DNA of 64,000 nucleotides from Escherichia coli. GTDB taxonomy: Bacteria > Pseudomonadota > Gammaproteobacteria > Enterobacterales > Enterobacteriaceae. The notes under the pieces were generated by a model. It saw only the letters and a program-made list of their open reading frames with translations. It did no database searches and was not told the origin of the DNA. A program made the translations under genes and the position numbers. Numbering within the stretch: position 1 is the stretch's first letter; each line of letters begins with the position of its first letter. The stretch lies in assembly GCF_011045215.1 (NCBI RefSeq), contig NZ_CP049201.1; one strand, given 5' to 3'. This document shows, one piece after another, positions 1 through 64,000 of the stretch.

Positions 1-1
1 T

Positions 2-733
2 GTCACCGACAGCGTCCATTGCCACGGTTCTGCGACCCTCATCGCCCAGGAAATCCGCCAGACGATTTTCAACGAGCTGCAACTGACGGCGTCTGCGGGC
101 GTGGCACCAGTAAAGTTTCTCGCCAAAATCGCCTCCGACATGAATAAACCCAACGGCCAGTTTGTGATTACGCCGGCAGAAGTTCCGGCATTTTTACAAA
201 CCTTACCACTGGCAAAAATCCCCGGCGTCGGCAAAGTCTCGGCGGCAAAACTGGAAGCGATGGGGCTGCGGACCTGCGGTGATGTACAAAAGTGTGATCT
301 GGTGATGCTGCTTAAACGCTTTGGCAAATTTGGCCGCATTTTGTGGGAGCGTAGTCAGGGGATTGACGAACGCGATGTTAACAGCGAACGGTTGCGAAAA
401 TCCGTCGGCGTGGAACGCACGATGGCGGAAGATATTCATCACTGGTCTGAATGTGAAGCGATTATCGAGCGGCTGTATCCGGAACTTGAACGCCGTCTGG
501 CAAAGGTAAAACCTGATTTACTGATTGCTCGACAGGGGGTGAAATTAAAATTCGACGATTTTCAGCAAACCACCCAGGAGCACGTCTGGCCGCGGCTGAA
601 TAAAGCTGATCTAATCGCCACCGCGCGTAAAACCTGGGATGAACGCCGCGGCGGGCGCGGTGTGCGTCTGGTGGGGCTGCATGTGACGTTGCTGGATCCG
701 CAAATGGAAAGACAACTGGTGCTGGGATTATGA
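2..733 (+). CDS. dinB: DNA polymerase IV, C-terminal part (gene starts upstream of window)
   Basis: Open frame from window edge; translation matches recalled DinB C-terminus ending ERQLVLGL. Confidence 0.85.
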   Translation, partial: VTDSVHCHGSATLIAQEIRQTIFNELQLTASAGVAPVKFLAKIASDMNKPNGQFVITPAEVPAFLQTLPLAKIPGVGKVSAAKLEAMGLRTCGDVQKCDLVMLLKRFGKFGRILWERSQGIDERDVNSERLRKSVGVERTMAEDIHHWSECEAIIERLYPELERRLAKVKPDLLIARQGVKLKFDDFQQTTQEHVWPRLNKADLIATARKTWDERRGGRGVRLVGLHVTLLDPQMERQLVLGL

Positions 734-1182
734 ATAACATACAAATAAGAAACTATCAGCCTGGCGATTTTCAGCAACTATGCGCTATTTTCCTTAGAGC
801 GGTTACGATGACCGCCAGTCAGCATTATTCACCACAACAAATTGCTGCCTGGGCGCAGATTGACGAATCTCGCTGGAAGGAGATACTCGCGAAATCACAA
901 GTGCGGGTTGCAGTCATTAATGCACAACCGGTTGGTTTTATTTCCCGCATTGAACATTATATCGATATGTTATTTGTTGACCCTGAATACACCCGCCGTG
1001 GGGTTGCCAGCGCTTTGTTAAAACCTTTGATTAAGTCTGAATCCGAACTTACGGTGGACGCCAGCATAACCGCAAAACCCTTTTTTGAACGTTATGGTTT
1101 TCAGACAGTTAAGCAGCAGCGCGTTGAATGCCGTGGAGCTTGGTTTACTAATTTTTATATGCGATATAAACCGCAACATTAA
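730..1182 (+). CDS. yafP: GNAT-type acetyltransferase YafP
   Basis: 150 aa ORF, ATGA overlap with dinB stop, matches recalled dinB operon position. Confidence 0.75.
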   Translation: MNNIQIRNYQPGDFQQLCAIFLRAVTMTASQHYSPQQIAAWAQIDESRWKEILAKSQVRVAVINAQPVGFISRIEHYIDMLFVDPEYTRRGVASALLKPLIKSESELTVDASITAKPFFERYGFQTVKQQRVECRGAWFTNFYMRYKPQH

Positions 1183-1415
1183 ATCCAGCTTGCAATGAAA
1201 ATAACGCCCGCCTGGTATGTGCGCGTTTTCTTATTCCACAAACTGCAAGGAGGTAAATCATGACAAATCCTTTATCAATGACTCTTTGCAGACCTTTCCA
1301 GGATTAATTCTTTTTTTCTTGCCCTGGATTCGTCTGCCATTTCCTGATTTTTATATTTATATACTCTAAATAATTCGAGTCGCAGTACATGCAACTTGAA
1401 GTATGACGAGTATAA

Positions 1416-1682
1416 ATGGAATGGTACATGGGCAAATATATTCGTCCCTTATCCGATGCGGTATTTACCATCGCATCTGATGACCTGTGGATCGAGAGTT
1501 TAGCGATCCAACAATTACACACCACGGCAAATTTACCCAACATGCAGCGCGTAGTGGGGATGCCAGATTTACACCCCGGACGCGGCTACCCGATTGGCGC
1601 AGCGTTCTTCTCTGTTGGTCGTTTTTACCCGACAAGACGTCGCTGTAACGGTGCTGGAAACAGAAACGGGCCGCTACTCTGA
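1416..1682 (+). pseudogene. RtcB-like RNA ligase fragment (ykfJ-like remnant)
   Basis: 88 aa ORF with RtcB-like N-terminal motif ([16 protein letters not shown]), far too short for intact RtcB; overlaps prfH frame. Confidence 0.4.
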
Positions 1683-2151
1683 CACGCTGCGTTCGGCGCT
1701 GGTTTCTCTGGATGGCGATAACGCATGGGCATTAAGCGAAAGCTGGTGTGGCACTATTCAGTGGATTTGTCCGAGTCCGTATCGGCCTCATCATGGGCGC
1801 AAAAACTGGTTTCTGGGCATTGGGCGTTTTACCGCTGATGAGCAGGAGCAATCCGATGCGATCCGGTATGAGACGCTGCGTTCGTCGGGGCCGGGTGGTC
1901 AACATGTCAATAAAACCGACTCGGCGGTACGCGCCACGCATTTGGCATCCGGTATTAGCGTGAAGGTTCAGTCAGAGCGTAGTCAGCATGCTAACAAGCG
2001 GCTGGCACGATTGCTGATTGCCTGGAAGCTGGAGCAACAGCAACAGGAAAATAGCGCAGTGCTGAAATCGCAGCGGCGAATGTTCCATCACCAGATTGAA
2101 CGTGGCAACCCGCGACGAACGTTCACAGGGATGGCTTTTATCGAAGGATAA
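1594..2151 (+). CDS. prfH: Peptide chain release factor homolog PrfH (GGQ motif)
   Basis: [16 protein letters not shown] motif typical of class I release factor family; position between yafP and pepD. Confidence 0.65.
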
Positions 2152-2163
2152 TGAAGGATGAAA

Positions 2164-2195
2164 CTGCCGGAAGGCGATTAAACGCCATCCGGCAG
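2164..2195. terminator. Bidirectional hairpin terminator between convergent prfH and pepD
   Basis: Perfect inverted repeat CTGCCGGA...TCCGGCAG with nested GGCG/CGCC stem. Confidence 0.45.
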
Positions 2196-2207
2196 CAAAT
2201 CAAATAA

Positions 2208-3665
2208 TTACTTCGCCGGAATTTCTTTCAGCAGTTCAGTCAGCAGTGTCCAGTAATGACCTACGCTTTCGATGTGAACTTGCTCATCCGGAGAGTGTGG
2301 ACCGGTGATTGTTGGCCCGATAGAAACCATGTCCATTTCCGGATACGGTTTTTTGAACAGACCACATTCCAGGCCCGCGTGGATAATCTGGATGTTCGGC
2401 GTCTTGTTGAACAGGCGCTGATAGGTTTCACGTACCAGATGCATCACCGGAGAATTAGCGTCCGGCTGCCAGCCAGGATATGCGCCTTTTGCTTCGGTTT
2501 TCGCGCCAGCCAGTTTACCCAGCGAATCCAGCATGCTCACCACGTAGTCTTTACCGCTGTCGATCAGAGAACGGATCAGGCAGTGAATTTCTACGTTATT
2601 GTCAGTCATGGTCACCACACCGACGTTCAGGGAGGTTTCGACCACACCTTTTGCCACGTCGGAATTGCGGATCACACCGTTCGGGGTGGCGTTCAGCAGA
2701 CGAATAAAGGTATCGCGAGATTTCGCAATCAGGGCAGCTTTATCGTTCGCTACAGAGTCCAGCAACAAGGCCAGATTTTTCTCTTTCTCTGCCAGCTCGT
2801 TTTTCAGGATCTCCTGATAGGTATTCACCAGAGATTTCAGGGTGTCGACTTTATCAGCTGCGACAGCAATGGTCGCAAAGGCTTCACGCGGGATGGCGTT
2901 ACGCAGTGTGCCGCCGTTGAAATCAATAAGACGCAGATCCAGTTCTTCTGCATGACCCGCCAGGAAGCGCACCAGCAGTTTGTTGGCATTACCGAGGCCA
3001 ACGTGGATTTCACCGCCGGAGTGACCGCCTTTCAGACCTTTTAAGGTTAACTTGAAGGTTTCAAAACCAGCTGGAACCGCTTCACGATCTAAATGCAGGT
3101 TGGAGGTGAAGTCGATACCCCCCGCGCAACCCATGTAGATTTCACCTTCTTCTTCGGAGTCGGTGTTAATCAGAATATCAGCCTGCAACCAGTTGCTCTG
3201 TAAGCCGAACGCACCGTCCATACCGGCTTCTTCGGTCATGGTCAGCAGCACTTCCAGCGGGCCGTGAACCACGTTTTCGTCAGCCAGAACCGCCAGCGCA
3301 GAGGCCATACCAATGCCGTTATCCGCACCCAGCGTGGTGCCGCGCGCTTTAACCCATTCGCCATCAATATAAGGCTGGATAGGATCTTTCGTGAAGTCAT
3401 GCACAGTGTCGTTATTTTTCTGCGGCACCATATCGAGGTGGGCCTGCAAGACGACCGGTTTACGATTTTCCATACCTGCGGTAGCAGGTTTACGAATCAG
3501 GATATTACCTACCTGATCGCGTTCGACATGGAAACCTTTCTCTTTTGCCCAACCAACAATGTATTCAGCGAGTTGCTCTTCATGATAGGACGGGTGAGGA
3601 ATAGAACAGATTTTGGCAAAAATATCCCACAGCGGCTGTGGAGATAATTGAGACAGTTCAGACAC
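2208..3665 (-). CDS. pepD: Cytosol non-specific dipeptidase (aminoacyl-histidine dipeptidase)
   Basis: 485 aa ORF, M20 peptidase-like sequence, conserved position next to gpt. Confidence 0.85.
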   Translation of the reverse strand: MSELSQLSPQPLWDIFAKICSIPHPSYHEEQLAEYIVGWAKEKGFHVERDQVGNILIRKPATAGMENRKPVVLQAHLDMVPQKNNDTVHDFTKDPIQPYIDGEWVKARGTTLGADNGIGMASALAVLADENVVHGPLEVLLTMTEEAGMDGAFGLQSNWLQADILINTDSEEEGEIYMGCAGGIDFTSNLHLDREAVPAGFETFKLTLKGLKGGHSGGEIHVGLGNANKLLVRFLAGHAEELDLRLIDFNGGTLRNAIPREAFATIAVAADKVDTLKSLVNTYQEILKNELAEKEKNLALLLDSVANDKAALIAKSRDTFIRLLNATPNGVIRNSDVAKGVVETSLNVGVVTMTDNNVEIHCLIRSLIDSGKDYVVSMLDSLGKLAGAKTEAKGAYPGWQPDANSPVMHLVRETYQRLFNKTPNIQIIHAGLECGLFKKPYPEMDMVSIGPTITGPHSPDEQVHIESVGHYWTLLTELLKEIPAK

Positions 3666-3925
3666 GTTAAGTCTCCTTGTCGATCACCCGCAAAACAGTA
3701 TTGCAGGTCACAGGGTTAGCAGAAAATGTTGTCAACACAAGACATGCTTGCGAGATATGTTTGAGAATACCACTTTATCCCGCGTCAGGGAGAGGCAGTG
3801 CGTAAAAAGACGCGGACTCATGTGAAATACTGGTTTTTAGTGCGCCAGATCTCTATAATCTCGCGCAACCTATTTTCCCCTCGAACACTTTTTAAGCCGT
3901 AGATAAACAGGCTGGGACACTTCAC

Positions 3926-4384
3926 ATGAGCGAAAAATACATCGTCACCTGGGACATGTTGCAGATCCATGCACGTAAACTCGCAAGCCGACTGATGCCT
4001 TCTGAACAATGGAAAGGCATTATTGCCGTAAGCCGTGGCGGTCTGGTACCGGGTGCGTTACTGGCGCGTGAACTGGGTATTCGTCATGTCGATACCGTTT
4101 GTATTTCCAGCTACGATCACGACAACCAGCGCGAGCTTAAAGTGCTGAAACGCGCAGAAGGCGATGGCGAAGGCTTCATCGTTATTGATGACCTGGTGGA
4201 TACCGGTGGTACTGCGGTTGCGATTCGTGAAATGTATCCAAAAGCGCACTTTGTCACCATCTTTGCAAAACCGGCTGGTCGTCCGCTGGTTGATGATTAT
4301 GTTGTTGATATCCCGCAAGATACCTGGATCGAACAGCCGTGGGATATGGGCGTCGTATTCGTCCCGCCAATCTCCGGTCGCTAA
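3926..4384 (+). CDS. gpt: Xanthine-guanine phosphoribosyltransferase
   Basis: 152 aa ORF with PRTase motif [11 protein letters not shown]. Confidence 0.9.
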
Positions 4385-4390
4385 TCTTTT

Positions 4391-4423
4391 CAACGCCTGG
4401 CACTGCCGGGCGTTGTTCTTTTT
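4391..4423 (+). terminator. Rho-independent terminator after gpt
   Basis: GC stem CAACGCC...GGCGTTG followed by TTCTTTTT. Confidence 0.5.
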
Positions 4424-4475
4424 AACTTCAGGCAGGTTACAATAGTTTCCAGTAAGTATTCTGGAGGCTGCATCC

Positions 4476-5720
4476 ATGACACAGGCAAACCTGAGCGAAA
4501 CCCTGTTCAAACCCCGCTTTAAACATCCTGAAACCTCGACGCTAGTCCGCCGCTTTAATCACGGCGCACAACCGCCTGTGCAGTCGGCCCTTGATGGTAA
4601 AACCATCCCTCACTGGTATCGCATGATTAACCGTCTGATGTGGATCTGGCGCGGCATTGACCCACGCGAAATCCTCGACGTCCAGGCACGTATTGTGATG
4701 AGCGATGCCGAACGTACCGACGATGATTTATACGATACGGTGATTGGCTACCGTGGCGGCAACTGGATTTATGAGTGGGCCACCCAGGCGATGGAGTGGC
4801 AACAAAAAGCCTGTGCGGAAGAAGATCCGCAACTCAGTGGTCGTCACTGGCTGCATGCGGCTACGTTGTACAACATTGCCGCCTATCCTCATCTGAAAGG
4901 AGATGACCTGGCCGAGCAAGCGCAGGCTTTGTCAAACCGCGCCTATGAAGAGGCCGCTCAGCGTCTACCGGGCACGATGCGGCAGATGGAGTTTACCGTA
5001 CCTGGCGGTGCGCCCATCACCGGCTTTTTGCATATGCCGAAAGGCGATGGCCCGTTCCCGACGGTATTAATGTGTGGTGGTCTGGATGCGATGCAGACGG
5101 ACTATTACAGCCTGTATGAACGTTATTTTGCGCCGCGCGGCATTGCGATGCTGACTATTGATATGCCGTCGGTGGGCTTTTCTTCAAAATGGAAGCTCAC
5201 CCAGGACTCCAGCCTGTTGCATCAGCACGTCTTAAAGGCACTGCCTAACGTACCGTGGGTGGATCACACTCGCGTCGCGGCCTTTGGTTTCCGTTTCGGC
5301 GCTAACGTTGCCGTGCGTCTGGCATACCTTGAATCGCCGCGTCTGAAAGCGGTTGCCTGTCTTGGTCCGGTAGTTCATACCCTGTTGAGTGATTTTAAGT
5401 GCCAGCAACAGGTGCCGGAAATGTATCTTGACGTTCTGGCGAGTCGTTTGGGGATGCATGATGCTTCCGATGAAGCGTTGCGCGTGGAGCTGAATCGCTA
5501 TTCATTAAAAGTGCAAGGATTGCTGGGACGTCGCTGCCCAACGCCAATGTTATCAGGCTACTGGAAGAACGATCCGTTCAGCCCGGAAGAGGACTCACGC
5601 TTAATCACCTCATCATCTCATGACGGTAAATTATTAGAGATCCCATTTAACCCGGTGTATCGGAATTTTGACAAAGGTCTTCAGGAAATCACCGACTGGA
5701 TCGAAAAACGCTTGTGTTAA
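4476..5720 (+). CDS. frsA: Esterase FrsA (fermentation/respiration switch protein)
   Basis: 414 aa ORF, alpha/beta hydrolase-like, conserved gpt-frsA-crl order. Confidence 0.8.
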
Positions 5721-6179
<459 letters not shown>

Positions 6180-6188
6180 GTGAAATGT

Positions 6189-6209
6189 GCCGGATGCATC
6201 ACATCCGGC
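6189..6209. terminator. Bidirectional terminator between crl and phoE
   Basis: Inverted repeat GCCGGATG-catca-CATCCGGC. Confidence 0.5.
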
Positions 6210-6217
6210 AATAATCA

Positions 6218-7273
6218 TTAAAACTGATAGGTCATGCCAACCGCGACAATATCATCATTATTAATATTCAATTTGTTATCGCTATCCAGTTGGTTGATTT
6301 TATAATCAACAAACGCTGACATATTTTTGTTGAAATAATACGTAGCACCGACGTCGATATAATTGACCAGATCTTCATCACCGATACCTTCAATATCTTT
6401 CCCTTTCGATAAGACATAACCCAGCGATGGACGCAGACCAAAGTCAAACTGGTATTGAGCGACCGCTTCAAAGTTCTGTGTCTTATTGGCAAAGCCGCCA
6501 GTTATTGGCGTCATTTTGCGAGTTTCAGAATAGAAAGTTGCCAGATAAATATTATTGGCATCGTATTTCAGACCTGTTGCCCATGCTTCTGCTCGCTTGC
6601 CTGTGCCACGGCTTTGCAGGTTCTGCTCGTTGGTGCGATCTGAGTTGGTATAGGCCCCACTAATGGCGAAATCGCTGCCGCCAAAGTCATATGTCAATGA
6701 CGTGCCGAAGCCATCGCCGTTTTGCTTTTTAACGTCGCGGTTTTCGTTTTTCCCTTGATATTGCAGGGTTAAGTTCAGACCATCGATAACGCCGAAGAAG
6801 TCGGTGTTCCTATACGTCGCCAGACCGCTGGCGCGTTTGGTCATAAAGTTGTCGGTCTGCGCCGAGGAGTCGCCACCAAATTCCGGGAACATATCGGTCC
6901 AGGCTTCCACGTCATACAACGCGCCCAGGTTACGGCCATAGTCGAAAGAACCCAAATCTTTATACTTCAATCCGGCAAAAGCGAGACGCGTTTTTTGCTG
7001 TGCAGTATCACTCTCCGCTTTATTTCCGGCAAACTCCGCTTCCCAACGACCATAACCAGTCAGTTGATCGTTAATTTGTGTTTCGCCTTTAAAACCAAAA
7101 CGGATATAACTCTGGTCGCCATCTTTACTGTCGTTATCACTCATATAATGCATGGCTTTAACTTTGCCATAGACATCCAGTTTATTACCGTCTTTGTTAT
7201 ATATTTCTGCGGCCTGTACGGATGCAGATGCCACAATGCCCATCACCACTAATGCCAGAGTGCTCTTTTTCAT
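6218..7273 (-). CDS. phoE: Outer membrane phosphoporin PhoE
   Basis: Signal peptide [21 protein letters not shown], porin C-terminal F; start placed at MKK rather than ORF-track MKM. Confidence 0.9.
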
Positions 7274-7346
7274 TTTCATTCCTGATTTTAATTAACGCGC
7301 GAATATTCTGCGGGAGAGCCCCGTTGAAAACAGGAAAGTTTTTAAC

Positions 7347-7373
7347 CTGAGATTGTTAAAGATATATTACAGA
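7347..7373 (-). promoter_or_regulatory. Pho box (PhoB binding site) upstream of phoE
   Basis: Reverse complement reads CTGTAATATATCTTTAACAATCTC, matching recalled phoE Pho box. Confidence 0.55.
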
Positions 7374-7560
7374 TTAATGATATTCTTAAAATGTGGTAAT
7401 TTAGTAAATCTGTAATAAAAGCGTAAACAACTGCCGCTACGCTTGCTGATCCCGCGCAACAAAACACCATGCTTTGCTCGCAGATGGTTGGCAACCGACG
7501 ACAGTCCTGCTAAAACGTTCGTTTGATATCATTTTTCCTAAAATTGAATGGCAGAGAATC

Positions 7561-8664
7561 ATGAGTGACAGCCAGACGCTGGTGGTAAAACTCGGCACCA
7601 GTGTGCTAACAGGCGGATCGCGCCGCCTGAACCGTGCCCATATCGTTGAACTTGTTCGCCAGTGCGCGCAGTTACATGCCGCCGGGCATCGGATTGTTAT
7701 TGTGACGTCGGGCGCGATCGCCGCCGGACGTGAGCACCTGGGTTACCCGGAACTGCCAGCGACTATCGCCTCGAAACAACTGCTGGCGGCGGTAGGGCAG
7801 AGTCGACTGATTCAACTGTGGGAACAGCTGTTTTCGATTTATGGCATTCACGTCGGGCAAATGCTGCTGACTCGTGCTGATATGGAAGACCGTGAACGCT
7901 TCCTGAACGCCCGCGACACCCTGCGTGCGTTGCTCGATAACAATATCGTTCCGGTAATCAATGAGAACGATGCTGTCGCTACGGCAGAGATTAAAGTCGG
8001 CGATAACGACAACCTTTCTGCACTGGCGGCGATTCTGGCGGGTGCCGATAAACTGTTGTTACTGACCGATCAAAAAGGTTTGTATACCGCTGACCCGCGC
8101 AGCAATCCGCAGGCAGAACTGATTAAAGATGTTTACGGCATTGATGACGCACTGCGCGCGATTGCCGGTGACAGCGTTTCAGGCCTCGGAACTGGCGGCA
8201 TGAGTACCAAATTGCAGGCCGCGGACGTGGCTTGCCGTGCGGGTATCGACACCATTATTGCCGCGGGCAGCAAGCCGGGCGTCATTGGTGATGTGATGGA
8301 AGGCATTTCCGTCGGTACGCTGTTCCATGCCCAGGCGACTCCGCTTGAAAACCGTAAACGCTGGATTTTCGGTGCGCCGCCTGCGGGTGAAATCACGGTA
8401 GATGAAGGGGCAACTGCCGCCATTCTGGAACGCGGCAGCTCCCTGTTGCCGAAAGGCATTAAAAGCGTGACTGGCAATTTCTCGCGTGGTGAAGTCATCC
8501 GCATTTGCAACCTCGAAGGCCGCGATATCGCCCACGGTGTCAGCCGTTACAACAGCGATGCATTACGCCGTATTGCCGGACACCACTCGCAAGAAATTGA
8601 TGCAATACTGGGATATGAATACGGCCCGGTTGCCGTTCACCGTGATGACATGATTACCCGTTAA
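7561..8664 (+). CDS. proB: Glutamate 5-kinase
   Basis: Starts [16 protein letters not shown]; PUA domain at C-terminus; ORF-track start 7474 is an upstream in-frame extension. Confidence 0.9.
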
Positions 8665-8675
8665 GGAGCTGGCCG

Positions 8676-9929
8676 ATGCTGGAACAAATGGGCATTGCCG
8701 CGAAGCAAGCCTCGTATAAATTAGCGCAACTCTCCAGCCGCGAAAAAAATCGCGTGCTGGAAAAAATCGCCGATGAACTGGAAGCACAAAGCGAAATCAT
8801 CCTCAACGCTAACGCCCAGGATGTTGCTGACGCGCGAGCCAATGGCCTTAGCGAAGCGATGCTTGACCGTCTGGCACTGACGCCCGCACGGCTGAAAGGC
8901 ATTGCCGACGATGTACGTCAGGTGTGCAACCTCGCCGATCCGGTGGGGCAGGTAATCGATGGCGGCGTACTGGACAGCGGCCTGCGTCTTGAGCGTCGTC
9001 GCGTACCGCTGGGGGTTATTGGCGTGATTTATGAAGCGCGCCCGAACGTGACGGTTGATGTCGCTTCGCTGTGCCTGAAAACCGGTAATGCGGTGATCCT
9101 GCGTGGTGGCAAAGAAACCTGTCGCACTAACGCGGCAACGGTAGCGGTGATTCAGGACGCCCTGAAATCCTGTGGCTTACCGGCGGGTGCCGTGCAGGCG
9201 ATTGATAATCCTGACCGTGCGCTGGTCAGTGAAATGCTGCGTATGGATAAATACATCGACATGCTGATCCCGCGCGGCGGGGCTGGTTTGCATAAACTGT
9301 GCCGCGAACAGTCGACGATCCCGGTGATCACAGGTGGTATAGGCGTATGCCATATTTACGTTGATGAAAGTGCAGAGATCGCTGAAGCCCTGAAAGTAAT
9401 CGTCAATGCGAAAACTCAGCGTCCGAGCACATGTAATACGGTAGAAACGTTGCTGGTGAATAAAAACATCGCCGATAGCTTCCTGCCCGTATTAAGCAAA
9501 CAAATGGCGGAAAGCGGCGTGACATTACACGCAGATGCAGCTGCGCTGACACAGTTGCAGGCAGGCCCCGCGAAGGTGGTGGCGGTTAAAGCCGAAGAGT
9601 ATGACGATGAGTTTCTGTCATTAGATTTGAACGTCAAAATCGTCAGCGATCTTGACGATGCCATCGCCCATATTCGTGAACACGGCACGCAACACTCCGA
9701 TGCGATCCTGACCCGCGATATGCGCAACGCCCAGCGTTTTGTTAACGAAGTGGATTCGTCCGCTGTTTACGTTAACGCCTCTACGCGTTTTACCGACGGC
9801 GGCCAGTTTGGACTGGGTGCGGAAGTGGCGGTAAGCACACAAAAACTCCACGCGCGTGGCCCAATGGGGCTGGAAGCACTGACCACTTACAAGTGGATCG
9901 GCATTGGTGATTACACCATTCGTGCGTAA
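8676..9929 (+). CDS. proA: Gamma-glutamyl phosphate reductase
   Basis: 417 aa ORF immediately after proB, aldehyde dehydrogenase-like. Confidence 0.9.
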
Positions 9930-10043
9930 ATAAAACCGGGTGATGCAAAAGTAGCCGTTTGATTCACAAGGCCATTGACGCATCGCCCGGTTAGTTTTAA
10001 CCTTGTCCACCGTGATTCACGTTCGTGAACATGTCCTTTCAGG

Positions 10044-10119
10044 GCCGATATAGCTCAGTTGGTAGAGCAGCGCATTCGTAATGCGAAGGTCGTAGGTTCG
10101 ACTCCTATTATCGGCACCA
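10044..10119 (+). tRNA. thrW: tRNA-Thr (anticodon CGT)
   Basis: 76 nt GCCGATATAGCTCAGTTGGTAGAGCAGCGCATTCGTAATGCG...TCGGCACCA with anticodon loop tCGTa. Confidence 0.9.
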
Positions 10120-10122
10120 TTT
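10074..10122. repeat. attL: 49-bp tRNA 3-prime segment, directly repeated at 50070-50118
   Basis: Exact 49-bp match ATTCGTAATGCGAAGGTCGTAGGTTCGACTCCTATTATCGGCACCATTT at both positions. Confidence 0.75.
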
Positions 10123-10133
10123 AAATCAATAAG

Positions 10134-11297
10134 TTACACATCATTAGTACCTTCCTTATTTTTTGACTGGGACAAATTTGGGACCGATGGGTTCAGGATC
10201 GAGTCTATTTGCCGTGCGTGTTCGGTAAGGTGATTAGGTGCAAGGTGAGCATATCGACGAACCATTTCGATAGACTCCCAGCCTCCCATTTCCTGTAACA
10301 CTGACAACGGGACTCCGGCTTGAACCAGCCAACTTGCCCAGGTGTGTCTCAAGTCGTGAAATCTGAAATCATCAATACCAGCCCGTCTCAGCGCCGCTTT
10401 CCAGGCTGTGTTTGCGTCATACCGCATCTTCCTTACTGTTGGCGCTTTCGTTCCGTCTGGTTTGGTACAGCTTTCCTTGTACACAAATACCCAACGGTGA
10501 TGATTCCCGATTTGTTTTTTCAAAACGCGACATGCAGTATCATTCAGCGCAACGCCAATTGCGCGGTTTGATTTACTCTCTTCCGGGTTTATCCATGCCA
10601 CCCGGCGCTGCATGTCTATTTGTTGCCATTCAAGGTTGATGATGTTCGAGCGTCTTAAGCCTGTTGCCAGTGCAAATTCAACAACAGACTTTAATGGCTC
10701 CGGACATTCATCAATCAGCCTTTGTGCTTCATGGGGCTCCAGCCAGCGGATCCGTTTATTCTTTGGTTGAGGCACTTTAATAATTGGTGCCTTATCCAGC
10801 ATTTTCCATTCACGCTCTGCGGCTCTTAGTAGGGCCTTTATAAATGAAAGATGCGTAGCCTTCGTTGCAACGGACGCTGGTTTTGGCGTGTATTCTGGAA
10901 CAGGTTTCCCTTTTTTTCTGCATGCTTCTGCCCTGAGTCTCCAGTTTTCCTCATGACGCCGGTTCGTCATTTTCTGCATTGCTGAATAAATTTTTGATTC
11001 AGTAATGTCTCTTAGTTGCATTCCTGCGAAATGTTGAAGCCAGAATCCGATCCGGCTTTTGTCATCGTCCAGTGATTTTTTATGTGCTTTCTCTTCAAGC
11101 CACCTGACACACGCTTCCTCGAACGTTATATCAGGTATTTCACCAAGTTTGCTGACCCGCCATGCTTCAGCCTTTAGCTTGTCATGGAGTTCTGTCGCCT
11201 GCCTTTTGTCCTTTGTTCCAAGAGACTGTTTAAATCTTTTACCGTTCGGCAATGTGAAACTGGCGTACCATATTTCACCTCTGCGGAAGAGTGACAT
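10134..11297 (-). CDS. Phage integrase (tyrosine recombinase)
   Basis: C-terminal catalytic motif [10 protein letters not shown]...RRYAHL; adjacent to tRNA. Confidence 0.85.
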
Positions 11298-11527
11298 TTT
11301 CTTTCCTCTGTTATGCCATCACCCGCGCTCACCTGGACAGTATGCAGCGGAGACTGAAGAGCCGCAATGCAGGCTTGTCGTGTTGTGAGGTAAGGAGATT
11401 TATTCTTAGTGGGATCTTTGCGTGTTGCCTGAAGACGCCCTGTGCGTATCCAGTTGGTGGCAGTCGGTCTGGATATCTTGAGAAAATGACAGGCCTCATC
11501 GAGTGTGAGGCTGTATGGCTCCATTAT
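11174..11527 (-). CDS. Putative excisionase (HTH)
   Basis: HTH-like [26 protein letters not shown]; overlaps integrase start as in lambda xis-int; start uncertain. Confidence 0.4.
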
Positions 11528-11829
11528 TTCACCTCTTGCTGTGACATTGTTGAAAAATGGATACCAGCTCGTTGCTGCCAGACGATCCAACCGAGAGTCA
11601 TATCCCATGCCATGTATTCGTTATTGCCGTTTTTTGCTCTCCGACGATCTACTAAGTCACCGAAACGCTTTTCCATGAATAATTCATAAGCTTCGCGTTC
11701 ATCTGGTTCTACTTCCAGAGATAGGAGTGCGATTTCATAAGCACGGCGCTCAATATCGTCTCGCACGTCAAGGCTGCTGATACGCTCTTTAATTTCTTTA
11801 ATCAGTTCTTTGTCGGTAAAAGTGGTCAT
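11524..11829 (-). CDS. Hypothetical phage early-left protein
   Basis: ORF in co-directional gene string. Confidence 0.35.
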   Translation of the reverse strand: MTTFTDKELIKEIKERISSLDVRDDIERRAYEIALLSLEVEPDEREAYELFMEKRFGDLVDRRRAKNGNNEYMAWDMTLGWIVWQQRAGIHFSTMSQQEVK

Positions 11830-12191
11830 TATGCTCCAGCCTCCGGTGCTTTTGGCATTACTGCCCAGTGAGTGATATTGACGTTTTCAAGGTCCCCGAC
11901 CTGAAATGTCCACTGCCATTCTCCGGTTTCTTTTTGTCCCCAGGTGTACCAGAGAGAACGCCAGCCAATTAGCCAGCCTTCTCCGTTAGCATCGAATAAC
12001 AAAACACTTTCATTTGCTGGTGGCAGTTCAGTTGACACTGGTATTACTTTGTTTTCCTGTGCTGCACATTTAGCTTCAAGCGCATCGAATTTACGCACCA
12101 GGTATTCAGCATCTGTTTCATTTACTTTCAGATCTCGCGGTACACATCTCCCACGAAGAAACCCTTCCATTTCGAAAACATTCATGCGCAT
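11829..12191 (-). CDS. Hypothetical phage early-left protein
   Basis: ORF, start/stop overlap with neighbours. Confidence 0.35.
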   Translation of the reverse strand: MRMNVFEMEGFLRGRCVPRDLKVNETDAEYLVRKFDALEAKCAAQENKVIPVSTELPPANESVLLFDANGEGWLIGWRSLWYTWGQKETGEWQWTFQVGDLENVNITHWAVMPKAPEAGA

Positions 12192-12730
12192 TTGCGTAAC
12201 TCCGATAACTCGTTAAAGCGTTCCATAAACATCCCGTAGGCATGGCCCGGTGCCAGTGGAATCACGTTGAACATCTCTGTTGCCGGGATACCTTCCAGTA
12301 CAGGCCAGAAAGAGCCATCATCAAGCCCGAGATCGCGGCGTTCGGTTGCCAGCATGATGAGATCGGCATATTTCACGGGTGTACTCATAACTGGGGGTAA
12401 CCCGTATTTCTCACGGATTACGGCGTCTATTTTTTCTTCCATCCGTTTATAGTCAGGAAGAAGGCGTTTCAGTGGTGCGGGAATGTCCTGGCAATACGCT
12501 TCTGTTGCATCATGCATTAACGCTTCAAAAGCAAATTCCTGCGGCACCAGCTGGCTGCAAAGAACCGCATGTTGGGCGACGCTGTAGAAGTGCGAAAGAT
12601 GACCGGCAAAGCGACAGATATTTGAAAGGGAAACCGCGATATCGTTAATATCGATGTCGTCTTTATTTATCTTGTCATAATAAAAATGCTTCCCGGAAAA
12701 AGTTTTAATAAATGACATTTTGTTCTCCAC
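12182..12730 (-). CDS. HD-domain phosphohydrolase (YfdR-like)
   Basis: H...HD motif (HFYSVAQHAV ... LMHDATEAY). Confidence 0.5.
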   Translation of the reverse strand: MENKMSFIKTFSGKHFYYDKINKDDIDINDIAVSLSNICRFAGHLSHFYSVAQHAVLCSQLVPQEFAFEALMHDATEAYCQDIPAPLKRLLPDYKRMEEKIDAVIREKYGLPPVMSTPVKYADLIMLATERRDLGLDDGSFWPVLEGIPATEMFNVIPLAPGHAYGMFMERFNELSELRKCA

Positions 12731-12845
12731 GTATATGCACTACACCGCGCTGAATTCTGGTAAAAGGAAGCCCTCACCATCCGGTGATTATTGAGTTAAT
12801 TACGTTTCCATAAATGCCCCCGCAGGGGCATTTGCAGTAATGAAA

Positions 12846-13670
12846 TCAGGCGGTGAAAGTACCAATAAAGGTTTCTACTTTGCTGTCCTTGAATTTCTCA
12901 ACAAGCAGATCACGAAATTCGTTAGCCATTTCTTCCTGCACCGCCTCCAGCTGAATAATGCGCAGAACCAGTACCGGACGATCGCCAGTGATAATGCTGA
13001 GGCGTAATTTAAACGGACGTTCTTTCAGACCTTCAAACGGAATGCATTTAAATTCAAATGCCACTGGCATAATGTCTTTGGTCTTCGCTTCGACAGACTC
13101 CATCAGGGAGCGTTTGCCGCTGAAGTCATTATCTTCAAAATCAGCGGTCTGGTTTGCTTCAATCGTGATTTTACGGACCGCCGCAGCCGCTTTTGTTGCC
13201 TGAATGGTGTCACCATTAGCATCAAAGCCCACAAGGTAGTCGGCCCAGTCTTCAATCCATTCTGCCAGTGATTTCTGGGAGTTACGCTCGCCATTAACAG
13301 ACAACAGAGCAGAGAACGGTGCTGTCTTTTTCAGTTTGAGAGTGGCGGTGTTATCTGCGTGACCTGGTTCATCAATAGTACCCAGGTTAAGCACACTGAC
13401 GGCACGCATATTATCAGCATCGATAAAGCAGCGGGTGCCTTCATCTGCAAGATCTTTAGAATAACGGGTAAAGTCATCGATGCTGGCAGTGGAAAGCGCA
13501 CCACGGAAACGGAAGCGATTTAAATTAAATTTTTCCAGATCATGAATGCGGAAATTCTCAGGCAATGCCACAGCATCGGCACCAATCTTACTGATAATTT
13601 CATTAACACCCTGAGCAGAAATAAGGGCATGGATTTGATTAATTGCGGTTGCGTCTAAGTTCTGAGACAT
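12846..13670 (-). CDS. Phage protein, YfdQ-like (DUF)
   Basis: 274 aa ORF; size and neighbourhood resemble recalled CPS-53 yfdP-yfdQ-yfdR block. Confidence 0.4.
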
Positions 13671-13735
13671 AATAAGTCCTCACTATATAAAGATATTCAG
13701 TGATGAGATAAATAATCAGTTTATTACGAACGATA

Positions 13736-14098
13736 TTAACGACCTGCTGCGCGGAGTTTTCCGTCAGGTTCACCGGCAAGAGTCAGTAATTGTCCCTGGT
13801 CTTCCTGCAGAATAGTCAGGCGACCACCGCGATTGACATACATCGGCGTTTCGGTGGTGTCTTCTTCGGAAATTTTCCCGCGGTTAGTTGGGCGAACATA
13901 TGAGAGTTTGTGTTTGATTTTCACACGGTTCTCATCAAACGGTTCGATTTCCAGATTGAGTGAGACCTTCCCTTTGGTTTTCGTGTTCATCACACCGGAA
14001 GCGACCTCACTGAGAACTGCGCCGATTTTGGTTTCAAATACGCCGCCGTCCAGCTCCCCGATAAATGCCTGCACATCAGTACTGCGTTCGCTAGCCAT
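13736..14098 (-). CDS. Phage protein, YfdP-like
   Basis: Start placed at MASERSTD with GAGGAG RBS; ORF track extends upstream. Confidence 0.4.
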   Translation of the reverse strand: MASERSTDVQAFIGELDGGVFETKIGAVLSEVASGVMNTKTKGKVSLNLEIEPFDENRVKIKHKLSYVRPTNRGKISEEDTTETPMYVNRGGRLTILQEDQGQLLTLAGEPDGKLRAAGR

Positions 14099-14536
14099 TT
14101 TGCTGCTCCTCATCATATCGACCCTGCAAGGTCGGTTGGTTTCTCCACAAAACAGAGAAGAACACCTGCGGTGGCAGCCGCCCGGATGGATTGGGTTATG
14201 AGCCCGTCGTCCGGTGATGCTCTTCTCTGTTTTGCAAAAAAGGACGGTACCAGCCGGAAGCAAGGGTACAAACTGGTACCGCCAGGACTACACACAGCAT
14301 AAAGTTGTGGTGCCGGGTGCCTCCCGGTGCCTGGCGAAGGTTGCACACCAGGCGGGTGGGTATCCACAGAAGGTCGACTGTCAGCCTCAACCTTAACCCG
14401 CGTGCGCTGAGCCGCATTCACCACAACGCTAAGGATTCTCTTTGGTTGAAAATACTTAGCTGTTATGTGCCTGTCTTTTCACCACTTCAGGCTCGGTGGT
14501 ATCCTTTTAAGCCCGTATACATAAAAGGAAAATCAA

Positions 14537-14782
14537 ATGACTTTTGATGAAAAAGAACTTGATAATGCAATTAATAAAATCATCGTAACGTCGCTCTTTT
14601 CCTGTCTCAGCGACACTCAGCAGAAACAGTTCTACGAATCGGCTTTCAACATGATCGAGCGTTGTTGTTTCTGCGATGCCGACGAGTTACCTGAAAAAAT
14701 CAGGAAACAGTTGGCTGATGCTCTTCGAGTGCGACTTTCTGACCAATTTTCTGAAATGTGCTCTCCGAATTTGGACAAATAG
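14537..14782 (+). CDS. Hypothetical small protein
   Basis: 81 aa ORF with AAAAGGAAAA RBS-like sequence. Confidence 0.35.
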   Translation: MTFDEKELDNAINKIIVTSLFSCLSDTQQKQFYESAFNMIERCCFCDADELPEKIRKQLADALRVRLSDQFSEMCSPNLDK

Positions 14783-14975
14783 AAAAAGGCCATTTCCATT
14801 CAGGGTCTGATGGAAATACTTCAGCCTGTTCCAAAGCACGGCGTAAAGAGAACACAACTCCAGCCATAATCTGATGTTTCCCATTGGTCCAGCTATCGCC
14901 GCTCTGATCTACAGGGGCGGCTATGTCGTATGACCAAACGACTTCACAGTTATTGTTTAAAATCTGGACTTTCAT
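14700..14975 (-). CDS. Hypothetical small protein
   Basis: ORF convergent with previous; start uncertain. Confidence 0.25.
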   Translation of the reverse strand: MKVQILNNNCEVVWSYDIAAPVDQSGDSWTNGKHQIMAGVVFSLRRALEQAEVFPSDPEWKWPFSICPNSESTFQKIGQKVALEEHQPTVS

Positions 14976-15123
14976 TTCATACACCTGCTTTAACATGAGT
15001 GCCTAGTGGCACAACATGACTCAACGAATCATCCTGGATTTCATATGCCCCAGGCGGCTACTTCGTGGGCGTCCTGCCTGTTCGTTGTTTCTTTTGGGTA
15101 CATTATGTATCTCAAAGGTACAT

Positions 15124-15146
15124 TGTCAAGTATAAAAAAACCTGCC
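15124..15146 (-). terminator. Terminator downstream of cI-like repressor gene
   Basis: Stem AACCTGC-cgaa-GCAGGTT followed by T-run on minus strand. Confidence 0.45.
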
Positions 15147-15168
15147 GAAGCAGGTTCATAAACATTGA

Positions 15169-15843
15169 TTAGGCTTTGATTTTGTATCTTCTTGGTTTTC
15201 CTGAGAAAATCACTGTACCAATTATAGAGCAATTACCGTTGATCTTAATGTAAGGCTCAGGCCAGTTTGGGTTTAACGCTTTGAGATAACGCTGTGTCCC
15301 ATCTTCTATCAACCTTTTGAAGGTGGTTTCGCCTGTATCGTGCATCAATGCAATAACGTCGTCACCGTGGCAGGCAGGTACTTCAGGATCGACAAAAATC
15401 ATGTCTCCCGGGCGGTACTCATCAATCATTGAATCACCTATCACCCGCAAGATATAAGTCATTTCCCCACAGGGTACAGGGCAGGGATACGTTTCTGCTG
15501 TGCTCAAATCAACCTCAGAATATCCAACTTCTTTCCATGCTCCGGCCTGTACCCATGATATGACAGGGACTAATGTGATTTGTTTATTAGTGATTGAAAC
15601 ATCAGGTTTTTTTGTGATGTTCGTTGTCTGGTGTTCTTGATCGAGCCATCCGACAGGCAGGTCGAAACATTTTTCGATGTGTCGTGCCATGCTGTCACCG
15701 ATATTTTTAGTAGCACCATCTCCCATAAACCTGCTGGTCTGGGTTGGCTCGCGATCAATCATAGTGGCAAAGGAAGAATTCCCGCCAACACCATCTCTCA
15801 GTTTTCTGGCGTTAGACCGCCGGATGTCATGGATTGTTTTCAT
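15169..15843 (-). CDS. CI-like repressor (HTH plus LexA-like S24 autopeptidase domain)
   Basis: N-terminal HTH-like region and C-terminal S24-like region; divergent from cro-like gene. Confidence 0.75.
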   Translation of the reverse strand: MKTIHDIRRSNARKLRDGVGGNSSFATMIDREPTQTSRFMGDGATKNIGDSMARHIEKCFDLPVGWLDQEHQTTNITKKPDVSITNKQITLVPVISWVQAGAWKEVGYSEVDLSTAETYPCPVPCGEMTYILRVIGDSMIDEYRPGDMIFVDPEVPACHGDDVIALMHDTGETTFKRLIEDGTQRYLKALNPNWPEPYIKINGNCSIIGTVIFSGKPRRYKIKA

Positions 15844-15858
15844 AACGAAATTAAAACC

Positions 15859-15928
15859 CTTGTACCGTTAAGGTACAAGTATCTTGAAGGTTCATTTCAA
15901 TCATGTAATATGTACACCGGAGGTACAT
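15859..15928. promoter_or_regulatory. Immunity-region operators with GTAC-core palindromes
   Basis: CTTGTACCgttaaGGTACAAG and ATGTACaccggagGTACAT between divergent cI and cro. Confidence 0.55.
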
Positions 15929-15933
15929 ATTGT

Positions 15934-16134
15934 ATGAAAGCGTATTGGGACTCTTTAACCAAAGAACAGCAGGGCGAGTTGGCCGGAAAAGTTGGCTCAA
16001 CACCTGGCTACTTACGGCTGGTTTTCAATGGCTATAAAAAAGCCAGTTTTGTGCTGGCTAAAAAACTTGAGCAATGCACGTCAGGTGCAATTACGAAATC
16101 TGACTTAAGACCGGATATCTATCCGAAAGATTAG
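15934..16134 (+). CDS. Cro-like regulator
   Basis: 66 aa ORF divergent from repressor with good RBS; ORF track begins further upstream. Confidence 0.55.
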   Translation: MKAYWDSLTKEQQGELAGKVGSTPGYLRLVFNGYKKASFVLAKKLEQCTSGAITKSDLRPDIYPKD

Positions 16135-16165
16135 CAGAACACTTTCAATTTTTAACCACAGAACG

Positions 16166-16729
16166 ATGAGGCTAACCGTGGGTAAGCATCACTGGAAAAT
16201 AGAAAAACAGCCTGAGTGGTACGTGAAAGCTGTCAGAAAAACTATCGCGGCGTTGCCGGGTGGTTACGCTGAAGCGGCTGACTGGCTCGATGTAACAGAA
16301 AACGCTTTATTCAACCGCCTTCGTGCAGATGGCGATCAGATTTTCCCGCTGGGATGGGCAATGGTTTTACAGCGTGCTGGTGGCACTCACTTCATTGCTG
16401 ATGCTGTGGCGCAGTCTGCAAATGGCGTCTTTGTGTCTCTTCCTGACGTCGAGGATGTGGACAACGCCGATATCAACCAACGCCTGCTGGAAGTCATTGA
16501 ACAGATCGGCAGTTATTCAAAACAGATTCGTTCAGCAATTGAAGACGGTGTAGTGGAACCGCATGAGAAGACAGCAATTAACGACGAGCTGTACCTCTCA
16601 ATTTCGAAGCTGCAGGAGCATGCAGCACTGGTCTACAAAATTTTTTGCATTTCAGAAAGTAATGACGCCCGCGAGTGTGCAGCTCCGGGCGCCGTGGCGT
16701 GTCGTGACTGTGGAGAAACTAACGCATGA
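16166..16729 (+). CDS. Putative CII-like regulatory protein
   Basis: Position after cro; family assignment tentative. Confidence 0.35.
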
Positions 16730-17064
16730 ACAGTTTAACAACACACTACCGTCGCTCGCAACTGATTGCGCTTCCTGTACCGGGTGGAAAAGCGAAGGTG
16801 GAGTATTGCTATGCAGTAAATGTACCAGGTGACAGGGAAATTGTAACCCACAGCTTTGCAGAGTGGGCTGTGGGTGATTTCAACCGGCAGAAGGAGACAG
16901 TCCTTTGCGACAAGTTAACCGCTGGTTCAAAGATCACTACGGAGTGCCCGTCAGAGTCATTCGTTGGGAGCCGGAAACACAACGTGTTATCTACCTCCGC
17001 GAAGGCTATGAGCATGAGTGCTTCAGCCCGCTCGAACAGTTTCGTCGTAAATTCAGGGAAATAG
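16726..17064 (+). CDS. Hypothetical phage protein
   Basis: 112 aa ORF with overlapping start. Confidence 0.35.
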
Positions 17065-17073
17065 AGGTCGGTC

Positions 17074-18015
17074 ATGAGCACTAAATTAACCGGCTATGTA
17101 TGGGATGGTTGCGCTGCATCAGGCATGAAATTATCCAGCGTGGCAATTATGGCCCGCCTGGCTGATTTCAGTAATGACGAAGGTGTGTGCTGGCCATCAA
17201 TTGAAACCATTGCCCGCCAGATTGGCGCGGGAATGAGTACCGTCAGAACGGCTATCGCACGGCTGGAAGCAGAAGGCTGGTTAACGCGTAAGGCGCGTCG
17301 CCAGGGTAACCGCAATGCGTCGAATGTTTATCAGCTTAACGTTGCGAAGCTTCAGGCAGCGGCATTTTCTCAACTGTCAGATTCTGACCCGTCAAAATCT
17401 GACGCATCAAAATCTGACCCGTCAAAATTTGATGCGTCGAAATCTGGCAAAAAAGCGGGTTTTCACCCGTCAGAATCTGGCGGGGATCCGTCAGTAAAAT
17501 CAAAACATGATCCGTCAGATAAAAAAACTTCTCGTCCGGACGCTTCGCAACCGGACACGCAGACGGCTGAACAGGAGTTTTTAACTCGCCATCCTGATGC
17601 GGTTGTATTCAGCCCTAAAAAGCGCCAGTGGGGAACGCAGGATGATTTGACCTGCGCACAGTGGCTCTGGAAAAAAATCATCGCCCTGTACGAGCAGGCC
17701 GCCGAATGTGACGGCGAGGTGGTTCGTCCCAAAGAACCGAACTGGACAGCCTGGGCAAACGAAATTCGCCTGATGTGTGTGCAGGATGGTCGTACTCATA
17801 AACAAATCTGCGAGATGTACAGCCGCGTCAGTCGCGATCCGTTCTGGTGCCGTAACGTGCTCAGCCCGTCGAAGCTGCGGGAAAAATGGGATGAGCTTTC
17901 CCTGCGCTTATCGCCGTCCGTCAGCACGTACACCGAAAAACGCGAAGACCCGTACTTCAAAGCCAGTTACGACAACGTGGACTACAGCCAGATCCCGGCA
18001 GGATTCAGGGGGTGA
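17074..18015 (+). CDS. Replication initiation protein (lambda O-like)
   Basis: N-terminal HTH region, internal low-complexity repeats encoded by iteron DNA. Confidence 0.55.
   Translation: MSTKLTGYVWDGCAASGMKLSSVAIMARLADFSNDEGVCWPSIETIARQIGAGMSTVRTAIARLEAEGWLTRKARRQGNRNASNVYQLNVAKLQAAAFSQLSDSDPSKSDASKSDPSKFDASKSGKKAGFHPSESGGDPSVKSKHDPSDKKTSRPDASQPDTQTAEQEFLTRHPDAVVFSPKKRQWGTQDDLTCAQWLWKKIIALYEQAAECDGEVVRPKEPNWTAWANEIRLMCVQDGRTHKQICEMYSRVSRDPFWCRNVLSPSKLREKWDELSLRLSPSVSTYTEKREDPYFKASYDNVDYSQIPAGFRG
17377..17520. repeat. Putative phage replication origin iterons inside O-like gene
   Basis: Repeated TCAAAATCTGAC / CCGTCAGAATCTG units followed by A-rich tract. Confidence 0.5.
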
Positions 18016-18506
18016 GCATGAGTCTTTTGAATGACGTTCAGAAATTCATTGAAGCCCATCCGGGCTGTACTTCCGGAGATATTGCGGATGCTTTTGCCGG
18101 TTACTCACGGCAGCGCGTTCTGCAGTCAGCAAGCAAGTTACGTCAGAGTGGGCGTGTGGCTCACCGTTGTGAAGGAGATACACGCAGACATTTCCCGCGC
18201 CTGACTGAGAGAGCGCAGGAACCGGAACCACAACCAGTTCGTGAAACCAGACCTGTGCGCAATTTCTATGTCGGCACTAACGATCCCCGTGTGATTTTGT
18301 GCCTGACCCGCCAGGCGGAAGAACTGGAGTCCAGGGGCTTATACCGTCGTGCTGCAACCGTGTGGATGGCGGCATTCCGTGAAAGCCACTCCCAGCCAGA
18401 ACGAAACAATTTTCTGGCGCGTCGTGAGCGGTGCTTACGGAAAAGCAGCAAGCGCGCTGCATCGGGTGAAGAGTGGTATCTGTCAGGGAATTACGTGGGG
18501 GCTTAA
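18012..18506 (+). CDS. Hypothetical phage protein (possible PerC-like C-terminal region)
   Basis: 164 aa ORF; weak motif resemblance only. Confidence 0.35.
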   Translation: MSMSLLNDVQKFIEAHPGCTSGDIADAFAGYSRQRVLQSASKLRQSGRVAHRCEGDTRRHFPRLTERAQEPEPQPVRETRPVRNFYVGTNDPRVILCLTRQAEELESRGLYRRAATVWMAAFRESHSQPERNNFLARRERCLRKSSKRAASGEEWYLSGNYVGA

Positions 18507-19159
18507 TGAGTAATAAATATTGCCAGGCGCTGGTGGAACTGCGGAACAAACCAGCCCATGAACTGAAGGAAGTGGGCGATCAGTGGCGCACGCCGGACAA
18601 CATTTTCTGGGGAATTAACACCCTGTTTGGCCCGTTTGTTCTGGATCTGTTCACTGACGGTGATAACGCCAAATGTGCCGCGTATTACACGGCGGAAGAC
18701 AACGCGCTGGCGCATGACTGGTCAGAACGTCTTGCGGAGCTTAAAGGTGCTGCCTTTGGTAATCCCCCATACAGCCGCGCCAGTCAGCATGAGGGGCAAT
18801 ACATCACCGGCATGCGTTACATCATGAAACATGCCAGTGCCATGCGTGATAAGGGCGGGCGCTATGTTTTCCTGATCAAAGCTGCCACCAGCGAAGTGTG
18901 GTGGCCGGAAGATGCAGATCATATTGCTTTTATTCGCGGGCGTATTGGTTTTGAACTGCCTGTCTGGTTTATCCCGAAAGACGAGAAGCAGGTACCGACA
19001 GGAGCTTTTTTCGCTGGTGCTATTGCTGTTTTTGACAAGACCTGGAAGGGACCGGCAATCAGCTACATCGGGCGCGATGAACTTGAGGCATGTGGTGAGG
19101 CGTTTCTGGCGCAGGTTCGCCAGCAGGCGGAAAAACTGGTCAGGGAGATGGCGGCATGA
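18506..19159 (+). CDS. Phage DNA N6-adenine methyltransferase (Dam-like)
   Basis: NPPY motif (FGNPPYS); TAATG start overlap with previous gene. Confidence 0.7.
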   Translation: MSNKYCQALVELRNKPAHELKEVGDQWRTPDNIFWGINTLFGPFVLDLFTDGDNAKCAAYYTAEDNALAHDWSERLAELKGAAFGNPPYSRASQHEGQYITGMRYIMKHASAMRDKGGRYVFLIKAATSEVWWPEDADHIAFIRGRIGFELPVWFIPKDEKQVPTGAFFAGAIAVFDKTWKGPAISYIGRDELEACGEAFLAQVRQQAEKLVREMAA

Positions 19160-19482
19160 CGACGTTAACTCAATGCCAGCAGCAGGTGCTGGATATGCTG
19201 ATTTCTTATCAGAAAGAACGTGGCTTCCCGCCAACCAATCAGGAGGTGGCAACCATGCTGGGATACCGTTCGGTGAATGCAGCGGTGGAGCATCTTCGCG
19301 CACTGGAGAAAAAAGGCGTCATCACGATAAAGCGTGGCGTGGCCCGGGGGATAACGCTTCATACCGCGGTGAAGGACGACGACAGCGAGGCGGTCGGGAT
19401 TATCCGCGCACTGCTTGCCGGTGAGGAAAACGCAAGGCTGCGTGCAACCCACTGGTTACATGAGAGGGACCTGAAAGTATGA
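19156..19482 (+). CDS. LexA DNA-binding-domain-like protein
   Basis: N-terminal winged-helix-like region without peptidase domain. Confidence 0.4.
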   Translation: MTTLTQCQQQVLDMLISYQKERGFPPTNQEVATMLGYRSVNAAVEHLRALEKKGVITIKRGVARGITLHTAVKDDDSEAVGIIRALLAGEENARLRATHWLHERDLKV

Positions 19483-19868
19483 AGCTGATCCTGCCTTTTC
19501 CGCCCAGCGTGAACACGTACTGGCGACACCCCAACAAAGGGGCGTTTGCTGGTAAGAGCCTGATAAGCGCGGCGGGGCGAAAATTCCAGAGCGCGGCGTG
19601 CGCAGCAATAGTTGAGCAGTTACGTCGTCTGCCGAAACCAACGTCGGCACCTGCTTCAGTGGAGATCGTGTTGTTTCCTCCGGATAACCGGATCCGCGAT
19701 CTGGACAACTATAACAAGGCGCTGTTTGACGCCCTGACCCACGCGGGTGTGTGGGAAGACGACAGTCAGGTGAAAAGAATGCTGGTGGAGTGGGGGCCGG
19801 TTATCCCGGAAGGGAAGGTCGAGATCACTATCAGTAAGTACGAGAAAACGGCGGGTGCAGCCGCCTGA
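19479..19868 (+). CDS. rusA: Holliday junction resolvase RusA
   Basis: 129 aa ORF with RusA-like sequence; typical nin-region position. Confidence 0.65.
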   Translation: MKLILPFPPSVNTYWRHPNKGAFAGKSLISAAGRKFQSAACAAIVEQLRRLPKPTSAPASVEIVLFPPDNRIRDLDNYNKALFDALTHAGVWEDDSQVKRMLVEWGPVIPEGKVEITISKYEKTAGAAA

Positions 19869-19887
19869 TTAAGAGGAGAAACGAAGT

Positions 19888-20685
19888 ATGAATAATCTGA
19901 TGGTCATTGATGGTATTGAAGTTCGTCGTGATGCTTATGGGCGTTACAGCCTGAACGATCTGCACAGGGCTGCCGGTTCTCAGGATAAGCATAAGCCTGC
20001 ATTCTGGCTCCGCAATGAGCAAACCGAACGTTTAATAAGCGAGTTGCAGATTTGCAACTCGGTCAATATAGAGCCAGTTAACGTTAGTCGTGGCGGAAAT
20101 AACCAGGGGACGTATGTCTGCAAAGAACTGGTGTATGCCTATGCAATGTGGATCAGCCCGTCATTCCATCTGAAGGTGATCCGTACTTTCGATATGGTAA
20201 CCAGCGCACCGGAAAAATTATCCGGGCAGGCTGCTGACAAGATGCAGGCTGGCGTGATTCTGCTGGACTTTATGCGCCGGGAGTTAAACCTGTCTAACTC
20301 ATCTGTGCTTGGGGCCTGTCAGAAACTCCAGGAGGCTGTTGGCTTACCGAATCTGGCACCACGCTATGCCATTGATGCTCCTGCTGACGCGCCTGATGGC
20401 TCAAGTCGCCCTACGCTGTCGCTGAGTGCACTGCTGAAACAGTATGGTATCCGCCTGACAGCTAATCAGGCATATCACCAGATGGCGAAGCTGGGGATCG
20501 TTGAACAACGCGAACGATACAGCCGTACCGCGATTAACAACATCAAAAAATTCTGGTCGCTGACGGCGAAAGGCTGCATGTTCGGCAAGAACATTACCAG
20601 TCCTGCAAATCCGCGCGAGACGCAGCCGCATTTCTTCGAATCCCGATTCCCTGAGCTGTTAAAGCTGCTCGATACCGTTCATTGA
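19888..20685 (+). CDS. KilA-N domain protein (antirepressor-like)
   Basis: N-terminal KilA-N-like region. Confidence 0.55.
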   Translation: MNNLMVIDGIEVRRDAYGRYSLNDLHRAAGSQDKHKPAFWLRNEQTERLISELQICNSVNIEPVNVSRGGNNQGTYVCKELVYAYAMWISPSFHLKVIRTFDMVTSAPEKLSGQAADKMQAGVILLDFMRRELNLSNSSVLGACQKLQEAVGLPNLAPRYAIDAPADAPDGSSRPTLSLSALLKQYGIRLTANQAYHQMAKLGIVEQRERYSRTAINNIKKFWSLTAKGCMFGKNITSPANPRETQPHFFESRFPELLKLLDTVH

Positions 20686-20686
20686 G

Positions 20687-21682
20687 GTGACCGTGAGAGC
20701 ACTACTGACCCCTGAAATTGCCCCGCGTATGGGGATCGTATTGTTCAGACCAGGTTCAGAGCTGATGCCCCTGTTTATGCAGGGGCGTGTACTGCTGGAG
20801 CCTGAGCCGGAACGTTATTCATCTTTCGCCAGTGGTGCCGTTCCCGCGGCATCACAACCGCTGGCGGATGATCCTGCTGTTCGGGCCGTGTTCCGCAATG
20901 AGGCAGTGATCCGTCGTGCTGGTGGCGTGGAATGTCTTGAAAGCTGGTTACTTCGTGAAAAAGGCTGCCAGTGGCCTCATTCCGACTGGCACAGCGAGAA
21001 CATGACCACAATGCGACACGCTCCGGGCGCAATCCGTCTGTGCTGGCACTGTGATAACCAGCTGCGCGATCAGTTCACGGAACGGCTGGAATCAATGGCA
21101 ACGGATAACTGTGCCCGCTGGGTGTTGTCTGTTGTGCGTCGGGATCTCGGTTTTGATGATAGTCACGTTGTGACAATGCCGGAACTGTGCTGGTGGCTGA
21201 TTCGTAATGACCTGGCGGATGCCTTACCGGAAAGTGCAGCCCGTAAGGCACTGAGATTACCAAAGCCTGTTGTGCCGTCTGTCACCCGGGAAAGTGACCT
21301 TGTGCCTTCGGTTCCTGCCACCAGCATCATCCAGGATAAGGCAAAAAAGGTGCTGGCGCTGAAAGTGGATCCGGAGTCGCCGGAGTCTTTTATGTTACGC
21401 CCAAAACGTCGCCGCTGGGTTAATGAGAAGTACACGCGCTGGGTTAAGACACAGCCGTGTGCATGTTGTGGAAAGCCCGCTGATGATCCCCACCACCTGA
21501 TAGGCCACGGTCAGGGGGGAATGGGTACAAAAGCGCATGACCTCTTTGTGTTGCCTTTGTGCAGAAAGCATCACGACGAGCTGCATGCGGATACCGTGGC
21601 ATTTGAAGAGAAGTATGGCTCCCAGCTGGAGCTGATATTTCGTTTTATCGATCGTGCGCTGGCAATTGGCGTGCTGGCCTGA
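20687..21682 (+). CDS. Phage protein with C-terminal Cys/His cluster (NinG/DUF-like)
   Basis: CCGKPADDPHHLIGHG...CRKHHDELH motif; family uncertain. Confidence 0.4.
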   Translation: MTVRALLTPEIAPRMGIVLFRPGSELMPLFMQGRVLLEPEPERYSSFASGAVPAASQPLADDPAVRAVFRNEAVIRRAGGVECLESWLLREKGCQWPHSDWHSENMTTMRHAPGAIRLCWHCDNQLRDQFTERLESMATDNCARWVLSVVRRDLGFDDSHVVTMPELCWWLIRNDLADALPESAARKALRLPKPVVPSVTRESDLVPSVPATSIIQDKAKKVLALKVDPESPESFMLRPKRRRWVNEKYTRWVKTQPCACCGKPADDPHHLIGHGQGGMGTKAHDLFVLPLCRKHHDELHADTVAFEEKYGSQLELIFRFIDRALAIGVLA

Positions 21683-21696
21683 TTTGGTGGAGAAAG

Positions 21697-22065
21697 TTGA
21701 TGCGTGATATTCAGATGGTTCTTGAGCGTTGGGGAGCATGGGCGGCGAGTGATAGTTCAGGCGTTGACTATTCACCTATAGCTGCTGGGTTTAAGGGACT
21801 TCTTCCCTATACCAGCAAGAAACGCTTGGCTTGTTCGGATAGTGATGCATTAATTATTGAAGGTTGTCTTGCTCGTCTAAAGCAAAAAAGACCTTATGAG
21901 CATTCGCTTCTTGTGGCACATTATTTATACAGAATATCCAAGCGTAAGATTGCAAAGGCGCGTGGAAAGGATGAGAAATTGATACGTATAGAAATACAGC
22001 TAGCCGAAGGATTTATTGATGGCTGCCTTTCCATGCTAGATCTAACATTAGATTTGGACGTTTAA
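21697..22065 (+). CDS. Putative late-gene antiterminator (Q-like)
   Basis: 122 aa ORF immediately upstream of the lysis region. Confidence 0.45.
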   Translation: MMRDIQMVLERWGAWAASDSSGVDYSPIAAGFKGLLPYTSKKRLACSDSDALIIEGCLARLKQKRPYEHSLLVAHYLYRISKRKIAKARGKDEKLIRIEIQLAEGFIDGCLSMLDLTLDLDV

Positions 22066-22067
22066 TA

Positions 22068-22090
22068 ATACGCCCCATGCAGGGGCGTAT
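22068..22090. terminator. Hairpin between Q-like gene and convergent KAP NTPase gene
   Basis: Perfect 9-bp stem ATACGCCCC-atgca-GGGGCGTAT. Confidence 0.55.
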
Positions 22091-22093
22091 TAT

Positions 22094-23425
22094 TTACTGG
22101 ATGAATGACATTTGATTAATATATTTTATCAATAACTCTCTGGGTGTAGTACTCCAAAAATTTAGGTGTTCATAATCAGTATAAACATTGGTGAATTTTT
22201 TAAGTTCTTCATCACTTTTAGGGGCAAATCGCTCATTAAGAGTAATACTGTCTTTAATTATTCCGAAGAATACAATAGATATTTCAGGAATTTGCGATCT
22301 TCTCTCATAAGAATAAGGTATTTCTTTTATGTTAAGCAGATCTGCTAAATGAGATATAGATTCTGCGGTAATTTCTTGTTTTAGTTTTTCCTTGTCACCA
22401 AAGCAATGTATGAAGACAGCTACGACAAAGATCTTATTTATTAAAGGATCACTGCTTTTGTACTCATCGTCGTTTAATAGTTGAAAAATGTTAAGATTGC
22501 GTGAAAAAGTTTGTGTTTCACGTAAGGATAAGTTGGTTCGTTGAATTAAATCACGGATAAATCTACCAGATAAACTATTAATTTCATTTAATGATTTTGT
22601 CTTGTCTACAAGGTAATTCCAATATATAACAGATGTTTTACATACGACGTGACCATTTATTAAACATGTGTCTGGAAGCGTGATGGTATATTTTATAAAC
22701 TTGTCAAGATACTTTTGTGAGTTAATACTATAACCATAAATATGATTTATCGATGCTTTTAATTGTTCTGTGTTTGTAACTAAAATAAAAAAGACATTAT
22801 TGATGTCAAAAATGTGTTTTATTGTTTCAATGACATTTGTTGAAAAACTCGGCTTACATCGGTCTAATTCATCAATTATAATTACTATCTTTTGACTTTC
22901 TGAAATGCTTTCGATGCAAGATTTAAGTGAATTTATGTTTTTCTCTGATTCCATATGGTCTTCAAGCAAATTTTCAATAGTCCCATCTATTGCTGCATTG
23001 CTTGCTTTCTTCATCGCATCTTGGAATTCTTCGGAAACTTCACTAGCCTCCTGTCGTAAAAACCAACCTGCACCAGCTTTTAGTACCGTTTTTAAACCAA
23101 AGCGAATTGCAGGAAGAGATCTCTTAATGAAGTGTTGTTTTTCTTCCTCAGGTAAAATGCTGGCAATTGCAGAGGTTATGAGAAGTAATGGAGATTCTGC
23201 ATGATCCCCTTTAAAGGCATCAATATAAACAACTTTAGATTCAGTTTCTTGCTCAATAATGAGATTTTTCAGTTTGATACTAAATTCTGTTTTCCCTGTT
23301 CCCCATGCGCCGTCTATTACCAGTGGTGAAATGTCTGCCTCTGGTTTTAGCAACTTGATGATATTTTCAGCGATGTTTCTGCGTTGGAACTCGTCACGTT
23401 CAGTGAAAGATAGTGTATCTAACAT
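22094..23425 (-). CDS. KAP-family P-loop NTPase (candidate phage-exclusion/abortive-infection protein)
   Basis: Walker A GAWGTGKT, Walker B IIIDELDRC; AT-rich; opposite strand in Q-to-lysis moron slot. Confidence 0.75.
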   Translation of the reverse strand: MLDTLSFTERDEFQRRNIAENIIKLLKPEADISPLVIDGAWGTGKTEFSIKLKNLIIEQETESKVVYIDAFKGDHAESPLLLITSAIASILPEEEKQHFIKRSLPAIRFGLKTVLKAGAGWFLRQEASEVSEEFQDAMKKASNAAIDGTIENLLEDHMESEKNINSLKSCIESISESQKIVIIIDELDRCKPSFSTNVIETIKHIFDINNVFFILVTNTEQLKASINHIYGYSINSQKYLDKFIKYTITLPDTCLINGHVVCKTSVIYWNYLVDKTKSLNEINSLSGRFIRDLIQRTNLSLRETQTFSRNLNIFQLLNDDEYKSSDPLINKIFVVAVFIHCFGDKEKLKQEITAESISHLADLLNIKEIPYSYERRSQIPEISIVFFGIIKDSITLNERFAPKSDEELKKFTNVYTDYEHLNFWSTTPRELLIKYINQMSFIQ

Positions 23426-23548
23426 AATATAAACCTATTAACTCCTACAGTAAAAAACGAATAATACGACTTTGGGATTAAAAATCATTAACGCGGTCCG
23501 CAAAAATTCTTGTAATCTGTTAAGAGTGGTTACTTCGCCACACAGCTT

Positions 23549-23580
23549 AAACCCGCCGTCGAGCGGGTTTTGTCGTTTTT
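23549..23580 (+). terminator. Candidate tR-prime-like terminator upstream of lysis genes
   Basis: Stem AAACCCGC-cgtcga-GCGGGTTT followed by TGTCGTTTTT. Confidence 0.4.
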
Positions 23581-23721
23581 GTTGCTGGGGATTCGTTGGG
23601 CCTGGCCTATCCAGCAGTTATCCATTGGTTCGGCTCTTTGACGTTTCCGCTTCTGATTTGCGGTACATGATGTTCCCTCAATTTGCACCTGCTGTATCAG
23701 CGAGGTGAGAGATAACTACAA

Positions 23722-24048
23722 ATGCCTCATAACCCAAATACTTGGCTGGACTTGGTCCAGAGCTGGTGGCGTGGAGACACACCGCTGGGCGCAGTGATTA
23801 TGTCGATTGTTATGGCTGGTTTGCGTATCGCCTACTTTGGTGGTGGTGGCGGCTGGAAGCGAAAAACGCTCGAGATTTTGCTCTGTGGCGCTCTGACTCT
23901 GACTTTTGCATCCGCGCTTGAGTATGTCGGATGGCCTAAATCACTTTCTGTTGCCATTGGTGGTGGCGTTGGGTTGATCGGTGTCGATGCTATTCGTGGG
24001 GCTGCAATGAGAGTAATCGGTAATAAGTTTGGTGGCTCTAAGGAGTAA
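23722..24048 (+). CDS. Putative holin
   Basis: Small hydrophobic protein directly upstream of endolysin. Confidence 0.6.
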   Translation: MPHNPNTWLDLVQSWWRGDTPLGAVIMSIVMAGLRIAYFGGGGGWKRKTLEILLCGALTLTFASALEYVGWPKSLSVAIGGGVGLIGVDAIRGAAMRVIGNKFGGSKE

Positions 24049-24051
24049 TTT

Positions 24052-24528
24052 ATGCAGGTACTAAATTCCCAGCGTAAAGCTTTCCTCGATATGGTGGCAT
24101 GGTCAGAAGGAACGGATAACGGGCGACAACCGACACGTAACCACGGTTATGATGTTATTGTTGGCGGCGAACTGTTCACTGATTACTCCGATCACCCTCG
24201 CAAACTTGTCACGCTAAACCCCAAACTCAAATCAACAGCCGCCGGGCGTTATCAGCTTCTTTCACGCTGGTGGGATGCTTACCGTAAACAGCTTGGTTTG
24301 AAAGACTTCTCCCCCAAAAGCCAGGACGCAGTGGCATTGCAGCAGATTAAAGAGCGTGGCGCTTTACCGATGATTGATCGCGGTGATATCCGTCAGGCTA
24401 TCGATCGTTGCAGCAATATCTGGGCGTCATTACCCGGCGCTGGTTACGGTCAGTATGAACATAAAATCGGTGACCTGATTGCCCGATTCAAAGAGGCTGG
24501 CGGGGTGGTAAATGAAGTTGAGCTATAA
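24052..24528 (+). CDS. Endolysin, lambda R-like lytic transglycosylase
   Basis: Near-identical to recalled lambda R (NQRKAFLDM.AWSEGTDNGRQ.TRNHGYDVIVGGELFTDYSDHPRKLV). Confidence 0.9.
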   Translation: MQVLNSQRKAFLDMVAWSEGTDNGRQPTRNHGYDVIVGGELFTDYSDHPRKLVTLNPKLKSTAAGRYQLLSRWWDAYRKQLGLKDFSPKSQDAVALQQIKERGALPMIDRGDIRQAIDRCSNIWASLPGAGYGQYEHKIGDLIARFKEAGGVVNEVEL

Positions 24529-24973
24529 GCTGGTTATCGTTGCTTTCTTCGTTACTGTCATTGGTTCTTTCATCTGTTCAGTGAATCGTTACCACAATAA
24601 AGCCATTGAATACAAAATGCAGCGTGATGAGAATGCTATGGCATTAGATTCGGCTATGGCGACCATCTTTGATATGCAGAAGCGTCAACGTGACGTAGCA
24701 GAACTTGACGCCAGATACACAAAGGAGCTTGCTGATGCTAATGCGACTATCGAAAGTCTCCGTGCTGATGTTTCTTCTGGGCGTAAGCGCCTGCAAGTCG
24801 CCGCCACCTGTGCAAAATCAACGACCAGAGCCAGCGGCATGGGCGATGGAGAAAGCCCAGGACTTACAGCAGATGCTGAATTCAATTATTACCGTCTCCG
24901 AAGTGGAATCGACAGGATAACCGCACAGGTTAATTACCTACAGGAATACATCAGAACTCAATGCATGAATTAA
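24512..24973 (+). CDS. Spanin inner-membrane subunit Rz
   Basis: N-terminal TM segment, lambda Rz-like (QRDVAALDAKYTKELADA-type motif). Confidence 0.8.
   Translation: MKLSYKLVIVAFFVTVIGSFICSVNRYHNKAIEYKMQRDENAMALDSAMATIFDMQKRQRDVAELDARYTKELADANATIESLRADVSSGRKRLQVAATCAKSTTRASGMGDGESPGLTADAEFNYYRLRSGIDRITAQVNYLQEYIRTQCMN
24735..24920 (+). CDS. Spanin outer-membrane lipoprotein Rz1 (embedded in Rz, +1 frame)
   Basis: Lipobox-like LLGVSAC followed by proline-rich region. Confidence 0.55.
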   Translation: MLMRLSKVSVLMFLLGVSACKSPPPVQNQRPEPAAWAMEKAQDLQQMLNSIITVSEVESTG

Positions 24974-25582
24974 AAGAGGCAGATTGATCGTGTTTTCGAA
25001 GTGTTATACCACGCCCGTTCTGTTAATTTGGCAAAATCTGTTCTGATGCAATGAGTATCGAAAGATTTATTGGACTGGTTGCTTTGGTTATCACTGTTAT
25101 CGCTGGAGTTGTTGGCCTAGGGCGTATCCGTGGCACTAGTAAAAGAAGAGGTTAAAACTGCTCTGTTATACACTGAAGTTAACGCAGCGGCTAAGCACTC
25201 AGCAGCAGGACACCGTGTAGAGGCAACGGAAGAGGCCAGAAATATACAGCAGACTATTAACCATATTCCTGGTGACTCTGTTGAGCGCGGTATGCATAAG
25301 AAATACAAACGTACAATTTGAAGTGGTATATTTTTCTTGTTAGTAGATGAATATAATATACCACACAGAATACGATATAATTATTGCTCATGCTTACCTA
25401 AATATGAAAAACAATAAAGTTATAAGTAGACAAGTGTTTTGTTACTTTTAATAATTGATGTGATGTATATATTAAGATTGAAAAATTTAATCATTCTTTC
25501 CACATATAAATTAAGTGGTTCCCTTAGCTTGTCATTTTTGATGATAAGTGAGAGAATATGAACATTATATGATGGAGATAAT

Positions 25583-25894
25583 ATGTCAAACATAAAAATC
25601 AAACAAGCTATTGAAAAGATTGCGGAGTTCAGAGCAGCATCTGCTGCGATGGCTGATGCTCACATGGTTCTTATTACAGAGCTATTGAACTCAATTGAGG
25701 ATATCCGCAAAAACTCTGGTGATAATCTCTCTGAGTTTGAAAAAGGACAGGTTGCTCTCTACATAAAAATTAGCCCAGTTGTGAAAAATGGAATTTCGAG
25801 TATTGAAAAATATAATGAGTCTTTAAGTTCAGACTATGTTGAGGCTATGAACTCCTTATCTAAAATTGCGGGAGGGAATTCAAATGTCGATTGA
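25583..25894 (+). CDS. Hypothetical protein A of AT-rich cassette
   Basis: 103 aa ORF with GGAG RBS. Confidence 0.45.
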   Translation: MSNIKIKQAIEKIAEFRAASAAMADAHMVLITELLNSIEDIRKNSGDNLSEFEKGQVALYIKISPVVKNGISSIEKYNESLSSDYVEAMNSLSKIAGGNSNVD

Positions 25895-26270
25895 AGATGT
25901 TGGAAGCATCCTTGATAGATTAAAAGTAGCCAGGATCGAAAATAAAAAAATTGAAGAGTCAGCTGGAAAAGCAGAGGAAAATGCTGTTAACTCTAAGCAT
26001 ACTGATGGTAAAACACGAAGCGCCTTAACTATTACGTTTCTCTGGTTCTTTTTTTGCCTTCTTATTTTTAGCTGTCTTTTTGTTCTTTGGTATAATAATT
26101 CTGTTGTGAATTGGGCTTTAGAGTTAAAGAGCAAAGGTGTTGATGATTACGTTCAATATTTAAAGCCACTCGAGCTGGAAAAGGTATTGTCAATAATGAT
26201 TACTGCCCTTGGTACTTCATTAGGATTTATAATTGGGTATTATTTTAAGGATAAAGAAAATCATTCTTAA
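25884..26270 (+). CDS. Hypothetical membrane protein B of AT-rich cassette
   Basis: Hydrophobic segment ITFLWFFFCLLIFSCLFVLWY; start overlaps stop of A. Confidence 0.45.
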   Translation: MSIEDVGSILDRLKVARIENKKIEESAGKAEENAVNSKHTDGKTRSALTITFLWFFFCLLIFSCLFVLWYNNSVVNWALELKSKGVDDYVQYLKPLELEKVLSIMITALGTSLGFIIGYYFKDKENHS

Positions 26271-26315
26271 TATAGAGTTATCTCTAAAGATAACGAATTT
26301 TAATAGGAGGGTAGA

Positions 26316-26618
26316 ATGTCTGAACTGAATTATGAAGCAATAGGTCGCTGCAAAATCCTTAATGAAAAGATCAAAGATCTTCATGCTGAACGAATGAAAG
26401 CTATTGGTGATTTACGTACTGCTGTCTATGCCCTTCATCAGAAAGGGAATGTAAACCTCATCCCACCAGAAATTGTTGAATTCAACCCCCAATCGCTTAC
26501 ATCCCTTGTAGAGAAGGTTGGTCACTATGATGGTGAGCTGATGCGAGCTGTACATGAGTACAACAACTGGTGTGTAGAAGCAGGCGAGAAACCCGTAAAA
26601 CTTATAAAGCTAGACTGA
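26316..26618 (+). CDS. Hypothetical protein C of AT-rich cassette
   Basis: 100 aa ORF with AGGAGG RBS. Confidence 0.45.
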   Translation: MSELNYEAIGRCKILNEKIKDLHAERMKAIGDLRTAVYALHQKGNVNLIPPEIVEFNPQSLTSLVEKVGHYDGELMRAVHEYNNWCVEAGEKPVKLIKLD

Positions 26619-26643
26619 AACAACAAATTTATGCAAATCATTA

Positions 26644-26667
26644 GCCTCGCACATGCGGGGCTTTTTT
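26644..26667 (+). terminator. Rho-independent terminator after AT-rich cassette
   Basis: GCCTCGCA-ca-TGCGGGGC stem followed by TTTTTTAT. Confidence 0.5.
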
Positions 26668-26703
26668 ATGCGCACCACACATGCACATCAAAGAGAGTCT
26701 TCA

Positions 26704-27054
26704 ATGCCGCCACGAATCCCAAAAGCCTGCCGTGTTCGCGGTTGCCGCCATACCACGACTGACCCGTCAGGCTACTGCGAAAGCCACAAAAGCGAAGGCT
26801 GGAAGCAATACAAACCTAGACAATCCCGTCATCAGCGCGGCTACGGTTCGAAGTGGGACAGTATCCGCGCGCGTGTCCTGAAGCGTGACAAAGGCCTGTG
26901 TCAGTTATGTCTGCGTGCCGGTGTGGTGCGTGAGGCGAAAGCCGTTGACCACATCATCCCTAAAGCGCATGGCGGCACTGATGCCGACTGTAATCTGCAG
27001 AGTCTGTGCTGGCCGTGTCATAAGGCGAAGACGGCCCGTGAACGGCTGAAGTGA
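26704..27054 (+). CDS. HNH endonuclease (packaging-associated)
   Basis: HNH motif HIIPKAHGG...CNLQSLCWPCHKAK; start placed after terminator. Confidence 0.75.
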   Translation: MPPRIPKACRVRGCRHTTTDPSGYCESHKSEGWKQYKPRQSRHQRGYGSKWDSIRARVLKRDKGLCQLCLRAGVVREAKAVDHIIPKAHGGTDADCNLQSLCWPCHKAKTARERLK

Positions 27055-27170
27055 TAATAATTCTCAACTGTCTGAGGGGAGGGGCGGGTCAAATCCCTGT
27101 GACCTGACGTCTTCCGGACTGCCCGCCCCATCGTTTTTTTATACCCGCGAAAAATGAAATTTAACCAGGA

Positions 27171-27674
27171 GTGCCGCATATGGCTGGAACGGCGGGGCGT
27201 TCCGGGCGTCGCCCCAAGCCAACGGCGCGCAAGGCGCTGGCCGGAAACCCCGGCAAGCGAGCCCTGAACAAAGATGAACCTGTTTTTACGCCCATCAAAG
27301 GTGTTGAGCCACCGGAGTGGTTCGCAGAAGAAGATCTCCCTCTCGCCACGATCATGTGGCAACTGACAACCAAAGAACTCTGCGGTCAGGGCCTGCTGTG
27401 CGTGACTGACCTGGCGGTACTTGAGCGGTGGTGCGTGGCCTATGAGTTCTGGCGACGTGCCGTGAAAAATATTGCCAGCCAGGGCAACACCATCACCGGT
27501 GCAATGGGCGGCAGGGTCAAAAACCCGGAGCTGACCGCCAAGAAAGAACAGGAGTCCGAGATGAGCAGCACGGGGGCAATGCTCGGACTCGACCCCAGCA
27601 GCCGCCAGCGTCTGATAGGCCTGGCGGGGCAGAAGAAAGCCACTAACCCGTTTCTGAAAATCATCGAATCATGA
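27171..27674 (+). CDS. Terminase small subunit (P27-family-like)
   Basis: N-terminal [19 protein letters not shown] motif. Confidence 0.65.
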
Positions 27675-29404
27675 GCCGGAAATCTTACCCCAACGTAAAT
27701 GCTGCCAATCAGTATGCCCGTGATGTCGTGCGGGGAAAGATTGTGGCCTGCCATTTTGTGATTCAGGCCTGCCAGCGCCATCTTGATGACCTGATGGCGG
27801 AAAAAAGTAAGTCGTTTCGTTACCGCTTCGACAAGGACCTGGCTGAACGGGCCGCCAAATTTATTCAGCTGTTGCCGCACACCAAGGGTGAGTGGGCATT
27901 TAAGAGGATGCCCATCACGCTGGAGCCGTGGCAGCTCTTTGTGATCTGCTGCGCGTTTGGCTGGGTCAATAAAGGCTCCCGGCTGCGCCGCTTCCGTGAG
28001 GTGTATACCGAAATCCCCCGTAAGAACGGCAAATCGGCAATCTCTGCCGGTGTCGCCCTGTATTGTTTTGCCTGTGATAACGAGTTTGGCGCGGAAGTGT
28101 ATTCCGGTGCCACGACAGAGAAACAGGCGTGGGAAGTCTTTCGCCCGGCGCGACTGATGTGTAAACGCACACCCATGCTGACGGAAGCGTTCGGGATTGA
28201 GGTTAACGCCTCAAACATGAACCGTCCGGAGGATGGCGCGCGGTTTGAACCGCTGATCGGTAACCCCGGTGATGGATCATCACCCCACTGTGCGGTGGTG
28301 GATGAATATCACGAGCACGCCACCGATGCGCTTTACACCACGATGCTTACCGGGATGGGGGCGCGACGTCAGCCACTGATGTGGGCCATTACTACTGCCG
28401 GGTACAACATTGAGGGGCCGTGCTACGACAAACGGCGGGAAGTTATCGAGATGCTCAACGGTTCGGTACCCAACGATGAACTGTTCGGGATCATCTATAC
28501 CGTTGACGAAGGTGACGACTGGACCAACCCACAGGTGCTGGAAAAAGCCAACCCGAATATCGGGGTGTCGGTTTACCGTGAGTTTTTGTTAAGTCAGCAA
28601 CAGCGTGCGAAAAATAACGCCCGTCTGGCAAACGTCTTTAAAACAAAACACCTCAATATCTGGGTGTCGGCGCGTTCGGCGTATTTCAACCTGGTGAGCT
28701 GGCAGAGCTGCGAGGATAAATCACTGACTCTTGAGCAATTCGAGGGGCAGCCGTGCATTCTGGCCTTTGACCTGGCGCGTAAACTGGATATGAACAGCAT
28801 GGCGCGACTTTATACCCGCGAGATTGACGGTAAAACGCATTACTACAGTGTGGCCCCGCGTTTCTGGGTACCGTATGACACGGTGTACAGCGTCGAGAAA
28901 AATGAAGATCGCCGGACAGCCGAACGCTTTCAGAAATGGGTGGAAATGGGCGTCCTGACCGTTACCGATGGTGCAGAGGTGGATTATCGCTACATCCTCG
29001 AAGAGGCCAAAGCGGCGAACAAAATCAGCCCGGTCAGCGAGTCACCCATCGACCCCTTCGGGGCGACCGGGCTGTCACATGACCTTGCTGATGAAGACCT
29101 GAATCCCGTCACTATCTTCCAGAACTTCACCAATATGTCCGATCCGATGAAAGAGCTGGAAGCAGCGATTGAATCGGGACGTTTTCATCATGACGGCAAT
29201 CCCATCATGACCTGGTGTATCGGCAACGTGGTCGGCAAAAACATGCCGGGTAACGATGATGTGGTGAAACCCGTCAAAGAGCAGGCGGAAAACAAAATTG
29301 ACGGTGCAGTTGCGCTGATTATGGCGGTTGGCAGAGCCATGCTGTACGAGAAAGAAGACACGCTGTCTGATCACATTGAGTCCTACGGGATCCGCTCGCT
29401 TTAA
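27671..29404 (+). CDS. Terminase large subunit
   Basis: 577 aa ORF following small subunit, ATPase/nuclease-sized. Confidence 0.75.
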
Positions 29405-29415
29405 CTGAGGTAATT

Positions 29416-29598
29416 ATGATCATGCTGATTCTCGCGCCTCTGGTGGGCGTGCTGGGGGTGCTTTTGCTGGCGTATGGTGCCTGGCTGATTTATCCCCCTG
29501 CGGGGTTTGTTGTTGCCGGGGCGTTGTGCCTGTTCTGGTCGTGGCTGGTGGCGCGATATCTCGACCGTACACAGCTGTCTGTTGGTGGAGGTAAATAG
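29416..29598 (+). CDS. Small hydrophobic protein
   Basis: 60 aa ORF with two hydrophobic segments. Confidence 0.3.
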
Positions 29599-30839
29599 TG
29601 TTCTTTTCGGGATTATTTCAACGAAAAAGTGACACACCGGTGACCACGCCAGCAGAGCTGGCGGATGCTATCGGGCTGTCATACGACACCTATACCGGAA
29701 AGCAGATCAGCAGCCAGCGGGCCATGCGACTGACGGCGGTTTTTTCCTGCGTCAGGGTGCTGGCAGAGTCGGTCGGGATGTTGCCCTGCAATCTGTATCA
29801 CCTGAACGGCAGCCTGAAGCAGAGAGCCACTGGCGAACGTCTGCATAAGCTGATCTCCACGCATCCCAATGGCTATATGACGCCGCAGGAGTTCTGGGAG
29901 TTGGTGGTCACCTGTCTGTGCCTGCGGGGAAACTTTTACGCCTACAAAGTGAAAGCATTTGGCGAAGTGGCTGAATTGCTGCCCGTCGATCCCGGCTGTG
30001 TGGTACCGAAGCTTAACAGTAGCTGGGAGCCGATCTATCAGGTCACATTCCCGGATGGCTCCACGGATGTACTGAGCCAGGAGGATATCTGGCATGTGCG
30101 TACGCTGACGCTGGACGGACTGGTGGGGCTGAATCCCATCGCCTATGCCCGCGAGGCAATATCGCTGGCAGCTGCGACCGAAGAGCACGGGGCCAGACTG
30201 TTCAGCAATGGCGCGGTGACGTCGGGTGTGTTGCGTACAGAGCAGACGCTGTCAGATCAGGCTTATGAGCGCCTGAAGAAAGATTTTGAGGAGCGTCACA
30301 CCGGGCTTGGCAATGCTCACCGCCCGATGATCCTTGAGATGGGGCTGGACTGGAAGTCGATGGCGCTGAACGCCGAGGACAGCCAGTTCCTGGAAACCCG
30401 CAAGTTTCAGCTTGAAGAAATCTGTCGTCTGTTCCGTGTGCCATTGCACATGGTGCAGAACACCGATCGTGCCACCTTCAACAATATCGAAGAACTGGGG
30501 CTGGGATTTATCAACTATTCACTGGTGCCGTATCTGACCCGCATTGAGCAGCGGATCAACACCGGACTGGTACGAAAAAGTAAGCAGGGCGTTTATTACG
30601 CCAAATTTAACGCCGGGGCGTTACTGCGCGGGGATATGAAGTCCCGTTTTGAAGCCTACGCCACCGGGATTAACTGGGGAATTTACTCTCCCAATGACTG
30701 CCGCGACCTGGAAGATATGAATCCGCGTCCCGGTGGTGATGTCTATCTCACACCGATGAACATGACCACGAAACCCTCCGATGGCAGTAAAGCCGGTAAG
30801 CAGAAGGATAACGCCAATGCAGACGAAACAACGTCTTGA
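29598..30839 (+). CDS. Portal protein (HK97-family-like)
   Basis: 413 aa ORF after terminase; position and size. Confidence 0.7.
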   Translation: MFFSGLFQRKSDTPVTTPAELADAIGLSYDTYTGKQISSQRAMRLTAVFSCVRVLAESVGMLPCNLYHLNGSLKQRATGERLHKLISTHPNGYMTPQEFWELVVTCLCLRGNFYAYKVKAFGEVAELLPVDPGCVVPKLNSSWEPIYQVTFPDGSTDVLSQEDIWHVRTLTLDGLVGLNPIAYAREAISLAAATEEHGARLFSNGAVTSGVLRTEQTLSDQAYERLKKDFEERHTGLGNAHRPMILEMGLDWKSMALNAEDSQFLETRKFQLEEICRLFRVPLHMVQNTDRATFNNIEELGLGFINYSLVPYLTRIEQRINTGLVRKSKQGVYYAKFNAGALLRGDMKSRFEAYATGINWGIYSPNDCRDLEDMNPRPGGDVYLTPMNMTTKPSDGSKAGKQKDNANADETTS

Positions 30840-31467
30840 TGTACCGCTGAGTCTGAAATCTGTCAGTGACTCCGGTGAGTTTGAAGGGTATGGCTCCGTC
30901 TTTGGTGTAAAGGACAGCCACGATGATGTGGTGATGTCCGGGGCATTTGCTGCTTCCCTGCGGGCGTGGAGTGACAGAAAAGCGTTACCTGCGCTGCTCT
31001 GGCAGCACCGCATGGATGAACCCATCGGTGTTTACACCGAAATGAAGGAAGACGATGTCGGGCTTTACGTCAGGGGACGGTTGCTTATTGATGATGATCC
31101 CCTCGCAAAACGCGCACATGCACACATGAAGGCCGGTTCGTTAACCGGCCTTTCTATTGGGTACGTCCTGAAAGACTGGGAATACGACCGGAGCAAAGAA
31201 GCCTTTCTGCTGAAAGAAATCGACCTCTGGGAAGTCAGCCTGGTGACGTTCCCGTCTAACGACGAGGCGCGGATCAGCGACGTCAAGAACGCACTGGCCC
31301 GCGGGGAAATCCCCGAACAGAAAAAAATCGAAAGAGTCCTGCGTGATGTCGGACTCTCCCGTACCCAGGCCAAAGCATTCATGGCCGGGGGCTATGGCGC
31401 ACTGTCCCTGCGCGACGCTGAGGATGTGGGCTCTGCACTGAATGCACTGAAAAATCTGAACTTCTAA
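30817..31467 (+). CDS. Prohead protease
   Basis: Position between portal and capsid; start placed at MQTKQRL. Confidence 0.6.
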   Translation: MQTKQRLDVPLSLKSVSDSGEFEGYGSVFGVKDSHDDVVMSGAFAASLRAWSDRKALPALLWQHRMDEPIGVYTEMKEDDVGLYVRGRLLIDDDPLAKRAHAHMKAGSLTGLSIGYVLKDWEYDRSKEAFLLKEIDLWEVSLVTFPSNDEARISDVKNALARGEIPEQKKIERVLRDVGLSRTQAKAFMAGGYGALSLRDAEDVGSALNALKNLNF

Positions 31468-31481
31468 TCAGGAGAAATACG

Positions 31482-32687
31482 ATGGCGGTTGATATTAAAG
31501 ATGTCGAACAGGTCGCGCAGGAGCTGCAGCAGAAGTTTGACGACTTCAAAGCAAAGAACGACAAGCGCGTGGATGCGATTGAGCAGGAAAAAGGCAAGCT
31601 TGCCGGGCAGGTGGAAACCCTGAACGGGAAACTCAGCGAGCTGGAAAATCTCAAAAGCGACCTTGAAAAAGAGCTGCTTGAGCTGAAACGTCCGGCTGGT
31701 GGAGCGCAAAATAAACTGGCCACCGAGCATAAAGAGGCGTTTGTGGGCTTCCTGCGTAAAGGCCGTGAAGACGGTCTGCGCGATCTGGAGCGTAAGGCAT
31801 TGCAGGTGGGTACCGATGAAGACGGTGGCTACGCCGTGCCGGAAGAACTGGATCGCAACATTCTTAACCTGCTGAAAGATGAAGTGGTGATGCGTCAGGA
31901 AGCCACGGTGATCACCGTTGGCGGTTCCGACTACAAAAAACTGGTGAATCTGGGCGGTACGGCTTCCGGATGGGTGGGGGAAACGGATACGCGATCCCAG
32001 ACTGCCACCTCCAGACTGGAGCTGATTGAACCTCTCATGGGGGAAATTTACGGCAACCCGCAGGCTACCCAGAAAATGCTGGACGATGCCTTCTTCAACG
32101 TGGAGGCCTGGATCAACAGCGAGCTGGCAACCGAATTTGCCGAACAGGAAGAAATTGCCTTTACCTCAGGCGATGGCACCAAGAAGCCGAAAGGGTTCCT
32201 GGCGTATGAATCCACTGATGAAACCGATAAGGTTCGTGCGTTCGGTAAACTTCAGCATATTGTATCCGGTGAAGCGACGACGGTGACCGCAGACGCCATT
32301 ATCAAACTGATTTACACGCTGCGTAAGGCACACCGCACTGGCGCGAAGTTCATGATGAACAACAACAGCCTGTTTGCCATCCGTCTGCTGAAAGACAGCG
32401 AGGGTAACTATCTGTGGCGTCCGGGGCTGGAACTGGGGCAGCTGTCCTCTCTGGCGGGTTACGGTATCGCTGAAAACGAACAGATGCCGGATATCGCTGC
32501 TGATGCGAAAGCCATTGCATTTGGTAACTTCAAACGGGGTTACACCATCGTTGACCGTATCGGCACCCGCATTCTGCGTGACCCGTACACCAATAAACCG
32601 TTTGTCGGTTTTTATACCACCAAGCGCACCGGCGGGATGCTGGTCGATTCGCAGGCCATCAAACTGCTGAAGATTGCAGCGGCGTAA
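31482..32687 (+). CDS. Major capsid protein (HK97 fold with N-terminal coiled-coil delta domain)
   Basis: N-terminal coiled-coil region followed by capsid-sized domain. Confidence 0.7.
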   Translation: MAVDIKDVEQVAQELQQKFDDFKAKNDKRVDAIEQEKGKLAGQVETLNGKLSELENLKSDLEKELLELKRPAGGAQNKLATEHKEAFVGFLRKGREDGLRDLERKALQVGTDEDGGYAVPEELDRNILNLLKDEVVMRQEATVITVGGSDYKKLVNLGGTASGWVGETDTRSQTATSRLELIEPLMGEIYGNPQATQKMLDDAFFNVEAWINSELATEFAEQEEIAFTSGDGTKKPKGFLAYESTDETDKVRAFGKLQHIVSGEATTVTADAIIKLIYTLRKAHRTGAKFMMNNNSLFAIRLLKDSEGNYLWRPGLELGQLSSLAGYGIAENEQMPDIAADAKAIAFGNFKRGYTIVDRIGTRILRDPYTNKPFVGFYTTKRTGGMLVDSQAIKLLKIAAA

Positions 32688-32736
32688 TCACTCAGGGGCG
32701 CGGAACCGCGCCCCCTGTTCTGACGGGTGAAGAATC

Positions 32737-32937
32737 ATGATCCTGAAACAAGATCTGAAATGGTCACCGGACGGTATGCGTGTTGAGGTCATTCGGGCCG
32801 GTGAGTATGACGACGGGGCGCTTCCTGCCCGGGTGCAGGAGATTGCACTTCAGGCCGGGTTAGCAGAGCGCGGAATCAGTGCAAAAAGCAGTAAAGCGGC
32901 AAAAGAGAAAAAAGCCACGACCAGTAAAGAGGGCTGA
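32737..32937 (+). CDS. Hypothetical head protein
   Basis: 66 aa ORF after capsid gene. Confidence 0.3.
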   Translation: MILKQDLKWSPDGMRVEVIRAGEYDDGALPARVQEIALQAGLAERGISAKSSKAAKEKKATTSKEG

Positions 32938-32939
32938 GT

Positions 32940-33263
32940 ATGCTTCTGACAATGGAAGAGATTAAAGCCCAACTCCGGCTGGATGAGGATTTCGATACTG
33001 ATGACCGCCATCTGCAACTGCTGGCCTGTGCGGCACAAAAGCGGACGGAAACGTATCTGAACCGGAAGCTCTATGCACCGGATGAAACCATTCCGGACAG
33101 CGATCCGGACGGGCTGCACCTGCCGGATGATATTCGTCTGGGGATGCTGATGCTTATCAGCCATTTTTACGAAAACCGCTCGTCGGTTACTGAAGTGGAG
33201 AAACTCGACATGCCGCAGAGTTTTGGCTGGCTTGTCGGCCCGTACAGGTACTTTCCGCAATGA
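32940..33263 (+). CDS. Head-tail connector protein
   Basis: Position and size. Confidence 0.45.
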   Translation: MLLTMEEIKAQLRLDEDFDTDDRHLQLLACAAQKRTETYLNRKLYAPDETIPDSDPDGLHLPDDIRLGMLMLISHFYENRSSVTEVEKLDMPQSFGWLVGPYRYFPQ

Positions 33264-33670
33264 AAATTCGTCAGGCGCAGACCAGCGCAACCTACATTCT
33301 GCCGGACCCCGGTGAACTGAATAAACGCGTCCTGATCCGCCAGCGGGTGGATATGCCCGCGGATAACTTTGGCGTGGAGCCTCAATACCCGGTTACGTTC
33401 CGGACATGGGCGAAGGTTATCCAGACCAGTGCCACCACCTGGCAGGAAACCGCGCAGACCGGGGACGCCATCACCCATTACATCACCATTCGTTACCGCC
33501 GGGGGATCACTGCTGATTATGAGGTGGTCTGTGATGACAGTGTGTACCGGGTGAAACGTCAGCGTGATCTGAACGGGGCGCGGCGCTTTCTGCTGCTGGA
33601 GTGTACGGAGCTGGGCGAATGTAGGCAGAGTCACGGAGGCAGCAATGGCGACTCCCTTTTTTCACGTTGA
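33260..33670 (+). CDS. Head closure/adaptor protein
   Basis: Position and size. Confidence 0.4.
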   Translation: MKIRQAQTSATYILPDPGELNKRVLIRQRVDMPADNFGVEPQYPVTFRTWAKVIQTSATTWQETAQTGDAITHYITIRYRRGITADYEVVCDDSVYRVKRQRDLNGARRFLLLECTELGECRQSHGGSNGDSLFSR

Positions 33671-34151
33671 TGTTCAGCAGCCCGCCGAGATGCGCTTTAA
33701 CCGCGCCCGTGTCCGGCGGGCGTTTGTCACGATTGGGCAGCGTCATATGCGTGATGCCCGTCGGCTGGTGATGCGCCGTGCGCGGTCGGTACCAGGTGAA
33801 AACCCCGGTTATCAGACCGGACGCCTGGCTCGTTCGATTGGTTATATGGTGCCGAGAGCCAGTAAAAAGCGAGCCGGTTTTATGACACGCATTGCCCCTA
33901 ACCAGCGCAACGGGAAGGGGAACCGGATGATCTCTGGTGACTTCTATCCGGCATTTCTGTTTTTTGGTGTCCGGGGAGGAGCAAAACGTCGTCGTAGTCA
34001 TCATCGTGGTGCATCCGGTGGCAGCGGCTGGCGACTGGCTCCACGTAATAACTTCATGGTGGAAACTCTTGAAAAGAACCGCAGCTGGACACGCTATTTT
34101 CTGGCGCGGGAATTGCGTAAATCACTGAAGCCGGAGCGACGACACAGATGA
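33645..34151 (+). CDS. Neck/tail completion protein
   Basis: Position and size. Confidence 0.35.
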   Translation: MATPFFHVDVQQPAEMRFNRARVRRAFVTIGQRHMRDARRLVMRRARSVPGENPGYQTGRLARSIGYMVPRASKKRAGFMTRIAPNQRNGKGNRMISGDFYPAFLFFGVRGGAKRRRSHHRGASGGSGWRLAPRNNFMVETLEKNRSWTRYFLARELRKSLKPERRHR

Positions 34152-34708
34152 AACTGACGCCTGTTATTGCTGCACTGCGTGCCCGCTGTCCGTATTTTGA
34201 AAACCGGGTTGCAGGCGCGGCCCAGTTCAAAAATCTGCCGGAGGTCGGAAAGCTGAAACTCCCGGCGGCATATGTTGTACCGGGTGATGATTCTCCGGGA
34301 GAAAACAAAAGCCAGACCGACTACTGGCAGGAGCTGAAAGAGGGTTTCTCCGTGGTTGTCATACTGAGTAACGGGCGTGATGAGCGCGGTCAGTTTGCCT
34401 CGTATGATGTGGTGGACGATGTCCGGCAGATGCTCTTTAAGGCTCTGCTGGGCTGGAACCCGGAGGCGTGCGGTAACCCGATTACCTATGACGGCGGCAC
34501 GCTGCTGGATCTGAATCGTCATGAGCTGATTTATCAGTTCGATTTTTCGGTCATCAGCGAGCTGACTGAAGACGATACCCGCCAGCAGGATGACCTGAAC
34601 AGTCTGGATGAACTGCGAACGCTGGCGATTGATGTTGATTATCTCGATCCCGGTAACGGGCCTGACGGCGATATCGAACATCACACCGAAATAACCCTTC
34701 CTTCCTGA
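34148..34708 (+). CDS. Tail terminator/completion protein
   Basis: Position upstream of sheath. Confidence 0.35.
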   Translation: MKLTPVIAALRARCPYFENRVAGAAQFKNLPEVGKLKLPAAYVVPGDDSPGENKSQTDYWQELKEGFSVVVILSNGRDERGQFASYDVVDDVRQMLFKALLGWNPEACGNPITYDGGTLLDLNRHELIYQFDFSVISELTEDDTRQQDDLNSLDELRTLAIDVDYLDPGNGPDGDIEHHTEITLPS

Positions 34709-34716
34709 GAATCTTC

Positions 34717-34887
34717 ATGTTTGTGAAACCTGTTAAAGGGCGGTCAGTTCCTGACCCTGCCCGCGGCGACCTTTTGCCCGCCGAAGGGCGAAATGTTGAC
34801 GAGAACAACTACTGGCTGCGCCGTGAAGCAGCGGGTGATATCCGGCGCGTGAATAAAAAGGTGAATACCGATGACGATAAGCTTTAA
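34717..34887 (+). CDS. Small protein upstream of sheath
   Basis: 56-codon ORF found by manual translation; not in ORF track. Confidence 0.25.
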   Translation: MFVKPVKGRSVPDPARGDLLPAEGRNVDENNYWLRREAAGDIRRVNKKVNTDDDKL

Positions 34888-36367
34888 CACCATTCCGTCG
34901 AATACGCTGGTTCCGTTGTTTTATGCGGAAATGGATAACTCGGCGGCGAATACTGCACAGGACAGCGGAGCATCGCTGCTGATTGGTCATGCCAATAACG
35001 GTGCAGAGATTGTTGCCAACAGTCTGGTACTGATGCCGTCGGCAGACTATGCACGCCAGATTTGTGGTGCGGGAAGTCAGCTGGCGCGTATGGTCGAGGC
35101 TTATCGCCAGACCGACCCGTTTGGTGAGCTGTATGTGATTGCCGTTCCTGAATCCACAGGCGCGGCGGCAACGGTTACGCTGACGGTGACCGGGGCGGCA
35201 ACCGAAACCGGCACGGTGAATGTCTATGTGGGACGTACCCGCGTGCAGGCTCCGGTGACCAACGGCGATAACGTCACGACGATTGCCAGCAGTATCAAAG
35301 ATGCCATCAATGCCGTTCCGGCCCTGCCGTTTACGGCTTCATCTTCGGCAGGCGTGGTCACACTGACCGCGCGTCATAAGGGGCTTTGCGGGAATGAAAT
35401 TCCTGTCAGCCTCAATTACTACGGCTTTGGTGGGGGCGAAGTGCTGCCAGCGGGCGTACAGATTGCCGTGGCGACGGGTACCGCCGGAACGGGTGCTCCG
35501 GTTCTCACCGGCGCGGTGGCTGCAATGGCGGATGAGCCGTTTGATTATATCGGCCTGCCGTTCAACGACACGGCCTCCGTTAACACGCTGATGACCGAGA
35601 TGAACGATACCAGCGGTCGCTGGAGCTATGCGCGTCAGCTGTATGGTCATGTGTATACGGCAAAGATCGGCACGCTGTCAGAACTGGTGACCGCAGGTGA
35701 CCAGTTTAACCAGCAGCACATTACCCTGGCGGGGTACGAAAAAGAGACCCAGACGCCTGCCGACGAACTGGCGGCAAGCCGTACCGCCCGCGCAGCGGTG
35801 TTTATTCGCAACGATCCGGCACGTCCCACGCAGACCGGTGAGCTGGTGGGTATGCTGCCTGCGCCGAAGGGGAAACGGTTCACGATGACCGAACAACAGA
35901 CCCTGCTGTCTCATGGCGTGGCAACGGCGTATGTCGAAAGCGGGGTACTGCGCATTCAGCGTGATGTCACCACGTACAGGAAAAACGCTTACGGGGTTGC
36001 GGATAACAGCTACCTAGACAGTGAGACTCTGCATACCAGCGCGTATGTACTGCGCAAACTGAAATCCGTCATTACCAGTAAGTACGGGCGTCACAAGCTT
36101 GCCAGTGACGGTACCCGCTTTGGTCCCGGTCAGGCGATTGTCACCCCGGCGGTGATCAAAGGGGAACTGCTGGCAACCTACCGTCAGCTTGAGCGTGCGG
36201 GGATCGTGGAAAACTACGCACTGTTTAAGCAGTACCTAGTTGTGGAGCGTGATGCCAGCGATCCGAACCGCCTGAACACGCTGTTCCCGCCTGACTATGT
36301 TAACCAGTTGCGTGTCTTTGCCGTGGTTAACCAGTTCCGTCTTCAGTATTCAGAGGAGTCCGCATAA
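34871..36367 (+). CDS. Tail sheath protein (Mu gpL-like)
   Basis: 498 aa ORF at head of contractile-tail module. Confidence 0.7.
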   Translation: MTISFNTIPSNTLVPLFYAEMDNSAANTAQDSGASLLIGHANNGAEIVANSLVLMPSADYARQICGAGSQLARMVEAYRQTDPFGELYVIAVPESTGAAATVTLTVTGAATETGTVNVYVGRTRVQAPVTNGDNVTTIASSIKDAINAVPALPFTASSSAGVVTLTARHKGLCGNEIPVSLNYYGFGGGEVLPAGVQIAVATGTAGTGAPVLTGAVAAMADEPFDYIGLPFNDTASVNTLMTEMNDTSGRWSYARQLYGHVYTAKIGTLSELVTAGDQFNQQHITLAGYEKETQTPADELAASRTARAAVFIRNDPARPTQTGELVGMLPAPKGKRFTMTEQQTLLSHGVATAYVESGVLRIQRDVTTYRKNAYGVADNSYLDSETLHTSAYVLRKLKSVITSKYGRHKLASDGTRFGPGQAIVTPAVIKGELLATYRQLERAGIVENYALFKQYLVVERDASDPNRLNTLFPPDYVNQLRVFAVVNQFRLQYSEESA

Positions 36368-36723
36368 TGGCCCGTATCGGGGGAACCTGTTATTTCAAAA
36401 TTGACGGTCAGCAGCTATCGCTGACCGGCGGCATTGAGGTGCCCATGAACAGGACGGTCAATGATGACATCATCGGCCTGGACGGTTCAGTGGACCGCAA
36501 GGAAACTCACCGTGCGCCTTATGTCAAAGGGACCTTCAAGGTGCCGAAGAATTTTCCGGTGAGCAAAATCACCTCGTCTGATGAGATGACCATCACTGCC
36601 GAGCTGGCGAACGGTCAGGTCTATGTACTGTCGTCTGCCTGGCTGCACGGCGAAGCGAACCATAATGCCGAAGAAGGCACGGTCGATCTTGAGTTCCACG
36701 GTGAAGAAGGGGATTACCAGTGA
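36367..36723 (+). CDS. Tail tube protein
   Basis: 118 aa ORF directly after sheath. Confidence 0.6.
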   Translation: MARIGGTCYFKIDGQQLSLTGGIEVPMNRTVNDDIIGLDGSVDRKETHRAPYVKGTFKVPKNFPVSKITSSDEMTITAELANGQVYVLSSAWLHGEANHNAEEGTVDLEFHGEEGDYQ

Positions 36724-37043
36724 TTGAGCTTGTACTTAAAAAACCGATCATCGCCCACAAAGAAACACTGCATGTGCTGGAAATACGTGAGCCTACGTAT
36801 GACGAGATTGAGGCGCTGGGGTTCCCTTTCTCTGTTTCGCCTGATGGTGGTATGAAAATGGACAGTCAGGTGGCGCTGAAATATATCCCGCTTCTGGCCG
36901 GGATCCCGCGCTCGTCTGCAGCGCAGATGACGAAGCTGGATATTTTCAAGGCAGGCATGATTGTAATGCGTTTTTTTACCGGCTTGGAGACGGAAGAGAC
37001 CTCCGGAAGCGATTCTACAATGTCGCGTGGTTCTGGAAATTAA
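36720..37043 (+). CDS. Tail assembly chaperone
   Basis: Small ORF between tube and tape measure. Confidence 0.45.
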   Translation: MIELVLKKPIIAHKETLHVLEIREPTYDEIEALGFPFSVSPDGGMKMDSQVALKYIPLLAGIPRSSAAQMTKLDIFKAGMIVMRFFTGLETEETSGSDSTMSRGSGN

Positions 37044-37127
37044 ACCCCCTTGAACTTCGCCGGACGGCTATTTCCCACTTTGCTGATCTGGAGGCAGAGG
37101 CCGTCCGTATAAATGAGGAGATGAAGC

Positions 37128-39035
37128 ATGGCTGATAATTTTCAGCTGAAAGCCATCATCACCGCCGTTGACAGGCTATCCGGCCCGCTTAAAGGTATGC
37201 AGCGTCAGCTTAAGGGATTTCAGAAAGAAGTCTCCAGCCTTGCTCTGGGCGCTGCCGGGGCGGGTACTGCAATAATGGGGGCACTGGTACTCCCTGTAAA
37301 ATCAGCCATCACCCTTGAATCGAAGATGGCTGATGTCCGCAAAGTGGTGGACGGTCTGGATACGCCGGATGCGTTTAAGGCCATGACGGAGCAGGTGCGT
37401 GACCTGTCAACCGAACTGCCTATGTCGGCGGAAGGTATCGCTGAAATCGTGGCGGCGGGTGGTCAGGCCGGGATTGCACGTGATGAACTGATGCAGTTTG
37501 CCACTGATGCGGTGAAGATGGGCGTGGCCTTTGATACCACGGCTGAAGAGTCCGGGCAGATGATGGCCCAGTGGCGTACTGCGTTTAATATGACGCAGGA
37601 TGAAGTGGCCGGGCTGGCTGACAAAATCAACTACCTTGGTAATACCGGCCCGGCGAACGCGAAGAAAATCTCCGATATTGTTACGCGTATTGGTCCTTTA
37701 GGTGGTGTTGCAGGTGTGGCTTCCGGCGAAATCGCGGCAATGGGGGCAACCATTGCCGGGATGGGCGTGGAGTCAGAAATTGCCGCCACAGGGATCAAGA
37801 ACTTCATGCTTTCCCTGACCGCGGGAAATTCTGCGACAAAATCGCAGAAACAGGCATTGCGTTTTCTGCGGATCAATCCGAAGAAATTAGCTGCTGATAT
37901 GCAGAAAGATGCCCGGGGCACCATGCTATCTGTACTGGATGCGATGGCTAAAGTGCCTAAAGAAAAACGGGCAGCTGTGCTGAATGCCCTGTTCGGGAAA
38001 GAGTCTCTGGGCGCGATAGCACCTCTGCTGACTAACCTTGATTTGTTGCGTACCAACTTCAGGCGGGTTGCGGATTCCCAGCAGTATGGCAGTTCGATGC
38101 AGAAGGAATATGCTTCGAGGGCAGCGACGACGGAAAACCAGCTTTTACTTCTGCAAAATCAACTTGATGCCATTTCTTCCACGCTGGGGGAAACGTTTCT
38201 TCCTGAGGTTAATGATGGTCTTGAAGCGGTAAAACCGCTCCTTGAGGAAGTGAGAACGTTTGTCCGTGAAAACCCGGAGCTCGTTAAGACCATTGCTAAA
38301 ATCGGTCTGGCCTTACTGACGGTGGGAGCCGCTGCAGGCTCTTTGTCCAGAATTATGAAAGTTCTCGGCGGTGTGATGAATATGACGCCTGCTAAGGGGC
38401 TGATTGCTCTTCTGGTTGGTGGCGCTTACCTCATTATTGATAACTGGGAAACCGTAGGTCCTGTCATAAAAAAAGTCTGGCACGTGATGGATGAAACGGC
38501 GCAGGCGATGGGGGGATGGGAAACTGTTCTGAAAGCGATTGCCCTGTTTATGGCAACCAAATGGGTTGCTGACGTTACCAAATCCATTACCGCAGTGACC
38601 AGAGAGATGCGTACGCTGGGGAAGGTATCGGCAGAAACGGGATTGATGGGGAAAGGCCGCGGCTTTATCGGGAAGGCCGGGGTATATGGTTTTCTGGGAA
38701 CCCTGATGTATGAGCCGGTTAAAGATACTCTGGAAAGTGTTGTTCCTGAAGATACGGTTAACTGGCTGGATAATAAAGGGCTGTTTCTGGCTTCAGACTG
38801 GACGCCTTTTTTTGATCGTAAAGAGTACGAGCAATATCAGGCCAGCCTGAGTCAGTACAAACCCAATGTTCCGCTGTTGAATCCATCTTCTTCCATGACA
38901 CAGCACAGCGAGCTGAAAGTCACGTTCGAGAATGCTCCGCCAGGTATGAAGATAATTGATGTACCGGACAAAGCCGATCCCCTGATGAAAATCACGCACG
39001 ATGTGGGGTATTCCCCTTTTCGTTTTCCACGATAA
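37128..39035 (+). CDS. Tail tape measure protein
   Basis: 635 aa, Ala/Gly-rich with hydrophobic segments. Confidence 0.75.
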   Translation: MADNFQLKAIITAVDRLSGPLKGMQRQLKGFQKEVSSLALGAAGAGTAIMGALVLPVKSAITLESKMADVRKVVDGLDTPDAFKAMTEQVRDLSTELPMSAEGIAEIVAAGGQAGIARDELMQFATDAVKMGVAFDTTAEESGQMMAQWRTAFNMTQDEVAGLADKINYLGNTGPANAKKISDIVTRIGPLGGVAGVASGEIAAMGATIAGMGVESEIAATGIKNFMLSLTAGNSATKSQKQALRFLRINPKKLAADMQKDARGTMLSVLDAMAKVPKEKRAAVLNALFGKESLGAIAPLLTNLDLLRTNFRRVADSQQYGSSMQKEYASRAATTENQLLLLQNQLDAISSTLGETFLPEVNDGLEAVKPLLEEVRTFVRENPELVKTIAKIGLALLTVGAAAGSLSRIMKVLGGVMNMTPAKGLIALLVGGAYLIIDNWETVGPVIKKVWHVMDETAQAMGGWETVLKAIALFMATKWVADVTKSITAVTREMRTLGKVSAETGLMGKGRGFIGKAGVYGFLGTLMYEPVKDTLESVVPEDTVNWLDNKGLFLASDWTPFFDRKEYEQYQASLSQYKPNVPLLNPSSSMTQHSELKVTFENAPPGMKIIDVPDKADPLMKITHDVGYSPFRFPR

Positions 39036-39059
39036 CGCAGTCCTTTTTGAGGTCAGTCT

Positions 39060-40436
39060 ATGGATTTATCCTCATTTCCCACCCGACCTTCATTACTTTC
39101 GTCGTCTTCAGGCTGGCGTGACAGACTTCAGGACGCGTCATTTCGCGGCGTATCGTTTAAGGTTGAAGAAGAAAGTGCGGGAACCGGTCGCCGTGTGGAA
39201 ACACACGAATACCCGAACCGCGACAAGCCCTATACCGAAGATCTGGGAAAAGTTACTTTCCGCCCGTCCATCACGGCTTATGTGGTGGGAGATGACTGCT
39301 TTGACCAGCGCGATCGCCTGATTGATGCGCTGAATAAACCCGGTCCCGGCACGCTTGTCCATCCGACATACGGTGAGCTGAAAGTCTGTGTTGACGGGGA
39401 AGTTCGGGTCAGCACATCGAAAAGTGAAGGGCGTATTGTCCGCTTTGACCTGAAGTTTGTCGAAGCGGGAGAACTCTCTTACCCCACATCAGGTGCGGCG
39501 ACGGCGCAGACGCTGATGTCATCCTGTTCTGCACTGGATGACTGCATCAGTGACAGTTTCAGTGGTTTCAGTATCGATGGCGTGGCGGATTTTGTGCAGA
39601 ACGACGTCGTCGGTAATGCCAGCACAATGCTGGGGTATGTTTCTGATGCGATGAAAGTGGTGGATTCTGCCGTATCGGATGCTGCCAGGCTGTTGCAGGG
39701 GGATATCTCGGTACTTCTGCCGCCGCCATCGTCAGGAAAAAATTTCGTTGAGCAGGTGCAGAAAATGTGGCGTACCGGGAAACGCCTTTATGGTAACGCC
39801 AGCGACCTGGTCACCATGATCAAAACGCTTTCCGGTGTCAGCCTCGGCAGCGATCTGCAACCGCGCGGCGTCTGGAAAACGGACAGTAAAACCACCGCCA
39901 CGGCGACGCAGCAGCGTAACGTGGTTGCCAGCATCCTTCGTACGACCGCAATCAGCGAAGCGGCGTATGCCGTCACCCGATTGCCTGCGCCAACAACTTC
40001 TGCGGTGATGCAGAATGCCGCAGTGGGGCAGTCAACAACACCCGCGCAGAGCTCCGGCTGGCCTTCCGTCACGCATCCGGCACTGAACAATGCACCGGCG
40101 GTGAAAAACACGGTTGACCTGCCAACGTGGGAAGAACTGACCGACATTCGCGACACACTGAATACGGCAATTGATAAGGAGTTGTCCCGTACAACCAGTG
40201 ATGCGCTGTTTCTGGCGCTGCGCCGGGTGAAAGCAGATCTGAATGCGGATATCAACACGCGCCTTGAACAGTCTGCTCGGATCATTCAGCGCACACCGGA
40301 TGAGGTTTTACCCGCGCTGGTGCTGGCGGCGACCTGGTTTGATAACGCGGCGCGTGACGCGGACATTATCCGGCGTAATGCCATTACGCATCCCGGCTTT
40401 GTGCCGGTGATCCCTCTGAAGGTGCCAGTGCAATGA
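39060..40436 (+). CDS. DNA circularisation protein (Mu N-like)
   Basis: Position after tape measure in Mu-like tail order. Confidence 0.55.
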   Translation: MDLSSFPTRPSLLSSSSGWRDRLQDASFRGVSFKVEEESAGTGRRVETHEYPNRDKPYTEDLGKVTFRPSITAYVVGDDCFDQRDRLIDALNKPGPGTLVHPTYGELKVCVDGEVRVSTSKSEGRIVRFDLKFVEAGELSYPTSGAATAQTLMSSCSALDDCISDSFSGFSIDGVADFVQNDVVGNASTMLGYVSDAMKVVDSAVSDAARLLQGDISVLLPPPSSGKNFVEQVQKMWRTGKRLYGNASDLVTMIKTLSGVSLGSDLQPRGVWKTDSKTTATATQQRNVVASILRTTAISEAAYAVTRLPAPTTSAVMQNAAVGQSTTPAQSSGWPSVTHPALNNAPAVKNTVDLPTWEELTDIRDTLNTAIDKELSRTTSDALFLALRRVKADLNADINTRLEQSARIIQRTPDEVLPALVLAATWFDNAARDADIIRRNAITHPGFVPVIPLKVPVQ

Positions 40437-41512
40437 ACGACAATGTCACGCTACGGGTAAATGGCCGGGAGTGGAATGGCTGGACATCGGTGCGCATCGG
40501 TGCCGGTATTGAACGGCTGGCGCGGGATTTCAGTGTGGAGATCACCCGCCAGTGGCCGGGTGATGAGGGTATCACCACGCTTCAGCCGCGCATTAAAAAC
40601 GGTTCAAAAGTGGAGGTGCTGATTGGTGATGAGCTGGTGATCACCGGCTGGGTGGAGGCGACGCCCGTTCGTTACGATGCCCGTTCGGTCAGCACCGGTA
40701 TTGCCGGACGTAGTCTGACGGCTGACCTGATTGACTGTGCAGCCGAACCGACACAGTTTAACGGACGCTCGCTGGTGCAGATTGCGCAGGCGCTTGCTGC
40801 GCCTTTCGGCATTGAGGTGGTGAACAGCGGTGCGCCGTCGGGTGTTATTCCTGATGTTCAGCCTGATCACGGTGAAACGGTGATTGAGGTAATCAACAAA
40901 ATACTCGGTCAGCAGCAGGCACTGGCTTACGACGATCCGCACGGCAGGCTGGTGATTGGCGGTATTGGCTCAACGCGGGCACATACCGCGCTGGTACTTG
41001 GGGAAAACATCCTTTCCTGCGATACGGAGAAGAGTATCCGGGAGCGGTTTTCAGTTTACCAGGTGGCGGGGCAGCGTGCCGGAAACGACGATGATTTCGG
41101 TGAGGCCACCACCACCGCGCTGCGGGCCCGCACAGAGGACGCATTTATTGCCCGTTACCGTCCGATGTATATCAGGCAGACAGGGCAGGCCACGGGGGCT
41201 GGCTGTATTGCGCGTGCTGACTTTGAAGCCCGGCAACGGGCGGCGCGGACGGATGAAACCACCTATGTGGTGCAGGGCTGGCGACAGGGTAACGGTACGC
41301 TGTGGCAGCCCAACCAGCGGGTGATTGTCTTTGATCCGGTCTGTGGTTTTGACAATACCGAACTGCTTGTTTCGGAAGTCACGTTTACTCAGGACCAGAA
41401 CGGCACCCTGACGGAAATCCGTGTCGGCCCGCCTGATGCTTATCTGCCTGAACCCGATGCCCCCGGCGCGCAGAAAAAGAAAAAAGCCAGAGTACAGGAG
41501 GACCCGTTCTGA
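40433..41512 (+). CDS. Baseplate hub protein (Mu P-like)
   Basis: Position and size in Mu-like module. Confidence 0.55.
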   Translation: MNDNVTLRVNGREWNGWTSVRIGAGIERLARDFSVEITRQWPGDEGITTLQPRIKNGSKVEVLIGDELVITGWVEATPVRYDARSVSTGIAGRSLTADLIDCAAEPTQFNGRSLVQIAQALAAPFGIEVVNSGAPSGVIPDVQPDHGETVIEVINKILGQQQALAYDDPHGRLVIGGIGSTRAHTALVLGENILSCDTEKSIRERFSVYQVAGQRAGNDDDFGEATTTALRARTEDAFIARYRPMYIRQTGQATGAGCIARADFEARQRAARTDETTYVVQGWRQGNGTLWQPNQRVIVFDPVCGFDNTELLVSEVTFTQDQNGTLTEIRVGPPDAYLPEPDAPGAQKKKKARVQEDPF

Positions 41513-42060
41513 TGAGGACGATTGAAGCCATGCAGCGACAACTTCTCGGCCTGATTGGGCGGGCAGTGGTGAAAAGTATCAGCGCCGCCACGAAATGTCA
41601 GACCGTGGATGTGTCCCTGATTGCCGGTGAACCCAAAGCCGGGGTTGAACATCTTGAACCCTACGGTTTTACCGCAAGGGCAAACAGCGGTGCGGAAGCG
41701 GTGGTGTTGTTTCCGGATGGCGACCGTTCTCATGCGGTGGTTGTTACGGTGTCGGACCGGCGCTACCGCCTGAAAGGGCTGCAGACGGGTGAGGTGGCTG
41801 TCTATGACGATCAGGGGCAGTCTGTGACGCTGACCCGGGAGGGGATCGTGGTGGACGGTGCAGGTAAAACGATCACGTTTCGCAATGCGCCCAGAGCACG
41901 TTTTGAAATGGACCTTGAAGTGACCGGACAGGTGAAAGACCTGTGCGACTCCGGCGGCACTACCATGTCAGCGATGCGGCTTGCCTATAACGGGCATCGT
42001 CACAGAGAGAACGGTCAGGGCAGTAACACCGACAAACCTGATAAAGCGATGGAGGCATGA
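41512..42060 (+). CDS. Baseplate assembly protein (Mu gp45-like)
   Basis: Position and size. Confidence 0.5.
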   Translation: MRTIEAMQRQLLGLIGRAVVKSISAATKCQTVDVSLIAGEPKAGVEHLEPYGFTARANSGAEAVVLFPDGDRSHAVVVTVSDRRYRLKGLQTGEVAVYDDQGQSVTLTREGIVVDGAGKTITFRNAPRARFEMDLEVTGQVKDLCDSGGTTMSAMRLAYNGHRHRENGQGSNTDKPDKAMEA

Positions 42061-42485
42061 TGGAACTGTGGCTGACGGTGAACGGTAAACGCACCTGCGC
42101 CAGCGCACCGCTGGATCCGCTGACCCGCGCCGTGGTGATTTCCATGTTTACCTGGCGGCGGGCGGAGCCTGATGACAACGCCGACGTCCCGATGGGATGG
42201 TGGGGGGATACCTGGCCTGCGGTACAGAATGACCGTTACGGCTCCCGACTGTGGCTGCTTCAGCGCAGCAAACTGACCAATCAGCTGGTGCAGACGGTAA
42301 GGGGGTATATCCGCGAATGCCTGCAATGGATGATTGATGACGGCGTGGTGTCCCGTATTGATCTGGATATCCGCCGCACCGGGATTAATGAGCTGGGTAA
42401 CAGTATCACCCTCTGGCGTCGTGACGGACCGATAATGATTTCTTTTGATGATCTGTGGAGTGCGATAACGCATGGCGGACAGTGA
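42057..42485 (+). CDS. Baseplate protein (Mu gp46-like)
   Basis: Position and size. Confidence 0.45.
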   Translation: MMELWLTVNGKRTCASAPLDPLTRAVVISMFTWRRAEPDDNADVPMGWWGDTWPAVQNDRYGSRLWLLQRSKLTNQLVQTVRGYIRECLQWMIDDGVVSRIDLDIRRTGINELGNSITLWRRDGPIMISFDDLWSAITHGGQ

Positions 42486-43530
42486 ATTTCAGCGCCCGAC
42501 GCTGGCAGAAAATATCAGTATGCTCCGTAACGATTTATTCGCCAGGCTGGACGTCAGCGACACGCTCCGGCGCATGGATGAAGACGTGCGGGCAAAGGTG
42601 TATGCGGCGGCGCTGCATACGGTTTACGGTTACATCGATTATCTGGCAATGAACATGCTGCCTGACCTGTGCGATGAGTCCTGGCTGGCGCGACATGCTG
42701 CGATGAAACGGTGTCCGCGCAAGGGGGCCACGGCTGCCAGCGGGTATATGCGCTGGGAAGGTGTCAGCGATGGCCTGAAGGTGACCGCCGGGAGCGTGAT
42801 TCAGCGCGCTGACCTGGTTCAGTACACGGCAACTGCTGATGCAACCAGCTCCGGTGGTGTCCTGCGCGTGCCGATCACTTGCTCAAGTGCAGGCGCGGTC
42901 GGTAACGCTGACGACGGTACGGCATTAATCCTGGTCACGCCGGTGAATGGTCTGCCGTCTTCCGGTGTTGCAGATACCCTGACTGGCGGATTCGATACTG
43001 AAGATCTGGAAACGTGGCGCGCCCGCGTCATTGAGCGGTATTACTGGACGCCTCAGGGCGGGGCTGACGGGGACTATGTCGTCTGGGCTAAAGAAGTGCC
43101 CGGCATTACCCGCGCATGGACATACCGTCACTGGATGGGAACGGGAACTGTCGGTGTGATGATTGCCAGCAGTGACCTGATTAATCCCATTCCGGAAGAA
43201 TCAACGGAAACGGCGGCAAGACAACATATCGGGCCACTGGCCCCGGTGGCAGGCTCTGATTTGTATGTGTTCAGGCCGGTGGCACATACGGTGGATTTTC
43301 ATATCCGCGTGACGCCGGACACACCGGAAATACGGGCTGCCATCACCGCGGAGTTGCGTTCGTTCCTGCTGCGTGATGGTTATCCGCAGGGAGAACTGAA
43401 GGTATCGCGTATCAGTGAGGCGATTTCCGGTGCGAACGGGGAATACAGCCATCAGTTGCTTGCACCGGCAGACAATATCTCCATTGCAAAAAATGAACTG
43501 GCGGTTCTGGGGACGATTTCATGGACGTGA
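42472..43530 (+). CDS. Baseplate J-like protein (Mu gp47-like)
   Basis: Position and size. Confidence 0.6.
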
Positions 43531-44105
43531 CAAACGATGATTACATCCGTCTGTTGTCGGCACTGTTGCCCCCCGGTCCGGCGTGGTCAGCCAGCGATCC
43601 GGCGATTGCCGGTGCGGCACCGTCATTAACCCGTGTTCATCAGCGTGCGGATGCCCTGATGCGGGAGCTGGATCCGCGCACAACCACCGAACTGATAAAC
43701 CGCTGGGAGCGTCTGTGCGGCCTGCCGGATGAATGTATTCCGGCAGGGACGCAGACCCTTCGCCAGCGTCAGCAACGGCTGGATGCGAAGGTTAATCTGG
43801 CGGGCGGCATCAATGAGGATTTTTACCTTGCACAGCTTGCTGCCCTGGGCAGACCAGACGCCACCATCACGCGATACGACAAAAGCACGTTCACCTGCTC
43901 ATCTGCCTGTACTGACGCGGTGAATGCGCCGGAATGGCGGTATTACTGGCAGGTCAACATGCCAGCCGCCACCAACACCACCTGGATGACATGTGGCGAT
44001 CCCTGTGATTCCGCACTGCGTATCTGGGGCGACACCGTAGTCGAGTGTGTGCTTAACAAACTCTGCCCGTCGCATACCTACGTAATTTTTAAATATCCGG
44101 AGTAA
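43521..44105 (+). CDS. Tail protein (Mu gp48-like)
   Basis: Position and size. Confidence 0.45.
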
Positions 44106-44108
44106 TCC

Positions 44109-44642
44109 ATGCATCGTATAGACACGAAAACCGCGCAGAAGGATAAGTTCGGCGCGGGTAAGAACGGTTTTACCCGTGGTAACCCCCAGACCGGCACACC
44201 TGCCACCGATCTGGATGATGACTACTTTGACATGTTGCAGGAGGAGCTTTGCAGCGTGGTGGAGGCATCCGGTACCAGCCTGGAGAAGGGGAGGCATGAC
44301 CAGTTGCTTACCGCACTTCGCGCGCTGCTGTTAAGCCGCAAGAATCCGTTTGGCGATATCAAATCGGACGGCACGGTGAAAACGGCTCTCGAAAACCTTG
44401 GTTTGGGAGAAGCGGCAAAACGGGATGTGGGGACAGGGGAAAATCAGATACCGGACATGGCCTCTTTTGCCAGTGGTGATGGATGGATGAAATTACCCAA
44501 CGGGAAAATCCTGCAATATGGTCGTGGTGCGGTTACGCCGACATTATCGACGCAAACAATGAGAATTACATTCAGCATCCCTTTTCCTAAAAAGTGGACT
44601 GCGCCATGCTTACTCATTCTGGTGATGGTGGTGCGCCTTTAG
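44109..44642 (+). CDS. Tail fibre protein, constant N-terminal part
   Basis: Gly-rich N-terminus; ORF ends abruptly at start of putative invertible segment. Confidence 0.55.
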
Positions 44643-44835
44643 GTGCTGGGCGGGGATTCGTGATGACCGCAGAAGGCCCAACATTAACCTGTTTTTAATT
44701 CCGCTTACAGAACTGCATCAACCAGTTCCACAGTATCGATGAATTACAGTTGGTGGGCTGTTGGTGAGTAATTTTATTCAGGGTGATTTATATGAACGAA
44801 TATGTTTATAGCGCAAGGAATAATGCTTTTTCCCT

Positions 44836-45093
44836 GTGGATATGATTGATAAATATAAATCAGAGGGATGGGATTTATCAGATGCAAAGGAGGTGAATCA
44901 AAATATTATCAGTGAGTTTATGGCTGAACCGCCACAAGGAAAAATCCGTATTGCCGGAGATGATGGGATGCCTGCGTGGGCAGATATTCCTCCACCCACG
45001 CATGAAGAGCTTATTGAAATTACTGAATCAGAAAGACAGCTACTAATTAACCGGGCCAACGAATACATGAACAGTAAATCTGTGGCCCGGTAA
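44836..45093 (+). CDS. Tail fibre assembly protein
   Basis: 85 aa ORF with tail fibre assembly-like sequence. Confidence 0.45.
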   Translation: MDMIDKYKSEGWDLSDAKEVNQNIISEFMAEPPQGKIRIAGDDGMPAWADIPPPTHEELIEITESERQLLINRANEYMNSKSVAR

Positions 45094-45206
45094 AGCCGCT
45101 ATTGGTCGTCTGAAAGATGATGAACTGGCGCAATATAATTTGTGGCTGGATTATCTGGACGCACTGGAGCTGATCGATACTTCCGGTGCGCCAGATATTG
45201 AATGGC

Positions 45207-45449
45207 CTACGCCTCCGGCAGTTCAGGCCAGATGACATCCGGCGCGGTGCTGGTATCTGTTGCCGTCACCGCGTCAATGTAATCCAGCACAGCGTTAAGG
45301 CGGGTTGTTTCTGCCTGCGTCAGATTCCGTCCGGCCTGTAATTTCAGTTGAATCAGACTGATGGAGGCCATTGCAGTATGAATCAGCGACTGGCGCAGTG
45401 CTTCTGCTGCATCTACTGCTGCGCCGTGCTGTGCCTCGGTATCTGTCAC
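45207..45449 (-). CDS. Tail fibre assembly-like protein (alternative orientation)
   Basis: Small ORF on opposite strand within segment. Confidence 0.3.
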   Translation of the reverse strand: MTDTEAQHGAAVDAAEALRQSLIHTAMASISLIQLKLQAGRNLTQAETTRLNAVLDYIDAVTATDTSTAPDVIWPELPEA

Positions 45450-45927
45450 CCATTTCTCACCATTCCATTTATCGTATGGCGTTAACGGGGCGATAGTGGT
45501 TGTATTTTCAGGATAATCACCCGGAGCTGTGATTTTTTCGATTCTCCTGTTTCGGTGCTATAGACGATTTCACCACGATGATCTGGCACATATTCCCATG
45601 AATTTAAATCTACAGAGCGACAGATTGCATAACCAGCTTTATGTGTAATAAGCATCCAAACAAGAACATGCCGGGATACCGACGCCGACAGCGAGATATT
45701 CAGTTGATGTAGAAATATATTCACGCGTTTCACCATCATAATTATAAATGATAATGTCTCCCGCTTTTATGGCAATGAGTTCACTATTTAATACAGCTTT
45801 ATTCATCATGCAGCCCTCACAATATAATTAAAGGCGATGTTACGTGGACGATTTTCATTTGCTGTTGGAACAACATTTGCCGCCGAGAAGTGAACATCTT
45901 GTCGGATTTTTCGGTCATTAGCGTATG

Positions 45928-46341
45928 TCATAGACACATTGATGTTATTCCGGACTGAGGTACCTCCGTAAAAGCCCCACTCACACTTTGAACATCGACA
46001 ATTGCATTAATTTCGCTGTTTACGCGCAACTGACCAAAACCGCCAGTAATGTTTCGAATAGCATCTCCTTGCGATGAAAGCAGAGTTCGCCCACTATCCA
46101 CACCACGTTCATCATCCCATCCACGAATAAATTCACCGCGTAAATCAGGCAATTTATTTGTCGGGTAAGCCTTTGCCAGTTCCGGGTATTCTTCAGCAGA
46201 AAAAGCCGCACCATTGCATTTCAGCCAGCCTGTTGGCGGAGTGGCTGAAGGCCACGGAACAGGCACCCCAACCCCACATGCTGAGCCTTCTCCCAAACCA
46301 ACGTTTATGAAAATGCAGAAATAACGAGCAAATGGCATCAT
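45928..46341 (-). CDS. Alternative tail fibre C-terminal segment
   Basis: Gly-rich ORF on minus strand facing the fibre gene. Confidence 0.35.
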   Translation of the reverse strand: MMPFARYFCIFINVGLGEGSACGVGVPVPWPSATPPTGWLKCNGAAFSAEEYPELAKAYPTNKLPDLRGEFIRGWDDERGVDSGRTLLSSQGDAIRNITGGFGQLRVNSEINAIVDVQSVSGAFTEVPQSGITSMCL

Positions 46342-46367
46342 TCCTGCTTTTGTCAGGGAGATCTACC

Positions 46368-47850
<1,483 letters not shown>

Positions 47851-47930
47851 CTAACCCTTTGAATTTACATAGCGCAAAAAGATACCTTTCCTCATAATGT
47901 GAGCTAATTTTATGTTTCGTTTGATGATCG

Positions 47931-47993
47931 GGTCGGTCTCGAAAACCGGAGTAGGGGCAACTCTACCGGGGTTCAAATCCCCCTCTCTCGCCA
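47931..47993 (+). other. tRNA-Ser-like 3-prime fragment (degenerate)
   Basis: GGTCTCGAAAACCGGAGTAGGGGCAACTCTACCGGGGTTCAAATCCCCCTCTCTCGCCA resembles 3-prime two-thirds of a serine tRNA; 5-prime part missing. Confidence 0.4.
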
Positions 47994-48570
47994 CTTTATC
48001 AATGACTTATCTCCCGACTTCCCGTCTTGCTTTTCCTAAACAGAACAATCGTAGAATATTCTTGAAGGGTTAGATCGTCACTGTTTTCTGTTCGATACTG
48101 TGACATTCAGCACTTGATTCGCTATGGATCTGACAGGAAGGTTTTGAGCGAAAATCTGCAGTTATTCAGTCGTTTTCTTATCGGTCACCATTATTCTTTT
48201 AGACATTGATCCTACAAAGCTGCCGCAAAGTTGGTGGTGGGAACTGAAGTTGCGTAGAGAAGGGGTCAATACCCGGAGGCAAACATGGGCTGGCAAAAGT
48301 GTAGCGGTATTAGGCGCAGCTATTTAGCCTAGTTATGTTTTATGAAAACTTGATATCATATAAGTGTCTTACTTATTGGCTGTAAATAAGTTTTTCTAAG
48401 GAATTGTTTCTTGAGTATCATTTGTAACTGTAACGGAATTTATAATCCTTTGCTTTATTGTTACGGTATTTTTATCACACCCTATTTTTAGTGGTTTTTA
48501 TACTGAAGTTTGGCAAAGTGAACTTTATATACATATACTTCATCCTGTTTCAGTTAAATTGGGTGGATGA

Positions 48571-49315
48571 TATGGCAACTACATGTTCAGTTATATTGAT
48601 TTTGGAGTCCTTTGATGTTTATTTCGGAAAAGAGAGTGTGTTTCTGGAGAGAGGTTCATCTGTACTTGTCGACTCTAGCTCTAGAGATTTTTTCCTGACA
48701 TATCCTGAAAGAGTGATAGTGGCGGATTTTGGCGCTGAGTTTATTAGTCGCTATTTGAAAGCTAATAACTTAAGGGATATTTCTGATTGTAGGGAATATC
48801 CATCTTATTTAAAAATAAACTTTGCTGACTTCAGTTTAATTAAAGGATTAATTAGTTGGGCTAATCACTGTGCTGAATACATAGAAATTTTTGATGAGTC
48901 TATTGCTTTTACATGTCTCTCTGCATTTTCTTCTGAAAAACAATTTGGAGTATTTCTGTTTGGATGTTTGAAAAGCACAGGGGCTAAAGTTAAAACGATT
49001 ATTCATACGGATTTATCTGCACCATGGCGTCTTAAGGATATATCATCAAGATTATATCTCAGCGAAAGTTTACTAAAGAGGAAATTGAAAGAAGAGGGGG
49101 TATCATTCAGTAAGATCATACTTGATGAGAGGATGCAAATGGCTGAATATTTACTCAGCACTCGTTGTTATCCTATTAGTAAAGTAGCTAAGGTCTGTGG
49201 TTATGCCAGTGTCTCATACTTTACTTATGTATTTAGACGTTATTTTGGTGTTTCTCCAAGTCAATACTCTCAGAGGAGTTCAGAAAGTAAAATTCTTACT
49301 CACCAGGGAATCTGA
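48571..49315 (+). CDS. AraC/XylS-family transcriptional regulator (Rns/AggR/AppY-like)
   Basis: C-terminal dual-HTH pattern WRLKDISSRLYLSESLLKRKLK...ILDERM...YFGVSP; AT-rich; start uncertain. Confidence 0.65.
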
Positions 49316-49356
49316 TCATTGTTCTTGCCCCCTTATTTCCAGACAGGGGGTGTATC

Positions 49357-49722
49357 TTAAGTTAACGTTACCCGCTGACGTCGATATTCTCGCGGAGAGC
49401 GATAACCCAACGCACTGTGCGGATGGTTTTCATTGTAATGTTCGATCGCCACTGCAAGATTATGCAATGCCGTTCTTACATTCGGTTTCGGCATGAACGC
49501 GATGTAGTCTTCCTTCATCGTTTTCACGAACCTTTCTGCAATTCCATTACTCTGAGGACTGCTGATTGCCGTTGTGCAGGGCTCCAGATTCAACTCTCTG
49601 GCGAACTGCCGTGTTTCATGCGCTCTATACGCTGAACCGTTATCTGTCAGCCACTGGATGGACTGTTCCGGTACTTTATCGCCAAAGCGTTTTTCTATCG
49701 CTCCTAACATGACATCCTGCAC
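49357..49722 (-). pseudogene. IS3-family transposase, C-terminal fragment (IS2-like)
   Basis: rve integrase-core motif WLTDNGS...[16 protein letters not shown]; only the last ~120 aa present. Confidence 0.6.
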
Positions 49723-50069
49723 TGTCGCTTTATCGTAACCTCCCGTGCTTGCGGCCCAGTCTATGGCTTCACGATCGCAACAGTCCAGGGCGATTCATCT
49801 GGGCCAATCCTCGCTCATAACAGGCATTCACTTCAGTCATGGCAGAAAGGTATGCATGCTGGAGAAGTCGTGAAAGAAAAGAAGACTGCTGCGCCGTTTG
49901 TCGTCACGTTTATCTTCATTGGCTATGCAAGTCGTAATACAAGGTGGGACAAAACTGAGACACATAAGGCCTCGCAATGGCTTGCAAGGCTTTACATGTT
50001 TTGATGTGGTGGGACGTGTGAGCGCAGTGTTGATGGGGTAATGCTTTGAATTAGAAGCGGATTCTTATA

Positions 50070-50118
50070 ATTCGTAATGCGAAGGTCGTAGGTTCGACTC
50101 CTATTATCGGCACCATTT
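50070..50118. repeat. attR of prophage / attL of downstream element: second copy of 49-bp tRNA-Thr 3-prime segment
   Basis: Exact repeat of 10074-10122. Confidence 0.75.
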
Positions 50119-50280
50119 CAACGTCTTTTCCCGTCTATTAAAATCCAAAAAACCCGCATATACTCTAGCTTTGAGCGCCCCCGATAGTGTTTTAACGTCT
50201 ATCAATATCTCCTAAAATCCACGTCTTTTGGGGGTATATTCGGGGGTATATGCTGTGTGGGCTACTGGAGATACCCCCAA

Positions 50281-51471
50281 ATGAAACTAAATGCCCGTCA
50301 GGTCGATACGGCCAAACCGAAAGAAAAACCCTATAAACTGGCCGATGGTGGTGGGCTTTATCTGCTTGTTAATCCCAATGGTTCCCGGTACTGGCGTTTA
50401 AAGTACCGGGTAGCCGGAAAAGAAAAGCTGTTGGCGCTGGGGGTATATCCCGATGTAACCCTGGCTGATGCCAGGGCGAAACGAGATGAGGCCAAAAGGG
50501 GTATGGCTGGGGGGATCGACCCGAACGAAGCGAAGCGGGAAGAAAAATTGAACCGCGAAGCGCAAATCAAAAACACCTTCGAAGAAATCGCCAGAGAGTG
50601 GCATACAGAACGGCAGAAGAAATGGTCTGAGGGGTACGCCTCGGACATTCTGGAAGCATTCAGTAAAGACATATTCCCTTGGATTGGAAAACGCCCCATC
50701 ACGGAAATAAAGCCCCTTGATTTGCTGAATACGCTTAAACGCATCGAGAATAGGGGAGCGACTGAAAAGGCCCGTAAGGTTCGCCAGTGGTGCGGGGAGG
50801 TCTGGAAGTATGCGATCGTTACCGCCCGCGCAGAATATAACCCCGCCCCTGATCTATCTGTGGCTATGGAAGGACACGAAGGGGAGCACTTCCCCCATCT
50901 GGAAGCCGAAGAGTTACCCGAATTTTTCCAGACGCTGGCGACGGCAAAAAGTAACGTTCAGGTTATTTTGGGGCTGCGTCTGCTTATTCTTGTGGGGTTA
51001 CGTCCGGTTGAATTACGCGCGGCCCCGTGGTCAGAGATTGATTTTGATAATGCCTTGTGGGAGATCCCCAAAGAGCGAATGAAGAAAAGACGTCCGCACG
51101 TTGTCCCGCTTTCTCGCCAGGCTATGGTTATTCTCGGGCAATTAAAAGAGTTGTCGGGCCGCAATCCTTTCATTTTTCCGGGCCGGAACGACCCGCGAAA
51201 GCCAATGAGTGAAGGAGCAATTAATCAGCTAATAAAGCGACTCGGGTATAAGGGCAAAGCTTGCGGGCATGGTTTCCGACATACCATGAGCACAATTTTG
51301 TATGAGAAAGGGTATAACACCGAATGGATCGAAACCCAGCTTGCACATGTTGATAAAAATACCATCCGTGGCACATATAATCATGCCCGCTATCTGGATG
51401 GACGCCGGGAAATGCTTCAATGGTATGCCGACTATATGGAATCGCTGGCGAGTGGCAGGGTAAAAGATTAG
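50281..51471 (+). CDS. P4-type integrase (tyrosine recombinase)
   Basis: N-terminal MKLNARQVDTAKPKEKPYKLADGGGLYL typical of P4-family integrases; catalytic HGFRHT... Confidence 0.85.
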   Translation: MKLNARQVDTAKPKEKPYKLADGGGLYLLVNPNGSRYWRLKYRVAGKEKLLALGVYPDVTLADARAKRDEAKRGMAGGIDPNEAKREEKLNREAQIKNTFEEIAREWHTERQKKWSEGYASDILEAFSKDIFPWIGKRPITEIKPLDLLNTLKRIENRGATEKARKVRQWCGEVWKYAIVTARAEYNPAPDLSVAMEGHEGEHFPHLEAEELPEFFQTLATAKSNVQVILGLRLLILVGLRPVELRAAPWSEIDFDNALWEIPKERMKKRRPHVVPLSRQAMVILGQLKELSGRNPFIFPGRNDPRKPMSEGAINQLIKRLGYKGKACGHGFRHTMSTILYEKGYNTEWIETQLAHVDKNTIRGTYNHARYLDGRREMLQWYADYMESLASGRVKD

Positions 51472-52020
51472 AGAAGGTCTAAGACGGGAATACCGCTAAA
51501 TTAGATGTTAGGCGTGGACACTCAGCATCCACGCTTAAACTTTTTATTATCATTTTCAATGAATTATGATTTTGGAAATTTTATAAAAAACACCAAGATT
51601 ACTAATCTATTGATTAATATGAAATATTTCTTTTTTTGATTATTAATTGTGCTCTTGATTGTTGTTTTTATGGTGTTAATTTATAAAAATCTTATTTATA
51701 GGAATTAACATTATATAGTTGGCACTTTTTGCTAAAATCTGTTTTTATTGTGTTTTATTTTTATTTCATTTTTGTTGTTGTTTGTTTGATTTTTAGTGTC
51801 TTTATATCTGGCTAATTGATTTCACTCAAACCATAAATCCTTTCAGAGGCTTCTAGAGTCTTCCTGAGGCTTAAATTGACTTAACTAAAAGTCAAGCCCC
51901 ACATCCCACATACATCTTTTTGACATGCACTTATGGCGTGAATAACAATGACTTCATCCAATCTACAGGCATCCTATAAAGTCAATGTCTGTATATAGAA
52001 AGATATTACATAACGTTTGA

Positions 52021-52260
52021 ATGTTAATAGCGGGTGTGAATATGAGAAATGATGCAATGCAGCTTTTAAACCAGGGAAAAAGATTGATCCGCCTGCCTGA
52101 AGTTATGATGCTTACGGGGCGGTGTCGCGCCAGTATTTATAAAGATATCAATGCAAATGTCTTTCCAAAGCCGATTAAAACCGGCCCGCGTTCTGTCGCA
52201 TGGGTTGAGGGTGAGATCAGCGACTGGATCGACAACAAAATCAAAGAGCGCAAAGTGTAA
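52021..52260 (+). CDS. AlpA-family transcriptional regulator
   Basis: RLIRLPEVMMLTGRCRASIYKDI...FPKPIK.GPRSVAWVEGEISDWI; start may be 52057. Confidence 0.7.
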   Translation: MLIAGVNMRNDAMQLLNQGKRLIRLPEVMMLTGRCRASIYKDINANVFPKPIKTGPRSVAWVEGEISDWIDNKIKERKV

Positions 52261-52459
52261 ATCTGATTTTATTCAGAGATGAATATGATTTATTTGAATG
52301 CTAAGGATTTTGTGTATTCTTTTTGTTGTAAATACTCGTAGCATGGGGAGTTGGCAGTATTTATTCAGTATTAGGTTAAGTAGTGATAAAATACCAGGTA
52401 ATGCCGGTTTATGCAGTGTTTAATATATTTGTTGCTGGCGAAAATTTACGGAAAATTAA

Positions 52460-53332
52460 ATGAACATTACTGATATTATCAGCCATCGCGTATATCGTGA
52501 TGCGGATCTTGCTGTCATTAATAACACGGCATTTATTCAGCCTTATGACGGTTGTCACCGTGGGTTGTATGAAATGCGCGTTATTGAACTTTATCGCCTG
52601 AATAAAATGATGCACCTTACCCACGAATATAAATCTATTTCCGGGGAAAGCGTAGGCATTCCGGCGACTAAAGAGGAACTGTTTACACTGGTTAATAAAG
52701 GGCATGAACTTTGCCAGTCTGAACGGGAAAAGCTGGCGGCACTTGAAGCAGAATTGCAGCGTCTGCCAAGCCCGGCTGTAATTCCTGCGCCGCAGACGAT
52801 TAAAGAAGCACAGCAGGCCCGTAAATCACTAGAAGATGAAAGATACAGACTGCATCACGCAGCAATTAAAAATCAAGTCAAAGCACAGCAGGAAGAGTTA
52901 TCCATCAGACAAAACATTCTGGAATTGCTCGCGCCGGTTATTGATGTGTTGTTGGCCGTGGAAGATGTGGAACTGCTCGATCTGCGCCGTTCCCTGCCTA
53001 AGTCATCCCTCGATGCTAAGGCATTCAAAAAGGCGATTTCTGAAATTGAGTGTGCTGACCTTGCCTGGCAGAAAATGGATAAACTGGAGATTGCCCTTAA
53101 CAAGGTGGTGAACAACTGCACATATCGCCCGGAAGGAAGCATTAATCCCCGTTTTGTTAACCCTCTTAATGAAGATAAGCGGGAACGCGCCGAAATATCA
53201 CGCGATTATTACAGCTCTGAAATGGCCTTTATTCATACGGTGATGAGTGCAGATGAATATTTAAATTATATGTTGCCGATCCGTCACCAGCAGCGCGCGC
53301 AACGACTCACATTAGAAAGAAATATCAACTAA
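52460..53332 (+). CDS. Coiled-coil protein (possible scaffold or capsid-size factor)
   Basis: 290 aa with long predicted helical/coiled-coil central region; immediately upstream of capsid-like gene. Confidence 0.4.
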   Translation: MNITDIISHRVYRDADLAVINNTAFIQPYDGCHRGLYEMRVIELYRLNKMMHLTHEYKSISGESVGIPATKEELFTLVNKGHELCQSEREKLAALEAELQRLPSPAVIPAPQTIKEAQQARKSLEDERYRLHHAAIKNQVKAQQEELSIRQNILELLAPVIDVLLAVEDVELLDLRRSLPKSSLDAKAFKKAISEIECADLAWQKMDKLEIALNKVVNNCTYRPEGSINPRFVNPLNEDKRERAEISRDYYSSEMAFIHTVMSADEYLNYMLPIRHQQRAQRLTLERNIN

Positions 53333-53341
53333 GGAAGAATT

Positions 53342-54349
53342 ATGTCTTATGTAACACCAGATTATTTAACGCAGTATCACGAAAACCTGATTAAGTCTTT
53401 TAATATTAAATATAAAAACGAAGATACGGGGTATTTCACCATATCACAGCCGGAAAAAGCATCTCCGGATGCATGGGGATGTTCCACGCTTGATGTTAAA
53501 GGCTCGTCCTGGCTGATTGATAATATTTCATTACTGGACATTATCGGTGCGGATGGCACGACGATCACCATCGGTGATGGTTCCCTTTATACAGGCCGTG
53601 CAAAGGAAGGTCGCTTTCATAAGAAACTAAAAACCAACGGAACACCTTTTTTATTATCAGAAACGGATTCCTGCGCCTCATTGACTTATGAAGAAATGGC
53701 GGTAATGGCAAACGCGAAAAATTTCAGTAATGAAATGATCATTTTTTTCAAGAAGGCCGTGGTGCGGGATATGCTCCGTATTGGATTTAACGGCAAGATG
53801 ATTGCCGAAAATACCAACCCGGAACAATATAAAAACGGCGAAGATATCAATATTGGCTGGCACTCGCTGGCAAAAACATTCAATAACGGTTCACAAATTA
53901 TTTCTGATGCTTTCGCACTGGGGAAAGGCGGTGATTTTGCCGATGTTCACGATCTGGCTGATTGCCTCATCACGTCAAAAATCCCCGAAGGTCAGCGCGA
54001 AGATCCGGGCCTTGTGGTGATGGTTGGCGCGCAACTTGCCGCCCGCGAACGACTGAAACTGTTCAACATGGCCGATCAACCACTGACGCTGACGGCGGGG
54101 GATATGCTGACAAGCAGTGTCGCCGGTCGCTTTGCTTTTATCCCGCCGTTTATGCCGGGTAAGCGCCTGGCTGTTACGACGCTGAAAAATTTGCAGATCC
54201 TGACGCTGAAACACAGCCAACGCTACCGCGCGGAGGATATCCCGCAACGAGGTGTTTATGAGCATGGCTATTTACGTGAGGAAGGTTACGCGCTGGGGGA
54301 TGGCTATCTTTACGCGGCCAGCGATGAGAACGCCGTAACGCTGGTTTAA
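53342..54349 (+). CDS. P2 gpN-family major capsid-like protein
   Basis: Motifs GFNG, GKGGDFA and EDPGLVVMVGAQLAA resemble recalled P2 gpN; needs search confirmation. Confidence 0.5.
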   Translation: MSYVTPDYLTQYHENLIKSFNIKYKNEDTGYFTISQPEKASPDAWGCSTLDVKGSSWLIDNISLLDIIGADGTTITIGDGSLYTGRAKEGRFHKKLKTNGTPFLLSETDSCASLTYEEMAVMANAKNFSNEMIIFFKKAVVRDMLRIGFNGKMIAENTNPEQYKNGEDINIGWHSLAKTFNNGSQIISDAFALGKGGDFADVHDLADCLITSKIPEGQREDPGLVVMVGAQLAARERLKLFNMADQPLTLTAGDMLTSSVAGRFAFIPPFMPGKRLAVTTLKNLQILTLKHSQRYRAEDIPQRGVYEHGYLREEGYALGDGYLYAASDENAVTLV

Positions 54350-54561
54350 GTATCGAGTACAGCCAGCTTTGACAGTGATGGCCAGATAAAAGAAAACCCT
54401 CTCACCGGAACGAACAAGAAACGATAAGAGGGTTTATCAGGAAGATGATTCTACGTGATGAATTATACCGAGAAACAACCGATGCTTACCAGCAAAAACG
54501 CGTCACTGTTTGTGCAGCTGGCACCGTCCGATCTGACGGTGTTTTCCGGAATGGTAAGGAG

Positions 54562-54753
54562 CTATTCCTTTGCCTTTTTGCGCTGTTCTGCTTTCAGCTT
54601 GCGCCCGCAGGCATCCAGCACCCAAGCGGAAAAACTTGAACCCGGATTATCGACTTTTTCGCGTTCTACGCAGGCATCAATTTCTGCGATCATTTCATGC
54701 GGGAAGCGTATTCCCTTGTATGTTGTTTTGCTGTTTATGTGGTTTTTAGTCAT
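54562..54753 (-). CDS. Putative ribbon-helix-helix repressor
   Basis: 64 aa; start placed at MTKNH; divergent from operator array. Confidence 0.45.
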   Translation of the reverse strand: MTKNHINSKTTYKGIRFPHEMIAEIDACVEREKVDNPGSSFSAWVLDACGRKLKAEQRKKAKE

Positions 54754-54769
54754 GCTGGAAACTCTTAAG

Positions 54770-54870
54770 TGTTTAAACATCAGTAAAGATACAGTAAAGC
54801 CGGACATAACAAAACTGTTTAAACAAAATCTGTTGACTTGTTTAAACACTCAGCATAATGTGTTTAAACA
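54770..54870. promoter_or_regulatory. Operator array: four copies of palindrome TGTTTAAACA overlapping a rightward promoter
   Basis: Copies at 54770, 54816, 54839, 54861; TTGACT at 54834. Confidence 0.55.
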
Positions 54871-54960
54871 GTTTGCTACGTTGCAAACTGAAAAAACGAA
54901 GCCCGGCAGTGTTGACGCACTAACCGGGCCTCTGACCAACACGTTATTAGGAGTAACGCT

Positions 54961-55164
54961 ATGGCTAGCCATCAGTGTAACCAAACTCGCCCTAAAAATC
55001 GCCTATTTCTCTTTCTCGCGGTATCACGGGCCGACATGCAGGACAAACCACACCGCGAACAAATCACCGCGTACAGCGAACAGGAAGCCCGTTCCATGCT
55101 GGCCGGTCGCTTTATCCTCTGCTTTGCTGGCCGTCTGCCGGTTCAGGAGGTGCACCATGTTTAA
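54961..55164 (+). CDS. Hypothetical small protein
   Basis: 67 aa ORF with AGGAG RBS. Confidence 0.4.
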   Translation: MASHQCNQTRPKNRLFLFLAVSRADMQDKPHREQITAYSEQEARSMLAGRFILCFAGRLPVQEVHHV

Positions 55165-55405
55165 CCCACTGGACAACCGCAAAGCGGCGGCGCTTAACCC
55201 GTTCCACGATGACTGTTACGATCCGCCAGCCTTTATTAAACCGGGTTCAAAAGTAGTGGTTGAAATTGATTCCCGGGAAATGGAGGTCGCTATTCTAGCC
55301 GCTTATGACTACGGACTGGACGCGCTGAACGACGATGGCCGGGAAGAGCTTAACCGCTTAATTGCTGACCTGAAAGACAAGATAACGGAGGCGCGGTATG
55401 CATAA
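55157..55405 (+). CDS. Hypothetical small protein
   Basis: 82 aa with CAGGAGG RBS; C-terminal part of a longer ORF-track entry. Confidence 0.4.
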   Translation: MFNPLDNRKAAALNPFHDDCYDPPAFIKPGSKVVVEIDSREMEVAILAAYDYGLDALNDDGREELNRLIADLKDKITEARYA

Positions 55406-55823
55406 TCTGCTTAATTCACCGTTGCCAGTGTCTATGGATCTCTTTCAGGCTGGCGAGATGTGCGGGCATTTTGTCGCGCGGTTAACGGATGAAAGTTGTG
55501 TTGACGAGACTGAACGCGTCGCACTTTGCGGACGTCTGGCTTTTGCCCTGCGTTCTCTTTCATCTCTTTGTGATACAGACTATCCATCGCATATCCAGGC
55601 GCAATTAACCGCGACTGCTATTCCTGCTCCCTGCGTACCTGATGAGTGGATCGACGCGACGATCATGACGGGCTATTGCACCGCCTTAAATGATGCGCTG
55701 CTTAGTCGCTCCCTTCGTATGGACGTTGAAACACAATTACGCTGGCTTTTGCATGACATGATTAATTTACTTGTCAGATATCTGAAACAGCCTTGTATTA
55801 AGGCGGGAGTAGATCATGTCTGA
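55398..55823 (+). CDS. Hypothetical protein
   Basis: 141 aa ORF in operon string. Confidence 0.4.
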   Translation: MHNLLNSPLPVSMDLFQAGEMCGHFVARLTDESCVDETERVALCGRLAFALRSLSSLCDTDYPSHIQAQLTATAIPAPCVPDEWIDATIMTGYCTALNDALLSRSLRMDVETQLRWLLHDMINLLVRYLKQPCIKAGVDHV

Positions 55824-56214
55824 AATTATGCTCACACCGTTTCACGTTGACCGCCATTTTTACGATCTGGTTTACGGTGCTTCATTTTTTGCGGATGCAT
55901 TACCTGCAATGAATGATATCAAGCAGCAGCGGCTTTATTGTCGATTATTGCAATTAAATCTGGTTGTTTTATTTGAAAAACGGTCGCGGGATATTCCCCC
56001 AATTCAGTCGAGTAAAATAAAAATCGCTGATGAGGTTATATTTCTTAATGTCGATAATATTTATCATGCGCTTTCCCTGACTGCCGGGCTGATAAGTCAG
56101 GATATCAGTAAGGGGATGGAAAAAGAACTGGCTGAATATATCAGGGATATTATTAGTATTATTTTTAATGAAATGCGAATGCAGATGGTTGATTATGATC
56201 CATATGAAATGTGA
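55816..56214 (+). CDS. Hypothetical protein
   Basis: 132 aa ORF in operon string. Confidence 0.4.
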   Translation: MSEIMLTPFHVDRHFYDLVYGASFFADALPAMNDIKQQRLYCRLLQLNLVVLFEKRSRDIPPIQSSKIKIADEVIFLNVDNIYHALSLTAGLISQDISKGMEKELAEYIRDIISIIFNEMRMQMVDYDPYEM

Positions 56215-56310
56215 GACGAATAAAACAATAATCGATTTATAAGAACTGAAAAATATTTAATTATAACCGTATTTTAACGGGGGATAATTACGCCCCTGTA
56301 AGGAAAATAT

Positions 56311-56580
56311 ATGTCTGATTTGAATACCATTGCTGTTAATAGTGCTGAAAAATATCTTAGCCTTGAGTGCTTCCATAAACTCAACCGCGCAAGGAATGTT
56401 TCATTCCAGATGCATTTACAGATCCGTCAGTGTGAGATAAACGGCCTGCCACTTTTATGGATTCCAGATATTTTCAGCTATATCAGCGAAGACATATCCG
56501 CCGTTCTGGAAGAAGCCAAAGTACTTGGCCTTTGCGATAAGTTCACAGGCGAAGCCCGGATCGGTCAGGTCAGTCTTTAA
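56311..56580 (+). CDS. Hypothetical protein
   Basis: 89 aa ORF upstream of primase. Confidence 0.35.
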   Translation: MSDLNTIAVNSAEKYLSLECFHKLNRARNVSFQMHLQIRQCEINGLPLLWIPDIFSYISEDISAVLEEAKVLGLCDKFTGEARIGQVSL

Positions 56581-56613
56581 TTTTTTGTATTCCGCGCCGC
56601 CCGCTGCGGCGCA

Positions 56614-59376
56614 TTGTCTTACCCATTAATAAAGGTCATACCGATGCAAGGTAAAAAAGTTTCACAGACAGCAGGACGCGCGGCGGGCCAGTGGGAAAAT
56701 ATTCTTGAACACCTGGGGATTACTGTTCCTGCGGGTGGTCTTCATGGCCCCTGCCCGATCTGCGGCGGTAAAGATCGTTTTCGCTTTGATAATAAAAAAG
56801 GGCGTGGAACCTGGTTCTGCAACCAGTGCGGCCACGGTGACGGGCTGGATCTGGTCAAACTGGCGCTTTCGCTGGACACCGGGCCAGCCGCTGATCGAGT
56901 TGCTGAATTACTTCCGGCCCTTCCTCCGCCTGCGGTCATGCAGCCTGCCAGAAAAGAAGCCAGTGACGAAGGTCGCCCACATGACTACTGGCAACGCCTC
57001 TTTGCCCGTACTCAGCCGGGGGAAAGCCCTTACCTTACGGCGCGGGGGCTGACAGGTTTTGAACTGCCGCTGACCGTTCAGGAGATGAAAACCGCTGGCG
57101 GTGTTTTTCCGGCTGGTTCGCTTTTATTACCGATCACGGACACCGAAGGACGGATGACCGGTGCACAGCTTATCGGCCCGGACAAGGTAAAAGGCTTATG
57201 TGCTGGCACCAGGAAAAAAGGGCGTTTTATCTCTGTCGGGCCGTTCCCGGAGAAAATGCCCGCGCGGATCATTATCTCGGAAGGCTTTGCCACTGCGTTA
57301 AGCGCATCCCTGCTTTCAGAGGGCTGGAGTATTGCGGCGCTGGATAAAGGCAACCTGAAAGACGTTGCGGAGCAAATCCGCCAGAAATGGCCGGACGTGC
57401 AGATCGTTATTGCCGGTGATAATGACTTTTCTGACGGTAAACCCAATCAGGGGAAAGAGTCTGCGATCAAAGCTGCACTGGCCGTTAAGGGATGGATGAC
57501 CATTCCTCCCGGACGGATCAAAGTTGACTGGGATGATTACCGCCGTGAATTTGGCCTCCAGCGCGCCCGTGACGCATTCGCGGAAGAACTGCTTAACCCG
57601 GCAGACACCGAAACGCGTTTACCGCATGGTTTCCGCCTGACGAAGGATTATCTTTGGTTTGATCGCCCGCTCAGTGACGGTAGCGAAAGCGGCCAGACTC
57701 GCCAGGTGAAGATATGTAGCCCGCTCAAAGTGACGGCCATCACCAGCGACGGCGAAGGCGGTAAATTCGGGCGTCTGCTTGAGTGGGAAGACTCCAGCGG
57801 ATTACGGCATGAATGGGCGATGCCAATGACAGTGCTTGCCGGAAGCGGTCAGGAGCTGCGGGAGGTTCTGCTTGATAACGGAATGCACTTTATCAGCGTG
57901 AACGGCGCGGCGCGTAGCTATCTGATGGAATACATTTCTAACTGTCGCCCGGTTCGCCGCGTCACCTGCGTTGAAAAAACAGGCTGGTTTAGCGGTGCGT
58001 ATGTTCTCCAGGATGAGGTGATCGGCAGCGATGCCGGATCGGTCATCCTCCAGTCTGCTATGTCGTCTAAAAATGACTTCCGGGTGAGCGGAACGGTGGC
58101 GGAATGGGCGCAACACGTCGGGCGCTATTGTGCCGGAAATTCCCGCCTGGTGTTCTGCGTCAGTCTGGCGCTGGCCGCGCCGTTACTGAATATTATTGGT
58201 GTTGGCGGCGGCGGTTATCACCTTAAGGGCGAATCCACGGACGGCAAGACAACCACAATGAAGGTAGCGGCGTCTGTCTGCGGCGGGCCTGATTTCTGGA
58301 AAACGTGGCGGGCAACCGGAAACGCGCTGGAAGGTATTGCGCTACGCCGTAATGATGCCGCCCTGATGCTGGATGAAATCAGCGAAGTTGACGGCAGAGA
58401 GGCTAGCCGGATCGCCTATATGCTGGGGAACGGGCAGGGCAAAGCAAGGGGGCGCGTTGATGGCAGCGTCCGCGATCCGGTGACCTGGACATTGCTTTAC
58501 CTGTCCACCGGGGAAATCTCTATTGCGGAACATGCCGCCGAAGCCGGAGAAAAGCGAACCGGCGCGGGTGTCGGTGTGCGTATGGTGCAAATCCCCAGCG
58601 ATACCGGAAAACATGGCGCTTTCGAAAATCTCCACGGCATGGAAGGCGGTAAAGCGTTTGCGGAATACCTTGAACAGACCTGTAAACAATATTACGGCGC
58701 GCCGTTCCGCGAATGGTTGCGCTGGCTGGCGGCAAATCTGACGGAAACCGCGAACCGGGCGCGGGCAATGAAAAAAGAGTATGAACGGACATTATTACCC
58801 GAAGATTCCGGCAAGCAGGTTGGGCGCATTGTGGATCGCTTTGCACTGTTGGCCGTTGCGGGGGAACTGGCGAGTGAAGCGGGGATCACAGGCTGGCAAC
58901 CAGGAGAAGCGTATAACGCTGCAAGAAGCTGTCTGGCGGCATGGCTTAACGATCGTGGACATGCGGCCAACCAGGAAGAAGCCGACGCGCTGGAGAAGGT
59001 GCGGCGCTTTATTACGGCCAATCAGTACACACGCTTTGCTGACTGGTATGACGAGAAAAACCGCCCGTCAAATATGGTTGGCTTTCGCCGGGTGGAGAAA
59101 GGCGGGAACGGTATTGGCATGAGCAAAAAGGAGAACAGCGGCGATACTGTTAAAGACGGGGACGCCACTAAAGAGCCGGAAACCACATTTTATATCCTGC
59201 CCAGCGGATGGAAGGAAATTTGCGGGACGTCGGACAGCGTTAAAACGGCGAGACTATGCGACGAGGCTGGATGGCTTGTAAAGGATGAAGATCGCCAGCG
59301 CCTACAACGTACAGTAAGACTACCGGAAATTGGCTTAAAGAAAGTGTATGTGTTCAGCGGCGAAGTGATCGGATAA
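56614..59376 (+). CDS. P4 alpha-like primase-helicase
   Basis: Zinc-binding CPICGG...CNQCGHGDG, TOPRIM-like IISEGFATA...AGDND, P-loop GESTDGKTT. Confidence 0.8.
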   Translation: MSYPLIKVIPMQGKKVSQTAGRAAGQWENILEHLGITVPAGGLHGPCPICGGKDRFRFDNKKGRGTWFCNQCGHGDGLDLVKLALSLDTGPAADRVAELLPALPPPAVMQPARKEASDEGRPHDYWQRLFARTQPGESPYLTARGLTGFELPLTVQEMKTAGGVFPAGSLLLPITDTEGRMTGAQLIGPDKVKGLCAGTRKKGRFISVGPFPEKMPARIIISEGFATALSASLLSEGWSIAALDKGNLKDVAEQIRQKWPDVQIVIAGDNDFSDGKPNQGKESAIKAALAVKGWMTIPPGRIKVDWDDYRREFGLQRARDAFAEELLNPADTETRLPHGFRLTKDYLWFDRPLSDGSESGQTRQVKICSPLKVTAITSDGEGGKFGRLLEWEDSSGLRHEWAMPMTVLAGSGQELREVLLDNGMHFISVNGAARSYLMEYISNCRPVRRVTCVEKTGWFSGAYVLQDEVIGSDAGSVILQSAMSSKNDFRVSGTVAEWAQHVGRYCAGNSRLVFCVSLALAAPLLNIIGVGGGGYHLKGESTDGKTTTMKVAASVCGGPDFWKTWRATGNALEGIALRRNDAALMLDEISEVDGREASRIAYMLGNGQGKARGRVDGSVRDPVTWTLLYLSTGEISIAEHAAEAGEKRTGAGVGVRMVQIPSDTGKHGAFENLHGMEGGKAFAEYLEQTCKQYYGAPFREWLRWLAANLTETANRARAMKKEYERTLLPEDSGKQVGRIVDRFALLAVAGELASEAGITGWQPGEAYNAARSCLAAWLNDRGHAANQEEADALEKVRRFITANQYTRFADWYDEKNRPSNMVGFRRVEKGGNGIGMSKKENSGDTVKDGDATKEPETTFYILPSGWKEICGTSDSVKTARLCDEAGWLVKDEDRQRLQRTVRLPEIGLKKVYVFSGEVIG

Positions 59377-59469
59377 GACCTGCTGACACCGCTATAACTA
59401 ACGGTGTTGGCCAGCTTCCGGCCCTGGAAACATAGCCAGCCAGGAAGAAGTGATCGCACGTATCATATT

Positions 59470-59690
59470 TTTTAGTGGAAACAGTGGGAACATAGGGAAC
59501 AGACTTGATTTATAAAGGTTTTATTTGTTCCCAATTACTGTTCCCATATGGTAACAGGTGGTAATGTATTTTAAATCATATGGTTATGTTGATATGCAAA
59601 GCGTTGTTCCCAGTTGTAAAAGAGAGATGGGAACAGGAAAAAGGTATAAATATCAACACTGTTACCATTGTTCCCACTGTTTCCACCATT
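59470..59690. repeat. Iteron cluster (TGTTCCCA / TGGGAACA), crr/ori-like
   Basis: At least 9 copies in both orientations directly downstream of primase. Confidence 0.6.
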
Positions 59691-59724
59691 TTTGACAATA
59701 ACAATATTTAATTTCGGGGAAAAT

Positions 59725-59741
59725 GCTTTTCCCTGGCTGGC
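59725..59741. repeat. 17-bp direct repeat GCTTTTCCCTGGCTGGC (copy 1)
   Basis: Perfect match to 62005-62021. Confidence 0.6.
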
Positions 59742-59760
59742 TAACATCAAAGGTAAAGAA

Positions 59761-60726
59761 ATGAGCATTAAGAAACGTCCTGATGGAAAATGGCTGGTAG
59801 ATATGCGGCCCGCAGGTCGTAAAGGAAAACGTATTCGCAGGGTTTTTAACAGGAAATCGGAGGCCCTGGCATTTGAGATGTATTACCTGGTCCGTTCTCA
59901 ATCGCCGGAATGGGCAACGAACTTCACAGACCGCAGATTATTAAGCGATTTGCGTAAAACATGGTGGGACCTGTTTGGACACGCCAGAAATAACGCAGAA
60001 ACTGAAAAGCGCCAGCTTGATAAAACCATCCGGCAGATGGGAGATCCACCAGTTAACCGGCTTACAATCCGCTTCATTCTGGAATTCAGAGCAGGCCGTG
60101 TTTCAGGGAAATTAAAGGCATCCACGATAAATCGCGATATGTACCGGTTATCAGGCATGTTTACCGAATTAATTAAAGCAGGTGAGTGTAAAAATAATCC
60201 GTTCCGTAGTCTTGAACCGTTAAAGGAAGAACCTTCCGCAGTAACGTTTCTGACCCACGAAGAAATTAGCATGTTACTGGAAAAACTGGAGGGAGATTCG
60301 CGTAAGCTGGCGTTACTGTGTCTTAATACTGGGGCGCGTTTCAGTGAAGCCGCGAATCTAACGGCTGAAATGGTTAACAACCGTCGTGTAACGTTTATTA
60401 AGACAAAGAACGGGAAGCAGCGGACAATACCCATTTCATCTGAACTCGAAAAGGAAATAAAAACAAAAAATTCAGGTCAACTTTTCACGGTGGATTATAA
60501 ATGGTTTTCCCGCAGGTTGAAGGCAATCAAACCGGATTTACCGGATGGACAGGCAACGCATGTATTACGACATACTTTCGCCAGTCATTTCATTATGAAT
60601 GGGGGAAATATTGTTGTATTAAAAGAGATTCTTGGACATGCCAATATTCAGCAAACTATGATTTATGCACACTTTGCGCCTGAATTTCTGGCGCAGGCTG
60701 TAACATTGAATCCATTTAGTAAGTAA
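59761..60726 (+). CDS. Tyrosine integrase (second integrase of the region)
   Basis: N-terminal MSIKKRPDGKWLVD arm-binding-like region; C-terminal HVLRHTFASH... Confidence 0.8.
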   Translation: MSIKKRPDGKWLVDMRPAGRKGKRIRRVFNRKSEALAFEMYYLVRSQSPEWATNFTDRRLLSDLRKTWWDLFGHARNNAETEKRQLDKTIRQMGDPPVNRLTIRFILEFRAGRVSGKLKASTINRDMYRLSGMFTELIKAGECKNNPFRSLEPLKEEPSAVTFLTHEEISMLLEKLEGDSRKLALLCLNTGARFSEAANLTAEMVNNRRVTFIKTKNGKQRTIPISSELEKEIKTKNSGQLFTVDYKWFSRRLKAIKPDLPDGQATHVLRHTFASHFIMNGGNIVVLKEILGHANIQQTMIYAHFAPEFLAQAVTLNPFSK

Positions 60727-60754
60727 CTGCGGATTTTCTTTTGAATGTACAAAA

Positions 60755-61012
60755 CTAACGTTGAAGTAATTCTTTCATGACCGTTTTTTGTTCCGGCGTC
60801 ATCATGTCAATCATTGTTTTTACTGCTTTATCCCCAGTCAGAGCGCTGGGGCTTAGCGTATGGGAGAACGTCATATTCATAACGAAGGTATGCCCACATT
60901 CAACATTATTACAGGCACAATACATATCAGACAGGTGGGGATGCTTGCGCACTGTCTTTTTTGTTGTTGAATTACTTCCACACTCAGGACAAACAATTTT
61001 ATGGCTGCGCAT
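60755..61012 (-). CDS. Ogr/Delta-family zinc-finger late-gene activator-like protein
   Basis: CPEC...CACNNVEC zinc-finger spacing resembling P2 Ogr; start uncertain. Confidence 0.5.
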   Translation of the reverse strand: MRSHKIVCPECGSNSTTKKTVRKHPHLSDMYCACNNVECGHTFVMNMTFSHTLSPSALTGDKAVKTMIDMMTPEQKTVMKELLQR

Positions 61013-61432
61013 AATAATCACCACTCGTAAAAGGCGCATTATTATACCACTATTTGCATTAAACAAAAAAAAGAAATTGATATAAATTATCAATAATATC
61101 ATCGTGTTATGTCATTCCATTCTTTCTTTGCTTTTAACTTAGTGTCACGCAATTTGATTTTTTTTGTTTTAATTTTCATATGGTTACGTTATTTTGATTA
61201 AAGATTGAATTTTACGATGACTGTAATTATTGAAATCCTTTTCAACTGATTGCATTTTTTTCAGTCTCAAATTTCATGTAAAACCCCGTTTAACGCCTGT
61301 TCTGGCGCTTCTTTCCTGCAATTTTCCAAACTGAAAAAATTCTCACTACGTAAACACCGTGGGCGTGCGGGTGAGCGCGGTTTTGGTCCCGCTGGCGTTT
61401 GCGTCGTAACAAGTCAGAAACATACAACCACA

Positions 61433-61450
61433 TGTACAACTAGCTGTACA
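61433..61450. promoter_or_regulatory. Putative TA operator: two TGTACA palindromes
   Basis: TGTACAactagcTGTACA upstream of yefM-like start. Confidence 0.5.
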
Positions 61451-61495
61451 TATGCAATACTTACGACGTAATAACTTGGCGGACGGAAAAACACT

Positions 61496-61741
61496 ATGCA
61501 ACACGTAAACTATACCGATGCTCGACAGCATTTAGCTGACCTGATGCAGCAGGCTAATGATGATCGTGCGCCAATCCTGGTTACGCGTAAGGGTGCTAAA
61601 AGCGTAGTAATGATCGATGCGGAAGAGTTCGCATCGATTCAGGAAACGTTACACCTGTTCAGTAACCCGGCGAACGCCGCACACATTGAAGCCAGCCTTG
61701 CATCGCTCGAACGCGGCGATTATGAGGAACTGGACATTTAA
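61496..61741 (+). CDS. YefM/Phd-family antitoxin
   Basis: 81 aa; ATGA overlap with toxin gene. Confidence 0.7.
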   Translation: MQHVNYTDARQHLADLMQQANDDRAPILVTRKGAKSVVMIDAEEFASIQETLHLFSNPANAAHIEASLASLERGDYEELDI

Positions 61742-62001
61742 TGAAAGTCAGGATATCCCCGCAGGCAAAAGGCGATCTTCAGTACTGGGCTGAGAATGAC
61801 CCAAAGACGTATAACAAGGTAATGGAGCTAATCAAATCGGCTAAGGAAAGCCCCTTCAAGGGGATAGGGAAGCCGGAGGCGCTAAAGCATCGTAAGCCGC
61901 TTTGGTCACGTCGAATCACGAAAGAACATCGCCTGGTGTATTACGTTGAGCAAGGCGATCTGTACATTGTTGCGTGTCGCTATCACTACACCACGATTTA
62001 A
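61741..62001 (+). CDS. YoeB/Txe-family toxin (mRNA interferase)
   Basis: KGKPE.LKH...WSRRIT.EHRLVY...ACRYHY motif. Confidence 0.75.
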   Translation: MKVRISPQAKGDLQYWAENDPKTYNKVMELIKSAKESPFKGIGKPEALKHRKPLWSRRITKEHRLVYYVEQGDLYIVACRYHYTTI

Positions 62002-62004
62002 ACA

Positions 62005-62021
62005 GCTTTTCCCTGGCTGGC
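62005..62021. repeat. 17-bp direct repeat GCTTTTCCCTGGCTGGC (copy 2)
   Basis: Perfect match to 59725-59741. Confidence 0.6.
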
Positions 62022-62320
62022 GGGTTTACCTTAACTTTGCCAGCACTGTTTAAACGCCCGCCGCTCTCTCCCAAATACAGTATAAAAAGCAATCAATTAT
62101 TGTGGACGTAAAAGCGCATGGGGGTACAATTGGGGGTACGTTGGTTATCCATTATGTAATAAATTCATAATAAACATGGTGTTATATTGCATGTTTAACT
62201 CTTATTATCTACCCCATATTCAAATACACCACGTTTCCTCCTGTGCCGTATTTATGCCATTGTAACCCTGGCAATTAATCAAAATACTGTTCTGACATCA
62301 GGCAATGCAGGTGCAGACAT

Positions 62321-63220
62321 TTAAGCCAATTGCTGCCGCCATTCCTTAACGTGGTCAATCAGAGCGCGGAGCTTTGGTGCAATATTGCGACGCTGTGGGA
62401 AATACAGATAGAAGCCCGGAAATTGTGGAAGAAAGTCATCAAGCAGAGATACAAGCTTACCGCTTTCAATATATGGCCTGAAAGTTTCCTGAGTGGCAAT
62501 TGTTATTCCTCCGCCGGCAAGAGCCAGCCTCAACATCAGACGCAGATCATTAGTCGTAATCTGTGGTTCAATCGCAAGGTCGAAAGCTCTCCCGTTTTCT
62601 TCAAATGGCCAGCGATAAGGCGCAACATCCGGGGATTGACGCCAGCCGATACACTTATGATTCACAAGTTCACGCGGATGAACAGGTGTGCTGTTGGCTG
62701 CGAGATAGGAGGGAGAGGCAACGACCATTTCACGCTGACTGCCGGTAAGGGGCACAGCAATCATGTCTTTTTCAATGACCTCTCCGAGCCTTACGCCAGC
62801 ATCGTAACCTGCGGCCACGATATCGAATTCCTCATCCGTGACAACAATATCAAGCGTAACGGCTGGATTGGCTGCTGCAAACGAAGCGATTAGCGGACCT
62901 GAAAGAAATTCTTCAGCTATTGACGTCACTGCGATTCTGAGAAGTCCACGTGGTACATGATCAGAAACCATCTCTTCGAACGCTGTCTCAATACCGGATA
63001 AAGGTAATGACAGCGATTTATGCAGCCGTTCTCCTGCTTCTGTCAAATTAACTGAGCGCGTGGTCCGCATTACAAGCATTGTCCCGAATGCATCTTCAAG
63101 GCGTCTTATTCCCTGACTGACCGCTGAACGGGTAACGCCCAGCCGTGCGGCGGCTTTACTGAAATTACTCTCTTCTGCTACCGCGATAAAAATGGGTAAA
63201 AGATTAAGATCGATTTTCAT
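62321..63220 (-). CDS. LysR-family transcriptional regulator
   Basis: N-terminal HTH, LysR substrate-binding-sized C-terminus; divergent from dehydrogenase gene. Confidence 0.8.
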   Translation of the reverse strand: MKIDLNLLPIFIAVAEESNFSKAAARLGVTRSAVSQGIRRLEDAFGTMLVMRTTRSVNLTEAGERLHKSLSLPLSGIETAFEEMVSDHVPRGLLRIAVTSIAEEFLSGPLIASFAAANPAVTLDIVVTDEEFDIVAAGYDAGVRLGEVIEKDMIAVPLTGSQREMVVASPSYLAANSTPVHPRELVNHKCIGWRQSPDVAPYRWPFEENGRAFDLAIEPQITTNDLRLMLRLALAGGGITIATQETFRPYIESGKLVSLLDDFLPQFPGFYLYFPQRRNIAPKLRALIDHVKEWRQQLA

Positions 63221-63318
63221 TGTTTAATGCCGCTAACCACTGAGTACATTGAAAGCAGGATACTGGAACCAATCATAAAGTTCTATTCTCTCTCCGAACA
63301 CATTTGAAGGAGAACGTA

Positions 63319-63999
63319 ATGGATAAGGTCATATTAATTACCGGCGCATCAAGTGGTATTGGGGAAGGTATTGCCAGAGAGCTTGGACCGACAGGTGCAA
63401 AGGTTTTACTGGGAGCACGCAGAGTTGAGCGTATCGAAGCCATTGCAACCGAAATTTGCCGCGCAGGAGGAATTGCTAAAGCGCGGGAGTTGGATGTCAC
63501 AGACCGACAGTCCATGGCAGATTTCGTGCAAGTAGCGCTGGATAGCTGGGGGCGAGTTGATGTTCTTATCAATAATGCGGGCGTTATGCCGCTTTCACCG
63601 CTTGCAGCAGGAAAACAGGATGAATGGGAGCTCACTATTGACGTGAATATCAAAGGTGTACTGTGGGGAATTGGCGCTGTACTTCCGGTGATGGAAGCAC
63701 AGGGTTCCGGTCAGATAATCAATCTTGGTTCTATTGGTGCCCTTTCTGTTGTGCCCACAGGCGCAGTCTATTGTGCATCAAAATTTGCAGTACGGGCTAT
63801 TTCTGATGGCTTACGGCAGGAAAGCTCGAAAATCCGTGTGACCTGCGTAAATCCTGGCGTTGTCGAAAGTGAACTGGCTTCAACCATTACCCATGTGGAA
63901 ACCATGAAGGCAATGGACGCCTACCGTTCTGTTGCACTTCAACCTGCGGATATTGCCCGTGCGGTAAGGCATATTATTGAATCTCCCGAAAGCGTTGAT
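63319..63999 (+). CDS. Short-chain dehydrogenase/reductase (partial, continues beyond window)
   Basis: TGASSGIGEGIA Rossmann motif and YCASK active-site motif; no stop in window. Confidence 0.75.
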   Translation, partial: MDKVILITGASSGIGEGIARELGPTGAKVLLGARRVERIEAIATEICRAGGIAKARELDVTDRQSMADFVQVALDSWGRVDVLINNAGVMPLSPLAAGKQDEWELTIDVNIKGVLWGIGAVLPVMEAQGSGQIINLGSIGALSVVPTGAVYCASKFAVRAISDGLRQESSKIRVTCVNPGVVESELASTITHVETMKAMDAYRSVALQPADIARAVRHIIESPESVD

Positions 64000-64000
64000 A

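Follow-up and report, generated by a model that had tools for sequence, protein, structure and literature searches.

The dinB–yafP junction of an Escherichia coli chromosome: a two-gene operon allele without yafNO

In Escherichia coli K-12, dinB belongs to a four-gene operon, dinB–yafN–yafO–yafP (McKenzie et al. 2003; Singletary et al. 2009, as cited in Gutierrez et al. 2011, PMC3105422). In the stretch of E. coli DNA analyzed here (64,000 nucleotides, hereafter "the window"), dinB runs directly into yafP, which raises the question of whether this junction is peculiar to the strain, whether it arose through the loss of yafNO or represents a state that preceded their arrival, and how YafP would be translated from it.

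The two-gene junction and its frequency

The window enters dinB at codon 109, the first 108 codons, the promoter, and the LexA box lying upstream of it. From there, an open reading frame at 2–733 (+ strand) encodes 243 residues with 100% identity to residues 109–351 of K-12 DinB; this 3' part of the DNA polymerase IV gene is intact, and the residues end in ...ERQLVLGL, with the TGA stop at 731–733. Open frame and protein identity are here joined by Pfam matches to IMS (PF00817, C-terminal part), PF11798, PF21999, and IMS_C (PF11799), and the features of a Y-family polymerase IV are all represented, namely the IMS catalytic, HHH (IMS_HHH), and little-finger (IMS_C) domains as well as the C-terminal QLVLGL hexapeptide, the β-clamp-binding motif of DinB. 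In the −1 frame relative to dinB, positions 730–1182 (+ strand) hold an intact and complete yafP, encoding a 150-aa GNAT-family N-acetyltransferase. This assignment draws on the open reading frame, on Pfam (PF13673, Acetyltransf_10, E = 5.8e-19, with PF13508 and PF00583 also above their cut-offs), on the acetyl-CoA-binding motif region of GNAT enzymes that is visible in the translation (...RRGVASALL...), on tblastn against relatives, in which 140 of 150 residues are identical to K-12-type YafP, and on the RefSeq annotation of close relatives, where the same gene is named yafP.

Read directly, positions 721–740 of the window are GGATTATGAATAACAT. The dinB stop (731–733) and the yafP start (ATG, 730–732) share the four nucleotides ATGA at 730–733, themselves the end of a single ATTATGA copy at 727–733 (+ strand) that holds both signals, so that no gene intervenes between the two and the 4-nt overlap that marks the two-gene allele is present. 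Chance is no issue for such a junction because it is a discrete structural state. Neither tblastn with K-12 YafN and YafO nor blastn with a 755-bp yafNO segment found either gene anywhere in the 64 kb (best E 0.46), and an adjacent yafN and yafO, as expected of the YafNO type II toxin–antitoxin system, is accordingly lacking in the window. The initial annotation, which had noticed the ATGA overlap of the dinB stop and yafP start without intervening genes and had concluded that the yafN–yafO pair was absent, is thus borne out on both points.

In the K-12 locus, dinB stops at locus position 3733 and is followed by yafN (3785–4078), yafO (4081–4479), and yafP (4489–4941). The two ATGA anchors are 759 bp apart in K-12 versus 0 bp in the window, and what the window lacks is exactly these 759 bp between the same two ATGA positions: the dinB–yafN spacer, yafN, yafO, the 9-nt yafO–yafP spacer, and one copy of ATTATGA. 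Indeed, in four-gene strains this 7-bp sequence flanks yafN–yafO as a direct repeat, of which the window retains one copy. At the end of K-12 dinB, GGGATTATGA is followed by TGTATAC (in a longer reading, ...CTGGGATTATGA followed by TGTATACTATT...), and at the start of yafP, ...TTATATTATGA is followed by ATAACAT (in a longer reading, ...TTTGAATTTATATTATGA followed by ATAACATACAA...). Across the 19 loci of the comparison (8 four-gene loci, 9 two-gene loci including the window, and 2 with yafO deleted), ATTATGA bounds the 759-bp interval in all 8 four-gene loci (K-12, O157:H7, MLI104K1, DETEC-P793, TUM10828, A30, the GTDB E. coli representative, and E. whittamii), and the junction GGGATTATGAATAACAT is identical in 9/9 two-gene sequences, that is, in the window and 8 comparison loci (PapM-32-1, PT62, O145 RM9872, SE11, CFT073, BY68, VE-V11-M, and Escherichia sp. 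MOD1-EC7003). Where Gutierrez et al. (2011) described recombination between two ATGA sequences (PMC3105422), the repeat at the indel is therefore 7 bp long and not just ATGA, a small refinement of their account.

The junction is by no means peculiar to the strain of the window, since it is one of two common, already published alleles. An 86-bp probe across the window junction, a match to which cannot bridge the 759-bp insertion, found the contiguous two-gene form in 2,568 of 5,426 complete E. coli genomes (47%), among them SE11 (phylogroup B1), O104:H4, and CFT073 (B2). The yafNO segment, queried with the K-12 sequence, was found in 2,847 of the 5,426 (2,831 at 80% coverage or more); both classes together account for 5,415 genomes, and partial yafNO occurs in at most 16. 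On this basis, the reference arrangement given in the initial annotation, dinB–yafN–yafO–yafP, holds for K-12 and for some 52% of complete genomes, the alternative that the reference would itself be dinB–yafP fails for K-12, whose operon has four genes, and the screen of related strains that had been proposed yields two common alleles.

These frequencies are close to the published ones: Gutierrez, Elez, Clermont, Denamur, and Matic (2011, NAR 39:4192; PMC3105422) described the two-gene operon in 40–50% of strains (40% of 98 genomes and 50% of ECOR strains, the ECOR junctions being checked by PCR and sequencing) as "always fused with ATGA overlap," with phylogroup A mostly four-gene, B1 all two-gene, and B2 and D mixed. 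The same authors found E. fergusonii to be four-gene and thought three or more losses of yafNO probable (PMC3105422), when Fraikin, Goormaghtigh, and Van Melderen (2020, J Bacteriol; PMC7167474) presented the same polymorphism as an insertion of yafNO into an undisturbed dinB–yafP bicistron. The two-gene allele has thus been known since 2011, and the debate concerns only the direction of the event. With regard to the explanation as a whole, we are highly confident that the window carries a natural two-gene dinB–yafP allele, from which yafNO would have been lost by scarless deletion at ATTATGA and in which YafP would be translationally coupled; the separate parts of this explanation are weighed below.

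Deletion or insertion of yafNO

The two-gene allele would arise if replication slippage or microhomology-mediated recombination at the two ATTATGA copies deleted the DNA between them without a scar; neither YafP nor DinB, with its QLVLGL C-terminus, would be altered, and the dinB stop would come to lie on the yafP start (AUGA). From the sequence comparisons, we lean toward such a deletion, probably having occurred more than once, over an ancestral site that was empty from the outset. The latter reading, which we regard as possible but rather doubtful, takes dinB–yafP as the original bicistron and yafNO as a mobile toxin–antitoxin cassette that would have inserted once, duplicated ATTATGA, and spread between lineages, the lineage of the window either never having had yafNO or having regained the empty allele by homologous recombination. 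It is the published view (Fraikin et al. 2020, PMC7167474), and it has the merit that target duplication automatically yields a 7-bp repeat that lies precisely at either edge of the cassette and restores the stop of dinB as well as the start of yafP, when such a repeat must otherwise be a coincidence. The occurrence of the two-gene form in MOD1-EC7003, a separate Escherichia species-level lineage, also speaks for it. However, no transposase, integrase, or att-like feature lies beside yafNO, and the four-gene form is found in E. whittamii and, according to Gutierrez et al. (2011), in E. fergusonii (PMC3105422).

The divergence of the cassette cuts both ways. In seven strains with four genes, divergence is 2.6% over the yafNO segment, about half that of its flanks (4.9% and 5.4%), as would be expected of a latecomer. 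At 4-fold degenerate sites (pooled pairs of the small sample of seven loci L002, L007, L008, L009, L010, L014, and L016), divergence amounts to 0.157 in the 3' part of dinB, 0.154 in yafP, 0.129 in yafN, and 0.046 in yafO. The value for yafO, against about 0.155 for the flanking genes, would fit a recent spread, but that of yafN is near those of the flanks, and an old four-gene state is favored because yafN seems to have diverged together with its flanks, including in E. whittamii. The low divergence of yafO could instead reflect constraint on its mRNA, a recent sweep, recombination, or the noise of a small sample.

Base composition was considered as a sign of insertion and set aside: G+C is 42.2% in yafN and 43.6% in yafO versus 54.2% in dinB, but yafP, at 43.3%, is as AT-rich as they are, so that low G+C does not discriminate between the two directions and cannot mark yafNO as a newcomer. 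The low G+C common to yafN, yafO, and yafP rather suggests that the three genes arrived as a block, which counts against an empty dinB–yafP site.

Further evidence comes from a third allele, dinB–yafN–yafP, in which a second and independent deletion, of 379 bp, has removed yafO, as found in Escherichia sp. E1V33 (locus L013, 3614–4015) and in E. coli GPT24-02 (locus L019, about 2330–2375). The junction of this deletion shows TTAT microhomology, and the 10-codon yafO remnant, MRVFKTKLIL, ends with its TGA on the yafP ATG, again as ATGA. Deletions between short repeats therefore do occur at the dinB–yafP locus, which weakens the case for an empty ancestral site.

The flanking haplotypes point in the same direction. 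Three haplotypes at 33–39 nt upstream of the indel (CTGGATCCG, CTTGACCCG, and CTTGACCCT) each occur in both two-gene and four-gene genomes, and both alleles of an A/G SNP 21 nt downstream of the indel are found in both indel states. Such a four-gamete pattern can be had only if the indel arose repeatedly or if recombination broke the sequence within tens of bases, and short-tract recombination could account for the shared haplotypes in place of recurrent deletion. As for the window itself, over 1 kb centered on the junction it is most similar to genomes of the four-gene type, with 99.1% identity to A30 and 98.5% to the K-12 group, which speaks against a lineage that never had yafNO, and the yafP of A30 differs from that of the window only at the three positions (793, 846, and 884) that belong to the window's own lineage. 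An outgroup scan with YafP, in one genome per species, returned only four Escherichia loci and an unrelated planctomycete GNAT protein (35% identity); the same scan did not recover E. fergusonii, E. albertii, or E. marmotae, and it provides no polarity deeper than Escherichia.

The two directions are not mutually exclusive, as the ATTATGA repeat could have been left behind when yafNO first inserted, in a deeper ancestor. Going beyond the deletion favored here, one may tentatively, and with no great expectation, regard the ATTATGA pair as a recurrent site of scarless excision. In the window, a phylogroup-A-like four-gene haplotype would then have lost yafNO independently and fairly recently, the locus would toggle across Escherichia between the four-gene, the yafO-deleted three-gene, and the two-gene states, and selection would always keep an upstream stop at the yafP AUG or directly beside it; the scarcity of synonymous differences in yafO (0.046) might, for its part, betoken a separate constraint or sweep. 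If this were true, the locus would offer a natural system in which to measure the rate and the selective value of losing a chromosomal toxin–antitoxin pair. In any case, the choice between deletion and insertion concerns the species as a whole and not the window alone.

Transcription and translation of yafP

Pol IV and YafP would be made from one mRNA, transcribed from the dinB promoter, under LexA and RpoS control, upstream of the window. When the window junction and the K-12 operon were scanned for promoter consensus sequences, promoter-like matches did not exceed those expected from shuffled sequence. Just 3' of yafP, RNA folding of positions 1183–1262 gives a hairpin at 1203–1240 (+ strand; ACGCCCGCC...GCGCGT, then TTTTCTTATT), and this hairpin and its T-run are conserved in K-12, A30, and SE11. 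A simple terminator scan did not report it; judged from the fold and the T-run, it probably closes the operon as an intrinsic terminator.

As regards translation, pairing of the 22 nt upstream of yafP with the anti-Shine–Dalgarno sequence reaches −5.1 kcal/mol in the window, a value attained by 27% of random 22-mers of the window, and +0.4 kcal/mol in K-12; among comparison genes, crl, pepD, frsA, and proA lie between −7.4 and −9.9 kcal/mol, and gpt at only −4.8. In either allele, yafP thus appears to be devoid of a clear Shine–Dalgarno sequence, although the weak GGUG/GGGA pairing may act as a poor one. An upstream reading frame, meanwhile, always ends close by: in K-12, the yafO stop lies 9 nt upstream of the yafP AUG, and in the window, as in the yafO-deleted allele, the upstream frame stops on the AUG itself. 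In the yafP frame, the nearest stop before the junction is at 640, and the 90 nt that separate the two contain no slippery heptamer of the X XXY YYZ type. No gene overlap is commoner in E. coli operons than ATGA, a classic setting of translational coupling (cf. Gutierrez et al. 2011, PMC3105422). Because yafP has no recognizable Shine–Dalgarno sequence in either allele and no slippery site precedes it, YafP is most likely made by termination–reinitiation coupling at AUGA and not by frameshifting: ribosomes finishing dinB (in the window) or yafO (in K-12) would restart at the adjacent yafP AUG.

A programmed −1 frameshift at the end of dinB, producing a DinB–YafP fusion or a frameshift-dependent initiation, was the explanation offered by the authors who studied the CFT073 allele and who proposed "translational frameshifting" together with a downstream box for YafP (Gutierrez et al. 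2011, PMC3105422). It would suit a gene that lies in the −1 frame relative to dinB and has no strong Shine–Dalgarno sequence, but, besides the missing heptamer and the usual role of ATGA overlaps, the yafP gene keeps its own AUG in all alleles, including K-12, where it is 9 nt from yafO, and we therefore deem frameshifting very improbable. Lastly, an artefact of assembly or sequencing, by which a 759-bp segment between short repeats might in principle have collapsed in the window, has nothing specific to commend it and a negligible probability, given that the same junction recurs in 2,568 independent complete genomes, that PCR and sequencing of ECOR strains agree with it (PMC3105422), and that an assembler would not be misled by a repeat of as little as 7 bp.

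Neighborhood, consequences, and comparison with known operons

Several features of the surrounding DNA deserve mention in their own right. Positions 532, 550, 846, and 884 carry SNPs private to the window, absent from all 12 loci compared base by base, the last of which changes K52 of YafP to I, and over its first 12 kb, none of the 5,426 complete E. coli genomes matches the window at more than 99.0% identity. Between yafP and rtcB', K-12 and A30 have a 72-bp element, AGTTGCAGGAAGGCGACAAGCGAGTGAATCGCCAGGAGCTTACATAAGTAAGTGACTGGGGTGAACGAACGC, that is absent from the window (at about 1377–1378) and from SE11, and that resembles the ERIC/IRU intergenic repeat. There follows an rtcB'–'prfH fusion pseudogene (1416–2151), made of an N-terminal fragment of rtcB (88-aa ORF, 1416–1682) and a C-terminal fragment of prfH with the RF-1 domain (1594–2151); its internal deletion matches that of the K-12 pseudogene pair, when rtcB–prfH of SE11 and CFT073 is intact and about 1 kb longer. 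The genes beyond it, pepD, gpt, frsA, crl, phoE, proBA, and thrW, stand in the order of a standard E. coli neighborhood.

The last 22 nt of thrW, a tRNA-Thr(CGU) gene at 10044–10119, are repeated exactly at 50094–50115 and thereby bracket a prophage of about 40 kb (10044–50115), with its integrase at 10134–11297 (− strand). Its early and immunity regions are 97% identical to those of Shigella phages SfIV, SfV, and SfII, and its morphogenesis genes are most like those of Escherichia phage vB_EcoM-720R4. Directly after the prophage attR, a second integrase (50257–51471, + strand) opens a segment that extends to about 61100 and whose genes, as named in a similar region of E. coli JNEC-KY203, include a P2-family major capsid protein, an Icd-like protein, a derepression protein, a DUF927 protein (920 aa, 56614–59376), and an Ogr/Delta-like protein; from 50257 to about 61100, the window thus looks like it carries a P4-like satellite integrated in tandem at thrW. 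A pair of small ORFs further on (61496–61741 and 61741–62001) may correspond to the Phd/YefM–YoeB pair annotated there in JNEC-KY203.

With its two-gene allele, the strain would be deprived of the ribosome-dependent mRNA interferase YafO and of its antitoxin YafN, with DinB and YafP unchanged, and the synthesis of YafP would be tied directly to the translation of dinB. YafP modulates the toxicity and mutagenicity of nitroaromatic compounds. Beyond correct annotation this matters little: the chromosome has one type II toxin–antitoxin pair fewer and a bicistron of the CFT073 type. As a phylogenetic marker the allele nonetheless has its use, and it shows again that the dinB operon of K-12 should not be taken as typical of the species; of mild interest, too, are the 7-bp repeat, the evidence of recurrence, the low synonymous divergence of yafO, and the third allele, in which the ATGA coupling is kept.

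Among known systems, the closest counterpart is the two-gene operon of CFT073, which has the same junction (CTGGGATTATGAATAACAT) with the same ATGA overlap, likewise lacks yafN and yafO, has dinB and yafP intact, and occupies the same genomic position, between lafU and rtcB/prfH–pepD. In this strain, which was chosen for its two-gene operon, a YafP–YFP fusion was made in stationary phase and after mitomycin C, under SOS control (Gutierrez et al. 2011, PMC3105422). The window and CFT073 differ at 29 of 733 nt in the 3' part of dinB and at 22 of 453 nt in yafP, all of them allelic SNPs, among which is the private K52I of the window. The flanks of the window are nearest to phylogroup-A-like four-gene alleles, and, downstream, the window has the K-12-type fused rtcB–prfH pseudogene where CFT073 has an intact pair.

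With the four-gene operon of K-12, the window shares dinB (DinB residues 109–351 at 100%), yafP, the neighborhood, and the rtcB'–'prfH pseudogene fusion, but not the 759 bp that hold the YafN antitoxin, the YafO mRNA interferase, and the second ATTATGA, so that the yafP start adjoins the yafO stop in K-12 and the dinB stop in the window. Finally, going by its published description, the polymorphism between relA–mazEF–mazG and relA–mazG (Fraikin et al. 2020, PMC7167474) is of the same kind: a type II toxin–antitoxin pair lies between two host cistrons, which form an undisturbed bicistron where the pair is missing, albeit at another locus and with a toxin–antitoxin family other than yafNO.

Follow-up and report, generated by a model that had tools for sequence, protein, structure and literature searches.

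The interval between yafP and pepD in Escherichia coli raises the question of whether the pieces of an RNA ligase gene and of a release factor gene that it contains still form a working ribosome-rescue system and, if not, how this system was lost. We addressed this question for the window, i.e., the whole stretch of 64,000 nucleotides that was analysed, which is an E. coli chromosome segment with the gene order dinB-yafP-[rtcB2'/'prfH]-pepD-gpt-frsA, followed by crl. A sequence-only reading of this DNA had described an rtcB-like fragment that overlaps the start of a GGQ-containing prfH-like open reading frame (ORF), and this description was borne out: two plus-strand ORFs, 1416-1682 (88 aa) and 1594-2151 (185 aa), overlap by 89 bases and match the RtcB2 equivalog NF007153 and the PrfH family TIGR03072, respectively, at levels far beyond chance. 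Their start codons, ATG at 1416 and TTG at 1594, are mechanical calls, neither of which is native, and position 1304, where the same reading had set the beginning of the feature, is located within the yafP-rtcB2 spacer and does not mark any boundary of a remnant. As detailed below, the region is almost certainly the inactive scar of an rtcB2-prfH ribosome rescue-and-repair operon, the allele known from K-12 as ykfJ/prfH. The features of the locus are as follows.

Window start to 733: dinB, partial at the left end of the window
730-1182: yafP, preceding the region under study
1183-2151: rtcB2'/'prfH region, between yafP and pepD
1183-1427, plus strand: yafP-rtcB2 spacer (operon leader), without the K-12 72-bp ERIC-like insert, containing an invariant Shine-Dalgarno sequence and mini-ORF
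1428-1631, plus strand: 5' remnant of rtcB2 (ykfJ), an RNA ligase gene of 379 codons, of which codons 1-68 remain
1626-1634, no strand: deletion junction, one TACCCG copy kept (1626-1631) and extended to the imperfect 9-mer TACCCGRCA
1627-2151, plus strand: prfH 3' remnant, codons 31-204 and stop, own start codon absent
1632-1682, plus strand: out-of-frame tail of the rtcB' ORF, 16 codons and a stop (1680-1682) running through prfH sequence
1894-1902, plus strand: GGQ motif (ggt ggt caa; PrfH G120-G121-Q122), intact in the window allele
2164-2195, no strand: inverted repeat CTGCCGG...CCGGCAG between the convergent prfH' and pepD, read from the sequence
2208-3665, minus strand: pepD, convergent with prfH', then gpt, frsA and crl

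The yafP-pepD interval of the window comprises 1,025 bp and was matched in 5,417 of 5,426 complete E. coli genomes, with identities of up to 99.9%. Upstream of it, the dinB stop codon overlaps the yafP start codon (ATGA at 730-733) and, thus, the yafN-yafO toxin-antitoxin pair is absent from the window. This pair is present in K-12, O121 and O157, and its absence is shared with CFT073 and B1-type intact strains; OkiPb01695, PapM-32-1 and Ec-042-T20 also combine the deletion allele described below with the lack of yafNO. Across positions 1-8000, the closest of the 5,426 genomes is that of PapM-32-1, a baboon isolate, at only 99.1%, indicating that the strain of the window is not closely represented in this set. 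Judged by these comparisons, the local haplotype is a mosaic, the segments of which occur in different lineages.

Remnants of rtcB2 and prfH

The 88-aa ORF matches NF007153 with an E-value of 1.4e-30, but only at profile positions 1-69 of 379, and TIGR03073 (release_rtcB) at 2.2e-28. Its 106.6 bits fall far below the cut-off of 407 for a full-length RtcB2 (NF007153/TIGR03073; about 379 aa expected), and its Pfam RtcB score of 23 remains under the cut-off of 27 because so little of the domain is left. Orthologous descent from rtcB2 is evident from the yafP-pepD interval shared with CFT073 and from the near-identical N-terminus, the remnant being 99.1% identical at the DNA level, as aligned, to CFT073 rtcB2 (L002:2776-2979). 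About 88 residues of RtcB had been taken to survive; the fragment is indeed purely N-terminal, but only 68 of the 88 residues (1428-1631) derive from RtcB, as the first four stem from an upstream in-frame ATG which is unused in intact homologues and the last 16 result from out-of-frame reading of prfH. Translation of rtcB' reaches ...GRFYP at the junction and then continues into these 16 residues, a shift of frame caused by the 3n+1 length of the deletion. As the remnant stops at residue 68, it contains neither the metal-binding core nor the catalytic His294 (AHGAGRK) of EcRtcB2: both this histidine and the metal-site motif NDIGCG (residues 73-78; Asp/Cys) reside in the deleted block. In OkiPb01695 and O121, PGAP accordingly labels the rtcB2 interval 'RtcB family protein, missing C-terminus'. 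The RtcB2 ligase is a pseudogene that has lost 311 of its 379 residues.

The 185-aa ORF scores 276.4 bits against TIGR03072 (release_prfH; E = 1.1e-82), above the cut-off of 166.65, and thus belongs to this family by score, although it covers profile positions 31-200 of 200 and lacks positions 1-30; the Pfam RF-1 match is at 2.3e-24. Its first 11 residues are rtcB sequence out of frame, and true PrfH begins with Thr31 (1627), from which the frame is open to the stop codon. Over its full length, this part aligns with residues 31-204 of E. coli PrfH in the cryo-EM structure PDB 7SA4 (chain 8) with an E-value of 2e-116 and two substitutions, and it includes the GGQ motif for peptidyl-tRNA hydrolysis, the Q122 of which is the catalytic glutamine that was mutated by Tian et al. 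2022 (PMC9304027). The N-terminal ribosome-recognition domain is incomplete, residues 1-30 and the native ATG being deleted, and PGAP labels this piece 'missing N-terminus'. The translational coupling is gone as well: in CFT073, prfH starts at 3912, ahead of the end of rtcB2 at 3915, and this overlap falls within the deleted sequence. Hence, the sequence-only reading was correct in considering the ligase partner pseudogenised, in that rtcB2 is truncated, but the damage is not confined to the ligase, since the same deletion also removed the start codon, the coupling and the first 30 codons of prfH.

Breakpoints of the deletion

The alignment with an intact rtcB2-prfH locus that the earlier reading had proposed was carried out with the CFT073 operon as reference (L002: rtcB2 2776-3915, 379 aa; prfH 3912-4526, 204 aa) and mapped a single deletion of 1,027 bp. 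On the left, window 1412-1631 aligns with L002 2760-2979 at 99.1% identity; on the right, window 1626-2300 aligns with L002 4001-4675 at 96.0%. The two alignments share six bases, TACCCG, which are present at both CFT073 breakpoints, the left copy being located at L002:2974-2979 (TACCCGGCA) and the right copy at 4001-4006 (TACCCGACA), so that the 1,027 bp (3n+1) extend between equivalent positions of the two copies. In the nine intact alleles compared, the left repeat is TA[C/T]CCGGCA and the right repeat T[A/G]CCCGACA, which makes them an imperfect 9-mer. The term 'decayed', which suggests gradual erosion, does not describe the locus well, since a single clean deletion between short repeats accounts for the lesion.

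We infer slippage or microhomology-mediated joining as the mechanism. The deletion between the short direct repeats joined codon 68 of rtcB2 to codon 31 of prfH out of frame, and deprived PrfH at once of its start codon, of its coupling to rtcB2 and of the first 30 residues of the ribosome-recognition domain. Neither truncated product would be expected to work, leaving the carrier cells without the ribosome-repair defence.

Frequency and origin of the deletion allele

A junction-spanning 100-mer was found, at a coverage of at least 80%, in 2,687 of the 5,426 complete E. coli genomes. Sequence of the deleted interior was recovered from 2,715 genomes, with a coverage of at least 80% in 2,675 of these. 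Together, the two counts come to about the 5,417 genomes that have the locus and account for essentially all of them. The deletion is thus carried by about half of the sequenced E. coli, a feature that is real but ordinary. Searches with variant-specific 56-mers for two junction types returned 1,123 and 1,932 genomes; these counts are not exclusive, since the O157-type (1632 A, 1644 G) is included in both, and only the combined 2,687 is a firm junction count. PGAP calls both pieces partial pseudogenes in O121, 17MR471, O157 and OkiPb01695, as it does in every deletion allele that was opened, and in MG1655 the pseudogenes ykfJ (b0235) and prfH (b0236) are annotated at the same position. The deletion alleles sampled fall into the following junction haplotypes (bases at window positions 1632/1644).

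K-12, 17MR471, AHB5: G/G
O157 OK1, PapM-32-1: A/G
Window, OkiPb01695: A/T
O121: A/T, plus A at 1645
Ec-042-T20: G/G, plus T at 1628

The most trivial explanation would be an artefact of sequencing or assembly in a strain that really has the intact operon. Such a reading draws its only support from the caveat of the earlier note that a full-length RtcB frame might be recovered by correcting a sequencing error. We rejected this rescue: 1,027 bp are missing rather than a single base, the junction is identical base for base in thousands of independently finished genomes (2,687 in the present set), and the flanks are collinear with the intact locus, so that the chance of an artefact is negligible and the verdict of an RtcB pseudogene stands. 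A more serious alternative is a recurrent deletion at the imperfect 9-bp repeat, with different crossover points that yielded TACCCGGCA in the K-12 type and TACCCGACA in the window type. The two junction variants do match the left-repeat and the right-repeat version, respectively; the backgrounds on which the deletion occurs vary in the presence of yafNO and of the ERIC-like insert; and the right flank of K-12 is nearer to that of B1-type intact alleles (8 of 520 sites differ) than to that of the window (14 of 520). Against recurrence, the window, K-12 and O121 do not differ in the left flank (spacer and rtcB'), and this one haplotype in the sampled deletion alleles is unlike every sampled intact allele, all of which differ at 3-11 sites. 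Moreover, the junction variants form a stepwise mutational chain from G/G to A/G, A/T and A/T plus 1645A, with O157 and PapM-32-1 providing the intermediate. The shuffling of yafNO and of the 72-bp ERIC-like insert across the junction haplotypes is explicable by recombination, and the right flank is a mosaic in which one SNP cluster of the window also occurs in the intact allele of isolate 68. Recurrence thus appears rather unlikely, and the likelier history, in our view, is that the deletion happened once, long ago, before point mutation and recombination in the flanks diversified the allele.

It might still be argued, as the sequence-only reading implies, that only the ligase is dead and that a truncated PrfH (about residues 31-204, or a shorter form starting at the in-frame GTG 1651, the annotated start in K-12) is made and retains some GGQ-dependent or regulatory activity. 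The frame is open and the GGQ motif intact, and a reviewer of Baranov et al. 2006 (PMC1586002) remarked that expression had never been checked and pointed to Pel et al. 1992, where the ORF had been proposed to be expressed. In addition, substitutions in prfH' that are private to deletion alleles comprise four non-synonymous and seven synonymous changes, 'private' being defined relative to nine intact alleles only and in a flank that recombines; intact alleles show 12 and 34, respectively, while drift would be expected to yield about 76% non-synonymous changes. On its face, this low ratio would not look like free decay, but the 'private' class is unreliable. With a sample of only nine intact alleles and clear signs of recombination in the right flank, most of the variation in prfH' was probably imported from selected intact genes. 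The absence of the start codon, of the Shine-Dalgarno context and of the coupling to rtcB2 argues against an active remnant, as does the loss of 30 residues that include a central beta-strand of domain 2, which recognises the ribosome (PMC1586002), and a sigma-70 promoter scan of 1100-2300 found no consensus-like site. Furthermore, AHB5 and Ec-042-T20 carry a secondary, frame-breaking deletion of 169 bp between GCAT repeats, equivalent to window 1816-1984 (at about 3100-3140 of L005 and 3130-3140 of L006), which removes the GGQ motif. About 700 of the 5,426 genomes lack the segment concerned, roughly a quarter of the deletion alleles if all of these genomes carry the deletion allele like both sampled cases. 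Finally, knockouts of the truncated genes in BW25113 did not exhibit a colicin E3 phenotype (PMC9223846). Residual activity is therefore very improbable, and in view of the secondary deletion and the published null phenotype we judge with little remaining doubt that the prfH remnant is non-functional. It might also be speculated that the near-even split of intact and deleted alleles represents a maintained presence/absence polymorphism of an anti-colicin-E3/CdiA defence, shaped by cost and benefit rather than by neutral decay, with a residual role for the low-N:S prfH remnant where GGQ is kept; we consider this rather unlikely.

Further alleles illustrate other routes of change at the locus. 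In LZSFT34 (L007 1376-2513), rtcB2 is full-length but frameshifted and adjoins an intact prfH, an independent route of inactivation. In isolate 68 (L014 4148-5024), genes for a metal-dependent hydrolase and a hypothetical protein are inserted between prfH and pepD, and PrfH has an altered C-terminus (...FVAV).

Relation to known systems

The anatomy, the breakpoints and the population frequency reported here were computed in this study, and the function of the intact operon and the non-function of the truncated one are taken from the literature. That an intact RtcB-PrfH pair is a ribosome-rescue module, as the sequence-only reading had noted, agrees with published work (PMC9304027, PMC9223846). 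In the work of Tian et al. 2022 (PMC9304027), ribosomes with 16S rRNA cut by colicin E3-type toxins were shown to be rescued by intact PrfH and repaired by RtcB2. When 16S rRNA cleavage by colicin E3 or CdiA-type toxins stalls ribosomes in intact strains, PrfH frees the peptide and RtcB2 then religates the rRNA. The same authors presume both rtcB2 and prfH of K12 to be inactive owing to the deletion. In the study of Maviza et al. 2022 (PMC9223846), colicin E3 sensitivity stayed the same when the truncated genes were knocked out in BW25113, whereas knockouts of the intact genes sensitised ATCC 25922. The locus of the window is orthologous to this intact RtcB2-PrfH operon (CFT073, ATCC 25922; PMC9304027, PMC9223846; PDB 7SA4), with 96-99% identity in the retained sequence and conservation of the GGQ motif and of the C-terminal part of PrfH, but it misses 1,027 bp and hence the catalytic core of the ligase, the N-terminus of PrfH and the start codon. 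The window allele is therefore, by analogy, expected to confer no protection against 16S rRNA-cleaving toxins.

The lesion itself has been described before. Baranov et al. 2006 (PMC1586002) reported prfH of K12 as truncated at the N-terminus, with a deletion of about 1,000 nt in K12, W3110 and O157:H7 that covers the C-terminal portion of the upstream gene together with the N-terminal portion of RFH, and found the RFH locus intact in CFT073, 042 and UTI89; any product was argued to lack a central beta-strand of domain 2. Our finding thus repeats the discovery of a known pseudogene pair, which has been part of the K-12 annotation for decades, was accounted for in 2006 and again in 2022, and had not been named in the sequence-only reading. 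The window shares with ykfJ (b0235)/prfH (b0236) of K-12 the position between yafP and pepD, the 1,027-bp deletion and the retention of RtcB2 1-68 and PrfH 31-204. It differs from K-12 in having A instead of G at 1632 and T instead of G at 1644, at 14 of 520 sites in prfH', and in lacking the 72-bp ERIC-like insert in the spacer and yafNO upstream. Compared with the RF-H/prfH pseudogene survey of Baranov et al. 2006 (PMC1586002), in which the same lesion is described without base-level breakpoints, microhomology, population frequency or secondary deletions, the present analysis adds the exact breakpoints and their microhomology, the allele frequencies, the series of junction haplotypes and the frequency of the secondary 169-bp deletion. 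As a discovery this carries little weight; its use is as a genotype marker for the RtcB2-PrfH defence. Strains with the deletion allele, including that of the window, are predicted to lack RtcB2-PrfH repair of cleaved 16S rRNA and hence to be sensitive to colicin E3-type ribotoxins, and the breakpoints, the counts (2,687 deleted versus about 2,715 intact among 5,426) and the secondary deletion provide a simple scoring scheme for E. coli collections.

Flanking sequences and other elements of the window

Within the yafP-rtcB2 spacer, a strong Shine-Dalgarno sequence, AAGGAGGT (1247-1254), is followed by an ATG at 1260 that opens a mini-ORF of 15 codons (1260-1307), encoding MTNPLSMTLCRPFQD and ending in a stop codon. 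The mini-ORF and its Shine-Dalgarno sequence are nucleotide-invariant in 18 of 18 alleles compared, intact and deleted, and unannotated in MG1655; the mini-ORF may encode a leader peptide of the rtcB2-prfH operon. An overlapping upstream ORF of 22 codons (1195-1263) was rejected as a gene, as stops interrupt its frame in all intact alleles, and the fold of the leader RNA was not significant (z = -1.53). The spacer is polymorphic for insertions and deletions: in K-12-type alleles, window positions 1376 and 1377 are separated by a 72-bp ERIC-like repeat (...GTGAATCGCCAGGAGCTTACATAAGTAAGTGACTGGGGTGAACG...), and in B2 strains such as CFT073 the sequence corresponding to window 1355-1411 is missing entirely. 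Downstream, the inverted repeat at 2164-2195 is probably a terminator hairpin shared by prfH' and pepD, although it was not called by the terminator scan. An Rfam scan of the whole window yielded one tRNA and no other RNA family.

Further into the window, a tRNA-Thr(CGU) gene (thrW, 10044-10119) is directly followed by a tyrosine integrase gene (10134-11297, minus strand) and a contractile-tailed prophage, the whole spanning 10044-49000. At least 80% of the segment 10000-34000 is held by only 48 of the 5,426 genomes. The prophage includes the following genes.

22094-23425, minus strand: KAP NTPase
27671-29404: large terminase
34871-36367: tail sheath
37128-39035: tape measure

The interval 50257-59376 encodes another integrase, which contains an arm-binding domain (50257-51471), as well as a DUF927/Toprim/zinc-ribbon primase-helicase (56614-59376), an arrangement which suggests that a second element, P4-like or of the satellite type, lies in tandem with the prophage.

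Follow-up and report, generated by a model that had tools for sequence, protein, structure and literature searches.

A structured minus-strand RNA leader with an RprA-identical segment in the early-left operon of an SfV-like prophage of Escherichia coli

The locus and its coding potential

What is encoded, if anything, in the 438-nt gap that separates two divergent genes of an SfV-like prophage? The segment at positions 14099-14536 of the window (the whole 64-kb stretch of DNA that was analysed) extends exactly from the ATG of a yfdP-like gene (14098, minus strand) to the ATG of an 81-aa ORF (14537, plus strand). An initial annotation had described it as GC-rich, apparently non-coding DNA of the prophage early-left region, and this description is borne out. 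The GC content is 0.57 at 14150-14449 and 0.41-0.49 in the flanks; int, xis and yfdTSRQP lie on the left, and cI (15169-15843) and a PL-like promoter (15129-15102) on the right. The segment is 98.6% identical to phage SfV, and matches to at least some part of it are present in 2784 of 5426 complete E. coli genomes, with identities of 90-99% for nearly all of these records. Across loci, the module is always found between the immunity region and the first early-left gene, with cI at 31-100% identity. On sequence comparison, the segment is the minus-strand leader of the SfV-type early-left (PL) operon, with three conserved RNA modules on the minus strand. The promoter, the flanks of the modules and the first gene are arranged as follows.

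15102-15129, minus strand: PL-like sigma-70 promoter, TTGACA-16-CATAAT, just 3' of the cI terminator (15157-15138)
15024-15085, minus strand: 62-nt structured RNA element, starting at about +10 of the PL transcript
14428-14505, minus strand: upstream leader, with hairpin P0 (14460-14428) and a segment conserved in BLAST (about 14460-14505), motif ACCACCGAGCCUGAAGUGGUGAAAAGACAGGCACAUAACAG at 14500-14460
14099-14146, minus strand: proximal yfdP leader, with the conserved GGAGAAACCAAC (14146-14135), a small hairpin (14134-14119) and the Shine-Dalgarno sequence GAGGAG (14111-14106)
13736-14098, minus strand: yfdP-like gene, 120 aa, the first gene 3' of the leader

The conserved upstream segment is also present in the related loci L055, Flotzy and Kp4866-6, and BLAST pieces of it reach 95.7% identity in Klebsiella phages and Rac-SA53. 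A plus-strand promoter at 14460-14505 was considered and dropped because its -10 is not conserved in relatives. E. coli K-12 was rejected as an experimental proxy, since its CPS-53 lacks the complete leader: homology begins 24 nt before the yfdP ATG, and just these last 24 nt of the proximal leader are kept.

Inside the segment there are only overlapping ORFs, none of which is conserved. It could be argued that one of them, foremost the 103-aa ORF at 14113-14424 (minus strand), is a real gene, given that RefSeq/PGAP annotates a pseudogene there ('frameshifted hypothetical protein') and that residues 62-97 give a partial PHROG match (phrog_33599, E=2.8e-15). We find this explanation scarcely credible. 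The frame of the ORF differs in SfV, ST64B and most related loci, where it is split between frames, its start is a GTG without a ribosome-binding site, it crosses a strong terminator and two covarying RNA structures, and a Pfam search with four candidate ORFs, this one included, matched zero families. The PHROG family is most simply an annotation artefact on the same DNA; since PHROGs list both overlapping ORFs flanking the region, such matches do not discriminate. A conserved protein-coding gene, which the initial annotation had named as a finding that would overturn its view, was not found here, the Pfam result being blank and the frame of the 103-aa ORF broken in homologues.

A core related to STnc100/PasD, an RprA seed and a terminator

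The segment folds above chance with a bias towards the minus strand: the minimum free energy of the minus-strand RNA has a z-score of -6.0, that of the plus-strand RNA one of -3.6. In the covariation analysis and the Rfam search, both suggested at the outset together with folding, compensatory changes are present in the core helices, the pseudoknot and the inverted repeat, and a full-length match to STnc100 was obtained, at a score below the gathering threshold. The first modules are composed of the following features.

14304-14427, minus strand: structured core of 124 nt, STnc100/PasD-like, 'subtype B' (Rfam match and covariation)
14427-14419 pairing with 14312-14304, minus strand: core helix P1 (predicted fold)
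Minus strand: core junction J, AAU
14415-14400, minus strand: core helix P2, GCGGC-UCAGC-GC-A-CGC
14394-14388 (strand a) with 14343-14337 (strand a', in the loop of hairpin b, 14352-14330), minus strand: core pseudoknot
14327-14313, minus strand: core helix P5, CCGGG-AGGCA-CCCGG
14286-14299, minus strand: single-stranded seed UGCUGUGUGUAGUC, identical to E. coli RprA nt 62-75 in an alignment with K-12 rprA
14236-14283, minus strand: intrinsic terminator, a 13-bp G+C-rich stem (14283-14242, dG -20.5 kcal/mol) followed by U6 (14241-14236)

The Rfam model STnc100 (RF02076) aligns with the core over its full length at 38.4 bits (E=1.4e-5), and a scan at the gathering threshold of 47 bits does not report it. 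On the same scale, the canonical copies reach 165 and 136 bits, those of the holin type 79-81 and the remaining subtype B loci 31-38. The 22-mer CACCGGGAGGCACCCGGCACCA, exact at 14329-14308, is the near-invariant STnc100 3' strand that closes P1. The homology is corroborated by the pairing statistics of P1, P2 and P5, in which 94.5% of the cells are paired and 61 cells are changed on both sides, values equalled by none of 500 shuffles. In P2, 100% of the cells are paired and three pairs are altered on both sides (from CCCCC/GGGGG to GCGGC/GCCGC); the outer pairs of P1 covary, and the stem of P5 covaries in further subtypes (GGUGG/CCACC, GGGGG/CCCCC). These compensatory substitutions extend across phages of Escherichia, Salmonella, Klebsiella and Citrobacter. 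The pseudoknot is backed by at least 12 different a/a' sequence pairs; strands complement their own partner over a mean of 7.0 nt against 5.5 nt when permuted, and none of 20000 permutations equalled the observed value. Judged from these alignments, the core is a divergent homologue of the STnc100/PasD prophage sRNAs, closed by P1, multi-helical and pseudoknotted. Members of this family are expressed in lysogens and associated with Hfq (PMC5331693; bioRxiv 10.64898/2026.05.13.724894). PasB was rejected as the identity of the locus, since PasB sits in a structural-gene operon. An Rfam E-value scan and a motif search found no second core and no second PL-type element in the 64-kb window.

The Rfam STnc100 alignment reaches its 3' end at the terminator, giving a predicted RNA of roughly 200 nt with a 3' terminator, and we propose that this is where a small RNA ends. 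A simple terminator scanner missed it because its loop exceeds 8 nt. Directly upstream of the core, a consensus scan and a position-specific search of subtype B found no sigma-70 promoter; synthesis of the RNA would consequently depend solely on PL or on read-through from cI, and stable lysogens may lack it.

The seed corresponds to the conserved 3' seed UUGCUGUGUGUAGUC of RprA, which in the RprAproc module stands directly 5' of the terminator; here it lies 2 nt 5' of the terminator stem, and all 14 of its 14 nt are those of RprA nt 62-75. It occurs once in the window, and an exact match arose in 2 of 2000 shuffles. The seed, which makes up the linker, is unpaired in the centroid fold; in the minimum free energy fold of the 438 nt, the seed is partly paired with an upstream segment, and imperfect pairing with the seed is possible for the 3' part of the conserved upstream leader. 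The seed stays unchanged in leader variants that have different flanks or even a different 5' domain. RprA identity covers 26 nt in Flotzy and the whole 3' 47 nt in L009, and these two loci score 41 and 66 bits with the Rfam RprA model (RF00034, gathering score 70 bits), which has no match in the window at E<=1. The central rpoS-pairing region of RprA, AAAUCCCCUGAGUGAAACAACGAAUU, is absent from the window RNA, and RprA nt 31-48 bear only a distant resemblance to P1-5'/J/P2-5' of canonical STnc100 copies. In the mEp460/Stx2c-type leader, P1, the terminator and the hairpin are kept and the linker is different, as expected for exchangeable seeds.

The seed is fully complementary to the csgD 5'UTR from -98 to -85. 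The predicted duplex comprises 14-15 contiguous pairs over the seed and has an energy of -25.6 kcal/mol, a result matched by 4 of 500 shuffles. The corresponding interactions of RprA, of nt 60-97 with csgD site I and of nt 45-75 with dgcM, have been validated by compensatory mutation (PMC3465796), and the 47-nt processed form, RprA60-105 or RprAproc, is a natural and active short species (PMC3465796, PMC9262595). The predicted duplex of the seed with dgcM is no better than that of shuffled seeds (43 of 500), so that only csgD is proposed as a target with any confidence.

The same features could belong to a purely cis-acting leader, whether an attenuator or riboswitch-like switch, an antiterminator that modifies RNA polymerase as HK022 put does, or an element acting on the processing, stability or translation of yfdP, any terminated RNA being a by-product that has no targets in trans. 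We hold this to be unlikely, though by no means negligible. The locus does lie inside the PL operon leader without a promoter of its own. In the relative L055, 61 nt separate the core from the start of yfdP, a deletion between GUGUGUA repeats having removed the seed, terminator and hairpin; the core thus directly adjoins yfdP, and can exist as a purely cis leader element. In many relatives of subtype A, a promoter located between Q and the holin gene has its +1 at the first nucleotide of the core, which thereby forms the 5' end of the late operon, itself antiterminated as well. Moreover, a pseudoknotted fold and an invariant strand of 22 nt exceed the usual need of a base-pairing sRNA. Several observations stand against a role in cis alone. 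A seed identical to RprA that stays invariant amid changing surroundings is hard to explain for a cis element, and members of the STnc100/PasD family are abundant, Hfq-bound sRNAs with many RIL-seq partners. No conserved alternative pairing of terminator and antiterminator was found across subtypes; a riboswitch-like expression platform was rejected because, by eye, no pairing between core and terminator held across subtypes, and because L055 has no terminator. The core is unlike HK022 putL and, by eye, the HK639 put-like RNA in sequence and architecture (PMC9378689), and antitermination is more readily assigned to the 62-nt element that directly follows PL.

This 62-nt element is found in phages of at least 10 genera, downstream of at least 8 different PL/operator types, and 5 of the 15 pairs of its consensus structure show compensatory changes. 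It is a candidate cis antitermination (nut/put-like) site that would allow read-through of the terminator at 14283-14236. Comparison of the PL leader that holds it (15000-15135) with HK022 immunity-region DNA gave no significant similarity; known antiterminator RNAs were also set aside, the PL leader and the core being, by inspection, unlike the annotated HK639 put-like and M3-like RNAs.

The inverted repeat as a tRNA-like RNA

The initial annotation had centred on a long inverted repeat and additional local hairpins, and had assigned them to neither strand. Both are present: the arms, 14148-14171 and 14211-14234, measure 24 nt each, are 83% complementary and lie 39 nt apart, with the previously quoted sequences as their outer 16 nt. 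The prominence given to the repeat did not hold, for it is the third, downstream module, and the core, seed and terminator (14236-14427) are more informative.

14148-14234, minus strand: Y-shaped tRNA-like RNA, corresponding to the inverted repeat, with a stem of about 20 bp closing a three-way junction (dG -43.8 kcal/mol)
Arm 1, CCGGA...UCCGG, minus strand: carries GGGCUCAUAACCC (14205-14193), identical to the anticodon stem-loop of initiator tRNA-fMet
Arm 2, 14181-14168, minus strand: small hairpin

The alignment fold of this element contains 34-38 pairs, 6-7 of them with compensatory changes, and its conserved U.G and G.U pairs are valid on the minus strand only. It has 14 nt in common with metZ: CGGGCUCAUAACCC in the hairpin arm is that of the metZ initiator tRNA-fMet, including the three G-C pairs and the CAU loop. 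The anticodon-like loop is near-invariant, and its position 37 is A or U. Relatives located beside phage tRNA genes possess an acceptor-like stem of 6-7 bp and a 3' (A/G)CCA, as in tRNA, whereas in the window the stem of about 20 bp replaces the acceptor-like stem and there is no CCA, D arm or T-loop. A tRNA identity was rejected, as ARAGORN calls none in 13900-14700 and the Rfam tRNA model gives no match; its relatives are not recognised by ARAGORN either, and those in L125, L033, L141 and L195 do not match the Rfam model even at E<=5.

It had initially been suggested that the segment could encode a structured ncRNA or a recombination or binding site. The first part of this proposal is supported, with three minus-strand modules of which one is a sub-threshold STnc100/PasD relative; the second is not, since the repeat is kept by compensatory changes and by G.U and U.G pairs that exist only in the minus-strand RNA. 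At the DNA level the repeat could have served in recombination, as a palindrome or cruciform for protein binding, or as a bidirectional terminator insulating the divergent genes, and it is indeed long and near-perfect, is preceded by an A-run and followed by a T-run on both strands, and lies in a segment whose plus strand also folds above chance (z = -3.6). We nevertheless regard such a DNA-level element as very improbable. On the other strand the conserved U.G and G.U pairs become A.C mismatches, and the loop contains two conserved sub-hairpins, each of which covaries. Termination is not conserved, because GUGUAUGG, and not a U-run, follows the 3' arm in most relatives. There is also nothing to insulate, as the repeat lies between the starts of divergent genes, with no converging transcription.

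The composite nature of the leader also raises the question of whether it is evolutionary debris, a mosaic of decaying tRNA and sRNA fragments recombined from the late-region cluster of tRNA genes and morons, and hitch-hiking without present function. BLAST coverage is a mosaic and the modules differ in their distribution. The core and the tRNA-like element both occur around late-region tRNA genes as well, the order in L033 being STnc100, two tRNAs, the tRNA-like element and holin, and the deletion in L055 removed seed, terminator and hairpin together. This explanation appears improbable to us: helices are maintained by compensatory substitutions in phages of four genera (Escherichia, Salmonella, Klebsiella, Citrobacter), the seed and the anticodon-like loop are near-invariant, and about half of the complete E. 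coli genomes carry the module, nearly all of the matching records being 90-99% identical.

Proposed function and relation to known systems

The reading towards which we lean, with modest confidence, is that the leader specifies an early, PL-driven sRNA of the Hfq type that acts like processed RprA, its terminator doubling as a conditional barrier before yfdP-int. When PL fires, upon infection or prophage induction, polymerases halting at 14236-14241 would release this sRNA, with a predicted length of about 190-215 nt or more, upstream of a processing or regulatory hairpin. Like the 47-nt processed RprA, it would pair with RprA targets (csgD, probably dgcM) and thereby repress curli and biofilm functions. 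RNase E could cut within the AU-rich UUUAU that immediately precedes the seed, and so detach an RprAproc-like species from the scaffold. Polymerases resistant to termination, for which the 62-nt PL-proximal element is the candidate agent, would continue into yfdP...xis-int, and it is this read-through that would make the terminator a conditional barrier. The inverted repeat would then represent an RNA in its own right, conserved, tRNA-like and built on a three-way junction, which sits 3' of the terminator and 5' of the yfdP ribosome-binding site; its most plausible role lies in processing or stability, parting the sRNA from the mRNA on read-through transcripts. Since the leader appears to encode a structured sRNA with the target-recognition sequence of RprA, the phage probably taps the biofilm and stress RNA network of its host.

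It can be hypothesised further, and only tentatively, as something possible rather than probable, that the PL sRNA of SfV/ST64B-type phages, carried by about half of E. coli genomes, poses as processed RprA and shuts down csgD and dgcM (curli and c-di-GMP control of biofilm) at lytic onset. In this broader proposal RprA, STnc100 and PasD would form one ancient family on a pseudoknotted scaffold, possibly derived from tRNA, whose own role would be to bind a protein or RNA polymerase, or to shield against nucleases; the adjacent copy of the initiator anticodon arm would be a second, independent RNA with a function of its own, such as that of a processing signal or decoy. The comparison does suggest shared ancestry of RprA and the STnc100/PasD prophage RNAs.

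If the favoured reading is correct, an RNA locus whose target can be tested would replace what RefSeq labels, in thousands of E. coli and Shigella genomes, a frameshifted hypothetical gene. It would also be a clear example of a phage that has copied the seed of an Hfq sRNA of the core genome, here RprA, and would link prophage induction to the csgD/curli biofilm switch. The STnc100/PasD family is extended to subtypes that Rfam cannot yet detect, and its model gains a pseudoknot supported by covariation. Two unannotated conserved phage RNA motifs are added, the tRNA-like element with an initiator anticodon arm and the PL-proximal 62-nt element, and the latter may represent a new class of cis antiterminator in phages without an N gene. 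Full-text literature searches with the sequence of the seed or of the core, and for phage RNAs described as 'RprA-like', yielded nothing.

Among known RNAs, STnc100/PasD is alike in its core architecture, the 22-nt 3' strand, P1, P2, the hairpin before P5, the downstream intrinsic terminator and its lambdoid hosts. The window copy is distinguished by a P2 stem whose sequence has been swapped through compensatory changes and by a different inner domain. It resides in the early-left PL leader, whereas the others are late, downstream of stx/Q and upstream of nanS-p (esterase) or holin; it lacks the promoter of the STnc100 subtype A copies, which ends 7 nt before P1 (UGGUG), and its linker carries the RprA seed in place of the STnc100/PasD seeds. 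With RprA it shares a single-stranded seed directly 5' of a U-tailed terminator and the complementarity to csgD site I. The terminator sequence differs, and the rpoS-pairing region and the Rcs-dependent promoter are missing. The gene is phage-borne, whereas that of RprA is at the ydiK-ydiL locus, and the 5' domain is a 124-nt pseudoknotted scaffold instead of two small hairpins.

StxS and lambda 6S RNA, sRNAs that originate as short transcripts from the leaders of antiterminated phage operons (PMC7547250), resemble what is proposed here, an sRNA arising by termination within the leader of an operon otherwise antiterminated; the subtype A relatives, with their start at +1 of the late promoter between Q and holin, come close to this arrangement. 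The window copy, in contrast, is early-left, about 670 nt from PL with an ORF between, and has no sequence similarity to these RNAs. Finally, HK022 put and the HK639 put-like RNA resemble the present locus in being structured RNAs in the leader of a lambdoid early operon, upstream of terminators (PMC9378689; HK639 annotation). The put RNA is a 70-nt two-stem structure right after PL, whereas the core is closed by P1, pseudoknotted and about 670 nt from PL, and by eye it is also unlike the HK639 RNA. The put-like position is held here by the separate 62-nt element at 15085-15024.

Prophage setting and coding content of the leader

An SfV-like, lambdoid prophage lies in the window, integrated beside a tRNA gene (10044-10116), and the segment studied here, 14099-14536, forms the leader of its early-left (PL) operon, read on the minus strand. 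The prophage is arranged as follows.

10134-11297, minus strand: int
minus strand: xis-like gene and yfdT/S/R/Q/P homologues
start at 14098, minus strand: yfdP-like gene
15129-15102, minus strand: PL-like promoter, TTGACA-16-CATAAT
15157-15138, minus strand: strong terminator after cI
15169-15843, minus strand: cI-like repressor
from about 15930: rightward early genes

Four RNA elements are distinguished on the transcript from PL.

15085-15024, minus strand: 62-nt structured RNA element, starting at about +10
14427-14304, minus strand: module 1, STnc100/PasD-like core (Rfam and covariation)
14299-14236, minus strand: module 2, RprA seed and terminator
14234-14148, minus strand: module 3, tRNA-like RNA

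The initial annotation described a GC-rich, apparently non-coding segment with a long inverted repeat, and this description is borne out. Its coordinates are those of the exact gap between the yfdP ATG and the ATG, at 14537, of a plus-strand 81-aa ORF; the GC content reaches 0.57 at 14150-14449 versus 0.41-0.49 in the surroundings, and the repeat is located at 14148-14171/14211-14234. RNA folding, one of the checks suggested, gave z = -6.0 for the minus-strand RNA and -3.6 for the plus-strand RNA when the 438 nt were compared with shuffles. The segment is 98.6% identical to that of phage SfV, and 2784 of 5426 complete E. coli genomes match some part of it, 1813 of them covering at least 80%. 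RefSeq/PGAP labels 14113-14424(-) as a 'frameshifted hypothetical protein' pseudogene. The frames of this ORF are broken apart in SfV, in ST64B and in most related loci, a Pfam search with it returned no family, and it crosses the terminator; we therefore rejected it as a gene and treat the segment as non-coding. The pseudogene call propagated over the RNA locus is probably a systematic mis-annotation across many genomes. Small ORFs are annotated over the RNA locus in some phage records.

Upstream, ORFs 14537-14782(+) and 14700-14975(-) lie on opposite strands, overlap by ~80 bp and belong one each to phrog_3311 and phrog_3195. The latter is orf33 in the SfV annotation and the former has the better ribosome-binding site; it is likely that, where they overlap, at most one of them is real. 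Elsewhere in the window, short direct and inverted repeats (GACxCxUCAAAAUCUGA...) at 17375-17449 (+), within ORF 17074-18015, lie where a replication-type protein has its repetitive DPSKSDASKS stretch, and they look like origin iterons; similar repeats occur beside yfdO in K-12. A microRNA match at this site was dismissed as spurious, arising from the short repeat run. Rfam weakly matches 46900-46956 (+) to CssrB, an sRNA of the Shigella chromosome (32.7 bits against a gathering score of 76, E=0.008).

The structured core and its Rfam relatives

The Rfam search proposed in the initial annotation had a divided outcome: at gathering thresholds the segment gave no matches, and a permissive scan returned STnc100 (RF02076) as the sole relevant match, over the full model on the minus strand from 14449 to 14234 (E=1.4e-5), with 38.4 bits against a gathering score of 47. 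As a test of homology, viral contigs were searched for the 22-mer CACCGGGAGGCACCCGGCACCA, common to the STnc100 model and the window. This yielded 120 loci, which reduction at 93% identity brought to 27 cores with one common architecture.

P1: (N)NUGGUG...CACCAN(N)
junction after P1: 3 nt, AAU
P2: 5-bp hairpin with bulged A and loop U-N-N-G-C
variable inner domain, then hairpin b
P5: invariant hairpin CCGGG-AGGCA-CCCGG, adjoining the P1 3' strand

Covariation across homologous prophages, a further check on the list, supports these helices: in the 27-sequence alignment P1, P2 and P5 pair in 94.5% of cells, both sides have changed in 61 cells, and none of 500 shuffles was as good. Three double compensatory changes set the window's P2 (GCGGC-UCAGC-GC-A-CGC) apart from the canonical CCCCC-UGUGC-GG-A-GGG. 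Flotzy and Kp4866-6, with a P5 stem GGUGG/CCACC, and the viral contig L009, with GGGGG/CCCCC, keep the AGGCA loop and are further relatives invisible to Rfam. In nearly all members the segment 3' of P2 complements the loop of hairpin b, with at least 12 distinct sequence pairs (in the window, AAGGUUG 14394-14388 with CAACCUU 14343-14337). The longest within-sequence complement averages 7.0 nt versus 5.5 +/- 0.2 with the loops permuted between sequences, a mean that 0 of 20000 permutations reached. This complementarity is a pseudoknot that is missing from the Rfam structure; ST64B keeps the pseudoknot partner and has lost the competing local hairpin. The STnc100 scores of the subtypes are as follows.

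canonical copies: 165 and 136 bits
holin-type copies: 79-81 bits
subtype B (window, ST64B, L055, L009, L020): 31-38 bits
subtype C (Flotzy, Kp4866-6): not detected

This calibration indicates that the window locus is a genuine but sub-threshold branch of the STnc100/PasD family.

STnc100 is expressed in EHEC lysogens, and EDL933 has eleven copies, one of them Northern-verified (PMC5331693); one copy lies 75 nt 3' of stx2 (PMC12370729). A 2026 preprint links STnc100 with PasD, an abundant, Hfq-bound EPEC sRNA, and makes no mention of a pseudoknot, RprA or an early-region variant (bioRxiv 10.64898/2026.05.13.724894). Canonical and holin-type cores are found 3' of stxB or Q and 5' of the nanS-p esterase or a holin gene. 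In nine divergent STnc100-type members on viral contigs (L018, L033, L012, L021, L025, L027, L028, L056, L008), a sigma-70 promoter, with TTGACx as -35 in most, ends exactly 7 nt before UGGUG, which places the core at +1, the 5' end of a late-promoter transcript. The neighbours checked at several of these loci are Q-type antiterminators (three PHROG families) on the 5' side and holins (three families) on the 3' side. Subtype B has no promoter of this kind, and it is always positioned between the immunity region, with a cI 31-100% identical to that of the window, and the first early-left gene, usually yfdP.

Related RNAs are densely arrayed on one strand at L009:3200-4700 (minus strand). In order, these are an RprA-like 3' domain scoring 66 bits in Rfam, a core of subtype C and then one of subtype B, a tRNA-like element that has both a D arm and a T arm, a 62-bit core of subtype A and a CAU-anticodon tRNA. 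The rightward early region of ST64B matches isrK (64 bits) and C4 antisense RNA (80 bits) at 6232-6420 (+); no counterpart of either was found in the window.

The RprA seed, the terminator and the tRNA-like repeat

Rfam matches to RprA (gathering score 70) in related phage loci provided the lead to the RprA seed. Flotzy scores 41 bits and has in common with RprA a 26-nt stretch extending into the terminator, and L009 scores 66 bits and carries essentially RprA's last 47 nt. In the window, the linker UUUAUGCUGUGUGUAGUCCU lies between the core and the terminator hairpin and is unpaired in the centroid fold. Its 14 nt UGCUGUGUGUAGUC, occurring once in the window, are E. coli RprA nt 62-75, a match reached by 2 of 2000 shuffles. 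The terminator consists of a hairpin (14283-14242) with a G+C-rich stem of 13 bp and a dG of -20.5 kcal/mol, and ends in U6 (14241-14236).

The seed is invariant among leader variants with differing flanking bases, and it is kept where the upstream core is replaced or absent (comparison loci L128, L145, L157, L162, L171, L175, L176). In the mEp460/Stx2c-type leader (L135, phage mEp460, 5' of yfdP), P1 (GUUGUGGUGAAU...UCACCACAAC), terminator and tRNA-like hairpin are all retained; the inner core differs and the linker is AGCCACUGCUUU. This leader is a fourth subtype with another putative seed, and the linker swap is the pattern expected of exchangeable seeds. RprA itself reportedly has two separate seed domains, as described by Papenfort et al. 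in 2015. A short segment at about 14460-14505 (-), as mapped by BLAST, carries the motif ACCACCGAGCCUGAAGUGGUGAAAAGACAGGCAC...; Klebsiella phages have it at 95.7% identity, and Rac-SA53, L055, Flotzy and Kp4866-6 have it too. It directly adjoins the RprA-like seed in some leaders (L157, L175), and the MFE structure of the window shows the 3' part of the segment paired with the seed.

RprA also exists naturally as its last 47 nt (RprAproc, RprA60-105), a stable RNA in which target regulation is retained (PMC9262595, PMC3465796). Using compensatory mutations, Mika et al. demonstrated pairing of RprA nt 60-97 with csgD site I, including csgD CAGC(-87..-90), and of nt 45-75 with ydaM/dgcM (PMC3465796). 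The K-12 csgD leader at -98..-85 is ACUACACACAGCAG, a perfect complement of the common seed. The predicted csgD duplex reaches -24.6 kcal/mol with RprA and -25.6 with the window linker, which 4 of 500 shuffles equalled; the predicted dgcM duplex with the window linker is no better than shuffles (43/500).

The inverted repeat (14234-14148) folds, in alignments of 7 and of 12 divergent versions, into a consensus of 34-38 pairs: a three-way junction, from which a long arm and a small hairpin extend, is closed by a stem of ~20 bp. Compensatory changes affect 6-7 pairs (for example, one column pair has 6 G-C and 6 C-G, and another 6 C-G and 5 A-U), and on the plus strand the conserved U.G and G.U pairs would turn into mismatches. 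Within the long arm, CGGGCUCAUAACCC exactly matches initiator tRNA-fMet (metZ) over the anticodon stem-loop, the three G-C pairs included. Most relatives have no U-run after the 3' arm, so a terminator role of the repeat is not conserved. With BLAST and a second motif scan, the inner part was located in two settings. Type I is the leader hairpin, nearly always directly 3' of a terminator U-run. Type II belongs to Klebsiella-type phages, where it immediately follows tRNA genes in the interval from Q to the lysis genes, with a closing stem GGCCUG/CAGGCC and an (A/G)CCA end as in the tRNA acceptor end. In this second setting, tRNA-like RNAs of ~70 nt (GGCCUGA...GGGCUCAUAAUCC...GCGUUG-loop-CAACGC...CAGGCC(A/G)CCA), whose T-like hairpin covaries, are found at L125:2475-2545(-), L126, L033:2236-2310, L138, L141, L180 and L195. 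The late region of L033 runs STnc100 core, two tRNAs, tRNA-like element, holin, which is the module order of the early-left leader.

Proposed mode of action, ancestry and known systems

The core could be read as a plain cis-acting leader element. In L055, whose YfdP is 60% identical, the yfdP start follows 61 nt after the core; its ...CGUGUGUAUGGAGA... reflects a deletion, between the seed's GUGUGUA and the hairpin-end UGUGUA, of the intervening modules. The core can thus stand on its own as a leader element, which keeps the cis-acting reading alive. For a trans-acting sRNA, we infer the following steps from PL transcription to the hairpin boundary. Transcripts from PL would traverse orf33 and arrive at the leader, where part of the polymerases would stop at 14236-14241 and yield an sRNA of the Hfq type, roughly 190 nt long or longer (the span from core to U-tract is 192 nt and the Rfam-aligned span 216 nt). 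RNase E may free a shorter, RprAproc-like form by cutting at an AU-rich stretch immediately 5' of the seed, and the seed would work like processed RprA on csgD and possibly on further RprA targets. Termination-resistant polymerases would go on into yfdP...int, the tRNA-like hairpin serving as a processing or stability boundary on read-through transcripts.

No N-like gene is present before the terminator, and Flotzy and ST64B have zero annotated genes from PL to the yfdP homologue. The best candidate for a cis antiterminator is the 62-nt element, which lies 3' of at least 8 different promoter/operator types in phages of ten or more genera, including Escherichia, Salmonella, Klebsiella, Yersinia, Pantoea, Pectobacterium, Providencia and Aeromonas. 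In its fold, two hairpins form a closed structure, and 5 of the 15 consensus pairs covary. It is absent from Rfam, bears no resemblance to the put RNAs of HK022 and HK639, and possibly represents a cis antiterminator or nut-like site of a new class.

At the evolutionary level, RprA nt 31-48 (GCAUGGAAAUCCCCUGAG) are identical at 17/20 positions to the canonical STnc100 P1-5'/J/P2-5' strands (1/3000 shuffles), a resemblance which suggests that RprA may be an internally deleted relative of the STnc100-type phage family. Nucleotides 55-105 of K-12 rprA (L247:173-278) are similar to the P1-3'/linker/terminator part of early-left subtypes. Together, P1 (7 bp in subtype A) and P5 (5 bp) match a tRNA acceptor/T-arm stack in their dimensions, and L009 holds an apparent intermediate with D arm and T arm, CCGGGUUCAAGUCCCGG, between GUUGUG and CACAAC. 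That the scaffold arose from a tRNA is a lead rather than a result.

From its sequence, this is a real, conserved and functional-looking RNA locus, which would give an unexpectedly specific, testable link to the host RprA-csgD circuit, accompanied by two so far unannotated RNA motifs. Full-text literature searches, which are weak evidence of novelty, returned nothing describing a phage RprA mimic or these sequences. Among known systems, the window core is homologous to STnc100/PasD and would work alike, but it falls short of the Rfam threshold and occupies a new context. The tRNA-like element has an anticodon arm identical to that of metZ, although neither ARAGORN nor Rfam models recognise it or its tRNA-like relatives. 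The seed and terminator would work like RprAproc, whereas the window RNA is not a member of the RprA family by model, promoter or locus.

Follow-up and report, generated by a model that had tools for sequence, protein, structure and literature searches.

The prophage gene examined here very probably specifies a DNA N6-adenine methyltransferase of the T1/HP1/VT2 'Dam' family, a small SAM-dependent enzyme that stands alone, and this reading is the best explanation of the data taken as a whole. The gene lies in a stretch of 64,000 nucleotides of Escherichia coli DNA, which is called the window from here on; the features discussed below are collected in Table 1. The open reading frame begins with the ATG at 18506 and ends with the TGA at 19157-19159, exactly the interval that a first-pass annotation of the same DNA had given for it. 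A GTG at 18473 is an alternative start that would add 11 amino acids; annotated homologues and our homologue alignment begin at the ATG.

Table 1. Positions in the window of the methyltransferase gene, its motif codons, its neighbours and the landmarks of the prophage
Feature	Position	Strand	Remark
Predicted phage N6-adenine DNA methyltransferase, CDS	18506..19159	+	217 aa; PF05869/TIGR01712; identical to WP_001355692.1
N-terminal motif codons, D25-Q-W27-R-T29-P30	18578..18595	+	putative role in cofactor or base binding
D47 codon	18644..18646	+	invariant in both alignments; in strand E44-50 of the model; candidate SAM-binding acidic residue
Motif IV codons, N86-P87-P88-Y89	18761..18772	+	AAT CCC CCA TAC; predicted catalytic role, taken from the family
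Upstream PerC-family (YfdN-like) gene	18012..18506	+	PF06069, PHROG 1324, RefSeq annotation, sequence
Downstream LexA DNA-binding-domain-only gene	19156..19482	+	108 aa; PF01726, 69 bits; sequence
tRNA-Thr(CGT)	10044-10119		
attL, left copy of 49-bp direct repeat	10074..10122	.	exact repeat; overlaps 3' end of tRNA-Thr(CGT); left prophage end
Integrase	10134-11297	-	
S24 repressor	15169-15843	-	
HTH/replication protein	17074-18015		
Q	21697-22065		
attR, right copy of 49-bp direct repeat	50070..50118	.	right prophage end

The family assignment rests on several profile searches. The protein matched PF05869, 'DNA N-6-adenine-methyltransferase (Dam)', with 156 bits (E=1e-45, cutoff 28.1) over profile positions 3-167 of 169, and the NCBIfam equivalog TIGR01712, 'phage N-6-adenine-methyltransferase', with 256.5 bits (E=8e-77, cutoff 97.05) over positions 1-165 of 165. 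It also matched PHROG 111, 'DNA methyltransferase', and, along its full length, the PADLOC model 'Type II methyltransferase' (522 bits). In the Pfam profile search PF05869 alone was recovered at E<=0.01, with no other methyltransferase family matched.

Concerning the catalytic motif, the first-pass annotation had pointed to an NPPY sequence, which proved to be real and is conserved across the 43 homologues that we aligned: there is no variation at P87, P88, Y89 or the following S90, and almost none at N86. In the same alignment D25, W27 and T29 of the N-terminal motif are invariant and P30 nearly invariant; the equivalents of this DxWxTP motif are DCWQTP in VT2 Dam and DLWSTP in T1 Dam, and the region of D47 aligns with an LD pair present in both of these enzymes.

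A search of PDB sequences with the protein gave no match even at E<=10, and structure prediction followed by a fold search was used in its place. The model is of high confidence and has the class I SAM-dependent methyltransferase fold. It is a compact single domain that carries the N-terminal motif, strands at residues 44-50 and 59-62, a strand at 82-85 leading into NPPY, further strands and then a long C-terminal helix (190-216), with no separate target-recognition domain anywhere in the predicted structure of the 217 residues. The structural matches were the mRNA cap-adenosine N6-methyltransferase PCIF1 (score 10.8), E. coli Dam (10.3), M.TaqI (10.1), MmeI (9.9), T4 Dam (9.5), M.BseCI (9.3) and DpnM (9.1), PCIF1 being the best by a margin over the next that is negligible. 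Foldseek was concordant with a methyltransferase fold, at TM-scores of only ~0.45. The reading as an N6-adenine methyltransferase is thus supported by profile searches, by motif conservation and by the structure model. Lack of the methyltransferase fold on profile search had been named beforehand as the result that would overturn this interpretation, and what we found instead were the matches to PF05869 and TIGR01712 together with the fold match; the fold is therefore present and the interpretation survives.

The gene is carried by an SfV-like prophage of ~40 kb, which is inserted at tRNA-Thr and adjoins proBA. The order of its genes is integrase, left-operon genes, S24 repressor, CII-like protein, HTH/replication protein, PerC-family protein and methyltransferase, followed by the LexA DNA-binding-domain protein, RusA, a KilA-N protein, a DUF968 protein and Q, and then by a KAP NTPase on the opposite strand, lysis genes, terminase, an HK97-type head and a contractile tail. 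Since the methyltransferase stands between the replication genes and Q, its earlier placement in a 'nin region' is fair. This layout is like that of the prophage found at the same site in ETEC H10407, to which it is ~98% identical in mosaic blocks. Among complete E. coli genomes, the best matches extend over only ~91% of the prophage, with ~98% identity. The left operon of the ETEC H10407 prophage contains a separate gene of the PAPS-reductase family (L001 12675-13553; compared region L001 12532-13546); the prophage of the window is without this gene (11722-12184) and has a DUF551 open reading frame in its place (11829-12191, minus strand). Inside the replication/HTH gene there are 4.3 copies of the 15-bp unit TCTGACCCGTCAAAA at 17383-17446, which encode SDPSK/SDASK peptide repeats; these repeats look like replication-origin iterons lying within an initiator gene, the arrangement known from lambda O. 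The KAP-family P-loop NTPase (22094-23425, minus strand, 443 aa) is located between Q and the holin gene, where morons are typically found. It matches PDC-S20, a candidate defence family of PADLOC, with 587 bits and has weaker matches to PifA and QatA; a promoter-like site lies just upstream of it (23454-23426, minus strand).

The methyltransferase is an orphan. As had been claimed, it has no restriction endonuclease beside it: its neighbours encode the replication/HTH, PerC-family, LexA DNA-binding-domain, RusA, KilA-N, DUF968 and Q proteins. In PADLOC the methyltransferase matches single-protein models only (Type II methyltransferase and orphan methyltransferase), and no endonuclease model was matched among the neighbours. 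The DUF968 protein (20687-21682, plus strand, 331 aa, 272 bits) has a Cys/His-rich C-terminus and a weak match to HNHc_6, 'putative HNH nuclease', at residues 253-310 (26.9 bits). We considered it as a hidden partner restriction enzyme and rejected it, as it is absent beside the homologues of the methyltransferase in VT2-Sakai, Eeyore, Kp4882-1 and Chi.

The gene shares bases with the genes on either side. The PerC-family gene ends in a TAA that overlaps the ATG of the methyltransferase (TAATG), and the TGA of the methyltransferase overlaps the ATG of the LexA DNA-binding-domain gene (ATGA). The product of the PerC-family gene is a putative transcriptional activator, and prophage PerC/Pch homologues switch on virulence loci in pathogenic E. 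coli. The LexA DNA-binding-domain protein is devoid of the S24 peptidase domain and may imitate LexA at SOS boxes as a non-cleavable protein. Databases also contain rare 'fusion' proteins that include the methyltransferase (P0002-P0026): those of 372-380 aa join mostly PerC and methyltransferase, with P0002 joining methyltransferase and Q, and those of 292-324 aa join methyltransferase and the LexA DNA-binding domain. Most of these entries are a single sequence, found on a few contigs or only one and never on more than 12. Since the PerC, methyltransferase and LexA genes are read in different frames and overlap by 1-4 bases, the entries are probably frameshift errors or mutations and not real fusions.

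The gene is already known: it is annotated, very common in prophages of E. coli and Shigella, and named dam in SfV. Identical DNA is present in ETEC H10407 (ETEC_RS01505) and in many other strains, where it is annotated 'phage N-6-adenine-methyltransferase', and 2119 of the 5426 complete E. coli genomes (~40%) have a match, almost always with at least 95% identity. Among phages, DNA identity is 99.4% with the dam genes of SfV and SfII, 99.1% with mEp460 and 98-99% with several Stx2a/Stx2c phages, and by tblastn members of the family occur in 586 phage records, among them those of Chi-like, Klebsiella, Vibrio, Staphylococcus and Lactococcus phages. Comparisons with SfV, 1720a-02 and 720R4 give dN/dS values of 0.04-0.09 and show that the gene is under purifying selection. 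SfII and SfV have the methylase, whereas SfIV lacks it although its replication module is similar (PMC3851460), and at the level of the module the methyltransferase is an accessory and dispensable component. Its importance beyond correct annotation is slight, as it is a phage orphan methyltransferase of the textbook type.

Annotation does matter in one respect. The RefSeq records NC_003444 (SfV), NC_021857 (SfII), NC_019716 (mEp460), NC_021315 (Chi) and others give the gene the label 'phosphoadenosine phosphosulfate reductase', which apparently traces to PHROG 33262. The methyltransferase matches only the C-terminal positions 283-492 of this 495-position profile, the stand-alone protein and its relatives carry PF05869 only, and no Pfam match to PAPS_reduct was found even in the 444-aa protein of phage Eeyore that bears the label. 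For the stand-alone protein the label is therefore unsupported by its domains, and users should ignore it.

The company kept by more distant relatives bears on the substrate. Three of them (P0133, P0126 and P0128) form one polypeptide with a C-5 cytosine DNA methyltransferase domain, and others adjoin C5-methyltransferase or C5-like genes, in phage Eeyore and in the Klebsiella phage Kp4882-1; these fusions and adjacencies argue that DNA would be the substrate. Two further relatives (P0129 and P0143) are fusions of PAPS_reduct and Dam. More generally, relatives that are 46-75% identical are often fused or adjacent to C-5 methyltransferase and PAPS-reductase-like domains (also at the loci L007 2992-6256 and L008 2234-3645), and several of them end in a long C-terminal extension that matches no Pfam family. 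Arrangements of this kind suggest modular cassettes that may carry out multiple modifications.

Concerning the target, GATC or a relaxed GATC-like context is the most likely one as judged from relatives on record. M.EcoVT2Dam, which we assigned to VT2-Sakai orf32 from annotation and position, is recorded as GATC-specific (PMC6602927), M.EcoT1Dam as GATC-modifying (PMC4996451), and M.Btr190III, 35% identical to T1 Dam, produced GATC methylation with substantial off-target activity when it was cloned (PMC4996451). We can only infer GATC for the present enzyme, because its identity to the T1 and VT2 Dam proteins is just 24-31%, and a literature search found no experiments on the SfV-type (217-aa) subfamily, its specificity included. 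The prophage itself shows neither avoidance nor enrichment of GATC, with 250 sites against 245.7 +/- 14.6 expected and a density equal to that of the host flanks, and the frequency of the site thus gives no hint about the target either way. In E. coli and Shigella, an enzyme that methylates GATC would duplicate the activity of host Dam. However, about half of the GATC sites of lambda are left unmethylated by host Dam (PMC3299994), and this incomplete methylation provides a rationale for a phage GATC enzyme even in a Dam+ host.

It is possible, although on balance unlikely, that the protein is a DNA adenine methyltransferase whose specificity is different or strongly relaxed and not plain GATC, with broader protection against restriction as a result. 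Such an enzyme would fit the low identity to T1 and VT2 Dam, the insertions of the subfamily and its C-terminal helix together with the lack of a discrete target-recognition domain, the off-target activity of M.Btr190III, a relative of T1 Dam, the non-specific action of prophage methyltransferases from other families, and the redundancy of a GATC enzyme where host Dam is active; but the family-linked enzymes with a recorded specificity (T1 Dam, VT2 Dam and M.Btr190III) all have a GATC core, and the NCBIfam model matched is an equivalog, though silent on sequence specificity. The extra segments of the subfamily could change specificity. The statement at the level of the subfamily, that SfV-type enzymes recognise something other than plain GATC, be it a new motif or a relaxed context, is one that we hold with more doubt still; it is prompted by a hairpin insertion, a second loop insertion and a C-terminal helix, none of which T1 or VT2 Dam has. 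If it were true, there would be a widespread and unrecognised source of phage DNA modification in ~40% of complete E. coli genomes, and the fusions with C5-methyltransferase and PAPS-reductase-like domains would mark a modular multi-modification cassette directed against restriction.

For the DNA methyltransferase that we favour, the organisation of the operon suggests when it would act. Once repression is lifted, a rightward early transcript would include the methyltransferase with the replication genes, and the overlap of its start and stop codons with those of its neighbours suggests that they are translated in a coupled manner. SAM would be bound by the N-terminal half of the enzyme, and the target adenine would be flipped into the NPPY pocket to be methylated at N6. 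With replicating phage DNA as substrate, adenine methylation could be completed or extended before packaging, and progeny genomes would be fully methylated on leaving the cell and would withstand methylation-sensitive restriction in a new host.

In the lysogen the gene is probably silent, as suggested by its position in a repressor-controlled early operon. A scan for sigma-70-like promoters found none on the plus strand between 15000 and 19868, and comparable prophage methyltransferases, those of ST131 and Bibersteinia, are reported to be silent in the lysogen or host (PMC4659465, PMC4996451). The GenBank record of SfV annotates a putative dam promoter inside orf40, and it is possible that this leaves some expression in the lysogen; its counterpart in the window (~18415-18441) is a poor match to the sigma-70 consensus, and the scan was negative there too. 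The first-pass annotation had proposed that such enzymes can alter host methylation patterns in lysogens, which is unlikely here given the codon overlaps in an early operon, the lack of a promoter in the scan and the silence of comparable enzymes. We regard as improbable, for the same reasons, the broader proposal that the enzyme is an epigenetic regulator in the lysogen, changing host or prophage expression or the frequency of induction, even if the SfV promoter annotation speaks for it and a prophage methyltransferase of another family does modulate the induction of a Stx prophage (PMC10810198).

That RNA is the real substrate, or that a neighbouring protein is needed as a specificity subunit, we consider very improbable. 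The precedent is M.EcoPA8orf6770P, a prophage enzyme of the MT-A70 family, which methylates 16S rRNA together with its partner PNB-2 (PMC10810198); to this one may add that the top structural match is an enzyme acting on mRNA caps and that the gene overlaps the downstream LexA DNA-binding-domain gene. However, when the LexA DNA-binding-domain and PerC neighbours were considered as specificity subunits neither was supported, as their linkage to the methyltransferase is not kept in Kp4882-1, Eeyore and Chi; with both absent from these distant contexts, nothing suggests a subunit role. It should be noted that the case of M.EcoPA8orf6770P is a caution, since a prophage gene labelled 'DNA adenine methylase' may bear the wrong name. 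Finally, it is hardly credible that the gene is an inactive relic and a passive passenger of the prophage: many partial or apparently frameshifted copies exist in databases, and the CPS-53 remnant of E. coli K-12 holds what we take to be a truncated homologue, yfdM, but here the reading frame is unbroken, no invariant residue has been lost, dN/dS is low, and both att sites and a full set of genes are in place in the prophage.

The predicted DNA adenine methyltransferase was also compared with known enzymes. The description 'Dam-like' in the first-pass annotation is correct in the Pfam sense, that is, for PF05869 and the T1/HP1/VT2 family, and does not hold in the sense of kinship with the alpha-class Dam of E. 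coli and T4; the shared name does not make the protein a homologue of host Dam. The alpha class, marked by PF02086, contains E. coli Dam, T4 Dam and DpnM; our protein does not match PF02086 and falls outside that class. The alpha-class target-recognition domain ahead of motif IV is absent, as NPPY follows directly on the N-terminal strands, and the structural alignment with E. coli Dam and T4 Dam spans only about 106-109 residues.

Other prophage or mobile adenine methyltransferases were rejected as identities for the gene. M.EcoGI, M.EcoGII and M.HindVII/Hia5 are non-specific enzymes. M.EcoGI and M.EcoGII are orphan m6A enzymes encoded by prophages and are either not expressed or not active in their native hosts, and M.HindVII/Hia5 also comes from a prophage; but M.EcoGII is of the beta class, and the Hia5 group, with DPPY and FxGxG, is taken as beta class too. 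Membership in this class is judged by a profile match and by motif arrangement, and our protein lies outside it, with no match to a Pfam model of the beta class (that of M.EcoGII, Hia5 and CcrM). M.EcoGV and M.EcoPA8orf6770P are also prophage genes predicted as DNA adenine methyltransferases, but they are MT-A70 proteins with DPPW, whereas ours has NPPY and no MT-A70 Pfam match, and they are not homologous to it at the family level. M.EcoGIX is plasmid-borne and single-strand-specific.

Two family members with a recorded specificity are the enzymes of T1 and VT2. M.EcoT1Dam (phage T1 gp20, 237 aa) matches PF05869 with 236 bits, has the motifs in common with our protein and is an orphan enzyme; identity is 24%, T1 is a lytic phage, and its Dam has an N-terminal extension of ~45 aa. 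VT2-Sakai orf32 (175 aa, PF05869 at 218 bits) is an orphan in a lambdoid nin region and shares DxWxTP, LD and NPPYS with our protein. The two are 31% identical over 143 aa, but VT2-Sakai orf32 is shorter by 42 aa and has ninB and ninE as neighbours. Relative to VT2 Dam our protein has extra segments at ~91-102 (a beta-hairpin in the model), at ~153-160 and in the C-terminal helix. With the Dam of SfV (orf41) the likeness is almost complete: a PerC/YfdN-like gene upstream, with LexA DNA-binding-domain and RusA genes downstream, flank both, and the two genes differ by one non-synonymous and three synonymous changes only, nothing substantial.

Follow-up and report, generated by a model that had tools for sequence, protein, structure and literature searches.

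What role might be played by a gene that lies between the late antiterminator and the lysis genes of an Escherichia coli prophage and is read in the direction opposite to both? The question is raised by positions 22094-23425 of a 64-kb stretch of DNA (the window, meaning the whole stretch analysed), where an open reading frame on the minus strand, starting with an ATG, encodes a protein of 443 amino acids. The window carries an SfV/e14-like mosaic prophage with a lambda-type early region, an HK97-type head and a contractile tail; in a near-identical strain the prophage is integrated adjoining tRNA-Thr. The initial annotation had taken the product for a KAP-family P-loop NTPase and a candidate for phage exclusion, and the family assignment is borne out by profile searches. 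Pfam KAP_NTPase (PF07693) matches residues 15-317 at E 8.9e-70 over practically its full length (model positions 1-292 of 293), and both nucleotide-binding motifs are intact: Walker A (GxxGxGKT) as GAWGTGKT, residues 39-46, encoded at 23288-23311 of the minus strand, and Walker B (hhhhDExD) as IIIDELDRC, residues 182-190, encoded at 22856-22882 of the same strand. In an alignment of 31 homologues, with identity down to 38%, residues G39, W41, G42, T43, G44, K45 and D185-C190 are unchanged.

A still closer assignment is given by the PADLOC model PDC-S20 (PDLC04956), a single-gene 'phage defence candidate' family, which matches residues 3-442 at E 9.4e-177 (model positions 4-449 of 450). The protein has the same size as PDC-S20, stands likewise as a lone gene and shows no structural difference from this family, so that the gene is a member of a group already catalogued, as a computational candidate family only. 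The PDC families of PADLOC are candidates by guilt-by-association. PHROG 8614, for which no function is annotated, also matches over the full length (E 1.8e-188), and in RefSeq the identical or near-identical genes are named 'KAP family NTPase', for example WP_000887617 in ETEC H10407. Literature searches for PDC-S20 and for WP_000887617 returned no mention of either and no experiment on PDC-S20, the DefensePredictor paper and its supplements hold no tested KAP protein of this family, and a sequence-profile search of the PDB gave no match. PADLOC matches to QatA and Mad8 are partial only. On these profile comparisons, the protein belongs to the KAP superfamily and to PDC-S20 and is the orthologue of no validated system.

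The surroundings of the gene mark it as an insertion. GC content falls to 0.29-0.40 over 21800-23600, against 0.51-0.57 in the flanks, and the bin 22001-23000, at 0.307, is the lowest-GC kilobase of the window, which confirms by measurement an AT-richness that had previously been judged by eye; the cassette as a whole has a GC content of 0.33, against 0.53 for the phage backbone. Homology to phages 1720a-02 and cdtI ends at about 22025-22041 and picks up again at 23480. Together with the spacing of the flanking elements in related phages, these breaks delimit a low-GC cassette at 22066-23479, composed of a hairpin, the KAP gene and 54 bp of cassette-specific upstream sequence. On its left lies the Q-like antiterminator gene (21697-22065, plus strand; PHROG 79, E 3e-44), convergent with the KAP gene and preceded by a gene for a DUF968/HNH protein (20687-21682). 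The antiterminator belongs to the Q21/Q933W family, PF06530 (10.1101/651190); this domain is found in the Q proteins of its relatives, and the match of the window's own Q to Q21 in the PDB is weak (E 0.054). On the right, the lysis cassette (23722-24973, plus strand) comprises holin (23722-24048; PHROG 126), endolysin (24052-24528; PHROG 90) and Rz (24512-24973; PHROG 13), and the PHROG matches thus uphold the opposite-strand position between Q and the lysis genes that had been proposed. A search of Rfam over 21500-26800 gave just a sub-threshold match to STnc100. The antisense OB-fold gene of strain VTB97420v is not present in the window.

The two hairpins that had been thought to bracket the insert differ in status. 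That on the Q side, first noted at 22068-22090, is real and stronger than claimed: it is a palindrome with a perfect 13-bp stem (22064-22076/22082-22094) that overlaps the convergent stop codons of Q and the KAP gene, and it folds with -20.7 and -21.4 kcal/mol on the two strands (z -5.5 and -6.4; none of 200 shuffles as good). It does not follow Q in phages in which the slot is empty, and it looks like a bidirectional terminator that is part of the inserted cassette. The second hairpin, at 23549-23580, is equally real but is no boundary of the insert, being conserved in phages that do not carry it.

That the junction holds variable cargo is evident from 80 IMG/VR loci with Q relatives of 75-99% identity, in which the distance from the end of Q to a conserved block upstream of the holin gene was measured. 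This distance is 38 bp, that is, an empty slot, in five loci, and 1414-1417 bp, corresponding to the present KAP cassette (1414 bp in the window), in 11; one further locus, at 1404 bp, carries a 46%-identical KAP gene in the same orientation. The other distances (841, 917-929, 1009, 1081, 1174, 1227, 1421, 1494-1502, 1531, 1614-1670 and 2255 bp) reflect further occupants, so that the slot is either empty or filled by some 14 alternative cassettes. All cargos are of low GC content (0.32-0.42) and, with the exception of two cargo types, antisense to Q. They include a TIR-TM protein (E 1e-57), PDC-S42 (E 1e-32), an HNH endonuclease similar to CBASS effectors and PDC-M68A (E 7e-27), a PD-(D/E)xK/NucC-like nuclease (E 2e-30), an NYN-like protein and a Clp-like SDH serine protease, as well as several cargos without any defence annotation. 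The slot of phage cdtI holds a different antisense two-gene cassette (orf53/orf54); neither its products nor the 313-aa protein of locus L016 matched PADLOC, NCBIfam or Pfam. A pair encoding proteins of 313 and 150 aa is a frequent cassette in the slot. Presence or absence at a fixed junction, deviant GC content and a terminator hairpin of its own, the marks of moron or hotspot cargo, are all found in the KAP cassette. Such a range of interchangeable cargos at the Q-block junction is the signature of a putative prophage immunity hotspot, and a literature search of incomplete coverage found no description of the junction in these terms.

This interchangeability also bears on the proposal that the gene serves the prophage life cycle or host physiology, for instance by modulating induction, the timing of lysis or processes at the membrane, or through a lysogenic conversion that has nothing to do with phages. 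The gene does adjoin Q and the lysis genes, and a general part in controlling how membrane-associated complexes are assembled has been proposed for KAP NTPases (Aravind et al., in the account given by PMC12632615). However, a fixed junction with interchangeable cargos implies that the KAP gene does not count among the conserved late genes: 12 of the 80 Q-related loci and 49 of 5426 complete E. coli genomes carry it, and elsewhere it is dispensable and replaceable, the slot being empty or occupied by unrelated nuclease or TIR cargo. The gene is, moreover, antisense to the lytic operons, and the same family recurs at the cI-int junction of unrelated 186-like prophages. A role in the life cycle or in host physiology is therefore considered improbable, and a defensive role is favoured, in keeping with the full-length PDC-S20 match and with a slot shared by other cargo of defence type, both of which support the candidate status originally assigned to the gene.

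Whether the cassette leaves the late genes of the phage undisturbed depends on where late transcription begins. On the holin side of every cargo, and 38 bp after Q in the empty phages, lies a block of phage backbone (23480-23580, plus strand) that an alignment of 24 distinct variants shows to be conserved throughout, irrespective of the cargo. It consists, in order, of an A-rich stretch, an invariant CGCGGTCCGCA, N10, a TAnTnT hexamer, TGTTAAGAGTGG, an inverted repeat, a terminator hairpin and a T-run. In the hexamer (TAATCT in the window, 23513-23518), A2 and T6 are invariant and T1 is kept in at least 80% of the variants; positions 1, 2 and 6 are the three that matter most in a sigma-70 -10 element. 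The small inverted repeat covaries (GTGG/CCAC to GTGA/TCAC), the terminator hairpin shows a compensatory change from C:G to T:A in empty-slot loci, and the hairpin at 23549-23570 with its T-run to 23580 scores as an intrinsic terminator on the plus strand. In the Stx2 phage 1720a-02, the equivalent of 23480-23571 directly follows Q, and nothing but this block separates Q from the stx region. [quoted passage not shown] From its position, its conservation alongside this Q family and the interval between Q and stx in 1720a-02, which holds only the block, we infer that 23480-23580 is a pR'/Q-utilisation site/tR' module.

This placement of pR' is founded on position and conservation and is not a promoter call. 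The block alignment contains no canonical -35 element at normal spacing; the candidates are TTAACG (23488-23493), with a 19-nt spacer, and ATCATT, with one of 23 nt. A scan with consensus promoters found seven sites, against 7.4 expected from shuffles, and as it performs no better than shuffles it is unusable for placing either pR' or the promoter of the KAP gene. Late transcription most likely starts at about 23520-23527, downstream of the KAP gene in the direction of the phage operons, and runs away from it. As the cassette lies between the Q stop codon and the inferred promoter block, its presence would interrupt neither Q nor late transcription, and late transcripts would probably not cross the KAP gene.

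The initial annotation had taken the reverse view, namely that late transcription would pass antisense over the KAP gene, in line with expression mainly in the lysogen. This presupposes that pR' directly follows Q, so that Q-modified transcripts would silence the gene in the lytic phase. A plus-strand sequence at 22042-22069 that resembles a promoter, which overlaps the Q stop codon and agrees at 9 of 12 positions, would fit this model, and there is precedent for an antisense immune gene that is switched off, in phi80 Tai (PMC11364771). The -10 element of this match, however, lies inside the cassette hairpin and is missing from empty-slot phages, whilst the conserved block with its -10-like TAnTnT and terminator stays on the holin side of every cargo; the 13-bp hairpin at 22064-22094, furthermore, would stop transcription coming in from Q. 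The premise of the model probably does not hold in this phage group, and silencing by late antisense transcription is regarded as unlikely, with pR' on the holin side being preferred. Transcripts that start in the early operon may still, after induction, pass the 13-bp hairpin and run antisense into the gene. The promoter of the KAP gene would have to be sought in the cassette-specific 5' region (23426-23479, minus strand), which has no homology in empty-slot phages and presumably contains a -10 element and the 5' untranslated region. Since just 54 bp of cassette-specific sequence precede the ATG, the promoter would be compact or would reach into the A-rich edge of the block. One minus-strand site from the promoter scan (23454-23426) was rejected as the KAP promoter because it directly adjoins the ATG, so that a transcript from it could not encode the conserved N-terminus.

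The distribution of the family extends well beyond this prophage. In the 49 E. coli genomes the gene is always chromosomal, and the whole Q-KAP-holin arrangement is found in 41 of them. The 50,697 deposited phage records yielded no more than distant homologues, in five records and with identities below 60%. A wider search yielded 2192 homologues at E<=1e-5 across the Enterobacterales, of about 440 aa, and the convergent arrangement with Q recurs in Salmonella (92% identity), Citrobacter (65%) and Cronobacter (45%). Homologues of 44-45% identity in E. coli and Serratia are placed differently, between the CI repressor and integrase genes of 186/P2-like prophages and co-oriented with both, a position which, by analogy with 186, would belong to the lysogenic operon.

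Low prevalence in E. coli and a foreign composition would also be expected of a selfish or neutral hitch-hiker of no benefit to the lysogen, such as a toxic or addiction-like module or a passenger in decay. Against this stands the way in which the sequence has been preserved. The reading frames are intact, without stop codons, and dN/dS is 0.13-0.21 in comparisons with alleles of 93-96% identity and 0.07-0.17 with homologues of 43-65%; the catalytic motifs are invariant across the 31 aligned homologues, and the length is kept throughout the order. These ratios indicate that the open reading frame is under purifying selection and no chance product, and a passenger of no use to its host appears very unlikely; a function that is selected for, most plausibly defence, is preferred.

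Whether the gene acts alone is a separate matter. A conserved neighbour gene was absent across the four lambdoid and two 186-like contexts, and the single-gene reading, which agrees with the original description of a gene without an obvious partner, therefore holds. The alternative is that the KAP NTPase needs a partner encoded elsewhere, by the host, by some other prophage gene or by a different defence system, and that alone it gives little or no protection. Its structural neighbours RdrA (of RADAR) and BrxC (of BREX), which are much larger and share 10-15% identity with it, work only with partner proteins, and the partners concerned, RdrB and BrxB/PglZ respectively, are absent here. The lack of an effector domain in the KAP model points the same way, as does the documented synergy of Tmn with Gabija, Septu and PrrC (10.1101/2022.08.21.504612). 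The constancy of the gene across contexts that share no neighbour nevertheless argues against a partner, PDC-S20 is classed by PADLOC as a single-gene family, and other KAP proteins protect when expressed alone (PMC12632615; 10.64898/2026.02.27.708500). Dependence on a distant partner is accordingly held to be quite unlikely, and the protein is treated below as self-sufficient.

The architecture of the protein was examined in an AlphaFold2 model built on the alignment of 31 sequences (pLDDT 79.9, pTM 0.75). In the model, residues 1-317 form the NTPase domain around the P-loop core, from which a long helical hairpin, at about residues 93-177, is inserted between Walker A and Walker B; residues 112-154 of this insert are modelled at low confidence. 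Residues 318-443 form an all-helical C-terminal domain that diverges fast. Members of the KAP family carry an insertion between Walker A and B which in many cases contains transmembrane helices and in PifA is free of them. Here this insertion is present and conserved and lacks transmembrane helices: the Kyte-Doolittle maximum over 19 residues is 1.35 for the entire protein, which contains no transmembrane segment and is on this account assigned to the PifA-like soluble type. Neither the model nor the sequence contains a recognisable nuclease, protease, TIR or transmembrane effector domain. Conservation is unevenly distributed, with identities of 0.5-0.88 per 10-residue block over residues 1-250, including the poorly modelled insert, as against 0.15-0.46 over residues 251-443, and with dN/dS of 0.07-0.13 in the N-terminal part versus 0.24-0.27 in the C-terminal part. 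A conserved N-terminus joined to a variable C-terminus is the pattern expected of a putative switch coupled to a faster-evolving specificity domain. Positive selection on the C-terminal domain is not evidenced, its dN/dS still being well below 1.

Comparison with characterised systems relates the protein to known defence NTPases without equating it to any of them. PifA of the F plasmid, which excludes T7, is the founding bacterial KAP NTPase. The two proteins share the KAP P-loop domain, the absence of transmembrane helices, carriage by a mobile element and, presumably, the logic of a sensor NTPase, so that the relation to PifA drawn in the initial annotation stands as far as the NTPase domain is concerned. 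It is, however, a distant one: just residues 7-252 align, with model positions 13-255 of 720 (E 1e-17), and some 470 C-terminal positions are missing here, as is any pifC/pifB context; the gene is prophage-borne rather than plasmid-borne, and with homology confined to the N-terminal 250 of about 720 positions it was rejected as a PifA orthologue. PifA is counted among the KAP NTPases with shown anti-phage activity (PMC13001434).

Closer in organisation is Reve, a single-gene KAP system from P4-satellite hotspots that acts strongly against Drexlerviridae (10.64898/2026.02.27.708500). Both are single KAP-domain proteins of E. coli carried as cargo of a mobile-element hotspot, but Reve has 586 aa and comes from another hotspot and host element; similarity to its sequence, taken from Dataset E1 of the preprint, does not reach beyond the Walker motifs (blastp E 0.008 over 27 residues), and orthology was discarded. 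EF_KAP and three metagenomic KAP-effector fusions are likewise single proteins, conferring Walker-B-dependent phage resistance that is not abortive infection (PMC12632615); they possess transmembrane helices at the N-terminus and, at the C-terminus, 'effector' regions of about 300 aa, whereas the present protein has no transmembrane helices and a helical C-terminus of about 125 aa. The protein was also considered as QatA and as Tmn. Local similarity to QatA around the Walker B region amounts to 35.3 bits in NCBIfam against a cut-off of 600, and Q and holin genes stand in place of qatBCD neighbours. Tmn, now placed in the separate YobI family, has transmembrane helices (PMC13001434). The Tmn / YobI NTPases have two such helices inserted in the P-loop domain; the present protein has no transmembrane segment and, at E<=1, no PADLOC tmn match. 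At the level of the locus, the nearest parallels are phi80 Tai and the P2 and P4 hotspots, which also hold variable, low-GC and often antisense immune cargo at fixed junctions (PMC11364771; PMC9122126), phi80 Tai being a precedent for antisense immune genes within the late regions of lambdoid phages (PMC11364771). The junction differs, extending here from the Q stop codon to the late promoter block of Q21-family phages.

Several lines of evidence underlie the reading of the gene as a defence gene, namely the invariant Walker motifs, the PDC-S20 match, purifying selection, foreign composition, the recurrence of the family in Q-convergent and CI-integrase positions, the nature of the other cargo in the slot and the contrast between the N- and C-terminal parts. 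Published work lends further support, in that other single-gene KAP NTPases, among them EF_KAP with three metagenomic KAPs (PMC12632615), Reve (10.64898/2026.02.27.708500) and PifA (PMC13001434), protect against phages in a Walker-B-dependent fashion. The guilt-by-association nature of the PDC families, the cargos of the slot without defence annotation and a promoter scan no better than shuffles weigh against it. In the mechanism proposed, the prophage would have gained the gene as cargo by horizontal transfer, and the most likely benefit would be protection of the lysogen from other phages. Transcribed from a promoter of its own, on the strand opposite to all lytic genes, it would be made in the lysogen. 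The N-terminal NTPase and its conserved helical insert may act as a nucleotide-driven switch and oligomerisation module, and the fast-diverging helical C-terminal domain may recognise a component of the invading phage. The protein carries neither an effector domain nor a transmembrane segment, and a purely hypothetical killing or blocking step would have to be exerted by the NTPase assembly, which may upset the membrane or the energy state in the manner of PifA or may sequester a phage or host factor. Taken as a whole, a lysogen-expressed, single-protein KAP NTPase defence with a PifA-like or sequestration-like execution step appears somewhat better supported than its negation, and we put it forward with modest confidence.

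A broader proposal can be offered tentatively and seems, on the whole, rather doubtful. On this view, temperate phages with a Q of the Q21 family, both SfV/e14-like and Stx-type, would have an immunity hotspot not described before, located between the stop codon of Q and the late promoter block, at which single- and multi-gene antisense cassettes are exchanged. The effector-less KAP protein of about 440 aa would be self-contained, its output coming from the NTPase assembly, for example by way of the insert at residues 93-177, in a mechanism distinct from those of nuclease, TIR and pore effectors, and several co-resident cassettes, such as the 313 + 150-aa pair, could represent entirely new defence systems.

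Validation of the gene would turn PDC-S20, with about 2000 homologues across the Enterobacterales, from a catalogued candidate into a genuine family of defence genes, and would yield an effector-less KAP NTPase, among the smallest, in which to study how KAP-type sensors, PifA included, stop phages. The survey marks the newly delineated Q/pR' junction as a place to seek new prophage immunity genes, and in the Shiga-toxin phage 1720a-02, which has a related Q gene, the same junction lies upstream of stx. On a modest practical side, lysogens such as ETEC H10407 may owe some of their phage resistance to the KAP gene, which bears on phage therapy and typing.

The slot between the stop codon of the antiterminator gene Q and the conserved late-regulatory block (the Q/pR' junction), which holds the KAP-family NTPase gene in the window, is most commonly filled by an antisense two-gene cassette encoding proteins of 313 aa and 147-153 aa, found in about 12 of the 80 IMG/VR loci with Q relatives. 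Examples are the antisense cassettes at L002:2987-4375, comprising orf53/orf54 of phage cdtI, and at L016:1968-3380. Neither protein had a PADLOC or NCBIfam match and the 313-aa protein, the one of the two scanned against Pfam, had no match there. The cassette is a candidate unannotated system occupying the same hotspot as the KAP gene. This junction also hosts TIR-TM, PDC-S42, HNH endonuclease, PD-(D/E)xK/NucC-like nuclease, Clp-like SDH protease and NYN-like cargos (L059:5410-6249, L076:5415-6230, L029:6059-6922, L038:5417-6163, L026:4982-5881, L030:5571-6566 and L006:5379-6254). Within the adjoining late block, 23480-23548 of the window contains an invariant near-palindrome, CGCGGTCCGCA, together with a small inverted repeat (GTGG...CCAC) that covaries and lies on the upstream side of the terminator; the near-palindrome and the repeat are candidate Q-binding and pause elements for this branch of the Q21 family.

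A second AT-rich island (25200-26620, GC 0.31-0.38) is flanked by the lysis gene Rz on one side and HNH/terminase genes on the other. It carries three plus-strand ORFs (25583-25894, 25866-26270 and 26316-26618), with matches to PHROGs 21707, 20796 and 4827, all of function unknown; the second ORF is hydrophobic and has a weak PADLOC match to 2TM_IV (E 0.003). The island lies in the same slot, 'upstream of the packaging module', that is occupied by the Tai immunity genes of phi80 (PMC11364771). At this position ETEC H10407 instead has a different, single ORF of 184 aa. An Rfam match to the sRNA STnc100 at 26580-26673 is sub-threshold (23.8 bits versus a gathering score of 47) and is probably due to chance.

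Further along the window, at 46332-46922, a serine DNA invertase gene adjoins two minus-strand ORFs of 172 and 140 aa, for which an NCBIfam search gave no match. Should these two ORFs be tail-fibre assembly genes, this part of the window could represent an invertible tail-fibre (host-range) segment. Another kilobase of low GC holds an AraC/YdeO-like regulator (48458-49315). On the right-hand side of the prophage, the stretch 50257-54349 contains an integrase of the P4 type (50257-51471) and an ORF resembling a P2-family major capsid gene (53342-54349); it may represent a satellite or another mobile element.

A homologous KAP gene is also located at the cI-int junction of 186/P2-like prophages (L084-L087 and L095-L097), where in some cases a small YdcA-like ORF or an ORF of 166-169 aa precedes it. 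Besides the Q/pR' junction, the cI-int junction is a recurrent site at which members of this KAP family are carried as cargo.
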